Part shown: in pieces, positions 1 to 64,000 of the stretch
Numbering within the stretch: position 1 is the stretch's first letter
Layout of the letters: every line of letters starts with the position of its first letter
Origin: a virus
DNA: 64,000 nt
Reading direction: 5' to 3' (one strand)
Virus record (IMG/VR): IMGVR_UViG_3300035698_007174
Location: 4,684 to 68,683 of that record
The notes under the pieces: model-generated
The model's input: only the letters and a program-made list of their open reading frames with translations
The model's database searches: none
Told to the model about the DNA's origin: nothing
Translations under genes and position numbers: made by a program

Positions 1-188
1 AATCTGTTTTTGATATACCATTCATAATCTAATAGACTGCCTTTATCAGCAGCTTTGGCTATATCATTGTATAATTTATTCAAATACTTTTCAATTTCTA
101 CATTCAGGTAATTTCTTAATTTTGTGTTGTGAGCAAAAACATATCTTCTAAAATCTTGTTTTTCTTTCTCAGTTTCTAAATTAAGCAT
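1..188 (-). CDS. 5' part of gene following portal (probable head morphogenesis/minor head protein), truncated by window edge
   Basis: ATG at 188-186 overlaps the portal stop (TAATG); frame MLNLETEKEKQDFRRYVF... stays open to the edge; product inferred from position only. Confidence 0.5.
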   Translation of the reverse strand, partial: MLNLETEKEKQDFRRYVFAHNTKLRNYLNVEIEKYLNKLYNDIAKAADKGSLLDYEWYIKNR

Positions 189-1492
189 TAAGTTGTACCA
201 CCCGCATTAGTATCGTCTACATCTGGATCTCCACCCATATTCTCATCGATATGATCTTCAATCTCTTCTTCAGCTGCTTCCGCAGTTTTGGTAGTAAGAG
301 GAACCATAGCAGCAGGAACGAATAACATTTCACCACCATCAATAGTATCAAGACCAACAATCTTTCTCTTTTCGTTGACTGTCAGAAAATCGGCATTTTG
401 GGCCCGTTCCCATAAGATCTCTCTTTTGGAAGCAAGTGCAGGAATGTCGTTAATATCAAAGTCAAGAAACGTAGGAGCATTTTTAGATGAGAAGATCCAA
501 TTGTTCATTTCATCCCGAGTATAATACAAGTAATATACCAGAGTGTCTTCCCAGAAAGCCTGTCTAGCTTCTTTATAGTTTGAATAAGTACTATCCCCAG
601 GGATACCAATCAACTGTGGTGGAACACCATAAGCATAACTAATTCTACGGGAAAGTTCCCGATTAGTTTCTATGAAGTCCATCTCTTGTGGCGACCAGTT
701 ATAAGGTTTCGCATCTATATGGAAGTCTGATTCAAGTACTAAAGATTTCCCTGAATTTTCAGATCCAGAATATTTATCTTTTAAGTCTCTCTCCAATCGG
801 TCATACTGTTTGTCCGACAGAGAACCCTCTACCATAATAACCATACCTGGGCGACCTTCATTCTCCAGCATTTTCTTTTGCCAAGAAACAGCTTCATTTG
901 CTGTATCAATCTCTCTGGCAGCTGGCTCAGTAATGGAAGTTCCATAAAAGTCATCTAATGGGTTAAAAAACTTATTATGCAAAATATCTGAATGTTTTGT
1001 TATATCATCTACCAGAAAATCTTGTGTGTCATTATAAACATATTTAGCAATTTCACCAGTATTTTTGTCAAGAACTATTTTCATCTTGTCAGGACGCAGA
1101 ACATACATCTCTTTTGGTATCTCTTCTTTCCTCAGAGTGATTCTTTCCATATAAGAGTTACCAGCTATCAGTAGGTAAGCAATGTTCTTCAACATTAGAA
1201 AGTTCCATGATTCTTCCGGATTAGGTCGGTCCAACAGTTTATTCATTGGGTGTCCCAAGTTTCTCTTCTTTGAGTCGCCATCTCTATCATAGATAGCCCA
1301 GGGAACAGTTGCCATCGACTTACCGATCAGATCAATACATCTGAAAGATATGATATTCTTCAAATATGTTTCTTTAGCAAAGTTATCGTAATCTATGTCA
1401 GACCATCGGGCAGTTCCATACTGTGTATTTAGAATGGCTACTCTACTTCTTTTCTTTTCTGGCACTTTCTTTTTCTTTTTAAATATACCCAT
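188..1492 (-). CDS. Phage portal protein, HK97 family
   Basis: HPMNKLLDRPNP, LLIAGNSY, FNPLDDFYG, YGVPPQLIG...TYSN, LTVNEKR motifs; downstream of terL. Confidence 0.95.
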   Translation of the reverse strand: MGIFKKKKKVPEKKRSRVAILNTQYGTARWSDIDYDNFAKETYLKNIISFRCIDLIGKSMATVPWAIYDRDGDSKKRNLGHPMNKLLDRPNPEESWNFLMLKNIAYLLIAGNSYMERITLRKEEIPKEMYVLRPDKMKIVLDKNTGEIAKYVYNDTQDFLVDDITKHSDILHNKFFNPLDDFYGTSITEPAAREIDTANEAVSWQKKMLENEGRPGMVIMVEGSLSDKQYDRLERDLKDKYSGSENSGKSLVLESDFHIDAKPYNWSPQEMDFIETNRELSRRISYAYGVPPQLIGIPGDSTYSNYKEARQAFWEDTLVYYLYYTRDEMNNWIFSSKNAPTFLDFDINDIPALASKREILWERAQNADFLTVNEKRKIVGLDTIDGGEMLFVPAAMVPLTTKTAEAAEEEIEDHIDENMGGDPDVDDTNAGGTT

Positions 1493-1998
1493 TAAAATTC
1501 CACCCTACAGTTTCTTATTATTTGCATATTAGGAGTAAACACAACTTCACCATCATATCCATTGTATGCTATTACAAATCTATCAGTAGTATCCAACGCA
1601 TTCATGAAATGAGTGATTGCAATTAGTCTACCTCGATACCACATTTTTGCTGGAACTTCGATTATATAGTATACATCTTTCTTTTCATGAGGATTCACTC
1701 GAACATGATTGTCTGCATAAGAATGTTTTAATTTATATTTCTTTTCTACAACAGCCCATTCAAGTAAACTAGCAGCCTGTTCTTGTACATTAGGTCGTGC
1801 TAAGTAATTGTAACCTTTATGGCTGATTAGATATTCATTTAGATCATACGGAGTAAATTCAGATTCATTCCTTTCTTGAATTATGTTTGCAATACAAGTA
1901 GCCAAACAACCCCATTGTCCCAAGTAATCTACCCAAGTTGGGGAACTGGTCATTATAGCGTCTTTCCACTTGCCATCTGTCTGATTATTATATTTCAA
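1492..1998 (-). CDS. Peptidase C39-like cysteine hydrolase, candidate endolysin
   Basis: N-terminal NQTDGKW, GCLATCIA (catalytic Cys) and a later HF motif; adjacent to holin-like genes. Confidence 0.65.
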   Translation of the reverse strand: MKYNNQTDGKWKDAIMTSSPTWVDYLGQWGCLATCIANIIQERNESEFTPYDLNEYLISHKGYNYLARPNVQEQAASLLEWAVVEKKYKLKHSYADNHVRVNPHEKKDVYYIIEVPAKMWYRGRLIAITHFMNALDTTDRFVIAYNGYDGEVVFTPNMQIIRNCRVEF

Positions 1999-2008
1999 AA
2001 CTCCCCCC

Positions 2009-2239
2009 TTAATTTCCTGAAAGCATCATTAGAAACTCTGCAATAACCCCGACCAGCGAGAGTATGGATACTCCAAGTGCTGTCCAAATTACTTTAATAT
2101 ATGTTTCCACTTTCACAAGCCTTGTTGCCATCTCCAGCAAATCATTGGCCTGTTTGTCTTTTATAGTATGAACAAGTTTGAATAGCTCTTTTAAAGATTC
2201 TTTTATTTCTCTAATATCATCTCTGTACTCTTCGCTCAT
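2009..2239 (-). CDS. Holin-like protein (XhlA-like coiled coil plus C-terminal TM helix)
   Basis: Charged coiled coil (RLVKVE) followed by hydrophobic IWTALGVSILSLVGVIA. Confidence 0.55.
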   Translation of the reverse strand: MSEEYRDDIREIKESLKELFKLVHTIKDKQANDLLEMATRLVKVETYIKVIWTALGVSILSLVGVIAEFLMMLSGN

Positions 2240-2248
2240 ATTTTATTC

Positions 2249-2416
2249 CTATTTTGTTAATTCATCCCGAGAACCTATTGTGTCCATTTCAAAGTGAAAG
2301 TCCATTTCTAATAGAAAAGCATTTCCTGTAAAAGCATCTGTTGCACCATCTTCATCTGAATAGAAGTGGAAGTGATCCCATCTCTGATATTGATTATAAT
2401 CTTCTACAAAACTCAT
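2249..2416 (-). CDS. 55-aa small protein absent from the ORF track; N-terminus paralogous to 3892..4266
   Basis: Manual translation MSFVEDYNQYQRWDHFHFY...DTIGSRDELTK*; AAGGA upstream; fills the gap between neighbours. Confidence 0.7.
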   Translation of the reverse strand: MSFVEDYNQYQRWDHFHFYSDEDGATDAFTGNAFLLEMDFHFEMDTIGSRDELTK

Positions 2417-2419
2417 TGA

Positions 2420-3889
2420 CTATATCCTTAAAATTTTTAATGACTGGTTTATACTTGAGGTAGAGCTAGAAGTACTGCCACCACTTGCTGTATTCGGAAT
2501 ACTATTCCCTGCTCCAATATCACGTTCTGAGGAACTCCCCCCAATCTTACTAGCATCTTCAGCATCTTCTCGTGCAGATGAGTTATAGTTCAATCTTAAA
2601 TCTTGAGTAGATACATCATTTAATCCAGGATCTGTATTTTTATTATTAGTTACATTTACTAATTCTGTGGAATAATCTGTTGTATTCCCATACAAATTAT
2701 TTCCATCAATCTGTTCATTTCCATTCATGTCTTTTGGAATTACAATACCCTCATTACAACGGATCACAATATTATTTAATATATTAATGTATGTTCCAGG
2801 ATTCGTAACTGTCCATCCCTTTATGCCGATTACGGAAGCTCCATTCATACCATCAAGTGTATTTTGGGCAAGAATAAATGGCTGTTGATTTTGCTCATCC
2901 ATGCCTATTAAAAACCCAGAATCATTCTGTATCTCATTGCCGACAAATATTCCATAATTCCCATATACCTGGTAAGTCCCTCCGTTGTTGTAGACCTTGT
3001 TATAACCACAGAAATACCCACCATCAAAATTGATACCCCATCCGGAATTACCATATACGTTACAATATCCAATATAACTAGCATTATCTAAATTTATGCC
3101 TACTCCAGTATTATCATAAATATGACAATTCCAAACCTCACAAGCATCATCCCCAGTAATACCACCTCCACCAAAACCATGTATGTGACATTTTCTAAGT
3201 GAGAAATTATCAAGCCCACCAGCTCCATCAAAACCTACACCAGAACCACCATAAGCATCAAAATTTTCATAAATAGTGGTGAAATTCAACTTTATCCCAA
3301 TCGAGGTTCCCGAAGCATTCAACTCAACTGGGTTAGGATAATCAGCTTCCCCCGTTGTAGCATCTACACCAAGACAATGTATTGCATTTTTATATTTAGC
3401 GTATAAAGTACTACTTGGAGTATGTCCGGTTTCAAGAATTGCACTATTAGCATTTGCTGTTGAATACACAACAGCGTTAGAAACTTTTAAAACATCTCCA
3501 TCTGCATATAAAGAAGCTGTTCTAGGATAATCTAAAGTGAGCAAAGCACCTCCCACAATCAAAGAGGAAGCTGTAGAATCTGAGGTGTATGCTATGTCTA
3601 AATCAATAGAGACTCCTGTGTTTACTGCAGTGATCTTGTATCTCCCAGTTGTGTATACTACTCCATCTACAAGATAAACGTAAGCTCCTACTACAGCATT
3701 TGTAAATGCCCCAGAAGCTCTTACAAAAGCAGCTCCATTATTAGTCAGAGCAATACTAGAAAGAGAATCCAAAGGAGCCCCATTAACTCCCTGAAAAGTT
3801 GTCCAGGTTGCGGGACTCTCATACATACCACCATTAGTATCATTAGCACTGGCTCCTGTGCCAGTACCCACTATAACAATATTTTTCAT
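2420..3889 (-). CDS. Right-handed parallel beta-helix (pectin lyase-like) protein, possible virion spike/depolymerase
   Basis: Repeats such as CHIHGFGGGGI / CHIYDNTGVGI / CNVYGNSGWGI; C-terminal DPGL...DLRL...RDIGA; start likely MKNIV at 3889. Confidence 0.7.
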   Translation of the reverse strand: MKNIVIVGTGTGASANDTNGGMYESPATWTTFQGVNGAPLDSLSSIALTNNGAAFVRASGAFTNAVVGAYVYLVDGVVYTTGRYKITAVNTGVSIDLDIAYTSDSTASSLIVGGALLTLDYPRTASLYADGDVLKVSNAVVYSTANANSAILETGHTPSSTLYAKYKNAIHCLGVDATTGEADYPNPVELNASGTSIGIKLNFTTIYENFDAYGGSGVGFDGAGGLDNFSLRKCHIHGFGGGGITGDDACEVWNCHIYDNTGVGINLDNASYIGYCNVYGNSGWGINFDGGYFCGYNKVYNNGGTYQVYGNYGIFVGNEIQNDSGFLIGMDEQNQQPFILAQNTLDGMNGASVIGIKGWTVTNPGTYINILNNIVIRCNEGIVIPKDMNGNEQIDGNNLYGNTTDYSTELVNVTNNKNTDPGLNDVSTQDLRLNYNSSAREDAEDASKIGGSSSERDIGAGNSIPNTASGGSTSSSTSSINQSLKILRI

Positions 3890-3891
3890 AT

Positions 3892-4266
3892 TTACCCCTG
3901 CACAGACCATCCAACTAATTCTATACCAAGCACATTTACTAGAGAAGCTAGTGATATGTTGACTGTTAATTCTACTCCAGAAGCCAACAAAAGGGGCTTT
4001 TCAAATGTAGCCCATAAATCTGTTAGACCGCTAAGAGATTCACTCAATAATTTAAAATTATACTCCGAACCATAAGGACTATTAAAATAAACTGTAAGAT
4101 CTTCACTACTCAAAAAAACAGAAGAACAATGCACCTTGACTTCCTTTATTTTCCATTGCTTACTCAAAGAAGTAGTCTCAGTAATAACACCAGTACTTCC
4201 TCCAGACACATAAAAATGGAACTGAGCCCATCTTTCATATTGATTATAATCATCACTAAAAGCCAT
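3892..4266 (-). CDS. Hypothetical beta-rich protein, possibly virion-associated
   Basis: 124-aa ORF with GGAG RBS in the late operon. Confidence 0.55.
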   Translation of the reverse strand: MAFSDDYNQYERWAQFHFYVSGGSTGVITETTSLSKQWKIKEVKVHCSSVFLSSEDLTVYFNSPYGSEYNFKLLSESLSGLTDLWATFEKPLLLASGVELTVNISLASLVNVLGIELVGWSVQG

Positions 4267-4553
4267 TATTTGTCTCCTTTAATATTGTTGATAATTTTTG
4301 ATATGTCTATAGGCAGAGCTGATCCAGAGATAAATCCGGCCACCACACAAGCAGCTATGGCTGACTCCAGGGTAAATTGATCGTTTATCACTAAATGATA
4401 GTTCATTGCTATTAAGTAGCATCCTGCTATGAATTTAGTAGCGATAGAGTACGTCTTACCCCATCTGATCTTCCTTCTCTGTTTCTCTATAATCTCGGTT
4501 GGAGACATTTTCTTTTCCTTATAATTTGTAATACTTGCCATTAGAATAACCAC
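4266..4553 (-). CDS. Small two-TM membrane protein (holin-like)
   Basis: Two hydrophobic segments and a basic C-terminus; real start probably MSPTE. Confidence 0.5.
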   Translation of the reverse strand: MVILMASITNYKEKKMSPTEIIEKQRRKIRWGKTYSIATKFIAGCYLIAMNYHLVINDQFTLESAIAACVVAGFISGSALPIDISKIINNIKGDK

Positions 4554-4999
4554 CCAAATCCTATTTTTAAATCCATACCATATTCATCATATATATTAAT
4601 ATCAAGTCCAGGAGAAAATAGAAAATGATTGTAAAATAATACTAAAATATCCATCCCCATTGTAAAATCTGGTCGAAGAATAGACCCACTATTTGGTATT
4701 CGTCTTTGCATAGAATCAATTCCAACTCCAATAGTAGCATTAAAAGTAAATCCAAGTCTAAATTCTTTGTCAACCTTTTTTTTAAACGTCTTTAATTCTT
4801 CAATACGTTTCATTTGATCCTGAGTTATTGCTCGATACTCTTCTGTCATGTAATATAATTCTTCAAACTTTTCCCATTTCTCTTGTTCAGGTAAGTTCTT
4901 CCATCTATCAGGCATCTCACTCGAAAAACTCAGTACGGATATCCCCAAGACGATCATCAAGATTATCAATTTTTTCATTAGTTTTTTCATCAATTGCAT
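4541..4999 (-). CDS. Exported protein with signal peptide, coiled coil and beta-strand C-terminus (possible lysis accessory)
   Basis: MKKLIILMIVLGISVLSFS signal; ends in alternating ...LKIGFGWLF. Confidence 0.5.
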   Translation of the reverse strand: MQLMKKLMKKLIILMIVLGISVLSFSSEMPDRWKNLPEQEKWEKFEELYYMTEEYRAITQDQMKRIEELKTFKKKVDKEFRLGFTFNATIGVGIDSMQRRIPNSGSILRPDFTMGMDILVLFYNHFLFSPGLDINIYDEYGMDLKIGFGWLF

Positions 5000-5108
5000 C
5001 CTTAATTTCTTCTCTTCTTACTCTAGCCTTATTTGCTTTGATAAAGATTCCCAAAATCACAAAAGCCACACCAACTAAACATATTGCTATTCCAATACCA
5101 ACTATCAT
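4917..5108 (-). CDS. Single-TM protein with charged coiled coil
   Basis: GGAGG RBS directly after terL; N-terminal hydrophobic helix; overlaps the next gene. Confidence 0.55.
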   Translation of the reverse strand: MIVGIGIAICLVGVAFVILGIFIKANKARVRREEIKDAIDEKTNEKIDNLDDRLGDIRTEFFE

Positions 5109-5109
5109 A

Positions 5110-6426
5110 TTATCCTCCGTAAATTACTCTTGATCGTAAACCCATCCGATAGGGAGCTAATTTGTCAAAAGCTCCAGCTGCAGCATCTACTTGGTCACAG
5201 TACTCTCCATCTGGGAAAAGTTCAATCTCATCCAAAAATGCTTCGTTCCAATGGCCCTTTACTAGTTTCACATTTCCTGCTTCTGCCTGAGATGAGAAAG
5301 GAGCTGCTCTCGATACTTTGTTTCCTGTAACTCTATCTGCCCGAAGTACAAACTCCGGTAATACTATTCTACGATAATGATCAATTGTATATTTTCCTGA
5401 AGATCCAGGTTCTTGCTCAATATAGATTGGAATTGTTGTTCCATCTATATCTGCAGTTTGCCTAATCATTTGTTCTGCATAGAGAGGTTCTTTTCTAAAT
5501 CTAACGATAGTCTCGATATAGTAGATACCATCCTTTGATTTGGTCATTTTGACACCAGCAGTATACTTTGGAGGTGTTCCGGTCCTTTTCACTTCAGTAG
5601 CAGCTAAATCCCAATAGCGTGTCGTTTTGCCCTCCACAGGAGCAGCATCAACGAGTCCGAACCATCCCCGATCAAACATAGAACCTTTTTCCATTAGTTC
5701 CCAATTTCCATCTTTCAGTTGAGCCCTAGTAATAGGATCGAGGTTTTCTAACGACCTATTGTACCCATCCTGATCAAGAAAAGGATTATCATTCATTCTT
5801 GCTGGAATAAATAGAACTCCAGGTTTCTTTGTTCTTGGATCTACATATCTATGCTTTACCCAAGCACCTCTGCCAAACTGCTCCCTAGAAGGAGGATTGC
5901 TGGCAGCTCTAAATCTCAGAGGAATCTTAACCCCTTTCAATGTTCTCATACGAGAGAATAGATAGAGAGCTTGTTCTTTTCTGATAGCGACTGCTTCATC
6001 AACTCCTACATATTGGAATTGTGCAGATTGATAATTGTAATGATCCCGAGGACCATCCAAGTATCCAAAGTTCAAAGTTGCACCGGAAGGGAAAGTAAAT
6101 CTCTTTCTGTCCTCATTCCAGTTTGCATCCGTATTGTCTAACCACTGATGAGCTACATCTAATAAGGAATCCGGAAGTGTAAGATTCCGGAAAGTATCAC
6201 GCAAAAGAATTGCATTATAATGTGGTTGATCTACATATTGTAAAGCTCCGGCTAAAAGAGCAATTGACTTGCCCCCACCAGCTGCACCACCAAAAAAAGC
6301 ATCTTCCCCTTCATACCACAAAAAAGCAGCCTGTTTGACTGTTGGTTCTATAGGAATATACTTTGTCCATTTAGGTAGTAGTAATTTCTTTATTTCTGGA
6401 TTATTTTGAATCGTCTTTAGGTTCAT
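5110..6426 (-). CDS. terL: Terminase large subunit
   Basis: Walker A GGAAGGGKS, Walker B VGVDEA, ASNP coupling motif, nuclease YWDLAA and DQVDA. Confidence 0.95.
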   Translation of the reverse strand: MNLKTIQNNPEIKKLLLPKWTKYIPIEPTVKQAAFLWYEGEDAFFGGAAGGGKSIALLAGALQYVDQPHYNAILLRDTFRNLTLPDSLLDVAHQWLDNTDANWNEDRKRFTFPSGATLNFGYLDGPRDHYNYQSAQFQYVGVDEAVAIRKEQALYLFSRMRTLKGVKIPLRFRAASNPPSREQFGRGAWVKHRYVDPRTKKPGVLFIPARMNDNPFLDQDGYNRSLENLDPITRAQLKDGNWELMEKGSMFDRGWFGLVDAAPVEGKTTRYWDLAATEVKRTGTPPKYTAGVKMTKSKDGIYYIETIVRFRKEPLYAEQMIRQTADIDGTTIPIYIEQEPGSSGKYTIDHYRRIVLPEFVLRADRVTGNKVSRAAPFSSQAEAGNVKLVKGHWNEAFLDEIELFPDGEYCDQVDAAAGAFDKLAPYRMGLRSRVIYGG

Positions 6427-6973
6427 CTATTTGCTCCTGAACTATTTCTGCATCTACAGCTCCGGATATGTCGATGGCTCCGGTTGCTACAAGTATATGA
6501 AGAACTTCAGCTGCTTTCTCGTCTATAGTTTTGACTGATAGATTTACGTTTTTAGTCTCTGTTGTGTTGATTTTTGCTTGAACCTTAGAAGTGGTCCACT
6601 CGAAGCGATTGGTCATATTCATCATCCACAAAACGTGGTTGAAGTTTTTGTTTCCTATATTTACTCTGCCTTGTTCTAGCCACCATCTTTTTGACAGTTG
6701 CTTTCCGACTTCGACAGCTTCTTTAAACTCTTGGTGTTTTTTTAACCATACATAAAAAGTTTGTCTTGACACACCTAATTCAATTGCTATTGTTTCGATG
6801 TTTTTACCCTGAGCCATCTCTTCTATCACTATTTGGCAGAAAGATTCTCTGTAACTGCTTTTTCGTCCGGACATAGCTCTCTTGGGAGGTTCAATCTCTA
6901 CCAAAGAGAGATTTTTTATTTTTTCCGGAGATGGTAAATTTTCTTTATCTTTGGGGGTTTCTTTCCTACTCAT
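6401..6973 (-). CDS. terS: Terminase small subunit (HTH)
   Basis: GRKSSY, HTH IAIELGVSRQTFYVWLKKHQEF; immediately upstream of terL. Confidence 0.85.
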   Translation of the reverse strand: MSRKETPKDKENLPSPEKIKNLSLVEIEPPKRAMSGRKSSYRESFCQIVIEEMAQGKNIETIAIELGVSRQTFYVWLKKHQEFKEAVEVGKQLSKRWWLEQGRVNIGNKNFNHVLWMMNMTNRFEWTTSKVQAKINTTETKNVNLSVKTIDEKAAEVLHILVATGAIDISGAVDAEIVQEQIDEPKDDSK

Positions 6974-6979
6974 ATTCTT

Positions 6980-7008
6980 ATTATATAGGACTCTTTTTAG
7001 TTTGTCAA
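6980..7008 (-). promoter_or_regulatory. Consensus sigma70 promoter for the terS/late operon
   Basis: Minus strand TTGACA-17 nt-TATAAT, ending 6 nt before the terS ATG. Confidence 0.85.
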
Positions 7009-7058
7009 TACAAAGTTAGCTCAGACTTAAAATGTTAGATAAAACTAACTGTTTGAGC

Positions 7059-7085
7059 AAAAGAAAACCCTGGATTTCTCCAGGG
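7059..7085 (-). terminator. Rho-independent terminator after tRNA-Leu
   Basis: CCCTGGA-GAAA-TCCAGGG followed by TTTTCTTTT on the minus strand. Confidence 0.8.
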
Positions 7086-7090
7086 AATAT

Positions 7091-7165
7091 TCGGATAGAA
7101 GGGAATCGAACCCTCACCTGTACAGGATTTAAATCTGTTGACTCTACCAGTTGGTCTACTATCCG
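7091..7165 (-). tRNA. tRNA-Leu(TAA), short variable loop, no encoded CCA
   Basis: Acceptor CGGATAG/CTATCCG, D loop with TGG, anticodon arm ACAGA-TTTAAAT-CCTGT (one mismatch), T arm GAGGG-TTCGATT-CCCTT. Confidence 0.8.
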
Positions 7166-7294
7166 TTCTTTTTCTTTTTTGGTTTCTTATAAATATCTTC
7201 CTGATTATCGATCCAATCAAGAATAGGAAGGCCATTATACCCTTTCACCCAGATATACCATGCATATACTTGCATTCCAGTTCTGTACTTCCCA

Positions 7295-7492
7295 TCACAT
7301 TCTCCCGTTCAATCTAAAAAATAGATCTATGAGTTTCCACCCAAAAAACAATCCGGCAATTGCGATTACTCCAGCAATTTTGCTCGGGGCCGGAACGGGG
7401 ATTTTTAGAAAACTACAAACCCCTCCCAGGAAAAACCCAACAATAAATGCTTTAAGTATCTCATACAATATTGTTTTCATAATCCTCCTCAT
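7295..7492 (-). CDS. XapX/DUF1427-like small membrane protein
   Basis: GFFLGGVCSFLKIPVPAP..IAGVIAIAGLFFG signature. Confidence 0.75.
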   Translation of the reverse strand: MRRIMKTILYEILKAFIVGFFLGGVCSFLKIPVPAPSKIAGVIAIAGLFFGWKLIDLFFRLNGRM

Positions 7493-7718
7493 CTGCTTCT
7501 ATTTCTATCACTTCATCTTCAACAGCTTCTTTCAAATATAATTCAATTTCTTCATCACTAACCATTCCTACATATTTCAGTAATGCGATTGCTTCATTCT
7601 TTTTCATCTTATCCTCCAATTATAGCCATACATTTCATAAACGCTGCAACTGCTACTAGGATCCCTACCCATACCATTAGTACAAAGAAGGGAACTCCCA
7701 AAGCATCGAACAATTCTT

Positions 7719-8114
7719 TCATTCCAATTCCTCTACTTCAATATTATCCCACTCATACATACTAGTAATATTGAAAATGATTTTGTCTTTTTCTTCTGGT
7801 GTTTCTCGTAAATCCCATGGTAACTTACCATTATTCAGTACATATCCATAGCCTTCATGAAAATCATTTAATCCATCCATAGCAATCATGCTTGCCAGAC
7901 CTTCGAGATATTCAGACAGATCTTCAGCACTCCAAAAATGTTTATTGAATTCTTTTAATCGATCATCAAATGTCCCATCAACCTCTACTTCAATTTCAAT
8001 CTCATTGGTGGTCACTACTTCGATTTTGAATTTCTTTTTCATTCGCATCTCCCTACAAAGATCTCGCCTTCTTGGAAACAATAGAAATATTCTATCATTT
8101 GATCGTTGGTCCAA
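7719..8114 (-). CDS. Hypothetical acidic protein
   Basis: ORF in a chain of overlapping minus-strand genes; real start probably MRMKKK. Confidence 0.55.
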   Translation of the reverse strand: MDQRSNDRIFLLFPRRRDLCREMRMKKKFKIEVVTTNEIEIEVEVDGTFDDRLKEFNKHFWSAEDLSEYLEGLASMIAMDGLNDFHEGYGYVLNNGKLPWDLRETPEEKDKIIFNITSMYEWDNIEVEELE

Positions 8115-8278
8115 TACTGGATCAGAAATAAATCAATCTCTTTCTTATTTGGGTGTTTGATTATCTTTGTCAGTAATCCATATACTTTTCTTCCGGACTC
8201 AGGGTCAAAACCCCAACCAACTATAATTTCGCCTTTTTTAAGTCTTTCCTGTAAAGTCACTGTTTTTCTCCTTTCCAT
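8039..8278 (-). CDS. Hypothetical protein
   Basis: ORF overlapping its neighbours in the same operon. Confidence 0.5.
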   Translation of the reverse strand: MERRKTVTLQERLKKGEIIVGWGFDPESGRKVYGLLTKIIKHPNKKEIDLFLIQYWTNDQMIEYFYCFQEGEIFVGRCE

Positions 8279-8589
8279 CTTGGTGATTGTGTCGGATTCG
8301 GTTTCGGGACTGGTTTTGATGGAACTGGTTTTGGTTTACCATTCATCCGGAGTTCCTTTCTTTTGGACAAACTCATAGTATCCTCCGACCTTGCTCTCTT
8401 CTGCAGCAACGAAAACAATATCTGGAGTCTTTGGTGCTTTCCAAATAGAGTAGTATTCTTATCTGCTAGAACATCTGCAACATACTTATCGAATTCCCCA
8501 GGGAAACTAGATTCTATCTTAATGTCTTGTTCCAACTCTGCAACTTTGTCTTTCATGATTTCTTGATACATTCCCATATTTTCCTCCAA
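8257..8589 (-). CDS. Hypothetical protein with basic Pro/Lys tail
   Basis: GGAG RBS before MGMY; first CDS after the RNA genes. Confidence 0.55.
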   Translation of the reverse strand: MEENMGMYQEIMKDKVAELEQDIKIESSFPGEFDKYVADVLADKNTTLFGKHQRLQILFSLLQKRARSEDTMSLSKRKELRMNGKPKPVPSKPVPKPNPTQSPRWKGEKQ

Positions 8590-8684
8590 TTAAAAAATAA
8601 GCTGCAATCCCCACCAGTTTTAAATATTGCAGCAATCCGGACTAACCCTTCATCCGGTCCCTCAAGTGATCAACTCTACACAAT

Positions 8685-8756
8685 AGGATCGGGAGGGAGT
8701 CGAACCCTCAATCACCTGATTAACAGTCAGGAGCTTCACCATTAAGCTACCGATCC
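8685..8756 (-). tRNA. tRNA-Asn(GTT)
   Basis: Full cloverleaf: GGATCGG/CCGATCC, D arm GCTT/AAGC, CCTGA-CTGTTAA-TCAGG, GAGGG-TTCGACT-CCCTC. Confidence 0.92.
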
Positions 8757-8761
8757 AAGTT

Positions 8762-8855
8762 TCGGATAGATAGGAGTGGAACCTATATACAGCCAGCTAT
8801 GTGCGGATAATCCCGACTTATTTGTTAAGCAGCTATAGAGCTTTGTCTCTACCCG
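8762..8855 (-). ncRNA. tRNA-like RNA (acceptor stem and T arm, no canonical D stem or anticodon arm)
   Basis: CGGGTAG/CTATCCG acceptor, ATAGG-TTCCACT-CCTAT T arm, long internal helix; starts right after a consensus promoter and precedes tRNA-Asn by 5 nt. Confidence 0.6.
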
Positions 8856-8862
8856 TTACTTA

Positions 8863-8892
8863 ATTATACTCCACCAAAGCGTATTTTGTCAA
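8863..8892 (-). promoter_or_regulatory. Consensus sigma70 promoter for the RNA gene cluster
   Basis: Minus strand TTGACA-18 nt-TATAAT, 7 nt upstream of the tRNA-like RNA. Confidence 0.8.
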
Positions 8893-8899
8893 TCCCATT

Positions 8900-10150
8900 G
8901 AATTTTTTTTCAGAGGGGGCAATCTGTTCGCTGTTCGCAAACCCAGAACAGTTCCCCAAAACCTCACAGCTCAATTTTTTCCCAGGGGATATACGCTTTT
9001 TCCGTTTACGACTAGCCCTACAAAGCGAGTTTATATTTAGGATGGTGGGGGAACTCTAAGTACCGTTCCAGACTCCAAGCCAAACCAACTTCTAGCTTCT
9101 AGGTCCAGAAGGTAATTCGTCTACGGCCAGCAGCAGGACAAGAGAAGTGTAGGAGCGTAATTTTTGCGGTGAGTGACAGTCGTACTCATATACGAAAAGT
9201 CGCTGACAATACTCACACTCCATCTAAGCACTTGGCATGGTACTTACTATCACTTAGACTTGACATAGTTGGTACATGGTATGGTATAAAACTACATACT
9301 ATACAATTAAGTACAGTACAATATAGAGATAGGGTAATACCCCTTGTTTTTTTTGGTTGTCTGTTATGATACATAGTATAGTATTATACAACAGTATATA
9401 AATAGTGTGTAGTATTACTATAGTATACTCTCTCTTTATATCTTCCCTTAGATGGGCATTAGATAGGTATACTTTATTCTATATTGTTATCAGGGTATTA
9501 CTACTACATACCTGTTATACAATACCATATCACTATGCCCTTGTTATACAGTACCATACCCCCACTACACCTGGCCTTACTATATTGTATCACCTTGCTA
9601 AATGTAAGCTATGTCTAACTTTATTGTATTAACTTAACACTTGTTCTACCTGGCTGCCTTTATTGTATCAACTTGACAAAAGGGAGACAGGGCATACAAT
9701 CCTTGCAATTTTTTACCCCTACTCTATTACAACACCTATCCTTACTACACACTACACACTATACTTATCCACTACTATCCATACTATATACATAACACTA
9801 TACTATACACTATGTATGGATAGACTTAATATAGTACTACCGTATATACTTAATTAGGTACGTCTTATTTCCTGGTAGTCTCTTCTCTATTTATTTCTTT
9901 TATAGGTGTAAACTTATTGGCATTGTGGTTGCTAGTGTATACAGTGTTTTAAAGTGGTCTATATGGCTTTATAGTGTGCAATAGTACAAGTATAAATCTA
10001 TTATTGAAATATAGACTAGTTGTAACTTGTGTTATATAGGATAGTTATGGAGTTTTAATTGTTTATATCTGCTTTTATTGTCTGGAATAGCTCTTTTTTT
10101 GTCTTATATGGTGTTTTTATGGTGTTTTAGTTGTTTAGTACTGTAAAGTA
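8900..10150. other. Non-coding low-complexity region, candidate genome terminus/packaging region
   Basis: No credible ORFs; (T)ACTA(C/T)-rich tracts; lies between the late-operon start and the early genes. Confidence 0.45.
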
Positions 10151-10160
10151 ATCAAAGCAT

Positions 10161-10190
10161 AAAAAAAGAGGGTTTTTAATACCCTCTTTT
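10161..10190 (-). terminator. Intrinsic terminator (could act on both strands)
   Basis: AAAAAAAGAGGGT-TTTTAAT-ACCCTCTTTT just past the stop of 10206..10409. Confidence 0.8.
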
Positions 10191-10205
10191 GATTGTCTAG
10201 TCTAT

Positions 10206-10409
10206 TTAAATATATAGACTGTTTAAAACATACTTTTTATGGAATATATCATACTTGTATAAATGAGTAATAAACCTATTGTTTACTTTAAGCCAATTTT
10301 CAAATTTTTCATCTCCATTAAAATAGTTTTTATGAGCTTCATTTCTATAGCCTATTACTCTGTATATAATGTCTATTCTTGGCATTTTTAAACCTCCTGA
10401 AATGTCCAA
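10206..10409 (-). CDS. Early hypothetical protein
   Basis: AGGAGG RBS before MPRID (probable start 10385). Confidence 0.55.
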   Translation of the reverse strand: MDISGGLKMPRIDIIYRVIGYRNEAHKNYFNGDEKFENWLKVNNRFITHLYKYDIFHKKYVLNSLYI

Positions 10410-10645
10410 TCATGTAAACTGAGTAAACTAATAAATTTATCGAGTAACAGATTCAATTCTATATCCTTATTTGCATAGACTTTAAAAGGGATATGTTTTG
10501 AAGTATTCAAAGAATAATTGATATGTCCTAATTTACCAATATATGAATTAACATGAATTTGGTTGTTATGAATTCGGATTTTAAAAGAATAGTCCTTATC
10601 CATAAATTTTGTGAATTCCTCAAATTGATCAATTGTAATTAACAT
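10388..10645 (-). CDS. Early hypothetical protein
   Basis: AGGAGG RBS and promoter directly upstream. Confidence 0.65.
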   Translation of the reverse strand: MLITIDQFEEFTKFMDKDYSFKIRIHNNQIHVNSYIGKLGHINYSLNTSKHIPFKVYANKDIELNLLLDKFISLLSLHDWTFQEV

Positions 10646-10651
10646 AATATA

Positions 10652-10677
10652 AACCTCCTATCTATAATTATACCATA
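10652..10677 (-). promoter_or_regulatory. Early promoter+RBS cassette, copy 1
   Basis: Minus strand TATGGTATAATTATAGATAGGAGGTT (extended -10 plus SD); near-identical copy at 11657. Confidence 0.7.
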
Positions 10678-11656
10678 GAATGACACACTATACCAGATAA
10701 ATGTTATTAATAAAAAAAAGAGTATGTTTTATTATGATCAATTCCGGTTATCAATCAATAGGTTACATACTCTCTTTTATCAGTTATTATTTGTTTTAAA
10801 TTTGTTAATATTATATTTGTTTATATGGTCTATTTTGTCAAGTTTCCATTTCATTACCCTCATTTTTATACAGTTAATAATTATAGGGATATCAGTTGTG
10901 ACAATAAATTGTTGCTAGTGTATCACTAGACTTTGTTTAATTGATTGTTTTGTCCTCCTATCTCTTTTAATTGGTTAGCGTTAAACCAGGCTTTACTATT
11001 TACCAGTTGTTTAATTATACCCCCTATATTCATTTATTTTTAATTATATTTTCTTTTATATATTCTAGTTCTGATATTATACAATTTAAAACACTCAATT
11101 GACTTTCTATCAATTTCAATAATGAATTATTACTAGTATTACAATACACTTGAAATACATCTTTTTTTATCTCAGTGTAGTACTGAATTCTTTTATCAAT
11201 TAGAATCATAATCGACCTCCATTTATACCTGTTTTTATCCTTCTATTTACTATGCGATAATTAGCAGTATGGTAATCACCTTGGAGTACTATCACATATT
11301 CAAATTTATTATGTTTCATCTTAATACCTCTCTTTTTAGTAATAGATAGCATTTATTACTAATTGCTTTAATCCAAGTTTCCCGATCTGCTTTACAAGTA
11401 AATGAATATACAATTTTACTTTTTCTATTGTCTTTCCTTCTAATCACCAGTTGATATAATTTTTGTTTTCTCATTTAATTTACTCCTTCTGTCATTTTTC
11501 TATAAGATAAATAAAATTGACGTGCGTTTCTCATAATCCAATTCGTAACCACCATTGACCTATTACTCCCAATTACACTATGAGATTTTAGATAATAAGT
11601 AATAGTCAATGATTGACAGTGTAAAAACTGTTTTTCTTCAATTCGTGTCATGTTGT

Positions 11657-11682
11657 AACCTCCTATCTATAATTATATCATA
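11657..11682 (-). promoter_or_regulatory. Early promoter+RBS cassette, copy 2
   Basis: Minus strand TATGATATAATTATAGATAGGAGGTT, 25/26 identical to copy 1; precedes a ~50-aa ORF (MTRIEEKQ...) starting at 11651. Confidence 0.7.
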
Positions 11683-11823
11683 ATTAGAAATATATACAAC
11701 TAAATAATAATATCGTGAATTTATTTAAAAAAAGTGTATTTTTTTTATATTTATTTATACCATTAAAAATAGTTAGGTAGTATTTAATTAATAGTATATA
11801 ATAGTAAATAGGAGGTATTATTA

Positions 11824-12054
11824 ATGAAGCATAAAAAGCAGTATATCAGGAAAGAAGAGGTAATTGATTATTATACTCGGTTTATACTTAATCAATTAAG
11901 GGAAGAAGAAAATTATTATAATTGTAAAGACTACTCGAAAAGAAGACTTCTTTATAATAATTTAATTGATGGATTAATTAAAGATGGTGTCTTAACAGAA
12001 AATCAATTCAATAATTGGAATATTCCAAAATTCTTGGATAACGGTAGTAAATAA
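11824..12054 (+). CDS. Early hypothetical protein
   Basis: TATAAT and AGGAGG upstream; IDGLIKDGVLTENQFNNW resembles small phage early proteins. Confidence 0.7.
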   Translation: MKHKKQYIRKEEVIDYYTRFILNQLREEENYYNCKDYSKRRLLYNNLIDGLIKDGVLTENQFNNWNIPKFLDNGSK

Positions 12055-12069
12055 AAAGGAGTGTAAAGA

Positions 12070-12465
12070 ATGACAATACAGGAAATTGAAAAGAGTATAT
12101 CTGAAAATTATGATTTTAAATTAACTATTTTTGGTAATCCTACAATGAACGGTCAAGGGATAGAAGGAATTGAAAAAGAGTATACTATTGATGGTGTTAT
12201 TCATATTGAAGAAATAGACTTATATTATTTGATAGAGATAATACAAGAAAGTTGTCCTATATTTGAAATTTATGAATGTAGTTTTTATTTTAGTTGTATT
12301 TCAAATAGAGGAGGAATTTGTTTATTACTTGACTATGATATAGATATTATAAACGGTGAAATTGAAACTAATTTGCTAGATTATATGGATTTAATTCCTT
12401 TACATTTTGAATATTATACAAGGGAAGAATTAAAAGAGATAGCAGAAAATCAGGAGGTAAATTAG
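12070..12465 (+). CDS. Early acidic hypothetical protein
   Basis: AAGGAG RBS; 131 aa. Confidence 0.65.
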   Translation: MTIQEIEKSISENYDFKLTIFGNPTMNGQGIEGIEKEYTIDGVIHIEEIDLYYLIEIIQESCPIFEIYECSFYFSCISNRGGICLLLDYDIDIINGEIETNLLDYMDLIPLHFEYYTREELKEIAENQEVN

Positions 12466-12466
12466 T

Positions 12467-12874
12467 ATGTTAGAAAATATTAAAATCAATACTGGATTAA
12501 TGGGAATTATAAAACCTAATTGGGATAATAAAAATGATCATTTTAAATACAGAATTTCTATCACTTATAATGGAATTCGTACTTCTTTTGTTTACTATAC
12601 CTCAGTTATGGATTATAGAGAGAATAAAAGGAAATTAACAAAGCATGATAAAAGTTTCTCCCTTCAATGTTTTATTAATGATTGTTTAATCTGTTGTGAT
12701 TATGACATTGAAGAATTTTTAATTGAATTCGGACATACTGGAAATTCAACAGAATTAAAACAGGGATTTACTGCTTTTAAAGAGTGTAAAAAATCATTAA
12801 AAAAAGCCTTAAAGCTATTTACCGAAGATGAATTATATCAATTGAGTACTGAAATTTATAAATTAGAATTATAA
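12467..12874 (+). CDS. Early hypothetical protein
   Basis: AGGAGG RBS; 135 aa. Confidence 0.65.
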   Translation: MLENIKINTGLMGIIKPNWDNKNDHFKYRISITYNGIRTSFVYYTSVMDYRENKRKLTKHDKSFSLQCFINDCLICCDYDIEEFLIEFGHTGNSTELKQGFTAFKECKKSLKKALKLFTEDELYQLSTEIYKLEL

Positions 12875-12895
12875 ACAATTCATAGTTTATACAAT

Positions 12896-12923
12896 AGGCC
12901 GGATATTAAATTATCTGGCCTTT
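12896..12923 (+). terminator. Intrinsic terminator
   Basis: AGGCCGGATA-TTAAAT-TATCTGGCCT followed by T run. Confidence 0.6.
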
Positions 12924-13254
12924 CCAGGTGAAAAGATAATTTATACTAAGAAATAAATTCCAGATAACTATTATATTAAAAAATAATATCGAATTATTTA
13001 TTGACAGTATACCAGTTTTTACAATGAATAAAAATTATGTTACTTATGATTTTTTAATTGATCTGATTAAAAAAATTACTGATAATATAGGCAAGGGAAT
13101 TATACCAGAATTATAATTTTTTGATACTATTTACATTTTAATTATTTTCTGATTTATTGATAGTTTGAATTAATAACAAATTCAGATTATCCCACTAATT
13201 TTAATTATTCAAAAGTTTAAAAGAATAACTAAAGTTAGAATACACTAACAAATG

Positions 13255-13352
13255 TAAGCCCAGGCTTACTAGGTAAGGCCAGGTTTACCCTGGGCCAGGG
13301 GAGAAATTTATTATAAAAAAATCCATGATCTCCATGAGAATCTCCATGAGAA
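13255..13352. repeat. Cluster of short palindromes and direct repeats
   Basis: GTAAGCC-CA-GGCTTAC, GGTAAGGCCAGGTTTACC, CCCTGG-G-CCAGGG; then ATCTCCATGAGAA twice. Confidence 0.7.
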
Positions 13353-13662
13353 TTTTGAAAAAATAAGTATAATAGGAGATTGCATGAAAATTGATTTTAG
13401 TTCCATACTTAATTTTACCGGAGGATTGCAAAATATTTTGAAAAAAAATGAAAAAAATAAATATATTAAAAAAAAGTTTGCATAGAGCTATTAACTATGT
13501 TATCATAAACTATGGACTAAAAGAATATTGATGATATTCTAACGGCTATTTGATATGGATTAAGTTTTAAGAATGAATTAAGTTTTAAGATTATCTAAAA
13601 AAATCTTAAGATTTTCATCTTGAAATTTAGGGTATAAGGGTACAAAATGGAGGTATACTACT

Positions 13663-13912
13663 ATGACAGTAAGAATATGAAGGGTTCGGATTTACTAAGC
13701 AAGAGAGAAAGATTGCAAAGTCTTTATTTTCACAAGGCTTTGAAATGGGTAATAATGTCAATTTTTATAAAGATGGTATGGAAATAATATTTACTGATTT
13801 TAAGAATTTGTCAATTTACCAGTACAATAAATCAATAGATGATATGGAGTATTTATTTACCATACCATTAAAAGGTTATACAGGAATAATAAATAAAAAG
13901 GAGATAAAATAA
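13663..13912 (+). pseudogene. Frameshifted ~82-aa gene upstream of the beta-clamp
   Basis: GGAGG RBS, then ATG ACA GTA AGA ATA TGA; removing 1 nt opens EYEGFGFTKQERKIAK...KEIK* ending just before the clamp start. Confidence 0.55.
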
Positions 13913-13914
13913 TT

Positions 13915-14970
13915 ATGACAGTCAACAGAAAACAACTTTTAACAGATCTTACTAAGGTACAAAAATTCGTATCCACTAAAAACTCTCTATCAATTCTATC
14001 TCATATTTCATTTAAGGAAAATGAATTGATAGTAGTAAGCAATGAAAATGAAGTCCATATCGATAATTTGGATATTGAGGGTGATTTTTGTGTAGACTTT
14101 TTCAAACTACAAAAAGCATTGAAAAACTTAAAATCGGAATATGTAGATATTATACCTGAAAACAATTATCAACTAACTATTGTTGATGGTAAAAGGAAAG
14201 TTGAAATTGCTATTCTTCCCAATGAAAAGTTTCCTAATCTGGTGAAAGAAGACAATTCTATTATTAGTTCTAAAGAAGTTGTATTGCTCAACAATATTCA
14301 GGTTAATACTTTACTTAATACAACAAGTAAATCAGAAAGTAGAAGGTTTGTATCTGGAATATTTTTTGATGGTGAAAACTTTGTGAGTACAGATGGAAAA
14401 CAATTAACAACAGTTAAACCTACAACATATATTTCAGATATTGAAGATACTGAAATTGTTGTCAATTACTCTGCTTTAAGTTCTGTTAAACAGGTTAAAA
14501 ATGAAATGTATCTTTTTGCTTTTTCTGAAAAGTATACAAAAATTCAATATCAAAATGTTACTATTTATGGTAGAAATATTGAAGGGAACTTTCCTCCTTA
14601 TAAAAGAGTAATTCCTTCTGATATTGATAATTTTGCTCATATCTCTGTTAAAAAATCTGAATTGATAGAAGAATTAAAATATATCAAAAACTTATCAGAT
14701 CATGAAGGTAGAAAGATGATAGCAAGGATTAAACCAACAAAGATAGACATTAGTAGTGATTGCAACAATAAACAAGTAAGTACTTCCATTGTTTGCACTA
14801 CAGATATTGTTGTGGATATTGCTTTGAACTATGAATTTATATTGAACTTTCTAACAGTAACTAAAGACTTGCATTCATGTTGTGATATTTATATTAAAGA
14901 TGGCAGATCAGCAATATTGTTTAAAGATACTTACGGAATTACTTATCTTTGTATGCCAATGACTTATTAA
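13915..14970 (+). CDS. dnaN: DNA polymerase III beta sliding clamp
   Basis: 351 aa; NSLSILSHI, VSTDGKQL, IEGNFPPYKRVIP, ALNYEFIL, C-terminal YLCMPM. Confidence 0.92.
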   Translation: MTVNRKQLLTDLTKVQKFVSTKNSLSILSHISFKENELIVVSNENEVHIDNLDIEGDFCVDFFKLQKALKNLKSEYVDIIPENNYQLTIVDGKRKVEIAILPNEKFPNLVKEDNSIISSKEVVLLNNIQVNTLLNTTSKSESRRFVSGIFFDGENFVSTDGKQLTTVKPTTYISDIEDTEIVVNYSALSSVKQVKNEMYLFAFSEKYTKIQYQNVTIYGRNIEGNFPPYKRVIPSDIDNFAHISVKKSELIEELKYIKNLSDHEGRKMIARIKPTKIDISSDCNNKQVSTSIVCTTDIVVDIALNYEFILNFLTVTKDLHSCCDIYIKDGRSAILFKDTYGITYLCMPMTY

Positions 14971-15055
14971 AATGGAATACTTAATTATTATAACGGTACT
15001 GATAATATTCAGTACCGGACTTTATTACTTTATAAAATATAGATAAGGAGACAAT

Positions 15056-15214
15056 ATGGAAAATATGCTAATTACCGAAGAAGAATATAAAGGTTATACT
15101 TTTAAGATTTATTATGATGAGATTGGAGAAAATCCTAGAGATTGGGATACTGAAATGAGAAGAGAAAGATTAAATGGTAATGAATTTCGTCAATTTGACT
15201 ATTGTTTAGTATAA
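15056..15214 (+). CDS. 52-aa hypothetical protein not in the track
   Basis: AAGGAG RBS; MENMLITEEEYKGYTFKIYYDEIGENPRDWD... Confidence 0.5.
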   Translation: MENMLITEEEYKGYTFKIYYDEIGENPRDWDTEMRRERLNGNEFRQFDYCLV

Positions 15215-15438
15215 AAGGAGAAATTATGAAACATTGCAAAAAACTAGTGACTATAAAAGTATATAATGAAAGAAAGACTATGTTTATTGTCTACCATGAT
15301 TATTGGATTAATGTTTACGGATTTACCACTTGTCAAAATCATGATAAAAAAAAGGTTATGTGTAGTGAATGGGGCTTTACTACACTTAAACAAACTATAA
15401 CTACTATCAACAGTGAATTACAGGAGGTTATAATATGA
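15202..15438 (+). CDS. Early hypothetical protein
   Basis: AAGGAG RBS before MKHCKK. Confidence 0.55.
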   Translation: MFSIKGEIMKHCKKLVTIKVYNERKTMFIVYHDYWINVYGFTTCQNHDKKKVMCSEWGFTTLKQTITTINSELQEVII

Positions 15439-15662
15439 CAATAAGAAAACATTTTGAGGACTTTTTTCCTGAATTTTTAGATGAAAATTACACTTGTTTT
15501 TCTGATTATTTAGAAGATCAGGGATTTACTGAAACTGAAGTTGAAGATATATCTAAAAAATATCCAAAGTACTTTGATGATAGTAAGTACAGTTATTATT
15601 TAAGCGAAAAGGAAATAATAAATCAGTTAGACAATGATTATTCATTTATGACAATAATATAA
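15435..15662 (+). CDS. Early acidic hypothetical protein
   Basis: AGGAGG RBS; D/E-rich. Confidence 0.6.
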   Translation: MTIRKHFEDFFPEFLDENYTCFSDYLEDQGFTETEVEDISKKYPKYFDDSKYSYYLSEKEIINQLDNDYSFMTII

Positions 15663-15671
15663 GGAGACAAT

Positions 15672-15989
15672 ATGAAACAATATACAAAATGGTGGAATTA
15701 CGGGAAATATTCAAGTGGGAATTATGGTACTAACACACTAGCTTTTCAAGACAGTCAAGGAAATTGTTTTTGGTATTCTTATAATACACTTGTTGCTTTT
15801 AGAAAAACTTGTCACTCTCTTGTTGCTTTTAGAAAAACTTGTCACTCTCTTGTTATTCATGAAAATGTATGGGGTATTACAACAGGAAAACATTTAAATT
15901 GGATAGATGATGATCATAAAATCAGGGTAGACAGTACAGAATTTGAAAAGAAATATGAAGAATATTTTGGTCAGGAGGATACAAAATGA
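15672..15989 (+). CDS. Early hypothetical protein with 10-aa tandem duplication
   Basis: YSYNTLVAF and WGITTGKHLNWID motifs of small phage proteins; LVAFRKTCHS twice. Confidence 0.7.
   Translation: MKQYTKWWNYGKYSSGNYGTNTLAFQDSQGNCFWYSYNTLVAFRKTCHSLVAFRKTCHSLVIHENVWGITTGKHLNWIDDDHKIRVDSTEFEKKYEEYFGQEDTK
15789..15854. repeat. Perfect 30-bp tandem duplication
   Basis: CTTGTTGCTTTTAGAAAAACTTGTCACTCT twice plus CTTGTT. Confidence 0.95.
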
Positions 15990-16225
15990 AAGTAAATAAA
16001 ATGAATAGAATATTAACTGCTCAATATCTGAATAAGCAAATTGAAGAATGGAAAGAAGCTTGTCAGTTATCAGACGATATATTGGTGAATAAAGAAAAAG
16101 AATTTTATTATGGTATGTTATCTGACTGGGAAATAGACAATCATAAAGCAGACAATGATTTATTCCATGAAACATTACAATCATTTATAACATTAAAAAA
16201 TTTACATAATATGGAGGTAGAATAA
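15986..16225 (+). CDS. Early hypothetical protein
   Basis: AGGAGG RBS; ATGA overlap. Confidence 0.6.
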   Translation: MKVNKMNRILTAQYLNKQIEEWKEACQLSDDILVNKEKEFYYGMLSDWEIDNHKADNDLFHETLQSFITLKNLHNMEVE

Positions 16226-16226
16226 T

Positions 16227-16591
16227 ATGGAAAAATTACAATGGAGTTTAGATGAACTAAAAGATCAATTGAGTGATTTACAATGTCAATTGGGTGAGAC
16301 ACAAACAAAACTTGACGATTTAGAAATTGATCCAGATGAATATGAGGATAGTTATATTGACTGCTTAGATGATCAGGGTGATGTGATTATAGGTAGTTTG
16401 CGTTATAGTCCTTCAAGAGTATTGAGAGAAGTTGATCCCATTGCATATAGATGTGGTTTAAATGACTAGTGGATAGTATTGAAATTGAAGAGACTGTGGA
16501 TTATAAAGATTTACAAAATGAAATTGATGATCTTGAAACTGAGATATTTGATAAAAAAGAAGAAATTGAAGAAATGGAGGATACATTATGA
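16227..16591 (+). pseudogene. Highly acidic protein interrupted by an apparent 1-nt deletion near 16468
   Basis: ...DPIAYRCGLND* continues in the shifted frame as VDSIEIEETVDYKDLQNEIDDLETEI...EDTL*, overlapping the next ATG. Confidence 0.65.
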
Positions 16592-16878
16592 GTATAAGAA
16601 TAAAATTGATTTGTGGAGAAGTTGAGGTTAAGGATTGTGGTTTTCAAAAAGAAGTTGAATTGCATTATGTAGATGAAAATATTTTAGTTCACCAGGTTTT
16701 ACAAGAGATTGAAGTTTGTGACTTAATTGAGGATATTGGAGTAGAGAAAATACTGGAAACTTTGGAAGATGAAATTATCTTTATGGGTGATATTGAAAGT
16801 CTATTGGATTATGTTGTCAAAAACTATGATCATGAGCTAATCAAAGAAAAATTAGATGATCAGGAGGTTTTATTATGA
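16588..16878 (+). CDS. Early acidic hypothetical protein
   Basis: GGAGG RBS. Confidence 0.6.
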   Translation: MSIRIKLICGEVEVKDCGFQKEVELHYVDENILVHQVLQEIEVCDLIEDIGVEKILETLEDEIIFMGDIESLLDYVVKNYDHELIKEKLDDQEVLL

Positions 16879-17336
16879 AAATAACTAAAGAGACAATCGA
16901 AGCAATGGACAAATTTCTAGTTTCTACGAGTAATTTATTAGCTCGATGGAATCATGATCAAAATGATTTTGACTTGGTAGAAGACTATCCTTTCGAAAAT
17001 GATTTTCAATCTGTTCTTACTGGCGTAAGTGAATGGTATTTAACACAAGTGAAAATAAGAGAAGAACAGCAAAAACCGACCATTGAAAAAATACTCAGAA
17101 AACTACAGAAAGAAAATGTAATAAGTGGTTATCTAGTCTCCCATAAACCGAAAACACCAGAAATTACAGATCTTCATATAAATGTTATGTTTAATGGGGT
17201 AAAATACAATTCAAATGTACCCATATGGTCTGATAAATTAAATGATTATTACAAAATGAATAGTATGATAGCTGAAATGTTAGATGAAATTCACCTTGAA
17301 ATTAAACAAGCAATAATAAAAGGATTAAAAAAATGA
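16875..17336 (+). CDS. Hypothetical protein
   Basis: AGGAGG RBS; ATGA overlap. Confidence 0.65.
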   Translation: MKITKETIEAMDKFLVSTSNLLARWNHDQNDFDLVEDYPFENDFQSVLTGVSEWYLTQVKIREEQQKPTIEKILRKLQKENVISGYLVSHKPKTPEITDLHINVMFNGVKYNSNVPIWSDKLNDYYKMNSMIAEMLDEIHLEIKQAIIKGLKK

Positions 17337-17512
17337 ATATTTTTAATACTAATAATTTGCATGGTTTTATAATTAAAAAGCAAACTAAGCAATCAAAAAA
17401 AGAAAGAGTCAATAGAGATATTTTTTATTCGCACTGTTGGGGGTGGTTAGGAAATAGGGGCAGATTTGACAGAAGAACATGGAGAAAGAAGAAATAATCA
17501 GGAGGTTTTATT

Positions 17513-17887
17513 ATGAAGTTCTCAAAGATAGATAGAGATCTGAAGACTAGAGAATACTTTGATAGATATTATCATTGGTTAATAAATAAAGGAGACAAAA
17601 AACAGTTATTTGACATAGACCAGGAAATACAAGCAAAAGAAATTGAACTTCATTTAGAAAATCATCCTGAGGTTCAAGATCAGAATAAAGAGACAATCAA
17701 TTGGGTAATTAAAAATGCCGGAAAGTTTCGGAACTTTATAAATTCAGTTAAAGAACTTGCGATATTTATGTATTTTATTCAAAATGTCGATCCAGAATGT
17801 AACAATGAAAAATTTGATGAAAACTATGACAAGATGATCGAGTTGTATAATGATTTGAAAGATAATTTAATTGACAGTATTTATTAA
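17513..17887 (+). CDS. Hypothetical protein
   Basis: AGGAGG RBS. Confidence 0.6.
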   Translation: MKFSKIDRDLKTREYFDRYYHWLINKGDKKQLFDIDQEIQAKEIELHLENHPEVQDQNKETINWVIKNAGKFRNFINSVKELAIFMYFIQNVDPECNNEKFDENYDKMIELYNDLKDNLIDSIY

Positions 17888-17897
17888 GGAGTTTAAA

Positions 17898-18365
17898 ATG
17901 GTACAAGAGTATAAACAATATGAAAAGATGATATGGAAAAATGCTTTGAACTTTTACCATAGAACTAACAATAGAATTGAACTTGACGATTTAGTAGCGG
18001 AAGGAAACTTAATTTTTATCAAAGCATTCAAAACCTATGATCCTGAAAAAGCAGTATTCTCAACTTATCTACACACCTGTTTGCAATCGAAACTTCGGAG
18101 TTTTTGGAAAAACTACCATAGACAAGTTAATACTGTAGATGATCCAATTGAAGATTTTGAGTTCCCTGTAGATCAAACTCCAATTGTAGTTGTTGATCAG
18201 GATTGCCAATTTGTTATTAATTTAGTTAAGACACAAGATGATTCTATTCTTTCAACTAAAGACAAAGTAACAAAGCAAAAATTGTATATCCATTTAAAAG
18301 AGATTGGATGGAGAAGAAACAGGATACTAAATTCTTTCCAGAAGATTAGAGAAGAAGTTTTATGA
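17898..18365 (+). CDS. Sigma70 region-2 domain protein (phage sigma-like transcription factor)
   Basis: ELDDLVAEGNLIFIKAFKTYDPEKAVFSTY region 2 signature; AAGGAG before the ATG at 17898. Confidence 0.8.
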   Translation: MVQEYKQYEKMIWKNALNFYHRTNNRIELDDLVAEGNLIFIKAFKTYDPEKAVFSTYLHTCLQSKLRSFWKNYHRQVNTVDDPIEDFEFPVDQTPIVVVDQDCQFVINLVKTQDDSILSTKDKVTKQKLYIHLKEIGWRRNRILNSFQKIREEVL

Positions 18366-19933
18366 AAGAATATCTGATTGTTAAAAGACAAATTGTATTG
18401 ATATGGAAGAATGTTCCAAAAACAGAGTGGAATAGAATTCTTGGTACAATACAAAATATCCCAAAAAGGATTTATGATCCGTATAAAAAACTATGGTACT
18501 TACCCAGGACCTATGAAAACTTGAGAATTCTTAAACAGTTGGGGTTTGAAAAGAAGTTTAAAGGAAAGTTTGAGTTTACCCCTTTAGAGATCTCAAAACA
18601 TTATGATAGTCCATTGCCTTTATTTAAGTTTCAGAGAGAAGGACTTGACTTCTTAATTACAATGGGAGGTAATGCTTTATTGGCTGATGATATGGGATTA
18701 GGGAAAACTATTCAGACAATTTCTTATCTTGAGTATGAGAAAGAAAAAAAGACTTTGATAGTTTGTCCTTCTTGTGTAAAGTTTGTATGGGAGATGGAAA
18801 TTGAAAAATGGTTAGGAGAAGAGACTTCTGTTTTTAAAAATGATAAAGAATATGTTAATACCAGAATTACAATCACTAACTATGACAGACTCTACACAAA
18901 TTCATACTTCTTTAACAAACAGAATTATGAGATTATAATATTTGATGAAGCTCACATGATCAAAAATCCAGAAAGTCAGAGAGGGGCAGCGAGTAAATAT
19001 TTAGCAACAAGTCCGACTGTTAAACACGTTATTGGACTTACCGGAACTCCAGTAGAAAATAGACCAATTGACATATTTGCATTATTGCAATTAGTTAGAC
19101 CTGATGTTTTCTTTAACAAACAGAAATTTGTTGAAAGATATTGCGGGGCAAAATGGAATGGATTCGGAATAAATGATAAAGGTCATAGTAATGTGGAAGA
19201 ACTAAATCAATTGTTAATTTCTACTTGCATGATCAGGAGGACTAAAGAAGAAGTATTACCGGATCTACCGAGCAAAACAATTACTGTAATGCCAGTTGAG
19301 ATTGAAAATCGAGCAAAATATAACTTAGCCAAGAAAGATTACCTGAAGTACCTAACAAAATACGAAAATAGGGTAGAGTCCGAGTATCATCCAATGGCAA
19401 AAAGAGAGAAGTTAAAACAAATTGCAGTTGCAGGTAAGATGAAAATGATTTACAATTTTGTTGAATCTAATATTGCTACGTCAAATCAAAAGTTAGTTAT
19501 TATGTGTGTCCGTCATAGTACAATTGATTCCCTGATGGAAAAGTATGGAAAGATTGCAGTTAAAATCGATGGGAGGATTAATGACAAAGAAAGAAAAATT
19601 GCCGTTACTAGATTCCAAGAAGATCCAAAAGTTAAAATATTTGTCGGTCAAATTGTCGCTGCTGGAACGGGAATTACCCTTACTGCTGCTTCCAATGTTC
19701 TGTTCCCAGAATTCACTTATAAACCAACAGAGCATGATCAGGCAAGTGATAGAATTTATAGAATCGGACAAAAATTCCCCTGTAATATAACTTATATGAT
19801 CGGGATTAATACGATTGATGAAGAAGCTATTCAATTGTTTGATGAAAAAAGAAAAGTTATTACTGCTATTGTAGATGGTAAGGAGGTTGAGGACACTGCC
19901 GTGTTGACAGAGTTAATTAAGAAATATCAATAA
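18362..19933 (+). CDS. SNF2-family (SMARCAL1-like) DEAH helicase/ATPase
   Basis: LADDMGLGKT, DEAH, LTGTPVENRP, GITLTAA, QASDRIYRIGQ. Confidence 0.93.
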   Translation: MKEYLIVKRQIVLIWKNVPKTEWNRILGTIQNIPKRIYDPYKKLWYLPRTYENLRILKQLGFEKKFKGKFEFTPLEISKHYDSPLPLFKFQREGLDFLITMGGNALLADDMGLGKTIQTISYLEYEKEKKTLIVCPSCVKFVWEMEIEKWLGEETSVFKNDKEYVNTRITITNYDRLYTNSYFFNKQNYEIIIFDEAHMIKNPESQRGAASKYLATSPTVKHVIGLTGTPVENRPIDIFALLQLVRPDVFFNKQKFVERYCGAKWNGFGINDKGHSNVEELNQLLISTCMIRRTKEEVLPDLPSKTITVMPVEIENRAKYNLAKKDYLKYLTKYENRVESEYHPMAKREKLKQIAVAGKMKMIYNFVESNIATSNQKLVIMCVRHSTIDSLMEKYGKIAVKIDGRINDKERKIAVTRFQEDPKVKIFVGQIVAAGTGITLTAASNVLFPEFTYKPTEHDQASDRIYRIGQKFPCNITYMIGINTIDEEAIQLFDEKRKVITAIVDGKEVEDTAVLTELIKKYQ

Positions 19934-19944
19934 GGAGATATAAT

Positions 19945-20136
19945 ATGGAAAAAAAAGTAACGAGTGTGCAATTAGTTGCATGGTGTGACTGTTTTCCTGA
20001 TCGAGTTTCTAAGCAGGAAAAGGTAGGTGGAAATACTGTAGATTATTACTATTCTGATAATAGTCTCCAGCATTTAATCGGGGTTGTAGACTGGACTGAG
20101 GAAACTTGTGTGTTAGTTGTGCCAGAAGATCACTAA
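19945..20136 (+). CDS. Hypothetical protein
   Basis: TAAGGAG RBS. Confidence 0.55.
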   Translation: MEKKVTSVQLVAWCDCFPDRVSKQEKVGGNTVDYYYSDNSLQHLIGVVDWTEETCVLVVPEDH

Positions 20137-20422
20137 CTTTGTCTAGGATGGGCTGTATCAAAAATGTAACGTTTACATTTGAGCGTAGTTATGTTTTTTG
20201 TATAATCATACCATAAGGGAGGTGGATTGAGTGAAGGTACTGTTTTGAACGTTTGAGAGGAGAGTGTAAAAATGAGTAAAAAAAGAGACAGAAAGAAACC
20301 AACTTGTCGCAGAATATTCGGTACACCAAAAGAAGTATTTATAATAGGAACATTAGGTGGGGAACTAGTCTATCTTTCAAAAGAAGAAATTGAAAAATTG
20401 AAAAAAACATGGGAAAAACATA

Positions 20423-21310
20423 ATGTTTGATGTAATTAGATTTTTAAAGGACTATGGTATTCATTTTGATACTGAGGGAAAGAATACTCAAGAAGATTGG
20501 GTTCAGATCCAATGTCCTATGTGTGATGATCATGAAAATCATGGAGGGTTTAATTATGTGAAAGGTTATTTCACCTGTTGGAAATGCAAGTGGCATCCAT
20601 TGGATAAAGTAATCAAAGCCTTAACTAATGAAAGTCCATACTCGATCATTGCCAAGTATGATCGGGCAGAATCAATCAGGGACAAACTGAAAAAGAAAAA
20701 GAATATTGAAAAAGTAAATTTCATCCTGCCAGGGGAGAAAATGAGAAAATGTCACAAAAAGTATTTACTGGAAAGAAATTTTGATCCGGATTATCTTGAA
20801 GCAAAATATGGTTTGCTCGGGGTAGGTCACTTAGGAAATTATGCTTTTAGGATAGTGATTCCCATTTACTTTGAAGGTCAGATAGTTTCTTATCAGACCA
20901 GAACTATTTTAGATAATGAGTCGGTAAAATACATAACCTGTTCTAAGGAAATGGAAATAATTCATCATAAGCATATTCTTTACAATCTTGACCATTGCCG
21001 AGAAGATTTCATTGTGGTTTGTGAAGGTGTAACTGATGTTTGGAGATTAGGTGATAATGCTGCTTGCACGTTCGGGATTGAATGGTTGACTGAACAGGCT
21101 AAACTTCTTTTAGAATATGAGAGAGTCTTCATTCTTTTTGATCCGGAAGATCTGGCTCAAGAGCAAGCAGACAAACTGGCAATGCTTGTCAATACCCTAA
21201 AAGACAATACTTGTGAGATGATTTTGATTCCGGCTGATTGTGACCCAGGAAAGTTATCGGATACCGATGCAAGAGATTTAATGACTGATTTAAGAAATAG
21301 ATATTTCTGA
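20423..21310 (+). CDS. DNA primase (Zn ribbon + TOPRIM)
   Basis: CPMC...CWKC zinc finger, RIVIP, CEGVTD, FDPED, DPG. Confidence 0.88.
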   Translation: MFDVIRFLKDYGIHFDTEGKNTQEDWVQIQCPMCDDHENHGGFNYVKGYFTCWKCKWHPLDKVIKALTNESPYSIIAKYDRAESIRDKLKKKKNIEKVNFILPGEKMRKCHKKYLLERNFDPDYLEAKYGLLGVGHLGNYAFRIVIPIYFEGQIVSYQTRTILDNESVKYITCSKEMEIIHHKHILYNLDHCREDFIVVCEGVTDVWRLGDNAACTFGIEWLTEQAKLLLEYERVFILFDPEDLAQEQADKLAMLVNTLKDNTCEMILIPADCDPGKLSDTDARDLMTDLRNRYF

Positions 21311-21364
21311 TTGAATTCCTTGCGGTAGTCTGTTATAATTAAAAATACGACCAAAGGAGAATAT

Positions 21365-21637
21365 ATGATCACACGAAGCAAAAATCAAAATGTAATAGTA
21401 GTGAAAAATTCAATGATTAGAGACTCAAATCTTTCTTGGGAAGCCACTGGTCTTTTAATTTATTTGCTACACTTGCCAGATAACTTCGAGATTACACTTC
21501 CAAATCTAAACAAATTAAAAAATAGTACTCCAGAAATAACAGAACGGACTTTTCACGAATTAGAAAATGCGAAGTATATTCAAGTAAGGCAAGAGGAATA
21601 CTTTGTCTATGATGAAATACAGAGAGTATGCCGATGA
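21365..21637 (+). CDS. Small HTH protein, paralogous to the N-terminus of the next gene
   Basis: DSNLSWEATGLLIYLLHLPDNF vs DTRLSVRALGLLAYMLHFPDDW; TTGAAT..TATAAT promoter upstream. Confidence 0.75.
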   Translation: MITRSKNQNVIVVKNSMIRDSNLSWEATGLLIYLLHLPDNFEITLPNLNKLKNSTPEITERTFHELENAKYIQVRQEEYFVYDEIQRVCR

Positions 21638-22941
21638 TTATACGAATTAAAAAAAGCGGAAACTTTACTGTTATGGATAACAAAACACTTTTAGACACTA
21701 GACTGTCTGTCAGGGCTTTAGGTCTGCTTGCGTATATGTTACATTTTCCTGATGATTGGCAATTCTCTTTAAGAAACTTAGTGGAAAATAGGAAAGATGG
21801 AAAGCAAACAATCAATACTGCGTTCAAAGAACTGGTGGATAATGGATATATAACCAAAAAAGGACAAAAAAAGGACAAAGAGGGTAGATTTTCCACGTTT
21901 GAGTATGTTGTATATGATACACCGTGTACCGGTTTCCGGTGTGCGGAGAAACGGTGTGCGGAAAAACAGGTCACTAATAAGAATGAAGGATTACTAAGTA
22001 CTAATATTAATAAGAGTAAAGGTTTTGAAGAACCTAATATTGATTTAATTCCTAAAGAAGTAAAAATAGATATATCATTCCTAATGGATAAAAAGTTTAT
22101 TAATCTCATTAAGAGATGGAATCGAGTGGGATCTCCAGCCAGCAAGCACGCAGTCAAGGGAAGCAAAACACTTGTCCTGGCTTACAAATATTGTCAACAG
22201 CTGATCTCCGGCACTTTCATTGCAGAAAATACCAATATCACAGATGAATGGTTGCAGAAAGTGAAATATAATAGACCGGAACAGAAATGGACTTGGGAAG
22301 AGATTTTTGAAGTTGTCAGATTAGTTTCTCTCCAGTATGAAGAAGGTTATTATCCCTACTCAGTAGAGGACAAAAAGAGAATACTCCCAAAATCTTTGAC
22401 TACGCTATTTTACAATCCATATTCGGCAGGAAATCCATCTACTTTTTTGAGAGTATTTTCTAAACCTCCAGAGTACTTTTCTGAAAATATAAAAGAGCGG
22501 ATAGACAAGTTTCCAAAGTACACAGAATTGTTCCATAAGGAGTTTTTAAAGGGAGTTGAACTTAACAAAAAAGACACAAATCTCCTGATCTATAAAGTCT
22601 CTCAGTTGGTACAAATACAACATGATGAAGCATCATTGGATATTGTTGATGGTACACTCACAAAGTATTATCGAGATAAAATTGAGAGAGGTAACTTTTT
22701 CTCTTGGTTCGGAAGAAGAGATGAGACTTCTGTTTTTCTAAAAAGGTATCTTCAATGGTTGAATGAACTGGTTGGCTCTTGGGAAGAATACGATAGATCT
22801 ATTCGGAATATTGCTATTTCTGGTAAGTTGTGGGATAGATTTTGTTTCTGGTTTCAGGAATCTTCAGGGAATGTCCCTGTCTATGCCAGCAGTGCCTATA
22901 TGCAAGATTTATTATTTCAATATAAAAACAAAAATAAATGA
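21628..22941 (+). CDS. Replication initiator-like protein with N-terminal HTH
   Basis: NFTVMDN..L.D.RLS..A.GLL...FKELVDNGYI; internal 15-bp repeats; between primase and helicase. Confidence 0.7.
   Translation: MPMIIRIKKSGNFTVMDNKTLLDTRLSVRALGLLAYMLHFPDDWQFSLRNLVENRKDGKQTINTAFKELVDNGYITKKGQKKDKEGRFSTFEYVVYDTPCTGFRCAEKRCAEKQVTNKNEGLLSTNINKSKGFEEPNIDLIPKEVKIDISFLMDKKFINLIKRWNRVGSPASKHAVKGSKTLVLAYKYCQQLISGTFIAENTNITDEWLQKVKYNRPEQKWTWEEIFEVVRLVSLQYEEGYYPYSVEDKKRILPKSLTTLFYNPYSAGNPSTFLRVFSKPPEYFSENIKERIDKFPKYTELFHKEFLKGVELNKKDTNLLIYKVSQLVQIQHDEASLDIVDGTLTKYYRDKIERGNFFSWFGRRDETSVFLKRYLQWLNELVGSWEEYDRSIRNIAISGKLWDRFCFWFQESSGNVPVYASSAYMQDLLFQYKNKNK
21922..21966. repeat. 15-bp iteron-like repeats inside the initiator gene
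   Basis: CCGTGTACCGGTTTC / CGGTGTGCGGAGAAA / CGGTGTGCGGAAAAA followed by an AT-rich tract. Confidence 0.6.
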
Positions 22942-22946
22942 GTTTC

Positions 22947-22968
22947 TACGGTATAATTAAATAAGGAG
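22947..22968 (+). promoter_or_regulatory. Middle promoter+RBS motif, copy 1
   Basis: TACGGTATAATTAAATAAGGAG; 21/22 identical to 30828..30849. Confidence 0.65.
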
Positions 22969-22972
22969 CATA

Positions 22973-23239
22973 TTGATGGAGAAAATAGTATTGTATAGGT
23001 CTTTTAACAATGGAATGTTTGATACACCTGAACAGTGTCTTGCTTATGAAAATAAAAAAGAGTTGTCTACTCGGATCAGGGAATCACAAGTGTTAGATGC
23101 TTCTGTTTCAGAAGAGGGCATTCATATCATTTTAAAAAAAGGAAATCATAAATTTGACTTATTCATTGAAAATAATGGAGATTATGTCAATCCTGTATGG
23201 TTCATTGAAGCAATAAAACAGGAGCGTGTTGATGATTAA
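22973..23239 (+). CDS. Hypothetical protein
   Basis: RBS; FDTPEQCLAYE motif common in small phage proteins. Confidence 0.6.
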   Translation: MMEKIVLYRSFNNGMFDTPEQCLAYENKKELSTRIRESQVLDASVSEEGIHIILKKGNHKFDLFIENNGDYVNPVWFIEAIKQERVDD

Positions 23240-23432
23240 AAAAGATATTTTATTTGATATTGGACTTTTAAAAAATAAAAAAGATGAATCTGCAATAATA
23301 ACTGGTATTCAAATTGCTGTTTCAAAGGATTTGGCTGAAGGTTCAATTTGTTATGAAGTACGGGTGGGAAAGGAATATGGATCAAGAATATTTTCACAAA
23401 AAGAACTTATTGAATGGAGGGATGCTGCATGA
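23226..23432 (+). CDS. Hypothetical protein
   Basis: Overlapping ORF in operon. Confidence 0.5.
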   Translation: MLMIKKDILFDIGLLKNKKDESAIITGIQIAVSKDLAEGSICYEVRVGKEYGSRIFSQKELIEWRDAA

Positions 23433-23746
23433 TTAACAGAAGATACAGAGAAAATGTAGTGATCAAGAGTAAAGAGTTGCCATTCACTGTAAATATTGCA
23501 GCTGGTGGAGCAGCTTATGTAAATGTCGATGGTACAATGAGAAAGATGGATTCTATCTTTTTTAAGCTCACCGGATTTTGGATGCTTAGTTACAAAGAAT
23601 GGAAGATTCTGGTGATTGGATATAACAAAGAAACCAAAGAGTTTAAGATACTGGTTGGGAATGAAGAAAAAGAAATTCCTCAAACATTTCCTGGGGTGTT
23701 TACTCTCAATAAAACAGAAAATGGTTATCAGGTGGTTAGGGTATGA
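23414..23746 (+). CDS. Hypothetical protein
   Basis: GGAGG RBS before MINRR. Confidence 0.55.
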   Translation: MEGCCMINRRYRENVVIKSKELPFTVNIAAGGAAYVNVDGTMRKMDSIFFKLTGFWMLSYKEWKILVIGYNKETKEFKILVGNEEKEIPQTFPGVFTLNKTENGYQVVRV

Positions 23747-24369
23747 GAGTGTTGGTAGCTTGTGAATTCTCTGGAAGAGTTCGGGAAGCATTCAGGAGAA
23801 AAGGACATTATGCCGTTTCTTGTGATTTACTCCCTTCTGAACTCCCAGGAAGACACTATCAGAGAGATATATTTGAAGTGATTGGTAAAGGATGGGATCT
23901 TCTAATTGCTCATCCTCCCTGCACTTACTTAACGATTAGTCTGGCTTGGTGTTATTACAATCCTGAAGATAAACATCTCCCTGTAGAGCAGAAAAGACCT
24001 CATCCAAAATTTCCGGATCGGAGACAGAGACAGGCAGATTCTATCCAATTCTTTAACAAATTGTGGAACTGCGGGATAGATAAAATCTGTGTAGAAAATC
24101 CAATCCCTCTCAAGATTTTAAAAGAAACTGTGGGTTCTTACTCTCAGATAATCCAGCCCTGGTGGTTCGGTGAAGATGCAAGCAAACAAACTTGCCTATG
24201 GTTGAAGGATCTACCTTTGTTAGTCGCAACTAACATACTGAAGAAAAAACAATATGCAAATCAAACTCCAAGTGGTCAGAACAAAGTAGGCCCGAGTGTA
24301 GATAGGTGGAAGCTACGATCTTTGACCTATTTGGCTGTTGCAGAAGCAATGGCAGAACAATGGGGGTAA
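23743..24369 (+). CDS. Phage DNA cytosine-C5 methyltransferase-like protein
   Basis: MRVLVACEFSGRVREAF, HPPCTY (PC motif), ENP, AMAEQWG terminus. Confidence 0.8.
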   Translation: MRVLVACEFSGRVREAFRRKGHYAVSCDLLPSELPGRHYQRDIFEVIGKGWDLLIAHPPCTYLTISLAWCYYNPEDKHLPVEQKRPHPKFPDRRQRQADSIQFFNKLWNCGIDKICVENPIPLKILKETVGSYSQIIQPWWFGEDASKQTCLWLKDLPLLVATNILKKKQYANQTPSGQNKVGPSVDRWKLRSLTYLAVAEAMAEQWG

Positions 24370-24370
24370 C

Positions 24371-25780
24371 ATGGAAATAAGTGCAAGGAAACCAGAGAAT
24401 AAACCAGAAAATCGCATTCTTATCGGAATTATTATAAGTGACCGATACATTTCAGAAATCTCCCCCCTCATTGAAACTCATCTTTTCAAAACTAAAATCT
24501 CAAAAAACATTATTAATTGGGCATTGGATTATTTTAAACAATATAAAACTGCTCCTCACCAAGATATTATGGTGGTATATGAAGACAACGTTGAAGCTGG
24601 AGAGATCGAGGATTCCATTATGGAATTGATTGGGAGATTCCTTCAGCAGTTGTCTTCTTTTTATCGGGAAGATAACTTTAACGAAGAGTATGAAATCGAT
24701 CAAGCAATTAAGTATCTTCGGAAGAGACAATTGCAAGTATTGAAATCTGAAGTCACCTATGCTATCAATAATGATTCTTTAGAAAATGCAGAAGATCTTA
24801 TTGAGAAGTTCAGGAAAATTAAACGGGAAGACCTAGATGTACTTGACGTTTTCCAAGACGTGAAAGAAGTAATGGAATGTTTAGAACAGACTGACGATGT
24901 TCTATTTAGATTCCCTGGGGCATTGGGTGAAATGTGTGGTGACTTTGTTCGGGATGACTTAGTTTCGTTTGCAGCTCCGGCCAAGAGAGGGAAAACATGG
25001 TGGTTGATCTATACTGCAATTCTCTGTTCATTGTTGGGATTGCGAGTAGTTATGTACTCTTTTGAGATGCCCAGAAAACAAATGTTGAAAAGGATTAATC
25101 AGTTTCTATGTGGTGGTTTTTTCGGGAATAAAGGAGATCAAACTACTATGATTCCATACTTTGAATATTGGGAACAGGACGAAGAAATGTTTGTAATAGA
25201 CTACAAAGAAGTCAAGGTAAGTCATATAGATTCCCAGAGAGTTCAGAAGAAATTGAAAGCTATCAATCATATTATGAGGACAGGACGTTTTAAACTGATT
25301 ACTGCTCCTCCAAATAGTATGAACTGTGGTCAGATTAAACATTCATTGGATGAGTTATATGACCATTATAATTTTGTTCCAGACGTGATTATTCTCGATT
25401 ATGCAGATTATATATTGCCATCGATCCAAGCGGAATACAGACACAAAGTTGATGATGTTTGGAAGTCTCTAAAGTCACTGGCCCGACAAACTCATACTTT
25501 GGTGGTGACTGCTACTCATACGAATAAAACGACACATCATAAGGATATTAAACAAGGAGATGAATCGGAAGATAGTAGAAAAGGAAATCATGTTAGTGCT
25601 ATGATTGCTCTAAATCAAACAGAGGAGGAAAAGGAAAAACAGATCACAAGAGCATCGATTACAGCCGGAAGACATATGGGATTTTTAGTGTCAAATACGG
25701 TAACAATATTGCAAAACTTAACGATTGGAAAAACCTATATTGATTCCAGGTTTTCTAATCAAGTCAAAACTAAGGAGTAA
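24371..25780 (+). CDS. dnaB: DnaB-like replicative helicase
   Basis: Walker A APAKRGKT, SFEM, ILDYAD; start likely MEISA at 24371. Confidence 0.88.
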   Translation: MEISARKPENKPENRILIGIIISDRYISEISPLIETHLFKTKISKNIINWALDYFKQYKTAPHQDIMVVYEDNVEAGEIEDSIMELIGRFLQQLSSFYREDNFNEEYEIDQAIKYLRKRQLQVLKSEVTYAINNDSLENAEDLIEKFRKIKREDLDVLDVFQDVKEVMECLEQTDDVLFRFPGALGEMCGDFVRDDLVSFAAPAKRGKTWWLIYTAILCSLLGLRVVMYSFEMPRKQMLKRINQFLCGGFFGNKGDQTTMIPYFEYWEQDEEMFVIDYKEVKVSHIDSQRVQKKLKAINHIMRTGRFKLITAPPNSMNCGQIKHSLDELYDHYNFVPDVIILDYADYILPSIQAEYRHKVDDVWKSLKSLARQTHTLVVTATHTNKTTHHKDIKQGDESEDSRKGNHVSAMIALNQTEEEKEKQITRASITAGRHMGFLVSNTVTILQNLTIGKTYIDSRFSNQVKTKE

Positions 25781-25783
25781 ATT

Positions 25784-25969
25784 ATGGAGTACATCCGTTT
25801 AGATCAGATTGTGGCTATATTAGATAGAGCAATGCTCAGAGCAAAGGTTATAAGTGAAAACGGAATACGCTCATGTTCTGTGAGAGATCACGAAATGGGA
25901 GAAACTACAATTGGAATCTGTCAGCGTTTAAAAGACCATTGTAAGGATGTCGCAGTAGAAATTGAATAA
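25784..25969 (+). CDS. Hypothetical protein flanked by 19-bp direct repeats
   Basis: AAGGAG RBS. Confidence 0.55.
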   Translation: MEYIRLDQIVAILDRAMLRAKVISENGIRSCSVRDHEMGETTIGICQRLKDHCKDVAVEIE

Positions 25970-25981
25970 AAGGAGTAAATT

Positions 25982-26812
25982 ATGGAGTCCTATAAGCTCA
26001 AACTTAAAGGAAAAAAACACGTTTCACTATTTTGGTTAGGAGATATACACGAAGGTAATTCTAACTTTAATGTGAACAAATTCAAGATTGCAGTTGAGAG
26101 AATTAAAGAGACTGCAAAGACCAGAGAAGTAATTGTTATGTTAGGTGGAGATCAAATTGATGCCATCACACATATCGGGGATAAGAGATTTAATCCTTCT
26201 GAGATCTGTGAAAAATATGCTTTACGGGATTTGAAAGATCTTCCCAGAAAACAGACAAAGTATCTGTATGAACTTCTGAAACCAATTGAACAATATATAA
26301 AATTGGCTCATGTTGGAAACCATGAAGAAGCATATATCAAACACAATGGCTTTGATGTTTATGACTATCTCTGTACTGATCTGCTACCGGACTGTATCAA
26401 ATTAGGTTATTTGGCTATGGGTATCCTGTCAGTGGAAGTCAATTCATTCTATTGTACTCTCCGGATCTGTTCTTCTCATGGAAATGGTGGTGGTGGTTAT
26501 ATGCCAGGTTATCCGGTAAACAATGTTGTGGCCCTATTCGATAAGTATGATGCTGATATATATATGATGGGACACGTCCATAAGTTGTTAGTCCATGATA
26601 AAGATGTACTTACACTAGACAAAAATGCTCAACCAGTTTATAAAACAAAATGGTATGGTGTTGGTGGTACTTTCTTGGAGACAATCAAAATCGGACATAG
26701 AAACTACTTTGAAGCTCAGAAAGGTGAGTTCTCTAAAATCGGTTTCTTGGAACTGAAAATTGATTATGCTGGCAGGGGATTTACGCATGAACTGTTAGCT
26801 CACAAGATGTAG
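25982..26812 (+). CDS. Calcineurin-like metallophosphoesterase
   Basis: GDIHEG, GGDQID, GNHE, HG, GHVH. Confidence 0.88.
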   Translation: MESYKLKLKGKKHVSLFWLGDIHEGNSNFNVNKFKIAVERIKETAKTREVIVMLGGDQIDAITHIGDKRFNPSEICEKYALRDLKDLPRKQTKYLYELLKPIEQYIKLAHVGNHEEAYIKHNGFDVYDYLCTDLLPDCIKLGYLAMGILSVEVNSFYCTLRICSSHGNGGGGYMPGYPVNNVVALFDKYDADIYMMGHVHKLLVHDKDVLTLDKNAQPVYKTKWYGVGGTFLETIKIGHRNYFEAQKGEFSKIGFLELKIDYAGRGFTHELLAHKM

Positions 26813-26820
26813 GAGAGAAA

Positions 26821-27321
26821 ATGAAAAAATTATTATTGTTTATGGTATTGCTGTTCTTGGTTCTCTCTTGTGCTTTTCCAGTAATTCCCAGGTATGTCCC
26901 TGAGATTTATGATGCAGATACTTTCAAATTGGATTACTTTTTTCAATCGAAAACTTTAATTGAAATAACTGTTTGGGTTTGTGATAATGTTGAATACTTG
27001 GCAGATGAAACGGATTATTGGCAGTCTCCAGAAGAAACATTAAGTTCGAGGATTGGAGACTGTGAGGATAAGGCTCTGCTGATTATGGTCTTGGCTTATC
27101 ATAAAATTAGAATTAAAGCGAATATAAGGATTTACTATTTTGAAAAGATAAACTCCGGTCATGCTGTAGTTGAACATGATGGATGGATTTATGATGGAAC
27201 AAACGGTCTACATATGACAGAAGAGGACTATGTTCTTAACTTTGATGCAATTGAAATTGATAATTTTGATTTTCAAAGGTCAATGGATGGTGTTTATGGT
27301 TATTACTACTTTACCTATTAG
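26821..27321 (+). CDS. Lipoprotein with transglutaminase-like cysteine protease domain
   Basis: Lipobox-like MKKLLLFMVLLFLVLS-C; DYWQSPEETL..RIGDCED, GHAV, YD (Cys-His-Asp). Confidence 0.8.
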   Translation: MKKLLLFMVLLFLVLSCAFPVIPRYVPEIYDADTFKLDYFFQSKTLIEITVWVCDNVEYLADETDYWQSPEETLSSRIGDCEDKALLIMVLAYHKIRIKANIRIYYFEKINSGHAVVEHDGWIYDGTNGLHMTEEDYVLNFDAIEIDNFDFQRSMDGVYGYYYFTY

Positions 27322-27329
27322 GAGGGTAT

Positions 27330-27986
27330 ATGAGAAGATGTTATAAATGTGGAAAAAAATGTGTTGATCTTTTTTGTGATGACTGCCATAAAACGAAGGT
27401 ACTAGCTATTGATTTTGATGGAACTATTATGAGCCATGTATATCCAGAGGTAGGTCCAGCCCTTCCTGATGCAATAGAGAGTATCAACAAACTGTATGAT
27501 GGAGGATTTTATATTATTATTTGGACTTGTAGATCTAATAATAATCCTGATCTGAATGATATTGAACAGATGGTCGATTGGTTAAAAGACAATGGAGTCA
27601 AATACCATAAGATAAATGAAAATGCAGATTTTGTGGAGTGGAAAGCTCACCCAAAGATCTATGCAGATATTTATATCGATGATAAACAAATTGGTGGCTT
27701 ACTACCCTGGAAGGAGATTTATAATATGATTACTGAAAATAAGAAATATAAGAAAGGTGACATTATTCAAGTGAAAACACGAGAGTGGTTTAAAAAGAAC
27801 ACAAAACAGGGACCATTCGGTTTTACCAATGAAGCTGCTGAAAAAGGCCCATGTTTCTTTTCTGATCAAATGACTGTATGTTGTGAAAATAAATATGTGG
27901 TTCGTGAATCATTTGATGATCATGTAGAGGTTTATGGTAATAAATATGTATGGGCCTACTGGATGGTTACGGGAGCCCTGATATGA
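27330..27986 (+). CDS. HAD-superfamily hydrolase with N-terminal Zn ribbon
   Basis: AIDFDGT, WTCR, KIYADIYIDDK; CxxC..CxxC at the N-terminus. Confidence 0.85.
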   Translation: MRRCYKCGKKCVDLFCDDCHKTKVLAIDFDGTIMSHVYPEVGPALPDAIESINKLYDGGFYIIIWTCRSNNNPDLNDIEQMVDWLKDNGVKYHKINENADFVEWKAHPKIYADIYIDDKQIGGLLPWKEIYNMITENKKYKKGDIIQVKTREWFKKNTKQGPFGFTNEAAEKGPCFFSDQMTVCCENKYVVRESFDDHVEVYGNKYVWAYWMVTGALI

Positions 27987-28318
27987 AAGATTGGAAAATA
28001 GGGGATATTGTATATCTCGACAATTCTGATCTAATGATGCTTGATGATATTAATGATGATATGATAACTGGTGCGGAAGCTATTGATGAAACTATGACTC
28101 AGATTATTGGTATGGGTGTTACTCAAAATCTCAGGAAGATTATCAAAGAGCTGGCATTGGAGATGAAAAATATCAAGCGAATACCATTCTGGGAGAAAAT
28201 GGATATTAAGTATGAATTGGGAGAGTTCGATTATAGTTATAGTCCGGAAGATAAAATATTAACAATCATAGGGATAGTGGATGCTGAAGGTCGAGCAGAA
28301 GCAGCATATTACAATTAA
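27950..28318 (+). CDS. Hypothetical protein
   Basis: GGGAG before MKDWK. Confidence 0.55.
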   Translation: MGLLDGYGSPDMKDWKIGDIVYLDNSDLMMLDDINDDMITGAEAIDETMTQIIGMGVTQNLRKIIKELALEMKNIKRIPFWEKMDIKYELGEFDYSYSPEDKILTIIGIVDAEGRAEAAYYN

Positions 28319-28335
28319 AGAATACTGGAGAACAA

Positions 28336-30822
28336 GTGACAAAAAAGAAGAAACCACCAACTAATTGTGAAAAATGTGGATTATGCGAGAAGTGTGAAAA
28401 TCCAAAAATTAAAGTTTATGGTAAAGGTGGCAAAGGTATTCTAATTGTTGCTCAATCTCCTGATAAGAGAGCTGATGAAGAGAATGATATTTTCAACAGT
28501 AGGGCAGGAAAGATAGTCAGGAGAGCTTTAAAGGACAATGGACTTAATTTGGAAGAGGACTGCTGGCTTGTCTACTCCGTTCGGTGTAGAAATAAAGTGG
28601 GATCTCCCACAAACTTACAAGTAAAAATGTGTAGAAGGTATCTTCATAGAGTCGTCCGGACACATAAACCAAAGAAGATAATTACTTTGGGTTTGGTTTC
28701 TCTGCAGGGTTTGATCGGACATAAAGAATCGATTACTGCTATGGAAAAATGGATGGGCCAAAAGATTCCAGACCAGGATTTTAAGTGTTGGATTTATCCT
28801 ACTTATCACCCTCTGTATCTTCTGGCTAATGACCGAAATATTCCTCTGTGGCGAAGATTTAAAAAACAGATGACTCTTGCCTTAGAACATGATCAGGAGT
28901 TTCTTGTGGATACTCCGGATATTGAGATTATATCAGGACTTGGAGGGATTGAAGATCTGTTGATTAAACTACAGTCTGAAGAATATTTGACTGTGGATTT
29001 TGAGACTTCCGGATTGAAACCCCATGCAAAAGGTCACTTCATTTACTCGATGGCCTTTACTACTACCAGTGGAAAGTCTTATGCTTTTCTGGTCCCGCAT
29101 GATGTGATGACTCCGCATACACTTGATCTACTCAAGGATCTGTTTACTAATCCGAAGATCAAATTGATCGGTCAGAATATTAAATTTGAGACTCAGTGGT
29201 GTTATAATACTTTGGGGTTTTGGATAACAAATTGGTATTGGGATACTATGCTGGCTACTCATGTTATTGATAACAGAGGTGGAATAACTGGCTTGAAGTT
29301 TCAAACTTGTGTGAAGTTTGGGGTATCCGGTTATGGAAATGAGATGAAGCAGTACTTTAAAACAGCTACTTCAAACGCATTCAATAAAATCAAAGAAGCT
29401 CCTGTAGAGAAGATGTTGCACTATAATGGACTAGATACTCATTACACCTACAAACTTGCATTAGATCAAATGGCGGTGGTACAGGGCTCAAGAATAGAAG
29501 GGGGTTATGAGTTACTTCACGAAGGAATATTGGCATTTAGTAAAGTAGAGCAAACTGGCATTCGAGTAGATATGGATTACTGCTCTAAAACCTATGTGGT
29601 ATTAGAAAAGCAGATGATCATATTGAAGAAAGAAATCATGGAATCTGAGGAAATTAAATCCTGGGTTCCAAAGCCAAAGTCAAAAACTTCGGAGTTCAAT
29701 TTCAATTCTACTCCTCAGTTGAAACATTTACTGGTTGATATTCTGAATATTAAATCAGATAAGATGACCCCTGGCGGTGGAGTTTCAATGGATCAAGAAG
29801 CTCTGGGATCTATCGATATTCCATTTACGAATAAGATTTTAGAGTATAGGAAATTGGTTAAGTTAAGAGATACTTATTTGAAGGGAATTATAAATGAGAC
29901 AATTCCTGAAAACAATATGTATTTGCTCCGGTGTATGTTCAATTTGCATACTGCGATTACTTACAGATCATCATCCTCTCTGATTAACTTTCAGAATATG
30001 CCAAAGAGAGATGAGGTTGCAAAGAAGTTGATCCGGTCTGCCATTATTCCCCGAGAAGGGAATATGCTTGTCGGGTTTGATTATTCTGGTGTCGAGGTTG
30101 TGATTGGGTGTTGCTACCACAAAGACGAGAATATGATCCGCTATGTGACTAATCCGGATACAAATATGCACAGGGACCAGGGAGCTAATTTGTTCCTGAA
30201 ACCGAAAGAAGATATTACTGAGAATGAAAGATACTTAGCGAAGAATGGATTTGTCTTCCCTGAGTTCTATGGAGATTGGTGGAAATCTTGTGCCGAAAAC
30301 TTGTGGCCTAGAATAGAAGCATCGACAAAGAAACATCTCAAAACTCAAGGGATTAAGAAGCTGGAGCATTTTGCAGAACACGTCCGGAAAGTGGAAGACA
30401 AATTATGGAAAGAATCTTTCCCTGGGTATGGAGAATGGCGAATCAAAATGTGGGAGCGGTATCAGAAATGTGGGTATGTTGATCTAAAGACAGGGTTCCG
30501 ATGTACCGGACTCATGCAGAGAAAAGAGGTAACAAACTATCCTATTCAGGGATCAGCTTTTCATTGCACTGTTTGGTCTTTCATTCAATTAGAAGAACTG
30601 CTGAGAACTTCTAAGTTTAAGAGTACTCTGATTGGTCAGATCCATGATGAGATTGTCTTTGATGTTGTACCAGATGAATATGCAGAATTGTCTGTTTTGA
30701 TTAAGGACATTATGTGTAATAAGATTAGAGAACACTGGCCCTGGATTATAGTTCCATTGGAAGTAAAGGCTGATGTTTATAAAATAAATGGAAATTGGTC
30801 AGAACAAAATGAAAATTTTTGA
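28336..30822 (+). CDS. polA: Family A DNA polymerase with N-terminal uracil-DNA glycosylase-like (family 4 fold) domain
   Basis: CxxC..C, VRCR, PTYHP (UDG-like); exonuclease DFETSG, DTML; polymerase NFQNMP, DYSGVE, AKNGFVFPEFYG, NYPIQG, IHDE. Confidence 0.93.
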   Translation: MTKKKKPPTNCEKCGLCEKCENPKIKVYGKGGKGILIVAQSPDKRADEENDIFNSRAGKIVRRALKDNGLNLEEDCWLVYSVRCRNKVGSPTNLQVKMCRRYLHRVVRTHKPKKIITLGLVSLQGLIGHKESITAMEKWMGQKIPDQDFKCWIYPTYHPLYLLANDRNIPLWRRFKKQMTLALEHDQEFLVDTPDIEIISGLGGIEDLLIKLQSEEYLTVDFETSGLKPHAKGHFIYSMAFTTTSGKSYAFLVPHDVMTPHTLDLLKDLFTNPKIKLIGQNIKFETQWCYNTLGFWITNWYWDTMLATHVIDNRGGITGLKFQTCVKFGVSGYGNEMKQYFKTATSNAFNKIKEAPVEKMLHYNGLDTHYTYKLALDQMAVVQGSRIEGGYELLHEGILAFSKVEQTGIRVDMDYCSKTYVVLEKQMIILKKEIMESEEIKSWVPKPKSKTSEFNFNSTPQLKHLLVDILNIKSDKMTPGGGVSMDQEALGSIDIPFTNKILEYRKLVKLRDTYLKGIINETIPENNMYLLRCMFNLHTAITYRSSSSLINFQNMPKRDEVAKKLIRSAIIPREGNMLVGFDYSGVEVVIGCCYHKDENMIRYVTNPDTNMHRDQGANLFLKPKEDITENERYLAKNGFVFPEFYGDWWKSCAENLWPRIEASTKKHLKTQGIKKLEHFAEHVRKVEDKLWKESFPGYGEWRIKMWERYQKCGYVDLKTGFRCTGLMQRKEVTNYPIQGSAFHCTVWSFIQLEELLRTSKFKSTLIGQIHDEIVFDVVPDEYAELSVLIKDIMCNKIREHWPWIIVPLEVKADVYKINGNWSEQNENF

Positions 30823-30827
30823 TTCTT

Positions 30828-30849
30828 TACGGTATAATTAGATAAGGAG
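30828..30849 (+). promoter_or_regulatory. Middle promoter+RBS motif, copy 2
   Basis: TACGGTATAATTAGATAAGGAG. Confidence 0.65.
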
Positions 30850-31115
30850 TGTTTATGGTAAAGATAAATCGAGAAGGAGTCGAAACAGCAAATTTGTTTG
30901 ATCTATCAGAAGAACGGGTAGAGCAATTAGTAAATCTGTCGGATTATATTTATAAGACAAGTGTTGATATGGGTGAAATTTTCGAGAGATTGTTTCACTT
31001 ACAAGAGGACAAGATCATTACTGAGGGGGAAACATACTTTCTCATCTATGGTTTTGGTGGTCTTATGATTATGCTGGCAGCTGAAAAGGAAGAGAAGAAG
31101 AAGGAGGACAAATGA
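30849..31115 (+). CDS. Hypothetical protein
   Basis: RBS before MVKIN. Confidence 0.55.
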   Translation: MFMVKINREGVETANLFDLSEERVEQLVNLSDYIYKTSVDMGEIFERLFHLQEDKIITEGETYFLIYGFGGLMIMLAAEKEEKKKEDK

Positions 31116-31576
31116 AGTATCGAGAAGACATTGCTATTGACAAGGACTGCTTAGACATAGAGTGGTTACAACAGGCTGATAAGTATATGAAGTATCTGAA
31201 AATGGCTGTTTTTGCTGAGTCTAAAAAATTAAAAGCAAAAGTTGGTTTAGATGTTTTGGAAGCTACTTTAGATGGTGAAGTTCGGGAAGAACTACTTGAC
31301 GAAGGAAAGAAAGCAACGGAAGCAATAGTGAAAAACCTGGTGACTAGACACCCCAAGAGGGTTAAAGCTGTCCATGAACTTATTGAAATTACAGAAGAAT
31401 ATAATCTTCTGGCTTCTGCTGTTCGAGCATTCGAGCAACGGAAAAAAGCATTAGAAAAACTTGTTGAGTTACATAATGCAGGATACTTTGGTCAACCTAA
31501 ATCGAAGACTCCGGTAACCCATGACACTATACAGGATCGACAAAGAGATAAATTAAAAGCTAGGAGGACAGAATAA
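31112..31576 (+). CDS. UvsY-like recombination mediator
   Basis: Helical; KATEAIVKN, AFEQRKKALEKLV..GYF; upstream of SSB and RecA. Confidence 0.6.
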   Translation: MKYREDIAIDKDCLDIEWLQQADKYMKYLKMAVFAESKKLKAKVGLDVLEATLDGEVREELLDEGKKATEAIVKNLVTRHPKRVKAVHELIEITEEYNLLASAVRAFEQRKKALEKLVELHNAGYFGQPKSKTPVTHDTIQDRQRDKLKARRTE

Positions 31577-32598
31577 TGGCTAAGAAAGGTGCATACGCAA
31601 AATTAAAAACAAACACCAAAGACAATCTTGATAATAAAGATAAGTTTGTTGGTGGTGGTTCTCATACTTTAAACCTTCCAGAAGGAACAAAGTTTGTTGA
31701 GACTAAAAAAGGAACAAACAGATGGAAAATTATTCCTTACCTGATTGGTTCTGAAAATCACCCATTGGTTGTTGAAGGTAGAAGAGAAGTCGGTGATCCT
31801 GATTATGTTCTTGACATATGGGTTCATAGATTTATTGGTCCGGACAACAACAACTTTGTCTGTCCTAAAATGAACTACCATCAAAGATGCCCTATCTGTG
31901 AAGAAGTGGATCGTTTAAAAGCTATAATGGATGAAGCTGGTGATAAAAATATTCAAGACAAAATTGACAGCATCAAAGCAAAAAGAAGAGTAATCTATAA
32001 TGTTGTCAACCTAAATTCTGAAGAATTAAATGTTCAGATATTTGAAGCAAGTCACTACAAGTTTGAAAAACCCTTACTTGAAGAAGCAGCTTCAGATGAA
32101 TCATTAGAAGTGGTTTGTTTTTCTGATCCTGATGAAAATTGGGTACTCAAACTTCGGGGAGCAGCCGGAACACATGGTGGTCGGAAGTTTATCGAGTTTA
32201 CTAAGTTTGACTTTGAAGAAGATGATGAAGACTTTGATGATGATTGGTTGGACGAAGCCTATGTCCTGGACTCTCTGTTAAATATACCTGACTATGAAAC
32301 AATCAAAGAAGGTTTTTATGGTCCGGATGAGTACGAAGGGGGCGAAGCGGAAGTGGGAGAAGAAGCTCCAAAGAAAAGAAGTAGAAAGAAAAAAGTAGTC
32401 GATGAAGAACCGGAAGAAGTGGAAGAGGAAGAAGCTCCAAAGAAACGTGGCCGGAAGAAAAAAGAAGTTAAAGAAGAAGTGGGTGAAGACGATCTTTGTC
32501 CTCATGGATTTGTCCCTGAGACTGACTGTGATGAACATGAAGAGTGTGATGACTGTGAGTACTGGGATGACTGTATAGAACGAAAGAAGGAGAAATAA
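31576..32598 (+). CDS. gp32-like single-stranded DNA-binding protein
   Basis: WVH...CP...CPICE zinc motif, acidic tail, terminal Cys cluster. Confidence 0.7.
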   Translation: MAKKGAYAKLKTNTKDNLDNKDKFVGGGSHTLNLPEGTKFVETKKGTNRWKIIPYLIGSENHPLVVEGRREVGDPDYVLDIWVHRFIGPDNNNFVCPKMNYHQRCPICEEVDRLKAIMDEAGDKNIQDKIDSIKAKRRVIYNVVNLNSEELNVQIFEASHYKFEKPLLEEAASDESLEVVCFSDPDENWVLKLRGAAGTHGGRKFIEFTKFDFEEDDEDFDDDWLDEAYVLDSLLNIPDYETIKEGFYGPDEYEGGEAEVGEEAPKKRSRKKKVVDEEPEEVEEEEAPKKRGRKKKEVKEEVGEDDLCPHGFVPETDCDEHEECDDCEYWDDCIERKKEK

Positions 32599-32601
32599 GC
32601 T

Positions 32602-33678
32602 ATGCCGAGAAAAAGTGAAGTGTCTGACTTAGCTCAACAAGTAAAGCACTCCCCTCGCAAAAAAGCAGCAAAGAAGACTGTTCACAAATTCTGCCCCTCT
32701 GGAATCACACTTATGGATTGTGCTTCCGGAGGAGGTAAAGGCATTGGGGTTTTCGGTAAGATTCTAAATATTGTTGGAGAAGAATCTACCGGAAAAACCA
32801 TAATGTGTTGTGAGATAATTGCAGCTGCCAAAAACTTGTTGGGGAAAAAATTGAGATGGCATTATGATGATGGGGAGAATGGATTTACTTTTGACTCTCA
32901 GGAGTTGTATGGTATGGATATATTGGATCCTTCTGGGGAACCATCAAGAACAATTGAAGATTTTGAATTGAATATCCATCTGTTCATGGAATCTTTAGAG
33001 GAGGATGAATATGGTATTTACATTCTTGATTCCCTGGATGGTTTGTCTTCCGAAGCTGAAGAAGACTATTTTGATAAGAAATTAAAGAAAGCTGAGAAGG
33101 GAGAAAAATTAGAGAAGGGAACTTATAACTTGACAAAACAAAAAGAGTTCTCTGCCTTTTTCCGAGTAATGTCAAATGATATTAGTAAGAAGAAAGTTTT
33201 TCTAATTGTTATATCCCAGGTCCGGTATAAAATCGGTGCTAATTTGTTTGCCTGTCAATGGCAGAGAACAGGTGGAAAGGCTATGGACTTTTATGCTGCC
33301 GGAGTATGCTGGCTAAAGGTGGTCCAGAAACATATCAAGAAAGGCAGGGAAACAGGGAACACAGTTCTTGCCAAGATGAAGAAGAACAAATTGTGGAAAC
33401 CCCATAGAGGTTGCTACTTTGATATTCTTTTTGATTATGGGGTTGACAACATTTTCTCGAACCTTGTTTTCCTATTTGATCTGAGAACTGTAAAAGGTGA
33501 AATGAAGAAGACAATTAAAATTGATTGGGATGAGGGACATTTAGAGATGACTCTGGCTGCAGCGGTTCAACACATTGAAGACAATGGTTTAGAAGATGAA
33601 CTGTCTCAGAGGGTTGTTGAGAAGTGGAATGCTATTGAAGAATCTATTTCATGTAAAGATCGAAAGAGGAGATATTGA
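32602..33678 (+). CDS. recA: RecA/UvsX-like recombinase
   Basis: Walker A GEESTGKT, ILDSL, ISQVR, TGGKAMDFYA, KNK. Confidence 0.92.
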   Translation: MPRKSEVSDLAQQVKHSPRKKAAKKTVHKFCPSGITLMDCASGGGKGIGVFGKILNIVGEESTGKTIMCCEIIAAAKNLLGKKLRWHYDDGENGFTFDSQELYGMDILDPSGEPSRTIEDFELNIHLFMESLEEDEYGIYILDSLDGLSSEAEEDYFDKKLKKAEKGEKLEKGTYNLTKQKEFSAFFRVMSNDISKKKVFLIVISQVRYKIGANLFACQWQRTGGKAMDFYAAGVCWLKVVQKHIKKGRETGNTVLAKMKKNKLWKPHRGCYFDILFDYGVDNIFSNLVFLFDLRTVKGEMKKTIKIDWDEGHLEMTLAAAVQHIEDNGLEDELSQRVVEKWNAIEESISCKDRKRRY

Positions 33679-33819
33679 TGGAGATATTTGCAATATTAGT
33701 ATTTGGAGTTATTTGTTTTTTCATTGGTATAGTGTATGGCAGTCCAGTTTATAAATTGAAGATCAACTTTCCAAAAGATGTATCAGATGAAGAGTGGACT
33801 AAAGATGTGTGGATGGTGA

Positions 33820-34383
33820 ATGATGATGAGTAAAACATATATCGGGATTGATAATGGCGTGTCCGGAACAATCGGGATCATTACAAAAGATGAAGTATGT
33901 AACTTTTGTAAGACTCCAGTAAAGAATGTAAATAACTACCAAAAGCCAGCAAAGAGAAAAAAGAAAGTAAAACCTGGAATGAAACCTGGAACAGAACCAA
34001 AAGTAAAACCTGGCTTGGTTCAGAAAAAACTCAATAGAATTGATCATGAGGAGTTAGCTCTGTTAATAGGATACTTAGGTGATGATACACTTGCCATCAT
34101 TGAAAGGCCAATGGTGAATGCTACTAGGTTTAATGCTTCTCTCTCTGCTGTGAGGGCATTGGAAGCTACATTAGTGGTGCTAGAAGAGTTAGAGATTCCT
34201 TATATATTTTGTGATTCCCGTGAATGGCAGAAGGTGATGCTCCCTGCAGGAACTAAAGGAGATGCTCTAAAGACAGAAAGTAAAAGAGTTGGGAATGAGT
34301 TGTTTCCTCAATTTGCTGATGTTAAACACCCTGATCGGGATGGGATATTGATTGCTGAGTATGCAAGGAGAATGAAGCTATGA
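33820..34383 (+). CDS. RuvC-like Holliday junction resolvase
   Basis: [22 protein letters not shown]. Confidence 0.8.
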
Positions 34384-34640
34384 GTAAAGAATGTCATGAT
34401 TGTGGGGTTGAGAAAGGAAAACAGCATATGCCTGGTTGTGACTGGGAAGAATGTCCTTTTTGTGGCGACCAGTTACTTAGCTGTACCTGTTGTTATGATA
34501 TTCTTGATATAGATTCCTCTCAAGAACCGATATACTCACAAGGATTAAATGAAGAACAATCTAGTAAGTGGGAAGAGATTTTAAAGAATAGAGGATACAT
34601 TCTATACGGGGATGAAAAAAGATTTGGAGAAGCACTATGA
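34380..34640 (+). CDS. Cys-rich zinc-binding protein
   Basis: CHDCG...H..GCD.E.CP.CG.QLLSC.C. Confidence 0.75.
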
Positions 34641-35683
34641 TCAAGAAGGTGACTATTGAGAATTTTCAGAGTCATAAGAATACAGAACTAGAATTTTGTC
34701 GTGGAGTCAACATAATTGTTGGCTCCTCTGATAAGGGCAAATCTGCTATTTTGCGATCTCTGAGATGGAATTTTGAAAATCAACCATTGGGAGATCGTTT
34801 TCGGTCTAAATGGGGTGGGAATACCAAAGTGACTGTTGAAACAGAAGATGCTGTTGTTGTTCGAGGGAAAACTAAATCCTCTAACTTTTACCGGATAGGT
34901 CAGGAGTTGTATACTTCTTTCAACAAAACTATTCCTGAACCCTTACAGAATCTTTACAATTTCCTGCCATTAAATTTCCAGTGGCAACACGATTCTGTTT
35001 TTTTGCTCGGGAACTCTGGTGGAGAAGTAGCCAGATATATAAATGAGTTGATCGATCTGACTATCATCGACTCAAGTTTGCAGAGTATTGAGAGAATCAA
35101 AAGATCTCACAACAAAGAGATGGAGTTTCAACACAAACTTCTAAAAGAGAAGCAAGTTGAATTGAAATCCTACAAAAAGTTGGATGGCTTAGAAGAGTTA
35201 GTTCTGGCTGCGGAAGTACTCGAACACGAACTTTATGTGAACTATGAAACATTGTCTGAGATGGCTGACTTAATTGGAGAGATCGAAGATTGTAAGAAGC
35301 AACTAAAAGTGTTAGACAAGACTAACAAATGTGAAGGTACTGTTTCCCTGGTGGGTGAGATTTATGCCAAGATGGATAGAATCGATGAACAGATAGATGA
35401 GAGAGATGATTTTATTGTAGATCTTCAGTTATGTCGTACAAAATTAGAGGAGACTAACAAAGTTTCGGTTATAGAAGAATGTTACAAGGCAGCAGATAAG
35501 TTATACTACGCTTACTCTGATAGTACTGAAGTTTATTTTGCTGCTGATTCTCTGGCAGATGCTTACGAAATCTGTCAAGAAGAATATGAGGAACAGAAAA
35601 ATATCCACAAAGAAGCAGTTCGGCAACTAAAAGAGATCATGCCCGATGTTTGTCCTACTTGTGGTCAGGAGATACATAAATGA
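34637..35683 (+). CDS. sbcC: SbcC/Rad50-like ATPase, N-terminal half
   Basis: IENFQSH, Walker A GSSDKGKS, coiled coil, zinc hook CPTCGQ at the C-terminus. Confidence 0.88.
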
Positions 35684-36567
35684 AACCAACTTTTATATTG
35701 ACAGCTGACATTCATATCAGATCAGACATTCCTACTTGCCGGACCGATGACTATTGGGAAGCTCAGGAAAAGAAGATTGCATGGTTGAAAGAACTGCAAG
35801 CAAAACACAACTGTCCTATTCTAAATGCCGGAGATTTACTAGACAAGTTCAGATCTTCCCCTCACTTGGAAGCCTGGGCCATTCAGAACCTACCGAAGAT
35901 ACTGACCATTGTGGGCAATAATCACGATATGCCATACAATAACATCAAATACCTCAATAGAGGTTCACTATGGGTGTTGAAATCGTCTGGAGTAATCGAT
36001 ATACTAGATGGCTATGACACGTTCAAAGACATACTTCTATTTGGATCTCATTTTAACTTTGACAAGATCCCTGAAATCAATCTTCCGGAAGGAAACTTTA
36101 AAAAGAAAATAGCAATGCTGCATATGATGGTGTCCAAAGATGGTGAGATTCCAAACTCTCACTCCGGAACATCTCTCTTGAAGAAGTTACCTCAGTTTGA
36201 TTTGATTGTCACCGGACATAATCATCAGTCTTTTGTTTGTGAGTACCAGGGGAGAGTTCTTATCAATCCAGGATCCATGATGAGAATGTTTGCTGATCAG
36301 GTAGAAGAGAGTCCTAAAGTATACCTGTGGAATGAGGATGGAACCTACGAACCAGCTTCTTACCCATATGAAAGTGGAGTAATCAGTCGGGCTCATATCA
36401 TTAAAAAGGAAAAGAGAACTGAGACTATTGAATCTTTTGTGGCTAAAATGAAGAAAGATTCTTGTGTCGAATTCAGCTACGAGAAAAATATGGAAAACTT
36501 TATTAAAAAAAATAAGCTATCTCGTAGTATAATTAATAAGATAAGCGAAGCAATGGAGGTAATATGA
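35680..36567 (+). CDS. sbcD: SbcD/Mre11-like nuclease
   Basis: ADIH, AGD, GNNHD, GHNH, NPGS. Confidence 0.88.
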   Translation: MKPTFILTADIHIRSDIPTCRTDDYWEAQEKKIAWLKELQAKHNCPILNAGDLLDKFRSSPHLEAWAIQNLPKILTIVGNNHDMPYNNIKYLNRGSLWVLKSSGVIDILDGYDTFKDILLFGSHFNFDKIPEINLPEGNFKKKIAMLHMMVSKDGEIPNSHSGTSLLKKLPQFDLIVTGHNHQSFVCEYQGRVLINPGSMMRMFADQVEESPKVYLWNEDGTYEPASYPYESGVISRAHIIKKEKRTETIESFVAKMKKDSCVEFSYEKNMENFIKKNKLSRSIINKISEAMEVI

Positions 36568-36752
36568 TACGGAAGATACAACATTTAAAGTTTACTTGTG
36601 ATGAACAGGGAAGGGTTATTATTGCAGATACTCGTAACAGAACAATACAGCTACATTACTGCTATTTTGATGGTGTCTGGCCTGAAGGTATTCTGATTGA
36701 GGGAAGATCTCCCAAACAGGTGATGCTACATACACGGGGAGAGAAAAAATGA
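36564..36752 (+). CDS. Hypothetical protein
   Basis: GGAGG RBS. Confidence 0.5.
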   Translation: MIRKIQHLKFTCDEQGRVIIADTRNRTIQLHYCYFDGVWPEGILIEGRSPKQVMLHTRGEKK

Positions 36753-36985
36753 GTTTACTAAATCGAATTACTGATCTAAAGGAACGAATTGAAGAGTCCA
36801 AATTGGCTCGGGAAAGAGAGAAAGGGAAACTGGCTGGCATGGAAGAGACTATGAAAAAGAAATATAAATGTACTTCTTTAGAAGAACTGCAGAAACAAGT
36901 CAGGGAGATGAAAGCAGACAACGACAAGAGAGAGAAAGAATTGAAAGAACTCTTGGGTGAGATTGAGGAGAGGTTTGATGATTAA
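36749..36985 (+). CDS. Small coiled-coil protein (possible SbcC linker piece)
   Basis: Entirely charged heptad pattern. Confidence 0.6.
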   Translation: MSLLNRITDLKERIEESKLAREREKGKLAGMEETMKKKYKCTSLEELQKQVREMKADNDKREKELKELLGEIEERFDD

Positions 36986-37709
36986 TCTTTACAATGGAGA
37001 TTGTTTAGAAGTAATGGATCAGTTGATTGAACAAGGTATCAAAGTGGATGCAATAATAGCAGATGTTCCCTACGGGACCACTGCTTGCAAATGGGATCAG
37101 GTCATTCCCTTTGATGAAATGTGGGAACGGTTAAAATTAATAAGGAAATCTAATACGCCCACCGTATTATTTGGGAGTGAGCCTTTTAGCTCTCATTTGA
37201 GAATCAGTAATATAAAAGAGTTTAAATATGATTGGATATGGGAAAAGAATTTAAAATCTGGTAACTTAAATGCACGTAAAAGACCAATGCTAGGCCATGA
37301 AGTCATCTCTGTTTTTATGGAAAAATTAGGCAGCAGTTACTACCCACAAAAACGAGTAAGAACTAATGAGATAAAATCAGGCAACAAAAATAATAGTAAA
37401 ACATCTGTATATGGTAAGCAAAAAGAATTATATGTGGATAGGCAATCTGATAAAATCAATCCTGATACTATAATTAAGAATATTAAGTGTGTACATAATA
37501 GTCAAGGAAAAGTTCACCCTACTCAAAAACCAGTTGAATTATTAGAATACCTGATTAAAACATACACAAATGAAGGAGATTTAGTTTTGGACTTTACAAT
37601 GGGATCAGGAACTACTATGGTTGGTTGTAAAAATCTAAATAGGCATGGGATTGGGATAGAATTAAACAAGGAATATTTTGAAATAGCTAAAGGGAGGATT
37701 GGAGAGTGA
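36978..37709 (+). CDS. DNA methyltransferase, N6-adenine/N4-cytosine (beta class)
   Basis: GDCLE, ADVPYG, HPTQKP, LDFTMGSGTT; start MINLY at 36978. Confidence 0.92.
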   Translation: MINLYNGDCLEVMDQLIEQGIKVDAIIADVPYGTTACKWDQVIPFDEMWERLKLIRKSNTPTVLFGSEPFSSHLRISNIKEFKYDWIWEKNLKSGNLNARKRPMLGHEVISVFMEKLGSSYYPQKRVRTNEIKSGNKNNSKTSVYGKQKELYVDRQSDKINPDTIIKNIKCVHNSQGKVHPTQKPVELLEYLIKTYTNEGDLVLDFTMGSGTTMVGCKNLNRHGIGIELNKEYFEIAKGRIGE

Positions 37710-38323
37710 TTAATTTACAGGAAAGAAGGGCCAAGTTAGAGAGAATGAAAGGACAGAAGGAAGCTCTCTCTAAAGAGATCAAAACTATCAAGAAGAAATA
37801 TCTTGAAGAGAAAGATAACTATGAAAATTCAATCAAGGCTCAAGAAGCTATGAAAATTGTGGCTCTTGAAACTCAACAAGGGATTACCTATCAATTATGT
37901 GATATGGTTACTCTGGCCCTAAATACTGTATTTGAAGATTCTTATGACTTCAACATTGAGTTTGTTGATAGAAGAGGAAAGACTGAAGCTGATTTGTCTT
38001 TCAGGAAAAATGATGAAGAGTACGATCCTATGACTGACTCAGGTGGTGGAGTAGTAGATGTTGCTGCGTTTGCCCTGCGAGTCAGTCTTTGGAGTTTGTC
38101 AAAGAAGAACAACACTATTGTTTCGGATGAACCAATGAAGTTTTTATCCAGAGAATTGCAACCAAAGGCTTCTGAGCTTTTGAAAATGTTGTCCTGCAAA
38201 TTGGGTATTCAGTTCATAATTGTTACCCACGACAAGGCTTTGATGGAGAGTGCAGATCAGATATTTACAATTGATCAGGATGAAGATGGTGTTAGTTTTA
38301 TTGCAGAGGAGGAGATTGAATGA
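37706..38323 (+). CDS. sbcC: SbcC/Rad50-like ATPase, C-terminal half
   Basis: Signature SGGG, ALR, Walker B VSDEP, H-loop IVTH. Confidence 0.85.
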   Translation: MINLQERRAKLERMKGQKEALSKEIKTIKKKYLEEKDNYENSIKAQEAMKIVALETQQGITYQLCDMVTLALNTVFEDSYDFNIEFVDRRGKTEADLSFRKNDEEYDPMTDSGGGVVDVAAFALRVSLWSLSKKNNTIVSDEPMKFLSRELQPKASELLKMLSCKLGIQFIIVTHDKALMESADQIFTIDQDEDGVSFIAEEEIE

Positions 38324-39096
38324 TAAGAGTAATGATACAGGCTAGAATGGGAGCGAGCAGACTGCCAGGGAAAGTTTTACTTCCTTTGATGGGAGAGAAA
38401 AAGGCGTTAGAAGTACTTCTCGAAAGATTGAACTTGCTGAACAATGTGGGACCGGATAATATCTATATATGCACTACCACAAATCCAAAGGATAATGTCC
38501 TGGTTGATCAAATTGCCGAGTTTGGTGACTATAATGTATATCGGGGTGATGAAGATGATGTGATCAACAGAGTGTACGAATGCTGTAAAGAATACAAGTT
38601 TGCCAAGAACGATACAATCATAGAAATCACTGGTGACTGTCCTATCATCTGTCCTTACTTAATTCAGAATTTACTTGACAGATATGATGAGGGTGATTTT
38701 GACTATTTGAGTAATGTGATAACCAGATCTTTCCCTGATGGAATGGACATTCAGATTTATTCATTTAACATCTTTGAGAAAGCTGTTTTTTCTACAACTG
38801 AAATGAAATTTAGGGAACACGTTGGTTGGAATATTTTAAACTTCTCATCTTTCTACCAAGACAAATGTACTTTCAAGATCGGGAATGTTCCGGCAATGTT
38901 CAGATATTTCCATCCTGAGTACAGACTGACATTGGATACCCCTGAAGATTACAAAGTACTGAAAGCGATTTGTGAATACTTCAACAAAATCAATTTCACT
39001 CTGGGGGATGTACTTTCCTATATTGAGAGAAAACCTGAACTTCTCTCTAATTCAAATATCGCAACTAAATTAGCAGGAGTAAGTTATGAAGCATAA
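38320..39096 (+). CDS. Nonulosonate cytidylyltransferase (SpsF/PseF/NeuA-like CMP-sugar synthetase)
   Basis: IQARMGASRLPGKVL, RGDEDDV, ITGDCP, FPDGMD, RLTLDTPEDY. Confidence 0.9.
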   Translation: MIRVMIQARMGASRLPGKVLLPLMGEKKALEVLLERLNLLNNVGPDNIYICTTTNPKDNVLVDQIAEFGDYNVYRGDEDDVINRVYECCKEYKFAKNDTIIEITGDCPIICPYLIQNLLDRYDEGDFDYLSNVITRSFPDGMDIQIYSFNIFEKAVFSTTEMKFREHVGWNILNFSSFYQDKCTFKIGNVPAMFRYFHPEYRLTLDTPEDYKVLKAICEYFNKINFTLGDVLSYIERKPELLSNSNIATKLAGVSYEA

Positions 39097-40072
39097 AGTA
39101 TTACTTGTCGGAGCAGGATCTATTGGAGCTACAAAACCAGATAAGTTCGACTCTCCAACCACAGAACACGCATTGACTCATGCTCACGCTATCTTCAGTG
39201 ATCCACACTTTGAGTTGTCTGGGATTGTTGATACTGATGCAGAAAAAGGACTTGCTGCAGCTATGAAATGGGGAACTGGATATACAGGTGATTTATCTAA
39301 TGGGATTAGAAATACAGAACCAGATGTGATTGTTGTGTCTGTTCCTACTAAATGGCACTATGAGACATTATTAACTATAATAAACCATGAACATCTACCA
39401 AAGCTAGTTATTTGTGAAAAGCCTTTTTGTCAATTTTATGGAACTGGTGTTAGGATAATAGAACAGTTTGAGGAAGCTGGCATTACTTTGATGGTGAACT
39501 ACTCCAGAAGATTCTCCATTTCATTTCAAGGGATTGCCAAATCTATCCGAGAAGGAGATCTTGGGAAAGCTCAAGCAGCGTACTTGGTCTATGAAAGAGG
39601 AATGAAGAGAGATGCTAGTCATGCCATAGACTTGTTCAATTGGTTTTTTGACAATTCATATACAGAAGGAAAAAGACTCGGCAATCATAGCATACATGAT
39701 TTCAGTAAAGAAGACCCAACGGTCTCCGCTTACTTGTCTTATGAAAAGTGTCCGGCTGTTCATCTTATCCCTGTAGATGGTAGGAACTTTTGTGTGTTTG
39801 ATCTGACTATCTTCATGGAGAAAGGAGTCATTTATATCAAGAAATATGGCAAAGATGTATATGGAGCTGAGGTAGTTCCTGAACCTACTTATGGGAATTA
39901 CAATACTTTGGATACTCCAAAGTTGATAGGACATACGGACATAGAAGAAAATCTATTTAATCTGTATAAAAATGTGCATGAAGTTTTGGTAGGAGAAGCA
40001 GATCCGATCTCTCCTGCGTCTGGAGCTGTAGAAGTCAATCGGATATTGGAGGATTTAGCTTCATGGGAGTAA
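39086..40072 (+). CDS. Gfo/Idh/MocA-family NAD(P) oxidoreductase
   Basis: GAGSIG, CEKP, VNYSRRF, SHAIDL. Confidence 0.9.
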   Translation: MKHKVLLVGAGSIGATKPDKFDSPTTEHALTHAHAIFSDPHFELSGIVDTDAEKGLAAAMKWGTGYTGDLSNGIRNTEPDVIVVSVPTKWHYETLLTIINHEHLPKLVICEKPFCQFYGTGVRIIEQFEEAGITLMVNYSRRFSISFQGIAKSIREGDLGKAQAAYLVYERGMKRDASHAIDLFNWFFDNSYTEGKRLGNHSIHDFSKEDPTVSAYLSYEKCPAVHLIPVDGRNFCVFDLTIFMEKGVIYIKKYGKDVYGAEVVPEPTYGNYNTLDTPKLIGHTDIEENLFNLYKNVHEVLVGEADPISPASGAVEVNRILEDLASWE

Positions 40073-40446
40073 AAAGAATTTCTAAGTCAGGCATCGTTCT
40101 CAAGTTCTTAAAAGAAAATCCAACAGCTATCATCAAATATAAGTATGATGTGAAGACTGATCGGGATTTGGTTGCTGTTTATATTGATAAGAAAAAGATA
40201 TTCCGGATTAAGTTTGATTGTTTCAATACAGTTTTGGAAGCACTAATTGTAACGAAAAGAGAAAGTGCTTCTACAATCTATCTAAAGTTAGATCCTGAGT
40301 TTAAGGACTTGAAATTGGTAAATGGTTTTAAGGATTATGATATTGGACCTACCGGAAGACTTGAAGGTGATGCTGAGAGAATAGTTTGCGAAAAAGAAGA
40401 TAAGCAATTTATTGAACATTTTGTAAAGGAGCTTGTATGCATTTAG
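40063..40446 (+). CDS. Hypothetical protein
   Basis: ORF overlapping both neighbours. Confidence 0.55.
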   Translation: MGVKRISKSGIVLKFLKENPTAIIKYKYDVKTDRDLVAVYIDKKKIFRIKFDCFNTVLEALIVTKRESASTIYLKLDPEFKDLKLVNGFKDYDIGPTGRLEGDAERIVCEKEDKQFIEHFVKELVCI

Positions 40447-41756
40447 CTTTACTGGGCGGTAAGAAACTACGAACTAAATTCTTCCCTCCCCAAAAGACCA
40501 TCGGGAAAGAGGAAAAAGAAGCAGTCATCGACTTCTTGAATGATATAGAAGATACTGGAAACATCTTGTCCGGATACAGGGGGAATTGGATTCCTCAGTT
40601 CTGGGGTGGAACAAAAGTTCAGGAGTTAGAGAAAGCTGTTGAGGGGTATCTAAATGCTCCGGACGATGCAGAAGTGTATGCTCTGGCGGTGAACTCCGCT
40701 ACTTCCGGATTGCAGATTGCTTGTGGGGCCATTGGAATAGTTCCTGGGGATGAAGTAATTGTCACTCCTTGGTCTATGAGTTGTTCTGCAACTGCTCCAA
40801 TGTTATATGGTGGTGTCCCTGTGTTTGCTGATATTGAAGCAGACCATTTCTGTTTGGATCTCGCAGCTATTGAAGCTAAGATTACAAACAAGACAAAAGC
40901 GATTATTATAGTTGATCTATTTGGTCAACCTTATGATGTGGAAAAGATAAATGCTATTGCAAAAAAACATGGACTGATTATAATTGAAGATGCTGCTCAA
41001 GCAATTGGATCTACTTACAAAAGTTGTGATGCCGGAACTCTGGGAGACATTGGTGTCTTCTCTTTTACTCAGGGAAAACATTTAACTGCTGGTGAAGGTG
41101 GAATGTTGGTTACTAAAGACCATGATTTGTATATGAAGATGGCATTAATCAGAAACCATGCTGAAGCTGTGATCTCTGCTATGCCAGATGAAGTTCAAAT
41201 TGAGTATTACTGGCAACCAAATATGATTGGTTTTAATATGCGGATGACTGAGATCCAGGCTGTGATTGTAAAGGAACAACTTAAAAAGATATATGATACT
41301 GGAGACTATATTGAATATCGACAACAGAATGCAAATGATATAATGCAGGGGTTGGCAGATCTACCTATGATATGGAGAGCTAAAGTTAGAAAAGAATGTA
41401 CACATTCATATTATGTTCTTCCCTTCTTCTATGATGAGACTAAAATGGACATTCCAATTCCCAGAGATCTATTTATGAGAGCTGTTCGAGCTGAGTTGTC
41501 TGAAGAATTGGGGAGGATTGATCGAGGGGTTCCAATTGGTTGTGGATATATTACACCATTGTATGACCTACCGCTGTTTGCTGCTCGGGTGTTTGATCGA
41601 GAGGACTATCCTGTAGTTGAAGAGTTACATAGAATGGACTTTTGTTTGACTCTTTATCATGCTCTGGATTTGAAAGAGTCGGATATAGCTGATATTGTAA
41701 ATGCCTTTCACAAAGTGTATAAGTACAGAGAGGAGTTGTTAAATTATGGGGTATAA
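40437..41756 (+). CDS. DegT/DnrJ/EryC1/StrS PLP-dependent sugar aminotransferase (PseC role)
   Basis: VNSATSGL, PGDEVIV, EDAAQA, FSFTQGKH (PLP lysine), GEGG, GFNMRM. Confidence 0.93.
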   Translation: MHLALLGGKKLRTKFFPPQKTIGKEEKEAVIDFLNDIEDTGNILSGYRGNWIPQFWGGTKVQELEKAVEGYLNAPDDAEVYALAVNSATSGLQIACGAIGIVPGDEVIVTPWSMSCSATAPMLYGGVPVFADIEADHFCLDLAAIEAKITNKTKAIIIVDLFGQPYDVEKINAIAKKHGLIIIEDAAQAIGSTYKSCDAGTLGDIGVFSFTQGKHLTAGEGGMLVTKDHDLYMKMALIRNHAEAVISAMPDEVQIEYYWQPNMIGFNMRMTEIQAVIVKEQLKKIYDTGDYIEYRQQNANDIMQGLADLPMIWRAKVRKECTHSYYVLPFFYDETKMDIPIPRDLFMRAVRAELSEELGRIDRGVPIGCGYITPLYDLPLFAARVFDREDYPVVEELHRMDFCLTLYHALDLKESDIADIVNAFHKVYKYREELLNYGV

Positions 41757-41955
41757 ATATTTTGTTTCATTTATTGTAGCTGATTGTAATAAAAATAAAG
41801 TTCCTGGGAGAGCTATTATGCACTTTTCATCTAAAATAGAAAATGAAACGCATATAGTTCAAATAGAAGACAGTATACAAGAAATGAATTATAGATCTGT
41901 GAATGTATGTATCACCAACTTTATCTTATTGAAAGAGGAGGACGAATGTATTTAA
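41746..41955 (+). CDS. Hypothetical protein
   Basis: GGAG RBS; low GC. Confidence 0.5.
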   Translation: MGYKYFVSFIVADCNKNKVPGRAIMHFSSKIENETHIVQIEDSIQEMNYRSVNVCITNFILLKEEDECI

Positions 41956-42314
41956 TATGTCCCAATTGTGGAGAAAAAAAGATTGACCAATACCATATGC
42001 CCACTGGAGCCATTTGGTGTACTGCTTGTGGATATACAGCTCCGAGTAAAGAAAACTATAATCCATTTAAACAAACAATAAAATGGAAAGATGCTTTTAT
42101 GGATCTATTATATCTTGCCATGACCCAAGCTGATTTTAGAAATGGAGTAACCGATCATGGCGTGGATGAAGGGAATCTTCAGGCAGCTAGAGAAATGAAC
42201 AGAATATGTACTGTATACTCTGGAGTATCTTCTGGAGAATTCCAGGAATATTTTAATAAAAGACAACAGCATATTTCAGATCCCCAATTATTTAAAAAAA
42301 TCGAAGGAGAATAA
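41907..42314 (+). CDS. Zn-ribbon hypothetical protein
   Basis: CPNCG...CTACG; real start MYLIC after GGAGG. Confidence 0.6.
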   Translation: MYHQLYLIERGGRMYLICPNCGEKKIDQYHMPTGAIWCTACGYTAPSKENYNPFKQTIKWKDAFMDLLYLAMTQADFRNGVTDHGVDEGNLQAAREMNRICTVYSGVSSGEFQEYFNKRQQHISDPQLFKKIEGE

Positions 42315-43133
42315 ATGTATTTAATATGTGAGATAGGATCGAACCATAACAACGATCCAAAGAGAATAGAGAAGTTGATAGCTGAAGCTGCCGAAGTGGG
42401 GTTCAGTGCTGTCAAGTTCCAGTTGTTCAAAGCTGACAAGATGTATAAAGAAGCTGCTGAAGATCTGAGAGAATCAGAATTGGATACCCGTTTCTTTCCT
42501 ATGATTAGAAACTTGTGTACAGATCATAAAATAGAACTAGGCTGTTCTGTGTTCTACCAGGGAGCAATTAAAGAGATAAATGAATATGTGGACTTTTGGA
42601 AGATCAGCTCTTTTGACTTCAAACGAACTAAGTTAATTGAAGCTTGTTTGAAAACCAAGAAACCAATTATCATCTCTCTAGGATTAGCAGGGAACTCAGA
42701 TGTAATCTACATGATGGCTCACTGCGAATCATTCTGTGCTGCGAATAAACTTGATCCAAGAATGATTTCTTTCATGCACTGCAATTCAAAGTATCCCTGT
42801 CCACCAGAGGAAGCGAAACTGAACCGGATTGATTTCTTACGGTATCTGACTGAGAATAGGTATCCAATAGGGTACTCGGATCATACTGCAAATATTATGG
42901 TACTGGCTTTGGCAATGTTTTTGTGCAACGACTCTGCTGTGGAAATACATTATGACTTGGAGGATCTACAAGGAGCTGAAACCAAACATGGACATTGTGC
43001 TTACCGGACCAGAATAGAAGCTGCAGAGTATATTCGGAAAGGATTAAATCAGTCTTTTATCGGTGAATGGAAACCGGATGAAGATATGTTGAAATTATTG
43101 GCTAACGAGAAGACAGGATTTAGAGGAGAATGA
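42315..43133 (+). CDS. neuB: Nonulosonic acid synthase (NeuB/PseI family), lacking the C-terminal SAF domain
   Basis: EIGSNH, AVKFQ, KISS, HCNSKYP, GYSDHT, VEIH; only 272 aa. Confidence 0.9.
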   Translation: MYLICEIGSNHNNDPKRIEKLIAEAAEVGFSAVKFQLFKADKMYKEAAEDLRESELDTRFFPMIRNLCTDHKIELGCSVFYQGAIKEINEYVDFWKISSFDFKRTKLIEACLKTKKPIIISLGLAGNSDVIYMMAHCESFCAANKLDPRMISFMHCNSKYPCPPEEAKLNRIDFLRYLTENRYPIGYSDHTANIMVLALAMFLCNDSAVEIHYDLEDLQGAETKHGHCAYRTRIEAAEYIRKGLNQSFIGEWKPDEDMLKLLANEKTGFRGE

Positions 43134-43134
43134 T

Positions 43135-43473
43135 ATGAAGAAGATTTTTGCGATTTTGCTTATAGCATTACTTATGCTGACAATGGTGTCATGTTCTAAA
43201 ACGATTGAGACTGAGATTACTAAAGTTGAATTTTATGCTGAACATGGTGTATTTTCTTTTGAGGGACTATTTGTTCATGAAGATCAGAAATATGCTTGGC
43301 AGGTCTTTTTTCGCCCACCAGATAGAGAACACCTACAAGCTATATTTGATGGTAGATTTAAACTCGACTTTCTTTTTGAAACAGTGGATGGACAATTGAT
43401 GCTGACTCCTGAGATTATACTTACAAAGAAAAGAGCTGTGGAAGTTAAGGTCACTCCAGGAAAAGTGGTATGA
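43135..43473 (+). CDS. Putative lipoprotein
   Basis: MKKIFAILLIALLMLTMVS-C signal. Confidence 0.65.
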   Translation: MKKIFAILLIALLMLTMVSCSKTIETEITKVEFYAEHGVFSFEGLFVHEDQKYAWQVFFRPPDREHLQAIFDGRFKLDFLFETVDGQLMLTPEIILTKKRAVEVKVTPGKVV

Positions 43474-43658
43474 CTAAAATGCAATGGATTATGGCTGGCA
43501 TAGTTCGGTTTCATAAAGAGATTGAATCTTGGTTTGTGACTGAAGAGGAGCAGCTTAAAGAAATACAAAAAGAAGGAATGAAAAAGATTGATATGACAAA
43601 GTATATGACAAAAGGAGGAAAAAGATATGGAACCAAACTTCTATCCAAAAGAAAGTGA
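43470..43658 (+). CDS. Hypothetical protein
   Basis: ATGA overlap within the operon. Confidence 0.45.
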   Translation: MTKMQWIMAGIVRFHKEIESWFVTEEEQLKEIQKEGMKKIDMTKYMTKGGKRYGTKLLSKRK

Positions 43659-44574
43659 ATTTCTAATTACTGGTGGAACCGGATCTCTCGGGAAGACTTT
43701 AGTGAAACTTCTTCAGAGATATAAACCAAAAGGTATTCGGATTTACTCCAGAGATGAATTGAAACAGTGGAAGTTGAGACAACAGTTTGCAGAGTATGAC
43801 AATATTGCTTATCTCCTCGGTGATGTGCGGGATTACACTAGATTAGAAAGAGCTATGAATGGCGTTGATGTAGTTTTCCATTGTGCAGCTATGAAGCAAG
43901 TTCCGGCTTGTGAGACTGATCCTGAAGAAGCTGTCAAGACAAATATTCATGGGGCTCAAAATGTTATGAATGCTGCAATCAACAACAATGTCAAGGTGGT
44001 GATGAACATCTCAACCGATAAAGCTGTGTATCCCGTGAATTTATATGGAGCAACCAAGATGGCTGCAGAGAAGTTGTTCATCCATGGTAATGTTTACTCG
44101 GGTGACTATGGAACAAAGTTCTCCTGCTGTAGATATGGGAATGTCCTGGGTTCTCGGGGAAGCATTATCCCTCTGTTCTTGGAACAACAGAAGACAGGGG
44201 TAATTACAATCACTCATCCTAAGATGACCAGATTCTTTATCCGGTTGGAAGAGGTTGCTCAGTTTGTAATAAATGCTGCCTACATAACTGATGGTGGACA
44301 GATCTATGTTCCAAAGATGAAAGCTATGAAAGTACTCGATGCTGCAAAAGTGATCGCTCCGAATGCTGCTATCAAACTAATTGGTATTCGACCAGGAGAG
44401 AAACTACATGAGTGTTTGATTACAAAAGAAGAAAGCTATCATGCAACTGAAAAGAAGAATATGTATATCATCGACCAGAATGTAAATACAGGAAATGAGT
44501 TTACTCTGGATAGCAATTCTGTTACTCAATATACCGAAGACGACTTTAGGGAATTGGTCAAGGAGTTTTTCTAA
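43627..44574 (+). CDS. pseB: UDP-GlcNAc 4,6-dehydratase (PseB/FlaA1 type)
   Basis: ITGGTGSLG, YSRDELKQ, AAMKQVP, STDKAV.PVNLYGATK, RYGNVLGSRGS, GIRPGEKLHE. Confidence 0.92.
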   Translation: MEPNFYPKESEFLITGGTGSLGKTLVKLLQRYKPKGIRIYSRDELKQWKLRQQFAEYDNIAYLLGDVRDYTRLERAMNGVDVVFHCAAMKQVPACETDPEEAVKTNIHGAQNVMNAAINNNVKVVMNISTDKAVYPVNLYGATKMAAEKLFIHGNVYSGDYGTKFSCCRYGNVLGSRGSIIPLFLEQQKTGVITITHPKMTRFFIRLEEVAQFVINAAYITDGGQIYVPKMKAMKVLDAAKVIAPNAAIKLIGIRPGEKLHECLITKEESYHATEKKNMYIIDQNVNTGNEFTLDSNSVTQYTEDDFRELVKEFF

Positions 44575-45152
44575 TGTATGAAACAGATAGAATAAAGTTA
44601 GTTCCTTTCAATAGAGAGTTCTTGGAGAATGAAGTTACTGGATATAAAAGATGGTTTCTAAATCCATTGGTAACTGCTCAGAATTCTCATGGACTCTTCC
44701 CGAAGTCAGAAGCAGAGTACGAGATGTTTTTAGAATCGATCGATATAGCTGAAGCAATTGTGTTTGCTATTTTGGTGAAACAGGGAGATGAGATTCCTGC
44801 CTATGTTCATATTGGAAACGTATCTCTTCAGGGTTTTAATTGGATATACCGATCAGCTGAATTTGCTGTGGTACTGGGAGAACCGGACTTTTGGGGAAAG
44901 GGGTATTGTACGGAAGCTACCGAATTGTTGCTGAAGCATGGGTTTGGCAAATTGAACCTCCATCGAATATGGTCCGGAACTGCATCGACCAATGTTGGAA
45001 TGCAAAGAGTATTTGACAAATTGGGGTTTCAAGAAGAAGGAATCTTCAATGATGGAATGTTTCTCAATGGAAGGTATGTCGATATATGTTGTTATTACCT
45101 GTTGGATTGGCAATGGAGTGATTTTTTCCAAAAAAAAGGGAGGGTTAATTGA
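44574..45152 (+). CDS. GNAT (RimL/PseH-like) N-acyltransferase
   Basis: HIGNV, SAEF, FWGKGYCTEA, LNLHRI, KLGFQEEG; coupled to pseB by TAATG. Confidence 0.85.
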   Translation: MYETDRIKLVPFNREFLENEVTGYKRWFLNPLVTAQNSHGLFPKSEAEYEMFLESIDIAEAIVFAILVKQGDEIPAYVHIGNVSLQGFNWIYRSAEFAVVLGEPDFWGKGYCTEATELLLKHGFGKLNLHRIWSGTASTNVGMQRVFDKLGFQEEGIFNDGMFLNGRYVDICCYYLLDWQWSDFFQKKGRVN

Positions 45153-47809
45153 ACGAGATCTATGAAAAAAATATGGACGTTATTAAAAAGATTAGTGCAG
45201 TCTTTTCAAAAGAGCTAGAAGAAGCTCCGACTCCTGATTGGCTGACTCTGGTAAATGCTGACAATGGAAAAAGGAATTTCACTGTCTTCAATGCCGGTAG
45301 AGTTCAAGCAGCTTATGATCAGAAGGATCCGATCAAAGACGTGAAAAAGAGTATAAAGAATTTTACATATCTGAATGGACATTGCTCTATTCTAATTGGA
45401 GTTGGTCTGGGATATACTCTGAATGAAATCTTGAAGAAGAAAGAAAAGAAACACATAGTTGCTGTCATCGAACCAAACTTCTGTTTCTTCCGAGAAGCAT
45501 TTAAGAACTTTGACTTCACCAAGTATTTAGAGAATGGAACTTTGCTTTTGTTCGATGGTAAAAAAGAAAGTACTCCTTCATTCTTTGGGATGATAGAATC
45601 TAAATGGGTAATTCAACAATGGTTTTTGATGGCTGAGAAATATACTTATTTCAAAACTGATCTGTATGCTGACATTGTTCAGAACACAATGGAGATGATC
45701 AACTCAATCCAATGTAATGTTGGAACGGTCATCCATGCAGGAACCACAATAGCAAAGAACGATATTTTGAATGTTCCATATGTCTTCCGGAACACCGGAG
45801 TGGTAGCAGTAAAGGATATGTTCAAAGATGTTCCGGCAGTCCTGGTGAGCACTGGTCCATCTCTTCAAAAGAATATTCATATTCTGCAGGAGAATAAGGA
45901 CAAAGTATTAATCATTGCTGTGGCCCAATGTCTTCGGGTACTGCTAGCATACGACATTGTTCCAGACTTTATTACAACAGTAGATTATGGGAAAACAAAT
46001 GAAGAACACTTTAAGGGTTTATGGGATACTGATACTACTTTGGTCTGTCTCAATCGCACTTATGCTCCTATTCTCAAGCAATGGAAAGGTAGGAAGTTAA
46101 TCACTGTTTCTAAGTATTTAGAGAATGAATCAGTGGTTGGATTAATGCAACACAAAGGGTATTTAGAACAGGGTGGATCAGTTAGCCATCTAAATGTTGG
46201 TTTGGCTCTACATCTTGGCTGCGATCCCATTTGCATCATCGGACAGGATCTCGCTTATGATGGAGAACATTCTCATATTCCATTGGTGGACGCTGGTGGA
46301 AAAATTACTGAGAAAGAAGATGGTACTTTGTCTTGGGATATAAACGACCCGCATAGTCACTTGAAAGGAAAGCCATATGGGATGGGGATGGCTAAAGTTG
46401 TCCCAGGGTATTTTGGAAAACCTGTCAAGACAAATATGGGATTGGCAAGTTTCATCACTTCTTTTGAGCAGATCTTCCTTACTTATAAGGAGGAGCATAC
46501 CTTTATCAATTCAACTGAGGGGGGAGCTTCCATAAAAGGAACTACTCAAATGTCTCTGAAAGATTTCATTGCAGACTACGGTTGTGATTTAGACAAGTCT
46601 TCTATTAAAAAGATTCCTGAGTTTATTGACGATCCCAGGAAATTAGCATTGAGATTGATCAAGGCTTTTAACAAAGAGATTAGAGAACTGTATGAGCTGA
46701 TTAAGTATGCTGAAGATGGTTTGGGTTATAGTGATAAGATCTTGTCTGAAAAAGGTAAGATAGAATTCAAGATGGCTGTTGCAAAGAATCGGGAAATGTC
46801 AAACAAAGCTCACAAGATAGCAGCCACCAATCAGTTGATGGGTATGTGGATCTATGAAGCAAGCAGAGCAATTGAAAGCAGGGAGTTGAAAGTATCAGCT
46901 TCTACAAAGCATTTATTCAAGGACCGGAAAGACTTAGAAACTAGAGTGAAACGGAATCGATTGATTTTGGAAGCTGCCAAAACTGCTGCGGAAGAGATGA
47001 TCGAGTTGTATGAAGAATCTTTGGGGTTGCTGAAAGAATACAGGGATACGGACAGTCCGGACATTCTTGTATCTTACATTTATGAATCTGCTGATCTGCA
47101 GGATATTGACGACTACTTCCATGTTGGGAATTGGGCCCATCCTTATCTCGAAGCAAAAAAACTAATTGAGAACTCAGATGAATATTATGATGGGGATATT
47201 GATTATGCTTATGACATTCGGAAAAAAGCAATTTGGTTGAGATCAGAAGCGACTAGAGAAGCAAAAGAAGCTGGAGACAATTCTGACTTAATCCATTACA
47301 ATCAATTGATCATGGAAGCTCAAGTTTTGGGAAGAGAAGAACGGAACTTTATGGGATCCCTAGAAAAGCTGAAAGAAGCGGAAGTGGTAAACGACAGTGG
47401 TGAAGAAGCCATCTGGGGAATAGGATCTGCTTACTACCAGTTAAAGAAATTTGAAAAAGCTGCAGAGAAATATGAGAAGTTGATTCTTCTCTTTCCGGAA
47501 AACAATCGGTATCAATTTGAATATGGACAAGTACTGCTCAATATAGATATGGCTCGGGGATTGGAAGTACTGCAGAAAGTATTTGAAAAGACTGACGAGT
47601 TTGATTCCTTTCTATTTAGGCTGGCTCAGTTGTATGCAGACTCGGAATTGTTTGAATTATCTCATATCGCAATATGCAAATATCTTGAAAAGTTCCCAGA
47701 CAATATGGAAGCCTGGTTGGTGAAAGCGAAAGTCTTGGAAGAACTGGACCGGATGGAAGAGTACCAAGAAGCAATGGATAAGTACAACAAGATGAAGGGG
47801 GTTTCATGA
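45149..47809 (+). CDS. maf: Maf-family (DUF115/MAF_flag10) protein glycosyltransferase with C-terminal TPR repeats
   Basis: IGVGLGY, VSTGPSLQKN, PDFITTVD, GGSVSH, LGCDPICIIGQDLAY, INSTEGGA; TPR pattern (AIWGIGSAYYQLKKFEKAAEKYEKL...FPEN) in the last ~170 aa. Confidence 0.88.
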   Translation: MNEIYEKNMDVIKKISAVFSKELEEAPTPDWLTLVNADNGKRNFTVFNAGRVQAAYDQKDPIKDVKKSIKNFTYLNGHCSILIGVGLGYTLNEILKKKEKKHIVAVIEPNFCFFREAFKNFDFTKYLENGTLLLFDGKKESTPSFFGMIESKWVIQQWFLMAEKYTYFKTDLYADIVQNTMEMINSIQCNVGTVIHAGTTIAKNDILNVPYVFRNTGVVAVKDMFKDVPAVLVSTGPSLQKNIHILQENKDKVLIIAVAQCLRVLLAYDIVPDFITTVDYGKTNEEHFKGLWDTDTTLVCLNRTYAPILKQWKGRKLITVSKYLENESVVGLMQHKGYLEQGGSVSHLNVGLALHLGCDPICIIGQDLAYDGEHSHIPLVDAGGKITEKEDGTLSWDINDPHSHLKGKPYGMGMAKVVPGYFGKPVKTNMGLASFITSFEQIFLTYKEEHTFINSTEGGASIKGTTQMSLKDFIADYGCDLDKSSIKKIPEFIDDPRKLALRLIKAFNKEIRELYELIKYAEDGLGYSDKILSEKGKIEFKMAVAKNREMSNKAHKIAATNQLMGMWIYEASRAIESRELKVSASTKHLFKDRKDLETRVKRNRLILEAAKTAAEEMIELYEESLGLLKEYRDTDSPDILVSYIYESADLQDIDDYFHVGNWAHPYLEAKKLIENSDEYYDGDIDYAYDIRKKAIWLRSEATREAKEAGDNSDLIHYNQLIMEAQVLGREERNFMGSLEKLKEAEVVNDSGEEAIWGIGSAYYQLKKFEKAAEKYEKLILLFPENNRYQFEYGQVLLNIDMARGLEVLQKVFEKTDEFDSFLFRLAQLYADSELFELSHIAICKYLEKFPDNMEAWLVKAKVLEELDRMEEYQEAMDKYNKMKGVS

Positions 47810-47831
47810 ACTTAGATTTTTTAGATATGAT

Positions 47832-48095
47832 ATGTATAATTGTCATAGTAGTTTTACTTATGAAATGTGTGGGGTGAGTATGAGGGTAGCAATGGAATTT
47901 AAATTGCCGGAAGAACGTAATCAGTTTTATATGGCTGCGGATGGGGAAGACTACTATTCAGTTTTGTGGGAGTATTCGCAGTACTTTTTTAGCTTGGCTA
48001 AGTGTAGAGATTTGACAGACGAAGAGATCAGCTTGCGGGACAAGTTGTATGAGTTCATGGACGACTTCCATGTAGATTTAAACAAAATATCATAA
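47832..48095 (+). CDS. Hypothetical protein
   Basis: EFKLPEE motif common in small phage proteins; start likely MRVAM. Confidence 0.6.
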   Translation: MYNCHSSFTYEMCGVSMRVAMEFKLPEERNQFYMAADGEDYYSVLWEYSQYFFSLAKCRDLTDEEISLRDKLYEFMDDFHVDLNKIS

Positions 48096-48105
48096 AGGAG
48101 TTTAT

Positions 48106-48324
48106 ATGTTATTACAATTTTATACAACTAAGGGGTACACGCTCATCGACACGTCTAAGTATGAGTCTATTGAAGTTATTAATCAGCCCATTGGTTTTAC
48201 TTTGGTGTTAATTGAAAGTGTGTGGGAAAATAAGAAAGGAAAAAGATACGCAAGTGATGGGGTGTATGGAAAAGTTAAGACAGAATTCGCATTGTCATCA
48301 GGGAACTTCACAGTAATCAAGTAA
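48106..48324 (+). CDS. Hypothetical protein
   Basis: AAGGAG RBS; last gene before the terminator. Confidence 0.55.
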   Translation: MLLQFYTTKGYTLIDTSKYESIEVINQPIGFTLVLIESVWENKKGKRYASDGVYGKVKTEFALSSGNFTVIK

Positions 48325-48339
48325 CACTCTCAGACGCAT

Positions 48340-48373
48340 AAAAAAGACCCTTCCTTAACCGGAGGGGTCTTTT
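48340..48373. terminator. Bidirectional intrinsic terminator between convergent operons
   Basis: AAAAAAGACCCTTCC-TTAACC-GGAGGGGTCTTTT. Confidence 0.88.
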
Positions 48374-48460
48374 GGTATGATTACCCGTTTATAGGGTGTG
48401 TCGTTTAAATGCACTTGTAGTATCGTGTATTTCCTTGTACGTTTAGAAAAGTCACTGATC

Positions 48461-50152
48461 TTATGTCCAAACAGCAGGAGTAGATACCTTGTTTGTAATA
48501 TTAGCATCAGTAGTATCAATAAAGTCGTTTCCTGAGTTTGCTGCTTCATTTGTGAATAAGGCAGCTCCATAAGTACAATTGTGGAATCCTTCTTCGGCTC
48601 CTCCAACAGAAGTAGCCAGTGTTACATAACAACCAGATATTCCAATACAATTAGCATAACCATAGGCATTTCCACCTGTGGCATCTATGTCAGTCACATA
48701 ACACCCTGAAACTCCTTCACAAGAATTGAGCCCCATGCAGTCTCCATTTAAGGAATCAATATCATTTGCATAACAAGCAGATAGAGCATTACTATTGTAA
48801 AATCCATAAGCTGTTCCTGTTGAAGAATTGTCGATTGTTGTAGCTCGACAACTACTGAGACATTCACACTGATAAAATCCAGCAGCAGCAGCAGCAGAAG
48901 AACTTGTAATTCCGGAAGCCCTACAAGATGAGAGACTTATAGAATTATAAAATCCATAACATACACCAGAACTTGAAGATAAATCAAGAGCTTTACAACT
49001 AGCAATACTAGATCCATTATCAAACCCGTAGACAGCTCCATTAGCATTTGAAATTGTTGTTGCAATACAACTTGAGACTTCTGTACAAGCACTAAAGCCA
49101 TAAACTGCTGATCCTCCACTTGTTATAGTTGTAGAAGTGCATCCAGATAGTTCGGAGCAAGACCAAAAACCATAAGCAACATTAGAAAAGGCATTTATGT
49201 TGGAAGCTAAACATTGGGATAAATGATCACATTCTCGATAACCATAAACAGCTTGAGCAGAGGTTGTGTCTATTGTATCTGCTCTACAATTTTGCAAGTA
49301 ATCACAAAGATAATATCCATATGAAGCGGAACCTCCAGATAGAACATCATCAGATTTACAATTAATTAAATAATTACAATCATAAAAACCATAGGCTGCA
49401 GCTGCAGTACATTCTATGTCATATACTCTGCAATTTACTAAGTTGTCACAATTACTAAATCCTCGTATAATCCCTATACCAGATGTCAGACCTTCTATTG
49501 AGCAATTAACTAAATGAACATAGGGAGCTCCGCCAGCTGTTCCTTCAAAACCGTAAAAGGAAGAAGTTGATTTTCTAAAACTTGTTTTGCATCCATATAG
49601 ATAAGTTTCACCCGTCATATAATAGGATCTAGTTAGTGCATAGGCTCCAACAGCAGTTCCTATAATATTCATATTGTAAATAGAAGACCCAGTTACATCG
49701 AAGTAAGATCGTTCATCTCCTACATCGAAGTAAGATCCGACTTCACAGAATATCAATCTATCCCCAAAGTCTATATTCCCCCAAGTGTCTCCACCAGAAA
49801 GGAATGAAGTAGCTCCATAGCAATTGTATCCACCAGCCAGATAACCCAGATACATAGAAGTGTATTCTAGTTTAATCCGGTAAGCATTTGCTGCTGTTCT
49901 CTCAATGGCTGCATTGAAAAGTGCCTGAGTATTTGCAATGAAGTCCCACCCACCAGAGACTAAACTCTGGATTGCTGGAAATAGTTGTTGATTGGTGTCA
50001 TCTCCCTGAGAGTTCATAACAGAGCCAGTTTGTTCTATGACATAAGCTAGTTCTTCTTGAACAGCATTAAGCCATGGGGCAACTACAGTTGTTCCAGGAG
50101 GTCCATCTTGAAAGCGATTCTCTAAATTATTCTCTCCTTCTATTCTGTGCAT
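48461..50152 (-). CDS. Tail fibre/spike 2 with Cys-rich ~24-aa solenoid repeats
   Basis: Mu-like fibre N-terminus MHRI...WLNAVQEELAYVIE; repeats YGFxxCxxLSxCxAxxI. Confidence 0.85.
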   Translation of the reverse strand: MHRIEGENNLENRFQDGPPGTTVVAPWLNAVQEELAYVIEQTGSVMNSQGDDTNQQLFPAIQSLVSGGWDFIANTQALFNAAIERTAANAYRIKLEYTSMYLGYLAGGYNCYGATSFLSGGDTWGNIDFGDRLIFCEVGSYFDVGDERSYFDVTGSSIYNMNIIGTAVGAYALTRSYYMTGETYLYGCKTSFRKSTSSFYGFEGTAGGAPYVHLVNCSIEGLTSGIGIIRGFSNCDNLVNCRVYDIECTAAAAYGFYDCNYLINCKSDDVLSGGSASYGYYLCDYLQNCRADTIDTTSAQAVYGYRECDHLSQCLASNINAFSNVAYGFWSCSELSGCTSTTITSGGSAVYGFSACTEVSSCIATTISNANGAVYGFDNGSSIASCKALDLSSSSGVCYGFYNSISLSSCRASGITSSSAAAAAGFYQCECLSSCRATTIDNSSTGTAYGFYNSNALSACYANDIDSLNGDCMGLNSCEGVSGCYVTDIDATGGNAYGYANCIGISGCYVTLATSVGGAEEGFHNCTYGAALFTNEAANSGNDFIDTTDANITNKVSTPAVWT

Positions 50153-50161
50153 AAAATCTCC

Positions 50162-51670
50162 TTATGTTGCCCAACTACTACATGAATATTGAATATCGAT
50201 TGCTGCTGCTGAAGTATCTACATAACTACAACCTGGATTTGATACTTCTGCTGTATGAGAAGAGGAAACATAAGTACAGGCATTAAATCCATAAACATTT
50301 CCGGAAATACTGTCAATGTCATCGGCAAGACAAGCTGACACATAATCGCAATCATAAAACCCGTAAGCATCTCCAGTAGTTGCATCAATAGAAGTTGTAG
50401 AACACGCTGATACAAAATCACAATTATTATACCCGTAAGCAGTTCCAGAGGTGGTGTCTAGTGTATCAACATAACAACTAGAGAGACGCTTACACCCATT
50501 AAAGCCATGAGCATTTGCAGTACCAGAATCGAGATTCCCTGCTAGACAACTGGAAACTTGATCGCAAGATCTAAATCCAAAGACTTGTCCTCCAATAGAA
50601 TCAAAATCAAACACTCTACATCCGGAAATTTGATCACAATTTTCAAATCCATAAAGTACAGTACTGGTAGTAGAACTAAAAGAGTATGCTCTACAGCTAG
50701 ATACTTGACTACAGGATTCAAAGCCAATAATAGCTCCGGAGACTGTTGTTGAAAACGCATATGCGTAACAATTAGAAATTTCAAAACAGTTATTAAAGCC
50801 ATAACAATTAGTTAGGGCTGTTGTTTTTACTATGGAATCTGCATGACAATTTGAAATCCGATTACAGAAATGAAATCCATAAATGGCAGCTGCAGAACTT
50901 GTGAGTGTAGTTATAAAACAATTATTTATATTATAACAATAGTGGAAAGCACCGATTATTCCAGAACTTTCAAGATTGTAAGCTGTACAGTTTACAAAAC
51001 TTTGAGTGGCCCGAATAGCTTCTGTAGTCCCACCAGTAAATCCATAGAATGTTGCATTACTTAGTCTTGAACTGGTTTTACAATTTACTAATTTAGATCT
51101 TAATCCAGTAGCATAAAAAGAGTATGAAATTGCTGAAGCTACTGTTCCTGTTCCAATCACACCTAGACCATATATATGACAATCATCATTATCTACTAGC
51201 ACATACCCTTCAGTATTTCCAAAGTCTAAGGAACCACCTGTCTCAGCAAAAAGAATATCGACATTCCCCATCGACAACTCTCCCCAGGTATCTCCACCGG
51301 ACAAGGGAGACAAAGCTCCTGACATCTGGTATCCACCAGAGAAATGTCTCAAGTAGACAGATCTGTAGTTTGTTATAAATCTATAAGCATTCGCTCCGGT
51401 TCTTTCAATGATAGCATTGAAGTGTTCCTGAGAAGATATGACTACTCGGAATCCCGCATTTACAAAACTTTTAGTGGCTGCAAGTAGTTGGTTCTTTGGA
51501 TCCCCATTGGCCCCATAAAGACTTATTCCAGCTCCTTCAATCACACCGGAGATCTCTTCCTGCACAGAGGTCAACCAATCGTCTGTTACTACTGTGGGAG
51601 GTGGTCCCTCTGTAAATATTTTATGACCTTCACTGTCTGTAGTGAAGTTTAGTCCTTCTATTCTGTGCAT
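50162..51670 (-). CDS. Tail fibre/spike 1, paralog of 48461..50152
   Basis: MHRIEG...WLTSVQEEISGVIE; shared LSGGDTWG; same Cys repeats. Confidence 0.85.
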   Translation of the reverse strand: MHRIEGLNFTTDSEGHKIFTEGPPPTVVTDDWLTSVQEEISGVIEGAGISLYGANGDPKNQLLAATKSFVNAGFRVVISSQEHFNAIIERTGANAYRFITNYRSVYLRHFSGGYQMSGALSPLSGGDTWGELSMGNVDILFAETGGSLDFGNTEGYVLVDNDDCHIYGLGVIGTGTVASAISYSFYATGLRSKLVNCKTSSRLSNATFYGFTGGTTEAIRATQSFVNCTAYNLESSGIIGAFHYCYNINNCFITTLTSSAAAIYGFHFCNRISNCHADSIVKTTALTNCYGFNNCFEISNCYAYAFSTTVSGAIIGFESCSQVSSCRAYSFSSTTSTVLYGFENCDQISGCRVFDFDSIGGQVFGFRSCDQVSSCLAGNLDSGTANAHGFNGCKRLSSCYVDTLDTTSGTAYGYNNCDFVSACSTTSIDATTGDAYGFYDCDYVSACLADDIDSISGNVYGFNACTYVSSSHTAEVSNPGCSYVDTSAAAIDIQYSCSSWAT

Positions 51671-51689
51671 AAAACTTCCTTATGTTGAA

Positions 51690-51715
51690 ATGAAAGGGGG
51701 GTTTAGCCCCCCCTT
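51690..51715 (-). terminator. Intrinsic terminator/attenuator before the fibre genes
   Basis: Minus strand AAGGGGGGG-CTAAA-CCCCCCTT then TCATTTC. Confidence 0.65.
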
Positions 51716-51723
51716 GATATTAG

Positions 51724-52314
51724 TTATTGACTGCTTACAACTCCCCAATCTGGTTTGAAATACCATTTACCAATTGTGGAAGCTCCATGATCATCAGATG
51801 GCATTATGAAACCAAGTTTTACTCCGGAGAGTGTAGTTGGTCCTGCACTGATAGCACCTGAAACACCAGAGTCCAGATAAATAGGCATTCCGATTTTTGC
51901 GGTAAAGTTAGCAGAATTAGCTGAAAGGTAAATACAACCTTCAAGCAAAATTACTCCTGTGGAAATACCACCAGCGAGATAGCTTTCCATAGCCACACCA
52001 AGAACACCGATGAAGGTAGATTCATGAGCCCTGTCTGCGTGTATCCAATATCCAGTTGAACAATCCATATACAGAATGTCCTGAAAGGAAGTAGCTGATC
52101 CTATGTACTGTGAATACATTTTCCATCCTCTACCTGTTCTGTCTGTGGTTGTAAACTTAGATTGTGGTTTCGACCAGAAATCGCCCGCATTAGCAAATTC
52201 CGATTCCATTAGTGTTACAACAAAATCTCTTAAATCTTGTGCTGATACTTGTCCGGTTACATTATCTCCAAATAGTGACAATATTGCTGAACGAGTTCTT
52301 TGGGTGTCTGCCAT
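51724..52314 (-). CDS. Virion decoration/appendage-like protein
   Basis: N-terminal DNVTGQVSAQDLRDFV helix; C-terminal pattern LGVA...G...GMPIYL...G...P resembling cement/DUF2190-like domains. Confidence 0.55.
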   Translation of the reverse strand: MADTQRTRSAILSLFGDNVTGQVSAQDLRDFVVTLMESEFANAGDFWSKPQSKFTTTDRTGRGWKMYSQYIGSATSFQDILYMDCSTGYWIHADRAHESTFIGVLGVAMESYLAGGISTGVILLEGCIYLSANSANFTAKIGMPIYLDSGVSGAISAGPTTLSGVKLGFIMPSDDHGASTIGKWYFKPDWGVVSSQ

Positions 52315-52340
52315 AAAAATACTCCTTAATTATTTTTCGT

Positions 52341-53147
52341 TTATGATGCTTGGGAAAAACCATCCCCAAATTCGTCTGTAAAGAAAGCTCCACCAGAATA
52401 CCTATCAAATGAGATTGCAAATCCTTTGTTAAAGGCTCCGGTATAATTTACACCATCGTAGTCGGTGTTGTTTGCAAAAGCAGAGGAAAACTCATTGTTG
52501 AAGTCCAATTCCTTTTCTCCAAGTAAACCCCATGAGTTGTCATAGGTGGGTACTCTGTCAAAAGCTCTGCTGAATCCAGGTCCAAACTCAATTCCGTTGA
52601 AGCGGAACAGTACCATAGTGTGAGCTGGTTTCAAGTTCTTAATCTTTTGTATCAGTTTAGAGATGTTGACTTCTGCAGGTTCATCTACGGAGTCTGCATC
52701 AATTAAGACTGTCCAATAGAAGAGATTGTTTTGTCCACCACAAGGATCTCCGGCTGTGGCTATTCCGGCCCAGAAGGGAGTGTACTGTTCTATAGTAATC
52801 ACATAACCCAGGGCAAGTGCCAGTTCTTCATAATAAGCTGAATTTTGTTCACCAACCTTACGGAGACTTTCAGTAAGTTCCTCTCTTCGTTTCTCTGTGG
52901 TTGAAGCTAAGTCGAATCCCTCTTCCGGTAACCCAAAGTCCTCTTCATGTTCAGTAATCAATTCTGAAGTTGTACTGAGATCTTTTTCATTCAAGAGACT
53001 TAAAGCTCTTGCTTCAACTCTTGCAAACTCCTCACCAAGTCCGTAGAGAAGTTTTAGAATTATTGATCCCTCTTCTGTGTTCCATGCTTTACCTTTTGGA
53101 AGCAGGGAAGCTAACAGGTTTCGATAATCTTTTCCGGTTCTAGCCAT
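52341..53147 (-). CDS. Mu gp48/YmfQ-like baseplate protein with FxxxFxxxF-repeat extension
   Basis: LLPKGKAW, LGYVITIE, KPAHT; ~85 extra C-terminal residues. Confidence 0.88.
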   Translation of the reverse strand: MARTGKDYRNLLASLLPKGKAWNTEEGSIILKLLYGLGEEFARVEARALSLLNEKDLSTTSELITEHEEDFGLPEEGFDLASTTEKRREELTESLRKVGEQNSAYYEELALALGYVITIEQYTPFWAGIATAGDPCGGQNNLFYWTVLIDADSVDEPAEVNISKLIQKIKNLKPAHTMVLFRFNGIEFGPGFSRAFDRVPTYDNSWGLLGEKELDFNNEFSSAFANNTDYDGVNYTGAFNKGFAISFDRYSGGAFFTDEFGDGFSQAS

Positions 53148-54247
53148 TATGTGTAATCCTCGAAAGTAATATCTCCAATCACATGAACTTGTTTAGCTGT
53201 GGAGGTTATGTCTGCTACTGGTGAAGTAATCTTGTGATACTGTTCATCTGCAGTTGCAGAAATCGATTCACTTAGTCTTGACAATCTCACAGAAATTTCA
53301 GGACCACCATCTTGATTGATCAATTCAGTTAGTTTTGTTATGGCTGCTGCTTGAATAGCAGAAGTGTTTGGGTAAATCTGAACTGTCAAGTTGACTGACA
53401 GAGCTTCAGTATCTATCATGATAAATCCAGGATCCGCAGTTACAGGAATACCAACTGTCTTACCTGTAATGGGATCGGTATGCGATTCAATATAATCTCG
53501 AACTGCTTGTCTTTCTGCATCATCCGGAAAAATAGAATCTGCATCATCATCGAAAACAAAAGCCAATCCTACGGTTCCAATTCCGTAGTACTGTTCAATC
53601 GCCCAAGCTCTGGTAACTCCCGAATATTCTTTTGCCCACACTTCATAGTCGGTTTTAGTTCCACCATGAGGGGGTCTTCTTTTTCTAGTTAGGATTGCTT
53701 CCCTGTAATCAGAGTTTGATTGAGGATCAACCCCACCAGTGAGGCCATTACTATCTACTGTAGCATCGGAATTGACATATAAAATCGGGGATAGAAAAGT
53801 TAAAGTAACTCCGGCATCCTCGTTATAATCATTCCCGTACTCTGTTGCAGTAATGGCAACTGAAATAACTCCACCCACCAGAGTAGCAGCTGCATCAGTT
53901 CTGTATATATTTCCTGTCGCTGACTGTAACTGAGTTTGTGCAGAAATTGAAACTCCGGTCGTTCCGGACAAAGCAACTGTTCCGGTAGCTTTAGTACCTG
54001 CGTCTTTGTTGATTCCGTACTCTGCACCATGCCTTTCCAGGAACTCAGCGTCAGCAGTTGATATGAACATTTGATCTTTTATGAAGTTGATATATCCATA
54101 CAGACCATGAGCAACCCCACCCACAACCCGAGACAATACCTTGTACACAGATCGTCTTAAAAAGGTAGAAGCATTGTCTATCCTCGAAGCAAAGTCCGAC
54201 AATATTCGATCAACTACTTCCTGTAATGTTGGTCTTTGATATGGCAT
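53147..54247 (-). CDS. Baseplate J / Mu gp47-like protein
   Basis: RPTL, TADAEFLERHG, GGVD, PPHGGTKTDYEVWA, GVTRAW; start MPYQ. Confidence 0.92.
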   Translation of the reverse strand: MPYQRPTLQEVVDRILSDFASRIDNASTFLRRSVYKVLSRVVGGVAHGLYGYINFIKDQMFISTADAEFLERHGAEYGINKDAGTKATGTVALSGTTGVSISAQTQLQSATGNIYRTDAAATLVGGVISVAITATEYGNDYNEDAGVTLTFLSPILYVNSDATVDSNGLTGGVDPQSNSDYREAILTRKRRPPHGGTKTDYEVWAKEYSGVTRAWAIEQYYGIGTVGLAFVFDDDADSIFPDDAERQAVRDYIESHTDPITGKTVGIPVTADPGFIMIDTEALSVNLTVQIYPNTSAIQAAAITKLTELINQDGGPEISVRLSRLSESISATADEQYHKITSPVADITSTAKQVHVIGDITFEDYT

Positions 54248-54705
54248 TAAATCCCCTCCCATAAATCATTATATTTAAAGGCAGTAAAAGTTCCATCAGT
54301 CTGAAAGATCTTTATACTGGCAGCAACTTTGTCGAGATCCATTCTTTCAGTTTCAACTTCAATTTTAGCTGCAACACCATCATCGATCATCCACTGAAGA
54401 GCATCTTCAATATACTGCTTTGTTGTTCTCAATAGTGCATTTGTCATTTTGGATCGTCTTAATAGCCAGAGCTTACTTCCGATATTGTCATCTGCTTGAG
54501 AGGGTTCTACCAGATCTCCCCACCAGCCTTTACGGTCATCAAGATCATCCAAACCATCGTCTTCTTCACTGGCTCTGGCATCAGTAAATAGAGAAATGAG
54601 TACGGCTGTTTCTATTCCATTCTCTCTGAGAAGATCTCCTTTTAAGACTCCAAAGTCTTCTGTCTGGGTTTCACTGTCCCATACAATCTTTATGTCATCT
54701 GCCAT
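54247..54705 (-). CDS. Mu gp46-like baseplate protein
   Basis: TAVLISLFTDARA, GWWGD, GSKLWLLRRSK, ALQWMIDDGVA. Confidence 0.92.
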   Translation of the reverse strand: MADDIKIVWDSETQTEDFGVLKGDLLRENGIETAVLISLFTDARASEEDDGLDDLDDRKGWWGDLVEPSQADDNIGSKLWLLRRSKMTNALLRTTKQYIEDALQWMIDDGVAAKIEVETERMDLDKVAASIKIFQTDGTFTAFKYNDLWEGI

Positions 54706-54706
54706 A

Positions 54707-55327
54707 TTAACCGCCTGTCTTTACTGTTGTTGTTTCCGCTGCTGATATATCAATTGTAATCGAAGAAGCTGTAGGAGAAATAGTTCCAGGAGCCCCCAAT
54801 CCAACTGTTGCTGTTGTGATATGGATATGAGATTGGATTACTCCTACTAAAGTCTGTAAAGCTGAGTTCAATTCAGCATGAGTGACAAAAGATTTTGTAG
54901 CCCCATTTATATTTACTTTACTTCCTGCAGCAGCATCAATATCAATATCACCCGTTGCAGAGTTCAATGTGATACGAGTTGTATTGCTTCCAGATGGATC
55001 CTTAGCATATAGACAAACATCACCTGGCAGTAAATCGGTAGGCCGGAGTTCTCTGTTGTGAACTGTAACAGCCACTCCTTTAGATCTATTCCCTGCCAAG
55101 AACAAAGCAACAACTTCATCGTTGCCTGTGTCGTTCGGGTATGTTTCCAATCCATATTCTTGAAGTCTTTCCATTTTGGAAATTACCTCATCTCCCAATC
55201 CCTGAACTTTCAATCTCTGGGTTTTCCCTGAGTTGTCAACGGCATTGAGCAAACACCTTCCAACGATTAGAAAGATTCTATTCTTTATAGCGTTTTTAAA
55301 CTTAACAAATTCTTCTCTTCCTATCAT
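54707..55327 (-). CDS. Mu gp45-like baseplate spike
   Basis: QEYG, GNRS, RPTDLLPGDVCLY, HIH tip motif. Confidence 0.88.
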   Translation of the reverse strand: MIGREEFVKFKNAIKNRIFLIVGRCLLNAVDNSGKTQRLKVQGLGDEVISKMERLQEYGLETYPNDTGNDEVVALFLAGNRSKGVAVTVHNRELRPTDLLPGDVCLYAKDPSGSNTTRITLNSATGDIDIDAAAGSKVNINGATKSFVTHAELNSALQTLVGVIQSHIHITTATVGLGAPGTISPTASSITIDISAAETTTVKTGG

Positions 55328-56415
55328 AATAAAGAAATCTCCCTGCTGTCAAAAGTAGTTCGGATACTGTACATTCCAGGATTTAGTGTATAAGTAATTG
55401 GATCCACTAATCCGAGGGTAGTGGTGAATCCACTAGAACCATTATACTCAAAGTAAACTGTATTGATTAACATATTCCTATTTAACTGAAACTTTTCATC
55501 AAAGATATGTACCAGTTTGTTGATGTTCCAGGGAATCTTACCGACAACCTCAGTCCATCCTTCTAGTCGATATGTAACTCTTTTAGATAGACCAGCTCTC
55601 AAGTTTGCTTCAAACCATGATTGAGCTACACATTTTCCAGCATCGTTTGCATACTCAGACAGGATTGTCTTTGGCCTGTGTCTAACAATCTGAGGATCTT
55701 CATATGACCCTGAAGAGGACAAGTACTCAGCAGGAGTAGAGATAGTTGGTGATTCTACACCAGTTCCTTTTATGGTATACTTTGAAAATCTATTCGTATC
55801 TGAATCTACAAAACTTGCTTCTAGTATATTTTGTCTTCCAAGTAGATCAGCAGCAAACATAACATTTGTAGTTTGTGTCAATGTAAGATAGCCATCTCCC
55901 ATAGAAACCGGAAGTATATTATTTGCTCGACATAACTCATATATTATTTCTGCACAATTCTTTCCCTCTTCCAATACGATCTCTGGGTATATTGTGCCGG
56001 AACGAAAAGCAACTGCAGGATCGATGGTCACAGGAATGGTGAATGGTTCAGTGATATAATAAATTATATTTGCTACTGTTACATCAGTCCAATGTCGCTC
56101 AGTTCCATCGAAAGAACAGTCAGATAAATCTGCAACTGTCTCTCTTCCGGAGAAAGAAATAGAACCACCATTTGCATTATAGTTAATTTCAACTTCTTCT
56201 ATGAATCCTATTGAAATTGGAAGTGCATTTATGGTAGCTATATATTTATCACCTTTAGAAATGTTCCACAATTCATGGGTTTCTGGAAAGAAGTCTACAG
56301 TTCTAACTTGTATCTGTCCACCAAGAGCAGACATACTTTTTGCAATCTTAACGTCTTCCCATATACCTTCAAATGTATAACCATTTATGGTCAGTCCAAA
56401 TTCATTAAAATTCAT
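55324..56415 (-). CDS. Mu gpP (gp44)-like baseplate hub
   Basis: GRETVADLSDCS, RFSKY, RHRP, GW...W..N.LV. Confidence 0.88.
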   Translation of the reverse strand: MNFNEFGLTINGYTFEGIWEDVKIAKSMSALGGQIQVRTVDFFPETHELWNISKGDKYIATINALPISIGFIEEVEINYNANGGSISFSGRETVADLSDCSFDGTERHWTDVTVANIIYYITEPFTIPVTIDPAVAFRSGTIYPEIVLEEGKNCAEIIYELCRANNILPVSMGDGYLTLTQTTNVMFAADLLGRQNILEASFVDSDTNRFSKYTIKGTGVESPTISTPAEYLSSSGSYEDPQIVRHRPKTILSEYANDAGKCVAQSWFEANLRAGLSKRVTYRLEGWTEVVGKIPWNINKLVHIFDEKFQLNRNMLINTVYFEYNGSSGFTTTLGLVDPITYTLNPGMYSIRTTFDSREISLL

Positions 56416-57872
56416 TATTCATCCAGTATGACTATCTCATCCCCAGATGGCATAAAGCCTGGATGCTGGATACCCATTTTATTTTTCTTAAAGATTTCAT
56501 CAGCCCTAGAAAGGTCTTCATATTTATCGTAAGCCAAAACTAAGGCACTTGATATATCAGTCGGAACTTTATAGTTATAAGACTTTACGGTTCCTTCTGC
56601 TTTGATTAACATACTGGTGATGAACAACTTCCGAACTGAGTCCAGTTGGTCGAACATATCAGCATTATCTATTTGCTCTGTTGAGTTTCCAATACCAACA
56701 GCTTGAGGACCATCGGCAGCTTCCTCTCCCAGACGTAGCATAAAGTCACTTATGACTTCAACAATTTTATCCAAGTGATCAAACAGTTCATCTTTATCAA
56801 AGAAGTCTGTTCGTATTGCAACCATCATTACATTCATCAGAATTGCAAATGTATTAGTGTCTATGACCAGGGCAATATTTTTAGCCTGTGAGTCTGGGAT
56901 TAATCCGAACTCATCCAGAGAAAAGCCAGTAATTGAATCCAATCCGGTTTTGATAATTGATTTTCCAAGTGTAAGTGGAACCGTAATCCCATCAAGCTCC
57001 GTTACATCTCCCCGAGTAGTCCCCGAGTAGCCCCCCTCGACTCCCCCAATTACAGGTATAGTCACAGTGAACGCTTCAGCATATTCATTTGACAGTTTAG
57101 CTTTTGTATTTATTCCATTATTTATTGAGGACACAACTGAATTTAGAAATAGAGAAACATTCTTTCCCATTCCCGAAGCAACAGCAAACCCAAAAGAAAC
57201 TGTTACAACAGCATCATAAACAGATACACCACTTGCAAGAGTAAGTAAACTGATAACCTTAGAAATATTTCCTGTCATCTCTGATTTAACTTTTGTGGCT
57301 ATCCCATCCAAAGTACTCATGCCTGTCTGAGTGATCGCCAAAGCACTATCAAGTATATTTCCAGTGAAGTCCAGGTATGCTTCAGCAGTGCCATAAGCTG
57401 CTATAAAAGCATCCCCGACAATATCCAAAGCCTGATTGATTGCAGCGTCTATTTTATCGATAAACTCTGTTATAGAAATAGGGAAAGCTCGTTTTCCACC
57501 TTCTACAAAAGTGACAGAGAATCTTACAATCCCACCTTCATTTTTACTTTCGTTGAAGGAAGCCTTGCCCATAATACCAACTTTTTTAGTTCCGTAATAT
57601 GGGTGTATCAAAACACCACTTCCTTCTTTTTGCATAGCTTCGGTCAAAGAATCTCTTTCAGCAAAGTAGTCGTAGAAGTTTGCATCACTCTGTATGATGT
57701 ACCCTTCAACAACAAATACTTCAGCATCCTTTCCCATATCTTGTAGGTATGGCTGACTTCTGTTAGCGTATTGGTGTAATTGATTCCTCCGGCCAACTTG
57801 ATGACTAGAAGAAGCTACATAAAACTTTGCTCCCCTAAAGGACGCTTCTAATAGATTATCACTCCAACTCAT
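56415..57872 (-). CDS. Mu gpN-like DNA circularization protein
   Basis: WSDNLLEASFRGAKF, GRR, DMGK, GVLIHPYYG, C-terminal IQHPGF. Confidence 0.9.
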   Translation of the reverse strand: MSWSDNLLEASFRGAKFYVASSSHQVGRRNQLHQYANRSQPYLQDMGKDAEVFVVEGYIIQSDANFYDYFAERDSLTEAMQKEGSGVLIHPYYGTKKVGIMGKASFNESKNEGGIVRFSVTFVEGGKRAFPISITEFIDKIDAAINQALDIVGDAFIAAYGTAEAYLDFTGNILDSALAITQTGMSTLDGIATKVKSEMTGNISKVISLLTLASGVSVYDAVVTVSFGFAVASGMGKNVSLFLNSVVSSINNGINTKAKLSNEYAEAFTVTIPVIGGVEGGYSGTTRGDVTELDGITVPLTLGKSIIKTGLDSITGFSLDEFGLIPDSQAKNIALVIDTNTFAILMNVMMVAIRTDFFDKDELFDHLDKIVEVISDFMLRLGEEAADGPQAVGIGNSTEQIDNADMFDQLDSVRKLFITSMLIKAEGTVKSYNYKVPTDISSALVLAYDKYEDLSRADEIFKKNKMGIQHPGFMPSGDEIVILDE

Positions 57873-57880
57873 ATATTATC

Positions 57881-59494
57881 CTATTTAAATTGCTCGTAAT
57901 TCTCAACAATATGTTTCTGCCAATCGGTATTAACAGAACCTTTAACTCTCACAAAGTTCTGACCATCTACAGCGAGAACTTCAACAACAATCTTTCTTTC
58001 CCCATTCACAGTTTCCAGGGAAGCTCTTTGTTCTTTCCAAATTAACCCAGTAGCTAAACCCAGAGCAGAGTTACCTATTTTTGGAGCCACCTTTGCTGCC
58101 AGAAGTATGATTTTAGTTATAATCACAAAAAAGTCATATGTTAATTGTGCTGCTTTTATTGGAGCCCCCATTGAGATCTTTCGATGAAGATCATTCATTG
58201 TGGTGACAATTTTGTCAAGACCTTTTAACATAACACCCATACTTGTAAAGTAAACTTTTAATGCACCACCTTCTATCCCTGCACCAACAGTTGAAAAGGA
58301 TTCTTCAAAAGATCTTGCAATAGTAGTAAACAATCCACCCTTCCCAGGAGTCATCGATGTTTGAGTAAATATATTGCTAAATCGATCCCCGAACTGTTTA
58401 AAGAACAAGGCATATCTCTCTCCGAAGGTTGTATCTTTATATTTCAATTTCCCAGATTTTAATCCTGATTGAACTCTAGCTCCTGTTGTGGCAGCATATA
58501 ATCCAGTACCAATTACTGCAACTGCACCAAGCATAGCCAGACCAAGAGGAGAACTAAGAATTGCTATAAGTTTGGTTATTGCTGCAAGACCAATCAATGC
58601 TGGCCCAATCGCTGCGATAGCTGCAAACACTTTTATAATTCCTTCTTTCTTATCATCAGGGAGATCGGTTATTTTCTGCATGAAAGCACCGAGAGCATCA
58701 AGGGCTCCACCAGCTTTTTTCAGTTTTAACTTACCAAAAGATTCCAATAAGAATAACCATTTATCTATTGTGATTGATACCTTACCATGAAAAGTATCAG
58801 CCATCTCAACTGCCATGTTTGCAAAAGCCCCGCCTGGTCCTGTCAATCTTTCCAGGGCGACTCGGAACTCATCGAATGAAATCTTACCAGCTCTCATGAA
58901 CTTAAAGACTTCTTCTGGTTTTTTAGAGTATGCATTTGCCAAAGCCTGAACAAGAGGAATACCACGAATATAAAATCCACGAATACTCTTCATTTCTACT
59001 TTACCTTTCGCTCCTGTTGTTACAAAGGCTTTTGTCAAACCTTTCATAGCTTCAGAATAATCTCCTGTGGCTGCTGCCAAATCACCCAACATCTTTACTG
59101 TTGGGACTATTTCACTTACGTTCAATGTTGGAATCGTAGAGATCGCTTTAGCTGCTGGAATCAAATCTTCCACAAACTTAAACGGAGTCTTTATAGTCAA
59201 CTTCCTTAAATCCTTCATTACAAACTTAGCTTTGTCTGAACTCTTTAAAAGGATAGCCATCGATCTCTCTGCAGATTCTATCTTTCCTGCAGTATTTAAA
59301 GCAGCAACACCTAGTCCAATCATAGGAAGAGTCAAACCAAAAGTCAACATTCTTCCTGATCGAAACATAGCGGTCGAACTGCTATCTAATTTCTTCCGGA
59401 AACCTTGCATTTTTTTAGACATTCTTCCCATTGGTTTTGTCAAGTTATCAACAATTTTGAAAAGAACACCAATGGAATATTTTTTGTCTGCCAT
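57881..59494 (-). CDS. Tail tape measure protein
   Basis: Ala/Gly-rich helical; TPF, GIPLVQALA, GKISF; follows the tail chaperone. Confidence 0.88.
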   Translation of the reverse strand: MADKKYSIGVLFKIVDNLTKPMGRMSKKMQGFRKKLDSSSTAMFRSGRMLTFGLTLPMIGLGVAALNTAGKIESAERSMAILLKSSDKAKFVMKDLRKLTIKTPFKFVEDLIPAAKAISTIPTLNVSEIVPTVKMLGDLAAATGDYSEAMKGLTKAFVTTGAKGKVEMKSIRGFYIRGIPLVQALANAYSKKPEEVFKFMRAGKISFDEFRVALERLTGPGGAFANMAVEMADTFHGKVSITIDKWLFLLESFGKLKLKKAGGALDALGAFMQKITDLPDDKKEGIIKVFAAIAAIGPALIGLAAITKLIAILSSPLGLAMLGAVAVIGTGLYAATTGARVQSGLKSGKLKYKDTTFGERYALFFKQFGDRFSNIFTQTSMTPGKGGLFTTIARSFEESFSTVGAGIEGGALKVYFTSMGVMLKGLDKIVTTMNDLHRKISMGAPIKAAQLTYDFFVIITKIILLAAKVAPKIGNSALGLATGLIWKEQRASLETVNGERKIVVEVLAVDGQNFVRVKGSVNTDWQKHIVENYEQFK

Positions 59495-59668
59495 TAAATA
59501 CCGCCTGTCATTGGATTGACAAAATGTTCAAAAGCCCAACCAGCTCCATCAATCCAAAAATCTAAATCTTCTATTTCTAATTCCCCTATAACATTGGGGT
59601 CCATCTTAAATACATATGCGAGTGTCCAGAAGATCATCTTCCAATCGGAAGGTATTAATCCTACTCCC
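59494..59668 (-). CDS. Frameshift extension of the tail assembly chaperone (gpE'/gpGT-like)
   Basis: -1 frame reads GVGLIPSDWKMIFWTLAYVFKMDPNVIGELEIEDLDFW...GGI*; stop overlaps the tape measure ATG. Confidence 0.75.
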
Positions 59669-59978
59669 CCATAACTTGATCTAAACCTTCCATCAGTTTA
59701 TCAAGATCAGCTAAATCTACTTCTTCTATTTCTGCAATAGAAAGACCAGATATTCCAGCAATAATAGGAAACACATCTTCAGGATTAACCTTTATGTTTT
59801 TAGATTTCTTCTTATCACCAGCTGCTTCGATAAAAGAAGCGGGGAGTAACTTTAAATGCTTCGCTTTTACTCTACCCAATCGGATAGTTGTAATATCTAC
59901 ATCAATCGCTTTCCCTGCAGCATTTATCTTTTTAATTGTAATTGGGTATTCCAATTCTATAATAGTATCTGTTTTCAT
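59661..59978 (-). CDS. Tail assembly chaperone (Mu gp41/P2 gpE-like)
   Basis: LEYPI, RVKAKHL, ISGLSIAEIEEVDLAD. Confidence 0.85.
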   Translation of the reverse strand: MKTDTIIELEYPITIKKINAAGKAIDVDITTIRLGRVKAKHLKLLPASFIEAAGDKKKSKNIKVNPEDVFPIIAGISGLSIAEIEEVDLADLDKLMEGLDQVMGE

Positions 59979-60001
59979 CCATAACTCCTGTGTAATTTAA
60001 C

Positions 60002-60397
60002 TTAGCTTTCTGATACAGTTTCGATCCAATAAGATCCGACAAACCGTATAGGGACTTCTCCCTGTCCACCAGTAAGAGTAAAGTTTCTGAGACAAGTTGC
60101 TCCATTCATTGTATAGACTTTACCACCACCAGCAGCAGAAAATATGATAGTTCCATTTTCTCTGATTTTGGCAAGGTCATCCAACATTAGACCATCAGTA
60201 TCACTGACAGTAACTTCACACATTGCAAGAACTGGCTTTTCAATAAAACCATGTAATCCGGTATCCCCGAAAACAGCTTCGAGTTCCATATTAGGTTTAC
60301 CACTTAGTCCAATTCCGGAAGCGACTGCTCCCTCTTTATTAAATAATTCTCCAATTCCTCCGACAGAAACAGAGATTCTTCCTGTAATTCTAGCCAT
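60002..60397 (-). CDS. Tail tube protein (Mu gpM-like)
   Basis: MARITG, GLHGFIE, GEVPIRFVG; between sheath and chaperone. Confidence 0.85.
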   Translation of the reverse strand: MARITGRISVSVGGIGELFNKEGAVASGIGLSGKPNMELEAVFGDTGLHGFIEKPVLAMCEVTVSDTDGLMLDDLAKIRENGTIIFSAAGGGKVYTMNGATCLRNFTLTGGQGEVPIRFVGSYWIETVSES

Positions 60398-60468
60398 TTT
60401 GTAATCTCCTTAGTAACTTAAATATTGCATACTAACGCTGTCAATGTTAGTATGCAAATTAAATGTTA

Positions 60469-61971
60469 TTATAATATAAACTGTACCAATCCTGCTAGTA
60501 CCCTAAACTGATTGATTAGATCTGGTGGCAGTAATGCATCTACTCTGTTTACGTCTGAAGCATTTCTTTCTACTACCAAATTATCAGCAAATTCTTGAAG
60601 ATTTTCAATCAATCCAATGTCCCTCAGTTGAGAGAATAGAGCAATGATTTCTTGTCGAATCGTTTTTGGATTTGTGATATTTGAACCTGGCTGAATTGGG
60701 AAAGAGTCGTCAGCCAATTTAAAACGGGTCGCAATAAAGCGAGTTACCATTCTTGATTTAAACTGATACCTGATTTCCATCAAGGTTGCCAGAGTTTGAA
60801 TATCCAAGTAAGAGGGATCAATAACCCCAGACGCATTTGTCTGATAAGTTGTGATACATCTTTCTATTTGTATATTACCTACTCGGTCTACTACAAAAGT
60901 AGCGACACCATCATAGAGTAATATATTTCTTTCTGTCTGTGTGAACCTACTTGCAATAGGTGGAGGTAAGATCCCTCTCAATTTCAATGTATGTAATGGC
61001 CTTGCTGGATCTTGGTTCAAGTTAAAACTTGCTTGAGCTCCAAGAGCTGCAGCCCATTCTTCCGGAGAAGTCGGACTATCATTAAAAGCCATAATTGTAT
61101 TATGAGGAGAGTTTCGGCTGTTCCCGATAGTAGTCGCTGAAGCCTGTGTAGCTCTGACAGCAGTATATCCAATTCCCATAATGTCTTCGAGTGGTTTAAA
61201 TCTATCTTCAAGTTCTTCTTCAAGGCTTTGAAGATTTGTGGCATCTATATAGGGCTGTACAATATGATGGAATTGTTCACCATCAACTACTGCCCAAACA
61301 TCACCGAGATCAGGACCAGCAGTACCACCTTCAAAATTACTTACCACAGCACTATCACCGAAGAAAGTAGGATAAGACTGACCATCATAATAATTGAATC
61401 TTACATCAAGGTAATTTCCAATCAAACCTGAACAAATCGCTGAAAGAATCAAAACTCCACTGGCTCCAACTACAGAAGCAGTTACGGGGAAGTTTTTAGC
61501 TTCAGAGATATAAACCTTCATAGCGGAAGCAATATCAATAGAACTCCATCCTGAAGTTACTGCTTGATAAACTTGCTGTCCATTAATCAGCATATGTACT
61601 GTTTGTCCACCAGCACTAGCAGCTCCACCAGCTGCATGAGAAAGAGCAGTACTAAAGTTAATTCTGGCACTGGCTTGTAAAGTTCCACCAGATAGAGCCA
61701 TTGCAAACACTTCAGTATTAGCATTGTTTTCTTTAAATGTATTACACATACGGGCAAGAACCGAGCCTGGCCCAAAGAAACCATCAGCCTGACTGTCATT
61801 TGTAATGGCCTGTAAAGTTTCTACAGCTTTGTCTCCTGTGGATACTTTCTGACCAATAATCAATACCTTATGTGGATTGGGAAATAATCCCCGTAGAGCT
61901 TTAGAATTGTCTACTTCTGTATATACACCAGGTGTTCTGGTGGTGTCCGGCAAATTGTTAAAACTAATCAT
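60469..61971 (-). CDS. Tail sheath protein (Mu gpL-like)
   Basis: ISFNNLP..TRTPGVYTEVDNS, FGPGSVL, DPARPL, ITTYQ, PDLINQFRV. Confidence 0.95.
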   Translation of the reverse strand: MISFNNLPDTTRTPGVYTEVDNSKALRGLFPNPHKVLIIGQKVSTGDKAVETLQAITNDSQADGFFGPGSVLARMCNTFKENNANTEVFAMALSGGTLQASARINFSTALSHAAGGAASAGGQTVHMLINGQQVYQAVTSGWSSIDIASAMKVYISEAKNFPVTASVVGASGVLILSAICSGLIGNYLDVRFNYYDGQSYPTFFGDSAVVSNFEGGTAGPDLGDVWAVVDGEQFHHIVQPYIDATNLQSLEEELEDRFKPLEDIMGIGYTAVRATQASATTIGNSRNSPHNTIMAFNDSPTSPEEWAAALGAQASFNLNQDPARPLHTLKLRGILPPPIASRFTQTERNILLYDGVATFVVDRVGNIQIERCITTYQTNASGVIDPSYLDIQTLATLMEIRYQFKSRMVTRFIATRFKLADDSFPIQPGSNITNPKTIRQEIIALFSQLRDIGLIENLQEFADNLVVERNASDVNRVDALLPPDLINQFRVLAGLVQFIL

Positions 61972-62207
61972 TATGAATTAACCTCCCTCTTTTTATATGC
62001 CCTCTTCTTTGGTTCAACTTCCACTACCGTTTCTTGAGGATCAGGTAGTATTACGATTGAACCATCTCGCAATCTCCGTTTCCAATAAGTTCCTTCTCTG
62101 CCAACAAAAGGTTTATAGTATCCATCTTCCGGAAGTTTCTGTTTGGAAATTGGATCTCTTATAATGAGCCCTTTATGAGCTGGCTTTATGAATTTGTGTC
62201 CTTTCAT
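61971..62207 (-). CDS. DUF2635-like (Mu gp38-like) tail protein
   Basis: IRDP...LP.DG...YWKRRLRDG. Confidence 0.85.
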   Translation of the reverse strand: MKGHKFIKPAHKGLIIRDPISKQKLPEDGYYKPFVGREGTYWKRRLRDGSIVILPDPQETVVEVEPKKRAYKKREVNS

Positions 62208-62216
62208 TCTATCTCC

Positions 62217-62915
62217 TTACTCTGTATAAGTATCAAATTGTGTTGTGAATCCTTTTCCAAACGCTCCAGCATCGGGATTAAGTTTATCAAAATCCAACCA
62301 CTGAGCCATATCTGGCAATGCTACATCAGGATAACCATCTGCTAATGGTAAATCTCCGGTATGCGGGAGATCAGCTGAAGGAGCTTGTATATAATTTGCG
62401 TAAATAGTGTTGAACTTCTCTGGTGGATCAGTAGTGATTGTGTCCTCTCCAATCCCAATAGTAACACTTCCATCATCGAAGGTTTCAAGTGTTCTGATTC
62501 TCACCTTGAACTCAAACTCAAATTGCCACCAAAGATAGCCATTGTTTAAATCTACAAGTCTACCTCCGGAATAGGAAATATAAGTTTCACTAAAGTCTGG
62601 CTGCCATCCCAATAACGCTTTAAATATTTGATTTCTAATATCATGTAACTGAGAATAAGCTGCAAATCCTAATTGCTCTTTCTGTGAAGCATCTGCTCCC
62701 AGGGCAACTATTACACCAAATCTCTCTGTCACCATTTGCATGACAGTCGAATCATACTGATTCTTTTCTGCAAAGTCAGCTACAGGAACAACGAAAGCCA
62801 TATCTGTTGTGAGTGTATGCTGTATTGCTGCATTTAGTTCTGCAGATCCACCTATATTATTATCGAAGTGGGTATCAGCAGTTCTCAACTTTAGAACAAT
62901 TTCATCTAATCTCAT
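62217..62915 (-). CDS. Tail terminator-like neck protein
   Basis: AFVVP, FGVIVAL, ALLGWQP, GG.L...LWWQFEF; acidic extension. Confidence 0.75.
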   Translation of the reverse strand: MRLDEIVLKLRTADTHFDNNIGGSAELNAAIQHTLTTDMAFVVPVADFAEKNQYDSTVMQMVTERFGVIVALGADASQKEQLGFAAYSQLHDIRNQIFKALLGWQPDFSETYISYSGGRLVDLNNGYLWWQFEFEFKVRIRTLETFDDGSVTIGIGEDTITTDPPEKFNTIYANYIQAPSADLPHTGDLPLADGYPDVALPDMAQWLDFDKLNPDAGAFGKGFTTQFDTYTE

Positions 62916-62916
62916 T

Positions 62917-63423
62917 TTAATTCCTCATTCTCTGTCCTGCTTTTATTGCAGCAAAAACTCTATCACCTACCGGAAATCTTTTAATAGTAGGTTCCCATAA
63001 CGGTCTTGGAGCTATTCTCTTCGCCCACTCTAAATGAGGGGGATAAGGAACTCTCATTGGAACATATACACCAGCTTCTTTCTGTATTGGATTTACAAAA
63101 TCCTTTATAGAATTGATATACTTTCCTGTCATTACAGCAGGAGCGTGTCCAGGTAAAGAAGGAAAATGTATTTTTCCGTTTACCCTACGTCCTCTTGTAT
63201 AATCTCTAGGTGTATTCTCCATTTGTAATTTAATGCTGCTCTCAAATTCTTGAGTAAGTTTATAGAACTCATCCATAGTATCATCAATCATTTCTCTGGA
63301 GATATTTTCAATCTTCAATTCAACAGCAAGTAGATCTTGATGATTTACAATTATTTGGAAGTTCTTTCCTTTATTTGTTTGTGAAAAACCACCACCATCA
63401 TAATTAAATGCCACGTCCTGCAC
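62917..63423 (-). CDS. HK97 gp10-like tail completion protein
   Basis: SLPGHAPAVMTG..INSI, Y..HLE, APRP. Confidence 0.7.
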   Translation of the reverse strand: MQDVAFNYDGGGFSQTNKGKNFQIIVNHQDLLAVELKIENISREMIDDTMDEFYKLTQEFESSIKLQMENTPRDYTRGRRVNGKIHFPSLPGHAPAVMTGKYINSIKDFVNPIQKEAGVYVPMRVPYPPHLEWAKRIAPRPLWEPTIKRFPVGDRVFAAIKAGQRMRN

Positions 63424-63922
63424 CTACCTCATATTGATCTATACATCTTATAAATACCCATTCATAATTTACATCATCTGGGACTACTCTTTTTATCTTT
63501 AAAAGTTTACCTCTTCCGGTAGAACCCCGTTCCAATAGAATGAAGTAATCTGCCTTAATAGGATTTAGATCTGTAATTGAATTGAATGCATCGGAGAAAG
63601 CAAGTCCAAAAGATTTACCTAATCCATTTGAAGTATTCTCATCAAAGTTCCCATCAAAAGCATCACCAAAAGCATGATCATATTTAGAGATGACTGAATC
63701 ATATCTAAACCTGATCTCATGACTCTCTACTAGATCATCTATATTCACACCTCTAATTGGCATCGATCCGGTTAATATGGCATTTTTATTTAAAACTTCA
63801 ACCCCTGCCCACAACCGAACTAATCTCTTATAAGTATAATCCCATCCACCATTTGCATTTGGAGTCGATACTCCTTGCAAAATCTGAACTCTATTTTTTA
63901 ATTTTGCTGCCATCCAACTCAT
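63404..63922 (-). CDS. Head closure / head-tail adaptor with FxxxF insertion
   Basis: KLKNRVQI, NANGG, LWA.V, HEIRFRY. Confidence 0.75.
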   Translation of the reverse strand: MSWMAAKLKNRVQILQGVSTPNANGGWDYTYKRLVRLWAGVEVLNKNAILTGSMPIRGVNIDDLVESHEIRFRYDSVISKYDHAFGDAFDGNFDENTSNGLGKSFGLAFSDAFNSITDLNPIKADYFILLERGSTGRGKLLKIKRVVPDDVNYEWVFIRCIDQYEVGAGRGI

Positions 63923-64000
63923 AAGTTATGCACCTTAAATCTATTTAGCATTAACTTAATATCCGGAGGGGGATTCTTCGGATCCAAGTGTCTGTCTTCA
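63919..64000 (-). CDS. 3' end of probable head-tail connector (gp6-like), truncated by window edge
   Basis: ...EDRHLDPKNPPPDIKLMLNRFKVHNL*; ATGA overlap with the head-closure gene. Confidence 0.55.
   Translation of the reverse strand, partial: EDRHLDPKNPPPDIKLMLNRFKVHNL

Follow-up and report, generated by a model that had tools for sequence, protein, structure and literature searches.

A near-complete nonulosonate pathway and a Maf-type glycosyltransferase with a TPR array in a clade of uncultured myoviruses

Introduction

The canonical pathway to CMP-pseudaminic acid, known from Campylobacter and Helicobacter, consists of PseB, PseC, PseH, PseG, PseI and PseF. Bacterial Maf proteins, such as those of Magnetospirillum magneticum (5MU5), Aeromonas caviae (Maf1), Geobacillus kaustophilus, Clostridium botulinum and Campylobacter (PseD/PseE), have an MptE-like/DUF115 catalytic domain and a Maf N-terminal domain in a three-domain fold with shared core motifs, and their genes adjoin a nonulosonate pathway. 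As far as PMC7591256 describes them, all characterised Mafs act on flagellin, and so does Caulobacter FlmG, in which a TPR domain is joined to a GT-B glycosyltransferase.

Among phages, mycobacteriophages modify capsid and tail-tube subunits with glycosyltransferases of their own, as PMC10877033 summarises from Freeman et al. 2023. Prophages of Acinetobacter baumannii carry pseudaminic acid genes for a cytidylyltransferase-like protein (EpaA) and an oxidoreductase (EpaB, a short-chain dehydrogenase) that re-tailor the pseudaminic acid of the host; in the account given in PMC12053666, they carry these two tailoring genes only, rely on host psa genes, target the host capsule and do so without a Maf.

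Here we describe a phage in which genes for the synthesis of a sialic-acid-like sugar accompany a flagellin-type transferase, a combination that, as far as our searches show, has no earlier description and that probably serves to coat the phage's own particle. An earlier note on this DNA knew of no such phage; in agreement, tblastn against 50,697 GenBank phage records returned no Maf homolog, and the literature searched contained no description of a phage with a nonulosonate pathway plus a Maf.

Results

A seven-enzyme module in a complete myovirus genome

The window analysed is a stretch of 64,000 nucleotides (positions 4,684 to 68,683 of IMG/VR record IMGVR_UViG_3300035698_007174), to which all coordinates refer. 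The source record measures 68,683 bp and has direct repeats at its termini; CheckV puts its completeness at 100, and PHROG and family searches recovered a full myovirus gene set. No integrase-type family was matched among the approximately 80 ORFs scanned, and the phage, an uncultured bacterial myovirus of 68.7 kb, looks virulent.

Positions 38320-47809 form a single plus-strand, gap-free run of ORFs that sits at the end of a replication/repair operon. This module of about 9.5 kb (14% of the genome) encodes seven enzymes interleaved with small phage ORFs. The six genes named in the earlier note lie on the plus strand where it had placed them, each with a Pfam match; it had passed over the seventh, a Gfo/Idh/MocA oxidoreductase (39086-40072) whose gene shares 11 bases with that of the cytidylyltransferase. 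The features of the region are as follows.

38320..39096, plus strand: cytidylyltransferase, PseF/SpsF-type, 258 aa (Pfam CTP_transf_3, E 4e-20)
39086..40072, plus strand: Gfo/Idh/MocA NAD-dependent oxidoreductase, 328 aa (Pfam GFO_IDH_MocA, E 1.5e-13)
40063..40446, plus strand: 127-aa ORF with no assigned family (no Pfam/NCBIfam match)
40437..41756, plus strand: PLP-dependent sugar aminotransferase, PseC-like, 439 aa (Pfam DegT_DnrJ_EryC1, E 1.3e-78)
41746..42314, plus strand: small ORFs of 69 aa and 135 aa (zinc-ribbon matches, sub-threshold only)
42315..43133, plus strand: short NeuB-family nonulosonate synthase, 272 aa (Pfam NeuB, E 5.6e-33, residues 21-220)
43135..43658, plus strand: small ORFs of 112 aa and 62 aa (no family match)
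43627..44574, plus strand: UDP-GlcNAc 4,6-dehydratase (inverting), PseB-type, 315 aa (Pfam Polysacc_synt_2, E 2e-97)
44574..45152, plus strand: GNAT N-acyltransferase, proposed PseH-equivalent, 192 aa (Pfam Acetyltransf_3, E 2.8e-20)
45149..47809, plus strand: Maf-TPR glycosyltransferase, 886 aa, TTG start (MptE-like, E 1.8e-41; Maf_flag10_N, E 1.5e-8; TPR families)
47832..48324, plus strand: small ORFs of 87 aa and 72 aa, the last genes of the operon (no family match)
48348..48366, plus strand: terminator-like hairpin at the convergent junction (consensus scan)
48461..51670, minus strand: two tail-fibre genes, candidate acceptors, of 563 aa (48461-50152) and 502 aa (50162-51670) (PHROGs, shared N-terminal motif)

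Because the consensus scan found 17 terminator-like sites in the region against 11.1 expected, the hairpin is a weak indication of a terminator.

The module is viral and conserved throughout a phage clade

The module is truly viral in origin, as the earlier note had argued from its setting: small ORFs are interleaved with the sugar genes, and the genes on either side match portal, terminase, sheath, baseplate and tail-fibre PHROGs. The region from 34 to 52 kb is covered at flat depth by contigs from four sequencing runs not flagged as its source, and contigs of run X4 bridge both borders (37559-38808 and 47468-49695). The PseB-type protein shares 53-60% identity with the PseB proteins of bacteria, as might be expected if host DNA had been fused to phage DNA by mis-assembly, but the even depth across independently bridged borders, a GC content equal to that of the flanks and the same synteny in 50 viral contigs make such a chimera extremely improbable. 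We rejected it on the strength of the bridging contigs and the synteny.

With Maf-TPR as query, we examined 53 related loci. A Maf-TPR of 34-46% identity is carried by 50 IMG/VR loci, and the gene order of the module recurs in these contigs. Among the 38 related loci that extend 7.5 kb or more upstream of Maf, the GNAT gene was always present (38/38), followed by PseC (37/38), PseB (36/38), Gfo (35/38) and the cytidylyltransferase (32/38); NeuB, in either of two types, was present in 37/38, the Maf and NeuB co-occurrence that the earlier note had proposed looking for in viral metagenomes. All six sugar genes were found together in 30/38, and the genes share one order and one strand. In a PseB tree, the eight cell-labelled rows grouped in one well-supported clade (8/8) that held none of the 40 phage-locus rows. 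The best 120 Maf-TPR homologs (796-970 aa) all lie on contigs of at most 122,610 bp, and among them this large family was seen only on phage-sized DNA; full-length relatives filed under 'genomes' proved to be MAG contigs from six unrelated taxa carrying the same phage module. Together, these data indicate that the module is conserved throughout a clade of uncultured myoviruses, consistent with selection in phages, and is not a one-off.

A near-complete route to a CMP-nonulosonate

Searches with the NeuB, CTP_transf_3, Polysacc_synt_2, DegT and Maf/MptE-like families all gave matches, and the enzymes amount to a CMP-nonulosonate route that is nearly complete, accompanied by a true Maf-fold transferase. 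Like the canonical pathway, the phage has a PseB-type dehydratase, a PseC-like aminotransferase, a GNAT, a NeuB-family synthase and a cytidylyltransferase; unlike it, the phage is without PseG, its NeuB is without the C-terminal domain, a Gfo/Idh/MocA oxidoreductase is added, and its GNAT and cytidylyltransferase are not PseH and PseF equivalogs.

The dehydratase is the closest to its equivalog, with PseB as the best NCBIfam model (395 bits vs a cut-off of 407.75; FnlA next, with 234) and 53-60% identity to bacterial proteins annotated as inverting dehydratases. PseC was the best model for the aminotransferase (207 bits, under the 423.5 cut-off), whereas for the GNAT, PseH (31.7 bits vs a cut-off of 93.1) was outscored by SpeG-type models. 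NeuB scored 113 bits with NeuB_NnaB and 89 bits with PseI, both far under cut-off and covering no more than about 227 of the 329 positions in the profile; it lacks the C-terminal SAF/antifreeze-like domain of characterised synthases, and its closest solved structure is 6ncs_A, a 290-aa NeuB (E 3.2e-16), followed by SpsE 1vli. The cytidylyltransferase aligns end to end with 6oew_A 'Cytidylyltransferase' (E 1.6e-33), its closest solved structure, while in NCBIfam it had weak KdsB-type N-terminal matches and no PseF equivalog. Only generic Gfo/Idh/MocA structures matched the oxidoreductase (E 6e-7 or weaker). Since the PseC, PseH, PseI and PseF equivalog cut-offs were unreached, the exact sugar is uncertain.

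Going by family membership and by the canonical CMP-pseudaminic acid pathway, the PseB-type enzyme would convert UDP-GlcNAc to a 4-keto-6-deoxy L-sugar in the first committed step, the PseC-like enzyme would aminate C4 and the GNAT would acylate the C4 amine. UDP would be removed by a hydrolase that the phage does not encode, either host PseG or an unrecognised protein. The short NeuB would then join the free hexose to PEP, giving a pseudaminic-type nine-carbon acid, and the cytidylyltransferase would produce the CMP donor; the Gfo/Idh/MocA oxidoreductase may tailor the sugar.

The sugar-nucleotide hydrolase PseG was found neither in the whole genome nor in five related records, so that the phage may not be self-sufficient in making the donor. 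The earlier proposal that the phage makes its own donor is thus partly supported. The pathway may depend on a host with pseudaminic acid synthesis of its own, which would fit a role at the host surface equally well.

An incomplete pathway would also suit auxiliary metabolism, with the sugar genes boosting or altering the host nonulosonate pool for LPS, capsule or glycoproteins and Maf-TPR being one consumer of that pool or having another role. The EpaA/EpaB prophages described in PMC12053666 re-tailor host pseudaminic acid with the pair of enzyme types found here at 38320 and 39086 (although EpaB is not of the Gfo/Idh/MocA type), and pseI is among the abbreviations in the marine-phage metabolic-gene table of a review (PMC6359870). 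We nevertheless consider this explanation quite unlikely: Maf, which was the locus query, is the module's most constantly present member and the GNAT gene adjoins it in 38/38 loci, Maf is known solely as a protein O-glycosyltransferase, and the ORFs scanned yielded no flippase, no polymerase and no glycosyltransferase of the polysaccharide type.

A Maf glycosyltransferase with a C-terminal TPR array

The AF2 model of Maf-TPR (pLDDT 91.3) begins with a Maf of three domains (residues 1-631), from which a helical linker leads to a TPR array (residues 712-886; Pfam TPR families at 753-871). The top fold match was the Magnetospirillum Maf 5MU5 (Foldseek E 5.1e-17; VIA Z 24.5, with 532 residues aligned over model range 1-631). 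The NCBIfam Maf-type PseD model gave 140.5 bits over residues 3-553, against a cut-off of 670. Identity to named bacterial Mafs is 22-28% (bacterial Mafs overall, at most 32%), and SGPSL, D279, GGSV, GQDLA, N454 and G459 are invariant in 13/13 aligned phage and bacterial Mafs. The earlier assignment to Maf/DUF115 is thus borne out by fold and motifs, but the protein is not of the plain flagellin type: it is about 250 residues longer C-terminally than bacterial Mafs, this extension bearing the TPR array, and it is encoded by a phage whose genome has no flagellin gene.

Other viral proteins with the MptE-like/DUF115 fold, labelled 'uncultured Caudovirales phage' or from a giant virus (UniProt/BFVD), are 213-714 aa long, have TM-scores to Maf-TPR of at most 0.25 and carry automatic names only; none matches the whole of Maf-TPR, and we found no study of them.

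The modelled TPR array aligns with the TPRs of MamA and OGT (VIA Z 17-19; OGT alone, 17-18) and resembles the substrate-recruiting TPRs of OGT. Like FlmG and OGT/SPINDLY, Maf-TPR joins a protein O-glycosyltransferase with TPRs of a protein-binding type, although its catalytic domain is Maf-type rather than GT-B and its TPRs are C-terminal rather than N-terminal. By analogy, it would work as those enzymes do, from outside their families.

Phages are known to glycosylate DNA with diverse sugars, the subject of a work cited in PMC12619734, and the MptE-like fold binds nucleotides, so that the sugar might be placed on phage DNA or on a small molecule. This is very improbable, given that the full three-domain Maf architecture is retained, that TPR arrays are protein-binding modules, and that no hydroxymethylase, thymidylate-synthase-like or other base-hypermodification gene was seen among the ORFs scanned.

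A virion protein as the most likely acceptor

We put at roughly 0.5 the probability that a CMP-pseudaminic-type sugar is made by the phage and that Maf-TPR O-glycosylates a virion protein with it. From the CMP donor, the enzyme would move the sugar onto Ser/Thr residues of a protein gripped by the C-terminal TPR array, in the cytoplasm and ahead of virion assembly. The acceptor is most likely one or more of the phage's own virion proteins, with fibre, sheath, capsid and decoration protein as candidates. No characterised Maf is known to act on a phage protein. Compared with mycobacteriophages, which reportedly use other glycosyltransferase families and common sugar donors made by the host, this phage has a dedicated nonulosonate pathway and a Maf, and its virion modification is predicted.

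Several observations favour a virion target. The earlier note had seen no flagellin in the window, and Flagellin_N had no match in the whole record or in five related ones. Lysogenic conversion is unlikely because no integrase-type family was matched in the ORFs scanned. The module converges with fibre and baseplate genes in 27/34 related loci (those extending 5 kb or more downstream of Maf). The TPR array resembles that of OGT and, functionally, that of FlmG as presented in PMC7591256, and mycobacteriophage glycosyltransferases modify capsids and tail tubes, according to PMC10877033. Against this reading as a whole we counted the absence of PseG, the short NeuB without its C-terminal domain, the unreached equivalog cut-offs, the action of characterised Mafs on flagellin and the 7/34 modules that do not lie beside fibres.

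The N-terminus of the 502-aa fibre matches tail-fibre PHROGs, and an N-terminal MHRxEG...GPP motif is shared by both fibres and by those of 27/34 related loci, but across the clade only the first ~65 residues are common and Ser+Thr content is an ordinary 12-22%. Of the earlier description of adjacent Ser/Thr-rich fibres, adjacency holds for both genes, whereas richness is only mildly true because the fibres have 20-22% Ser+Thr and other virion proteins of the phage have 8-21%. The argument for a fibre acceptor from Ser/Thr content is weak.

The same chemistry could instead act on a host flagellin, pilin or S-layer protein, with the phage re-decorating the host surface during infection; superinfection by receptor-sharing competitors would then be blocked, or motility changed. 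The flagellin substrates of characterised Mafs (PMC7591256) point this way, as does the part that flagellar nonulosonates play in phage binding in Campylobacter, as noted in PMC7099621. Absence of PseG suggests hosts that run the pseudaminic acid pathway and probably display the sugar already, and a BNR/sialidase-like gene within 8/53 related modules hints at sugar-bearing surfaces. We judge a host acceptor less likely, though a serious rival: the phage looks virulent, 14% of its genome would be a heavy cost for exclusion in a lytic cycle, and pre-assembled filaments would be out of reach of a cytoplasmic modification. In addition, Maf-TPR is 34-46% identical over many phages and samples whereas bacterial Mafs reach at most 32%, which weakly suggests that a conserved phage-borne acceptor fits better than diverse flagellins.

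Small ORFs of the module

The five small ORFs interspersed among the sugar genes (127, 69, 135, 112 and 62 aa) had no Pfam or NCBIfam match above cut-off, and neither these nor the 87-aa and 72-aa ORFs are conserved in related loci; the 127-aa ORF had no homolog across the 53 loci at E 1e-5. The N-terminus of the 135-aa product is Cys-rich and zinc-ribbon-like, and the 112-aa product starts with a hydrophobic stretch followed by Cys, resembling by eye a lipoprotein signal.

Organization and integrity of the sugar module

The 68,683-bp IMG/VR record, of which the window is bases 4684-68683, has direct terminal repeats and a CheckV completeness of 100. It encodes the structural set of a myovirus (portal, large and small terminase, protease, major head protein, adaptor, sheath, tube, tape measure, baseplate hub and wedge, and fibres) and a replication block comprising a clamp, helicases, a primase, a PolA-type polymerase, a gp32-like protein, a UvsX-like recombinase and a sigma-70 region-2 protein. 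The sugar genes lie on the plus strand at 38320-48324, where ORFs overlap or abut without a break. Seven of these have clear enzyme families in Pfam:

38320-39096 (+), cytidylyltransferase (CTP_transf_3, E 4e-20; 73 bits versus a cut-off of 22.6)
39086-40072 (+), Gfo/Idh/MocA oxidoreductase (E 1.5e-13)
40437-41756 (+), DegT-type aminotransferase (E 1.3e-78)
42315-43133 (+), NeuB (E 5.6e-33; 114.8 bits versus a cut-off of 22.1)
43627-44574 (+), Polysacc_synt_2 dehydratase (E 2e-97)
44574-45152 (+), GNAT (E 2.8e-20)
45149-47809 (+), Maf-TPR, 886 aa (MptE-like (DUF115/Maf) domain, E 1.8e-41; Maf N-terminal domain, E 1.5e-8; TPR repeats)

The six enzyme genes named in the earlier note were all recovered, whereas the oxidoreductase at 39086 had gone unmentioned there. 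Seven small ORFs (62-135 aa) between the sugar genes or after Maf had no family match above cut-off in Pfam or NCBIfam, and homologs of them were not found in related loci.

Read coverage across 38-48 kb was checked for a chimeric assembly with host DNA, a concern raised with the original observation, and the chimera is excluded: in four runs that carry no possible-source flag, contigs span 34-52 kb at a flat depth of ~2-7x, and single contigs of run X4 bridge both module borders (37559-38808 and 47468-49695). GC content does not differ between the module (0.375-0.393) and its flanks, and the stretch is present in 14 runs labelled as salt lake metagenome, none of them listed as RNA.

Two other roles for the module were set aside. 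Lysogenic conversion was discarded because no integrase-type family was matched among the ~80 ORFs scanned, where the small terminase came nearest through weak helix-turn-helix similarity to transposase and invertase PHROGs; DNA glycosylation was discarded because no base-hypermodification gene was found among the same ORFs.

A proposed nonulosonate pathway in which PseG was not found

The canonical pseudaminic acid route proceeds through dehydration/inversion, C4 transamination, N-acylation, UDP removal, condensation with PEP and CMP activation. In the phage, the PseB-type enzyme would perform dehydration and inversion, the aminotransferase at 40437 C4 transamination, the GNAT N-acylation, NeuB the condensation with PEP and the cytidylyltransferase CMP activation, while the oxidoreductase at 39086, whose translation is coupled to that of the cytidylyltransferase, may act in tailoring of the sugar.

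NCBIfam models grade these assignments individually. The dehydratase at 43627 scored 395 bits against the PseB equivalog (TIGR03589), slightly below the cut-off of 407.75, with FnlA as the runner-up (234). PseC was the best model for the aminotransferase, at 207 bits versus a cut-off of 423.5. The other three enzymes fell below every equivalog cut-off. The GNAT reached 31.7 bits for PseH (cut-off 93.1) and was outscored there by SpeG-type models; NeuB reached 89 bits for PseI (cut-off 340.25) and 113 bits for NeuB_NnaB (cut-off 399.65), covering the barrel part alone of both profiles and leaving the C-terminal third of each unmatched; and no PseF equivalog was among the NCBIfam matches of the cytidylyltransferase. 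The nearest solved relative of the phage NeuB is a 290-aa NeuB (6ncs_A, E 3.2e-16), and the cytidylyltransferase aligns end to end with 6oew_A (E 1.6e-33).

The PseG model (TIGR03590) had no match at E ≤1 in the whole record and none at E ≤0.01 in five related clade records, two of them with terminal repeats. None of the conserved module clusters matched a GT28-type family in a Pfam scan; one conserved cluster, c34, was without any Pfam match. For the proposal that the phage makes its own sugar donor, candidate PseB-type, PseC-like, GNAT, NeuB and cytidylyltransferase genes are present, whereas PseG was found in none of the six records. UDP would be removed either by a host enzyme or by an unrecognised protein.

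Maf-TPR is a Maf-family protein with a C-terminal TPR array

The MptE-like/DUF115 domain (PF01973) of Maf-TPR scored 142.2 bits over residues 207-371 (145.6 bits in a six-frame genome search), versus a gathering cut-off of 34.6. Maf_flag10_N (PF20157) scored 34.9 bits versus 23.5, in a match limited to profile positions 115-162. An AlphaFold model built with 26 sequences (pLDDT 91.3, pTM 0.84) had the solved Magnetospirillum magneticum Maf, 5MU5, as its top fold match (Foldseek rank 1, E 5.1e-17). The VIA comparison with 5MU5 aligned 532 residues (Z 24.5, rmsd 6.7), pairing model residues 1-631 with chain residues 8-650; the alignment begins at model residue 1 and the three-domain fold is present. 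Residues 712-886 form a TPR array, which could be aligned to MamA and to the TPRs through which O-GlcNAc transferase recruits substrates (Z 17-19).

Positions S234, G236, P237, S238, L239, P272, D279, G342-V345, G365-A369, N454 and G459 were invariant in all 13 Mafs aligned (five phage Maf-TPR proteins and eight bacterial or short Mafs), and they include the motifs SGPSL (234-239), GGSV (342-345) and GQDLA (365-369). Because these core motifs are shared by phage and bacterial Mafs, Maf-TPR looks active, as far as its sequence can tell. The assignment of 45149 to the Maf family, on which the original proposal depended, is upheld by Pfam, by the fold of 5MU5 and by the core motifs. Identity to named bacterial Mafs is 22-28%, and the NCBIfam model for the flagellin modification protein PseD (NF050051) gave 140.5 bits over residues 3-553 versus a cut-off of 670; judged by these scores, Maf-TPR is a relative of PseD and not its equivalent.

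Mafs act in the cytoplasm, where they attach nonulosonates to flagellin Ser/Thr residues, and the TPR domain of FlmG, a flagellin glycosyltransferase unrelated to Maf, is a predicted protein-binding module, both as described in PMC7591256. On these two analogies we read Maf-TPR as a probable protein O-nonulosonyltransferase that would transfer the sugar from CMP-nonulosonate to protein Ser/Thr, with the TPR array holding the acceptor. Maf-TPR does not belong to the FlmG class: FlmG proteins have an N-terminal TPR and a C-terminal GT-B domain, whereas Maf-TPR has a Maf-type catalytic domain and a C-terminal TPR (712-886).

In five related loci (L013, L023, L032, L041 and L048), Maf-TPR is split into a ~460-aa Maf core and a ~495-aa helical/TPR protein, the two halves being separated by several genes in L048. 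Half-length proteins corresponding to the split form are present in databases.

The module is conserved across a clade of uncultured myoviruses

Among 8000 candidates scored, 1243 relatives of the Maf protein were found at E ≤1e-3. The best 120 of these were 796-970 aa long and 35-44% identical, all combined Maf with TPR, and all lay on contigs of at most 122,610 bp. Maf matched 621 proteins at E ≤1e-30 in a library of 1.84 billion representatives clustered at 50% identity, and about 100 of the 150 listed were full-length. A scan of IMG/VR with the single protein gave no match, whereas an alignment-based scan found 53 loci, 50 at 34-46% identity and three at 25-28%. Related loci were compared over 10-kb flanks; the counts below refer to the 50 loci, leaving out the three at 25-28%, and include near-duplicates (L015/L025, L020/L021 and L003/L005).

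Table. Genes near Maf-TPR in related IMG/VR loci
Loci with at least 7.5 kb upstream of Maf
GNAT: 38/38
PseC: 37/38
NeuB (one of two types): 37/38
PseB: 36/38
Gfo oxidoreductase: 35/38
Cytidylyltransferase: 32/38
All six sugar genes together: 30/38
Loci with at least 5 kb downstream of Maf
Fibre: 27/34
p196 (a 196-aa protein): 27/34
Baseplate genes: 27/34

The usual order on one strand is Rad50N-Mre11-Rad50C-cytidylyltransferase-Gfo-PseC-NeuB-PseB-GNAT-(small protein)-Maf. Wherever the fibre, p196 and baseplate genes were found downstream they converge on the module; seven of the 34 loci are arranged otherwise. The co-occurrence of Maf and NeuB, proposed earlier as something to look for in viral metagenomes, is the rule in these loci. 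Trees testing for phage-specific clades had likewise been proposed; in a PseB tree (FastTree, limited sampling, unknown root), one well-supported clade holds all eight cell-labelled rows and none of the 40 phage-locus rows.

In a species-genome collection, full-length Maf-TPR relatives were confined to MAG contigs assigned to six unrelated taxa (Melioribacteraceae, Desulforudis, Alphaproteobacteria, WWE3, Woesearchaeota and Thermodesulfobacteriota), all with the same phage module. One of these contigs is the same contig that IMG/VR calls viral. Given this identity and the scatter of labels, we rejected the bin labels as hosts and read these contigs as mis-binned phage DNA. The phage's own sigma-70 region-2 protein, bacterial-type beta clamp and DnaB-like helicase make an archaeal host unlikely.

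The loci also vary in gene content. Immediately before Maf, 31 related loci (for example, L010:9763-10002 and L008:9795-10001) encode a ~65-aa helical protein with the motif IR.KNN.WM.LLR.A. This protein is fused to GNAT in L027 and is absent from the window; it may be a partner of the transferase. A gene for a BNR_2 sialidase-like beta-propeller (~360 aa, Pfam E 3.9e-11) lies inside the sugar module of eight loci (L023 at 6291-7385, L013, L015, L025, L028, L041, L043 and L048), with none in the window. In six loci (L006, L007, L008, L019, L026 and L031) there is an additional cytidylyltransferase-like gene, and after it a conserved ~220-270-aa ORF that has no Pfam match (cluster c34); the first four of these loci also hold a second, more divergent, short NeuB type.

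The genes preceding the module on the plus strand of the window have an order found again in related loci as Rad50N-Mre11-Rad50C:

34637-35683 (+), N-terminal half of a Rad50/SbcC-type ATPase
35680-36567, Mre11/SbcD-type phosphoesterase, followed by two small ORFs
36957-37709, N6/N4 DNA methylase
37706-38323 (+), C-terminal half of the Rad50/SbcC-type ATPase

Virion and host proteins as candidate acceptors

A virion protein of the phage is the acceptor that we favour, and we give it an even chance; a host protein appears less likely. The phage looks virulent, its enzyme family is confined to phage-sized contigs and kept across many samples, and the module usually faces fibre and baseplate genes; these are circumstantial pointers to a virion target. 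Precedent comes from mycobacteriophages, whose own enzymes glycosylate virions according to a passage in PMC10877033 that cites Freeman et al. 2023. Modification of the host surface draws on the missing PseG, which keeps such readings alive: nothing else argues as well for hosts with their own synthesis of the sugar. Flagellin itself, the expected host target of a Maf, is not encoded with the module: its absence from the window, reported earlier, extends to the whole record (no Flagellin_N match) and to five related records, so that the usual genomic link of the Maf family to a flagellin acceptor does not hold for the phage Maf-TPR.

Three sets of genes for known or possible virion proteins are described below:

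2420-3910 (-), a 496-aa ORF between portal and terminase
48461-51670 (-), two tail-fibre genes
51724-52314 (-), p196, between baseplate and fibres

The earlier note had pointed to the adjacent fibres as Ser/Thr-rich, a clue that proved weak. Clade fibres are alike only over ~65 N-terminal residues, and their Ser+Thr content (12-22%) is ordinary, other virion proteins of this phage reaching 20-21%. When whole Maf-TPR was modelled together with residues 1-100 of the fibre, its conserved N-terminus, both scores of the complex prediction were 0.00, without controls; this bears neither for nor against binding. By eye, the fibres consist mostly of ~23-residue repeats with the pattern YGF..C...S.C (5% Cys); both end in W-x-T or WT, as do a few related fibres (L006, L046 and L040).

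Baseplate-J loci (n=80) were sorted by identity. Of the 11 with at least 43% identity and at least 7 kb on the Maf side, nine have Maf and one of the other two has it elsewhere on the contig; among comparable loci with at most 42% identity, Maf occurs in none of 11. Both p196 and the fibre type split between the identity groups as Maf does. This co-occurrence is confounded by shared descent and does not identify the acceptor.

The p196 protein is encoded in the tail module and is 40-63% identical within the clade. In its model (pLDDT 78.5), a predicted beta domain (residues 56-195) resembles phage capsid decoration/cement proteins, with best matches to Haloferax tailed virus 1 (8qsy, Z 9.5), then Pam3, Adjutor and Patience. 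The 496-aa ORF has no family match, and its C-terminal tail is very rich in Ser (14 of 30 residues are Ser/Thr); its product may be a fibre of the head or neck and thereby another possible acceptor.

Novelty and significance

Tblastn of Maf against 50,697 GenBank phage records, a set that may leave out close relatives of the window, gave no match, nor did megablast of the 9.5-kb module against GenBank phages. With NeuB, tblastn of GenBank phages returned two weak records only; with PseB it returned 79 records, 11 of them at ≥80% query coverage and none related to this clade. Shorter MptE-like proteins from uncultured phages and from a giant virus are present in BFVD under automatic names; none of these proteins matches the whole Maf-TPR (TM-score ≤0.25). 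In full-text literature, we found no description of a phage-encoded Maf or of a complete phage pseudaminic acid pathway, in line with the earlier note, whose author knew of no phage with this combination. The nearest published items were Acinetobacter prophage enzymes and a review (PMC6359870), in which pseI appears among the abbreviations of the phage metabolic gene table.

Together, the results confirm the observation as a whole and support its interpretation in part: a glycosylation system of Maf and pseudaminic acid type, TPR-fused and without PseG, appears to be resident in a widespread clade of uncultured myoviruses. Our fuller reading, to which we assign a probability of roughly 0.4, is that this large clade coats its own virions with a sialic-acid-like sugar, using a virus-encoded pathway and a TPR-guided Maf re-targeted from flagellin to structural proteins.

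Nonulosonic acids (sialic, pseudaminic and legionaminic) are seen as cell-surface sugars; phages bind or cleave them, and prophages tailor them. To our knowledge, phage virion glycosylation has so far been known from mycobacteriophages only. If our reading is true, this would be the first virus-encoded system for protein nonulosonylation, and, with sugar and protein transferase both made by a virus, a new chemistry would be added to virion glycosylation. Maf enzymes would not be limited to flagellins, and nonulosonate synthesis would proceed by a PseG-independent route or with an unrecognised hydrolase; the absence of PseG hints at a possible gap in the accepted pathway. Sugar-coated particles could alter adsorption, aggregation, persistence in brines or sediments, and recognition by immune systems or grazers. 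TPR-fused Maf, with more than 100 diverse clusters, would then offer candidate tools for custom cytoplasmic O-glycosylation. All parts look like small, soluble proteins, which opens the idea to a direct test by heterologous expression.

Other features of the genome

A promoter scan was uninformative (63 sites versus 60.3 expected). The sigma-70 region-2 protein is encoded at 17871-18365 (+; Pfam E 1e-10), and two tRNA genes are present, tRNA-Leu(TAA) at 7091-7165 (-) and tRNA-Asn(GTT) at 8685-8756 (-). A region at ~8700-13900, between the packaging genes and the replication block, has 25% G+C versus 35-41% elsewhere and few ORFs of at least 80 aa. Coding strand and GC skew switch there, and the region may serve as an origin, have a regulatory function or consist of tiny early genes.
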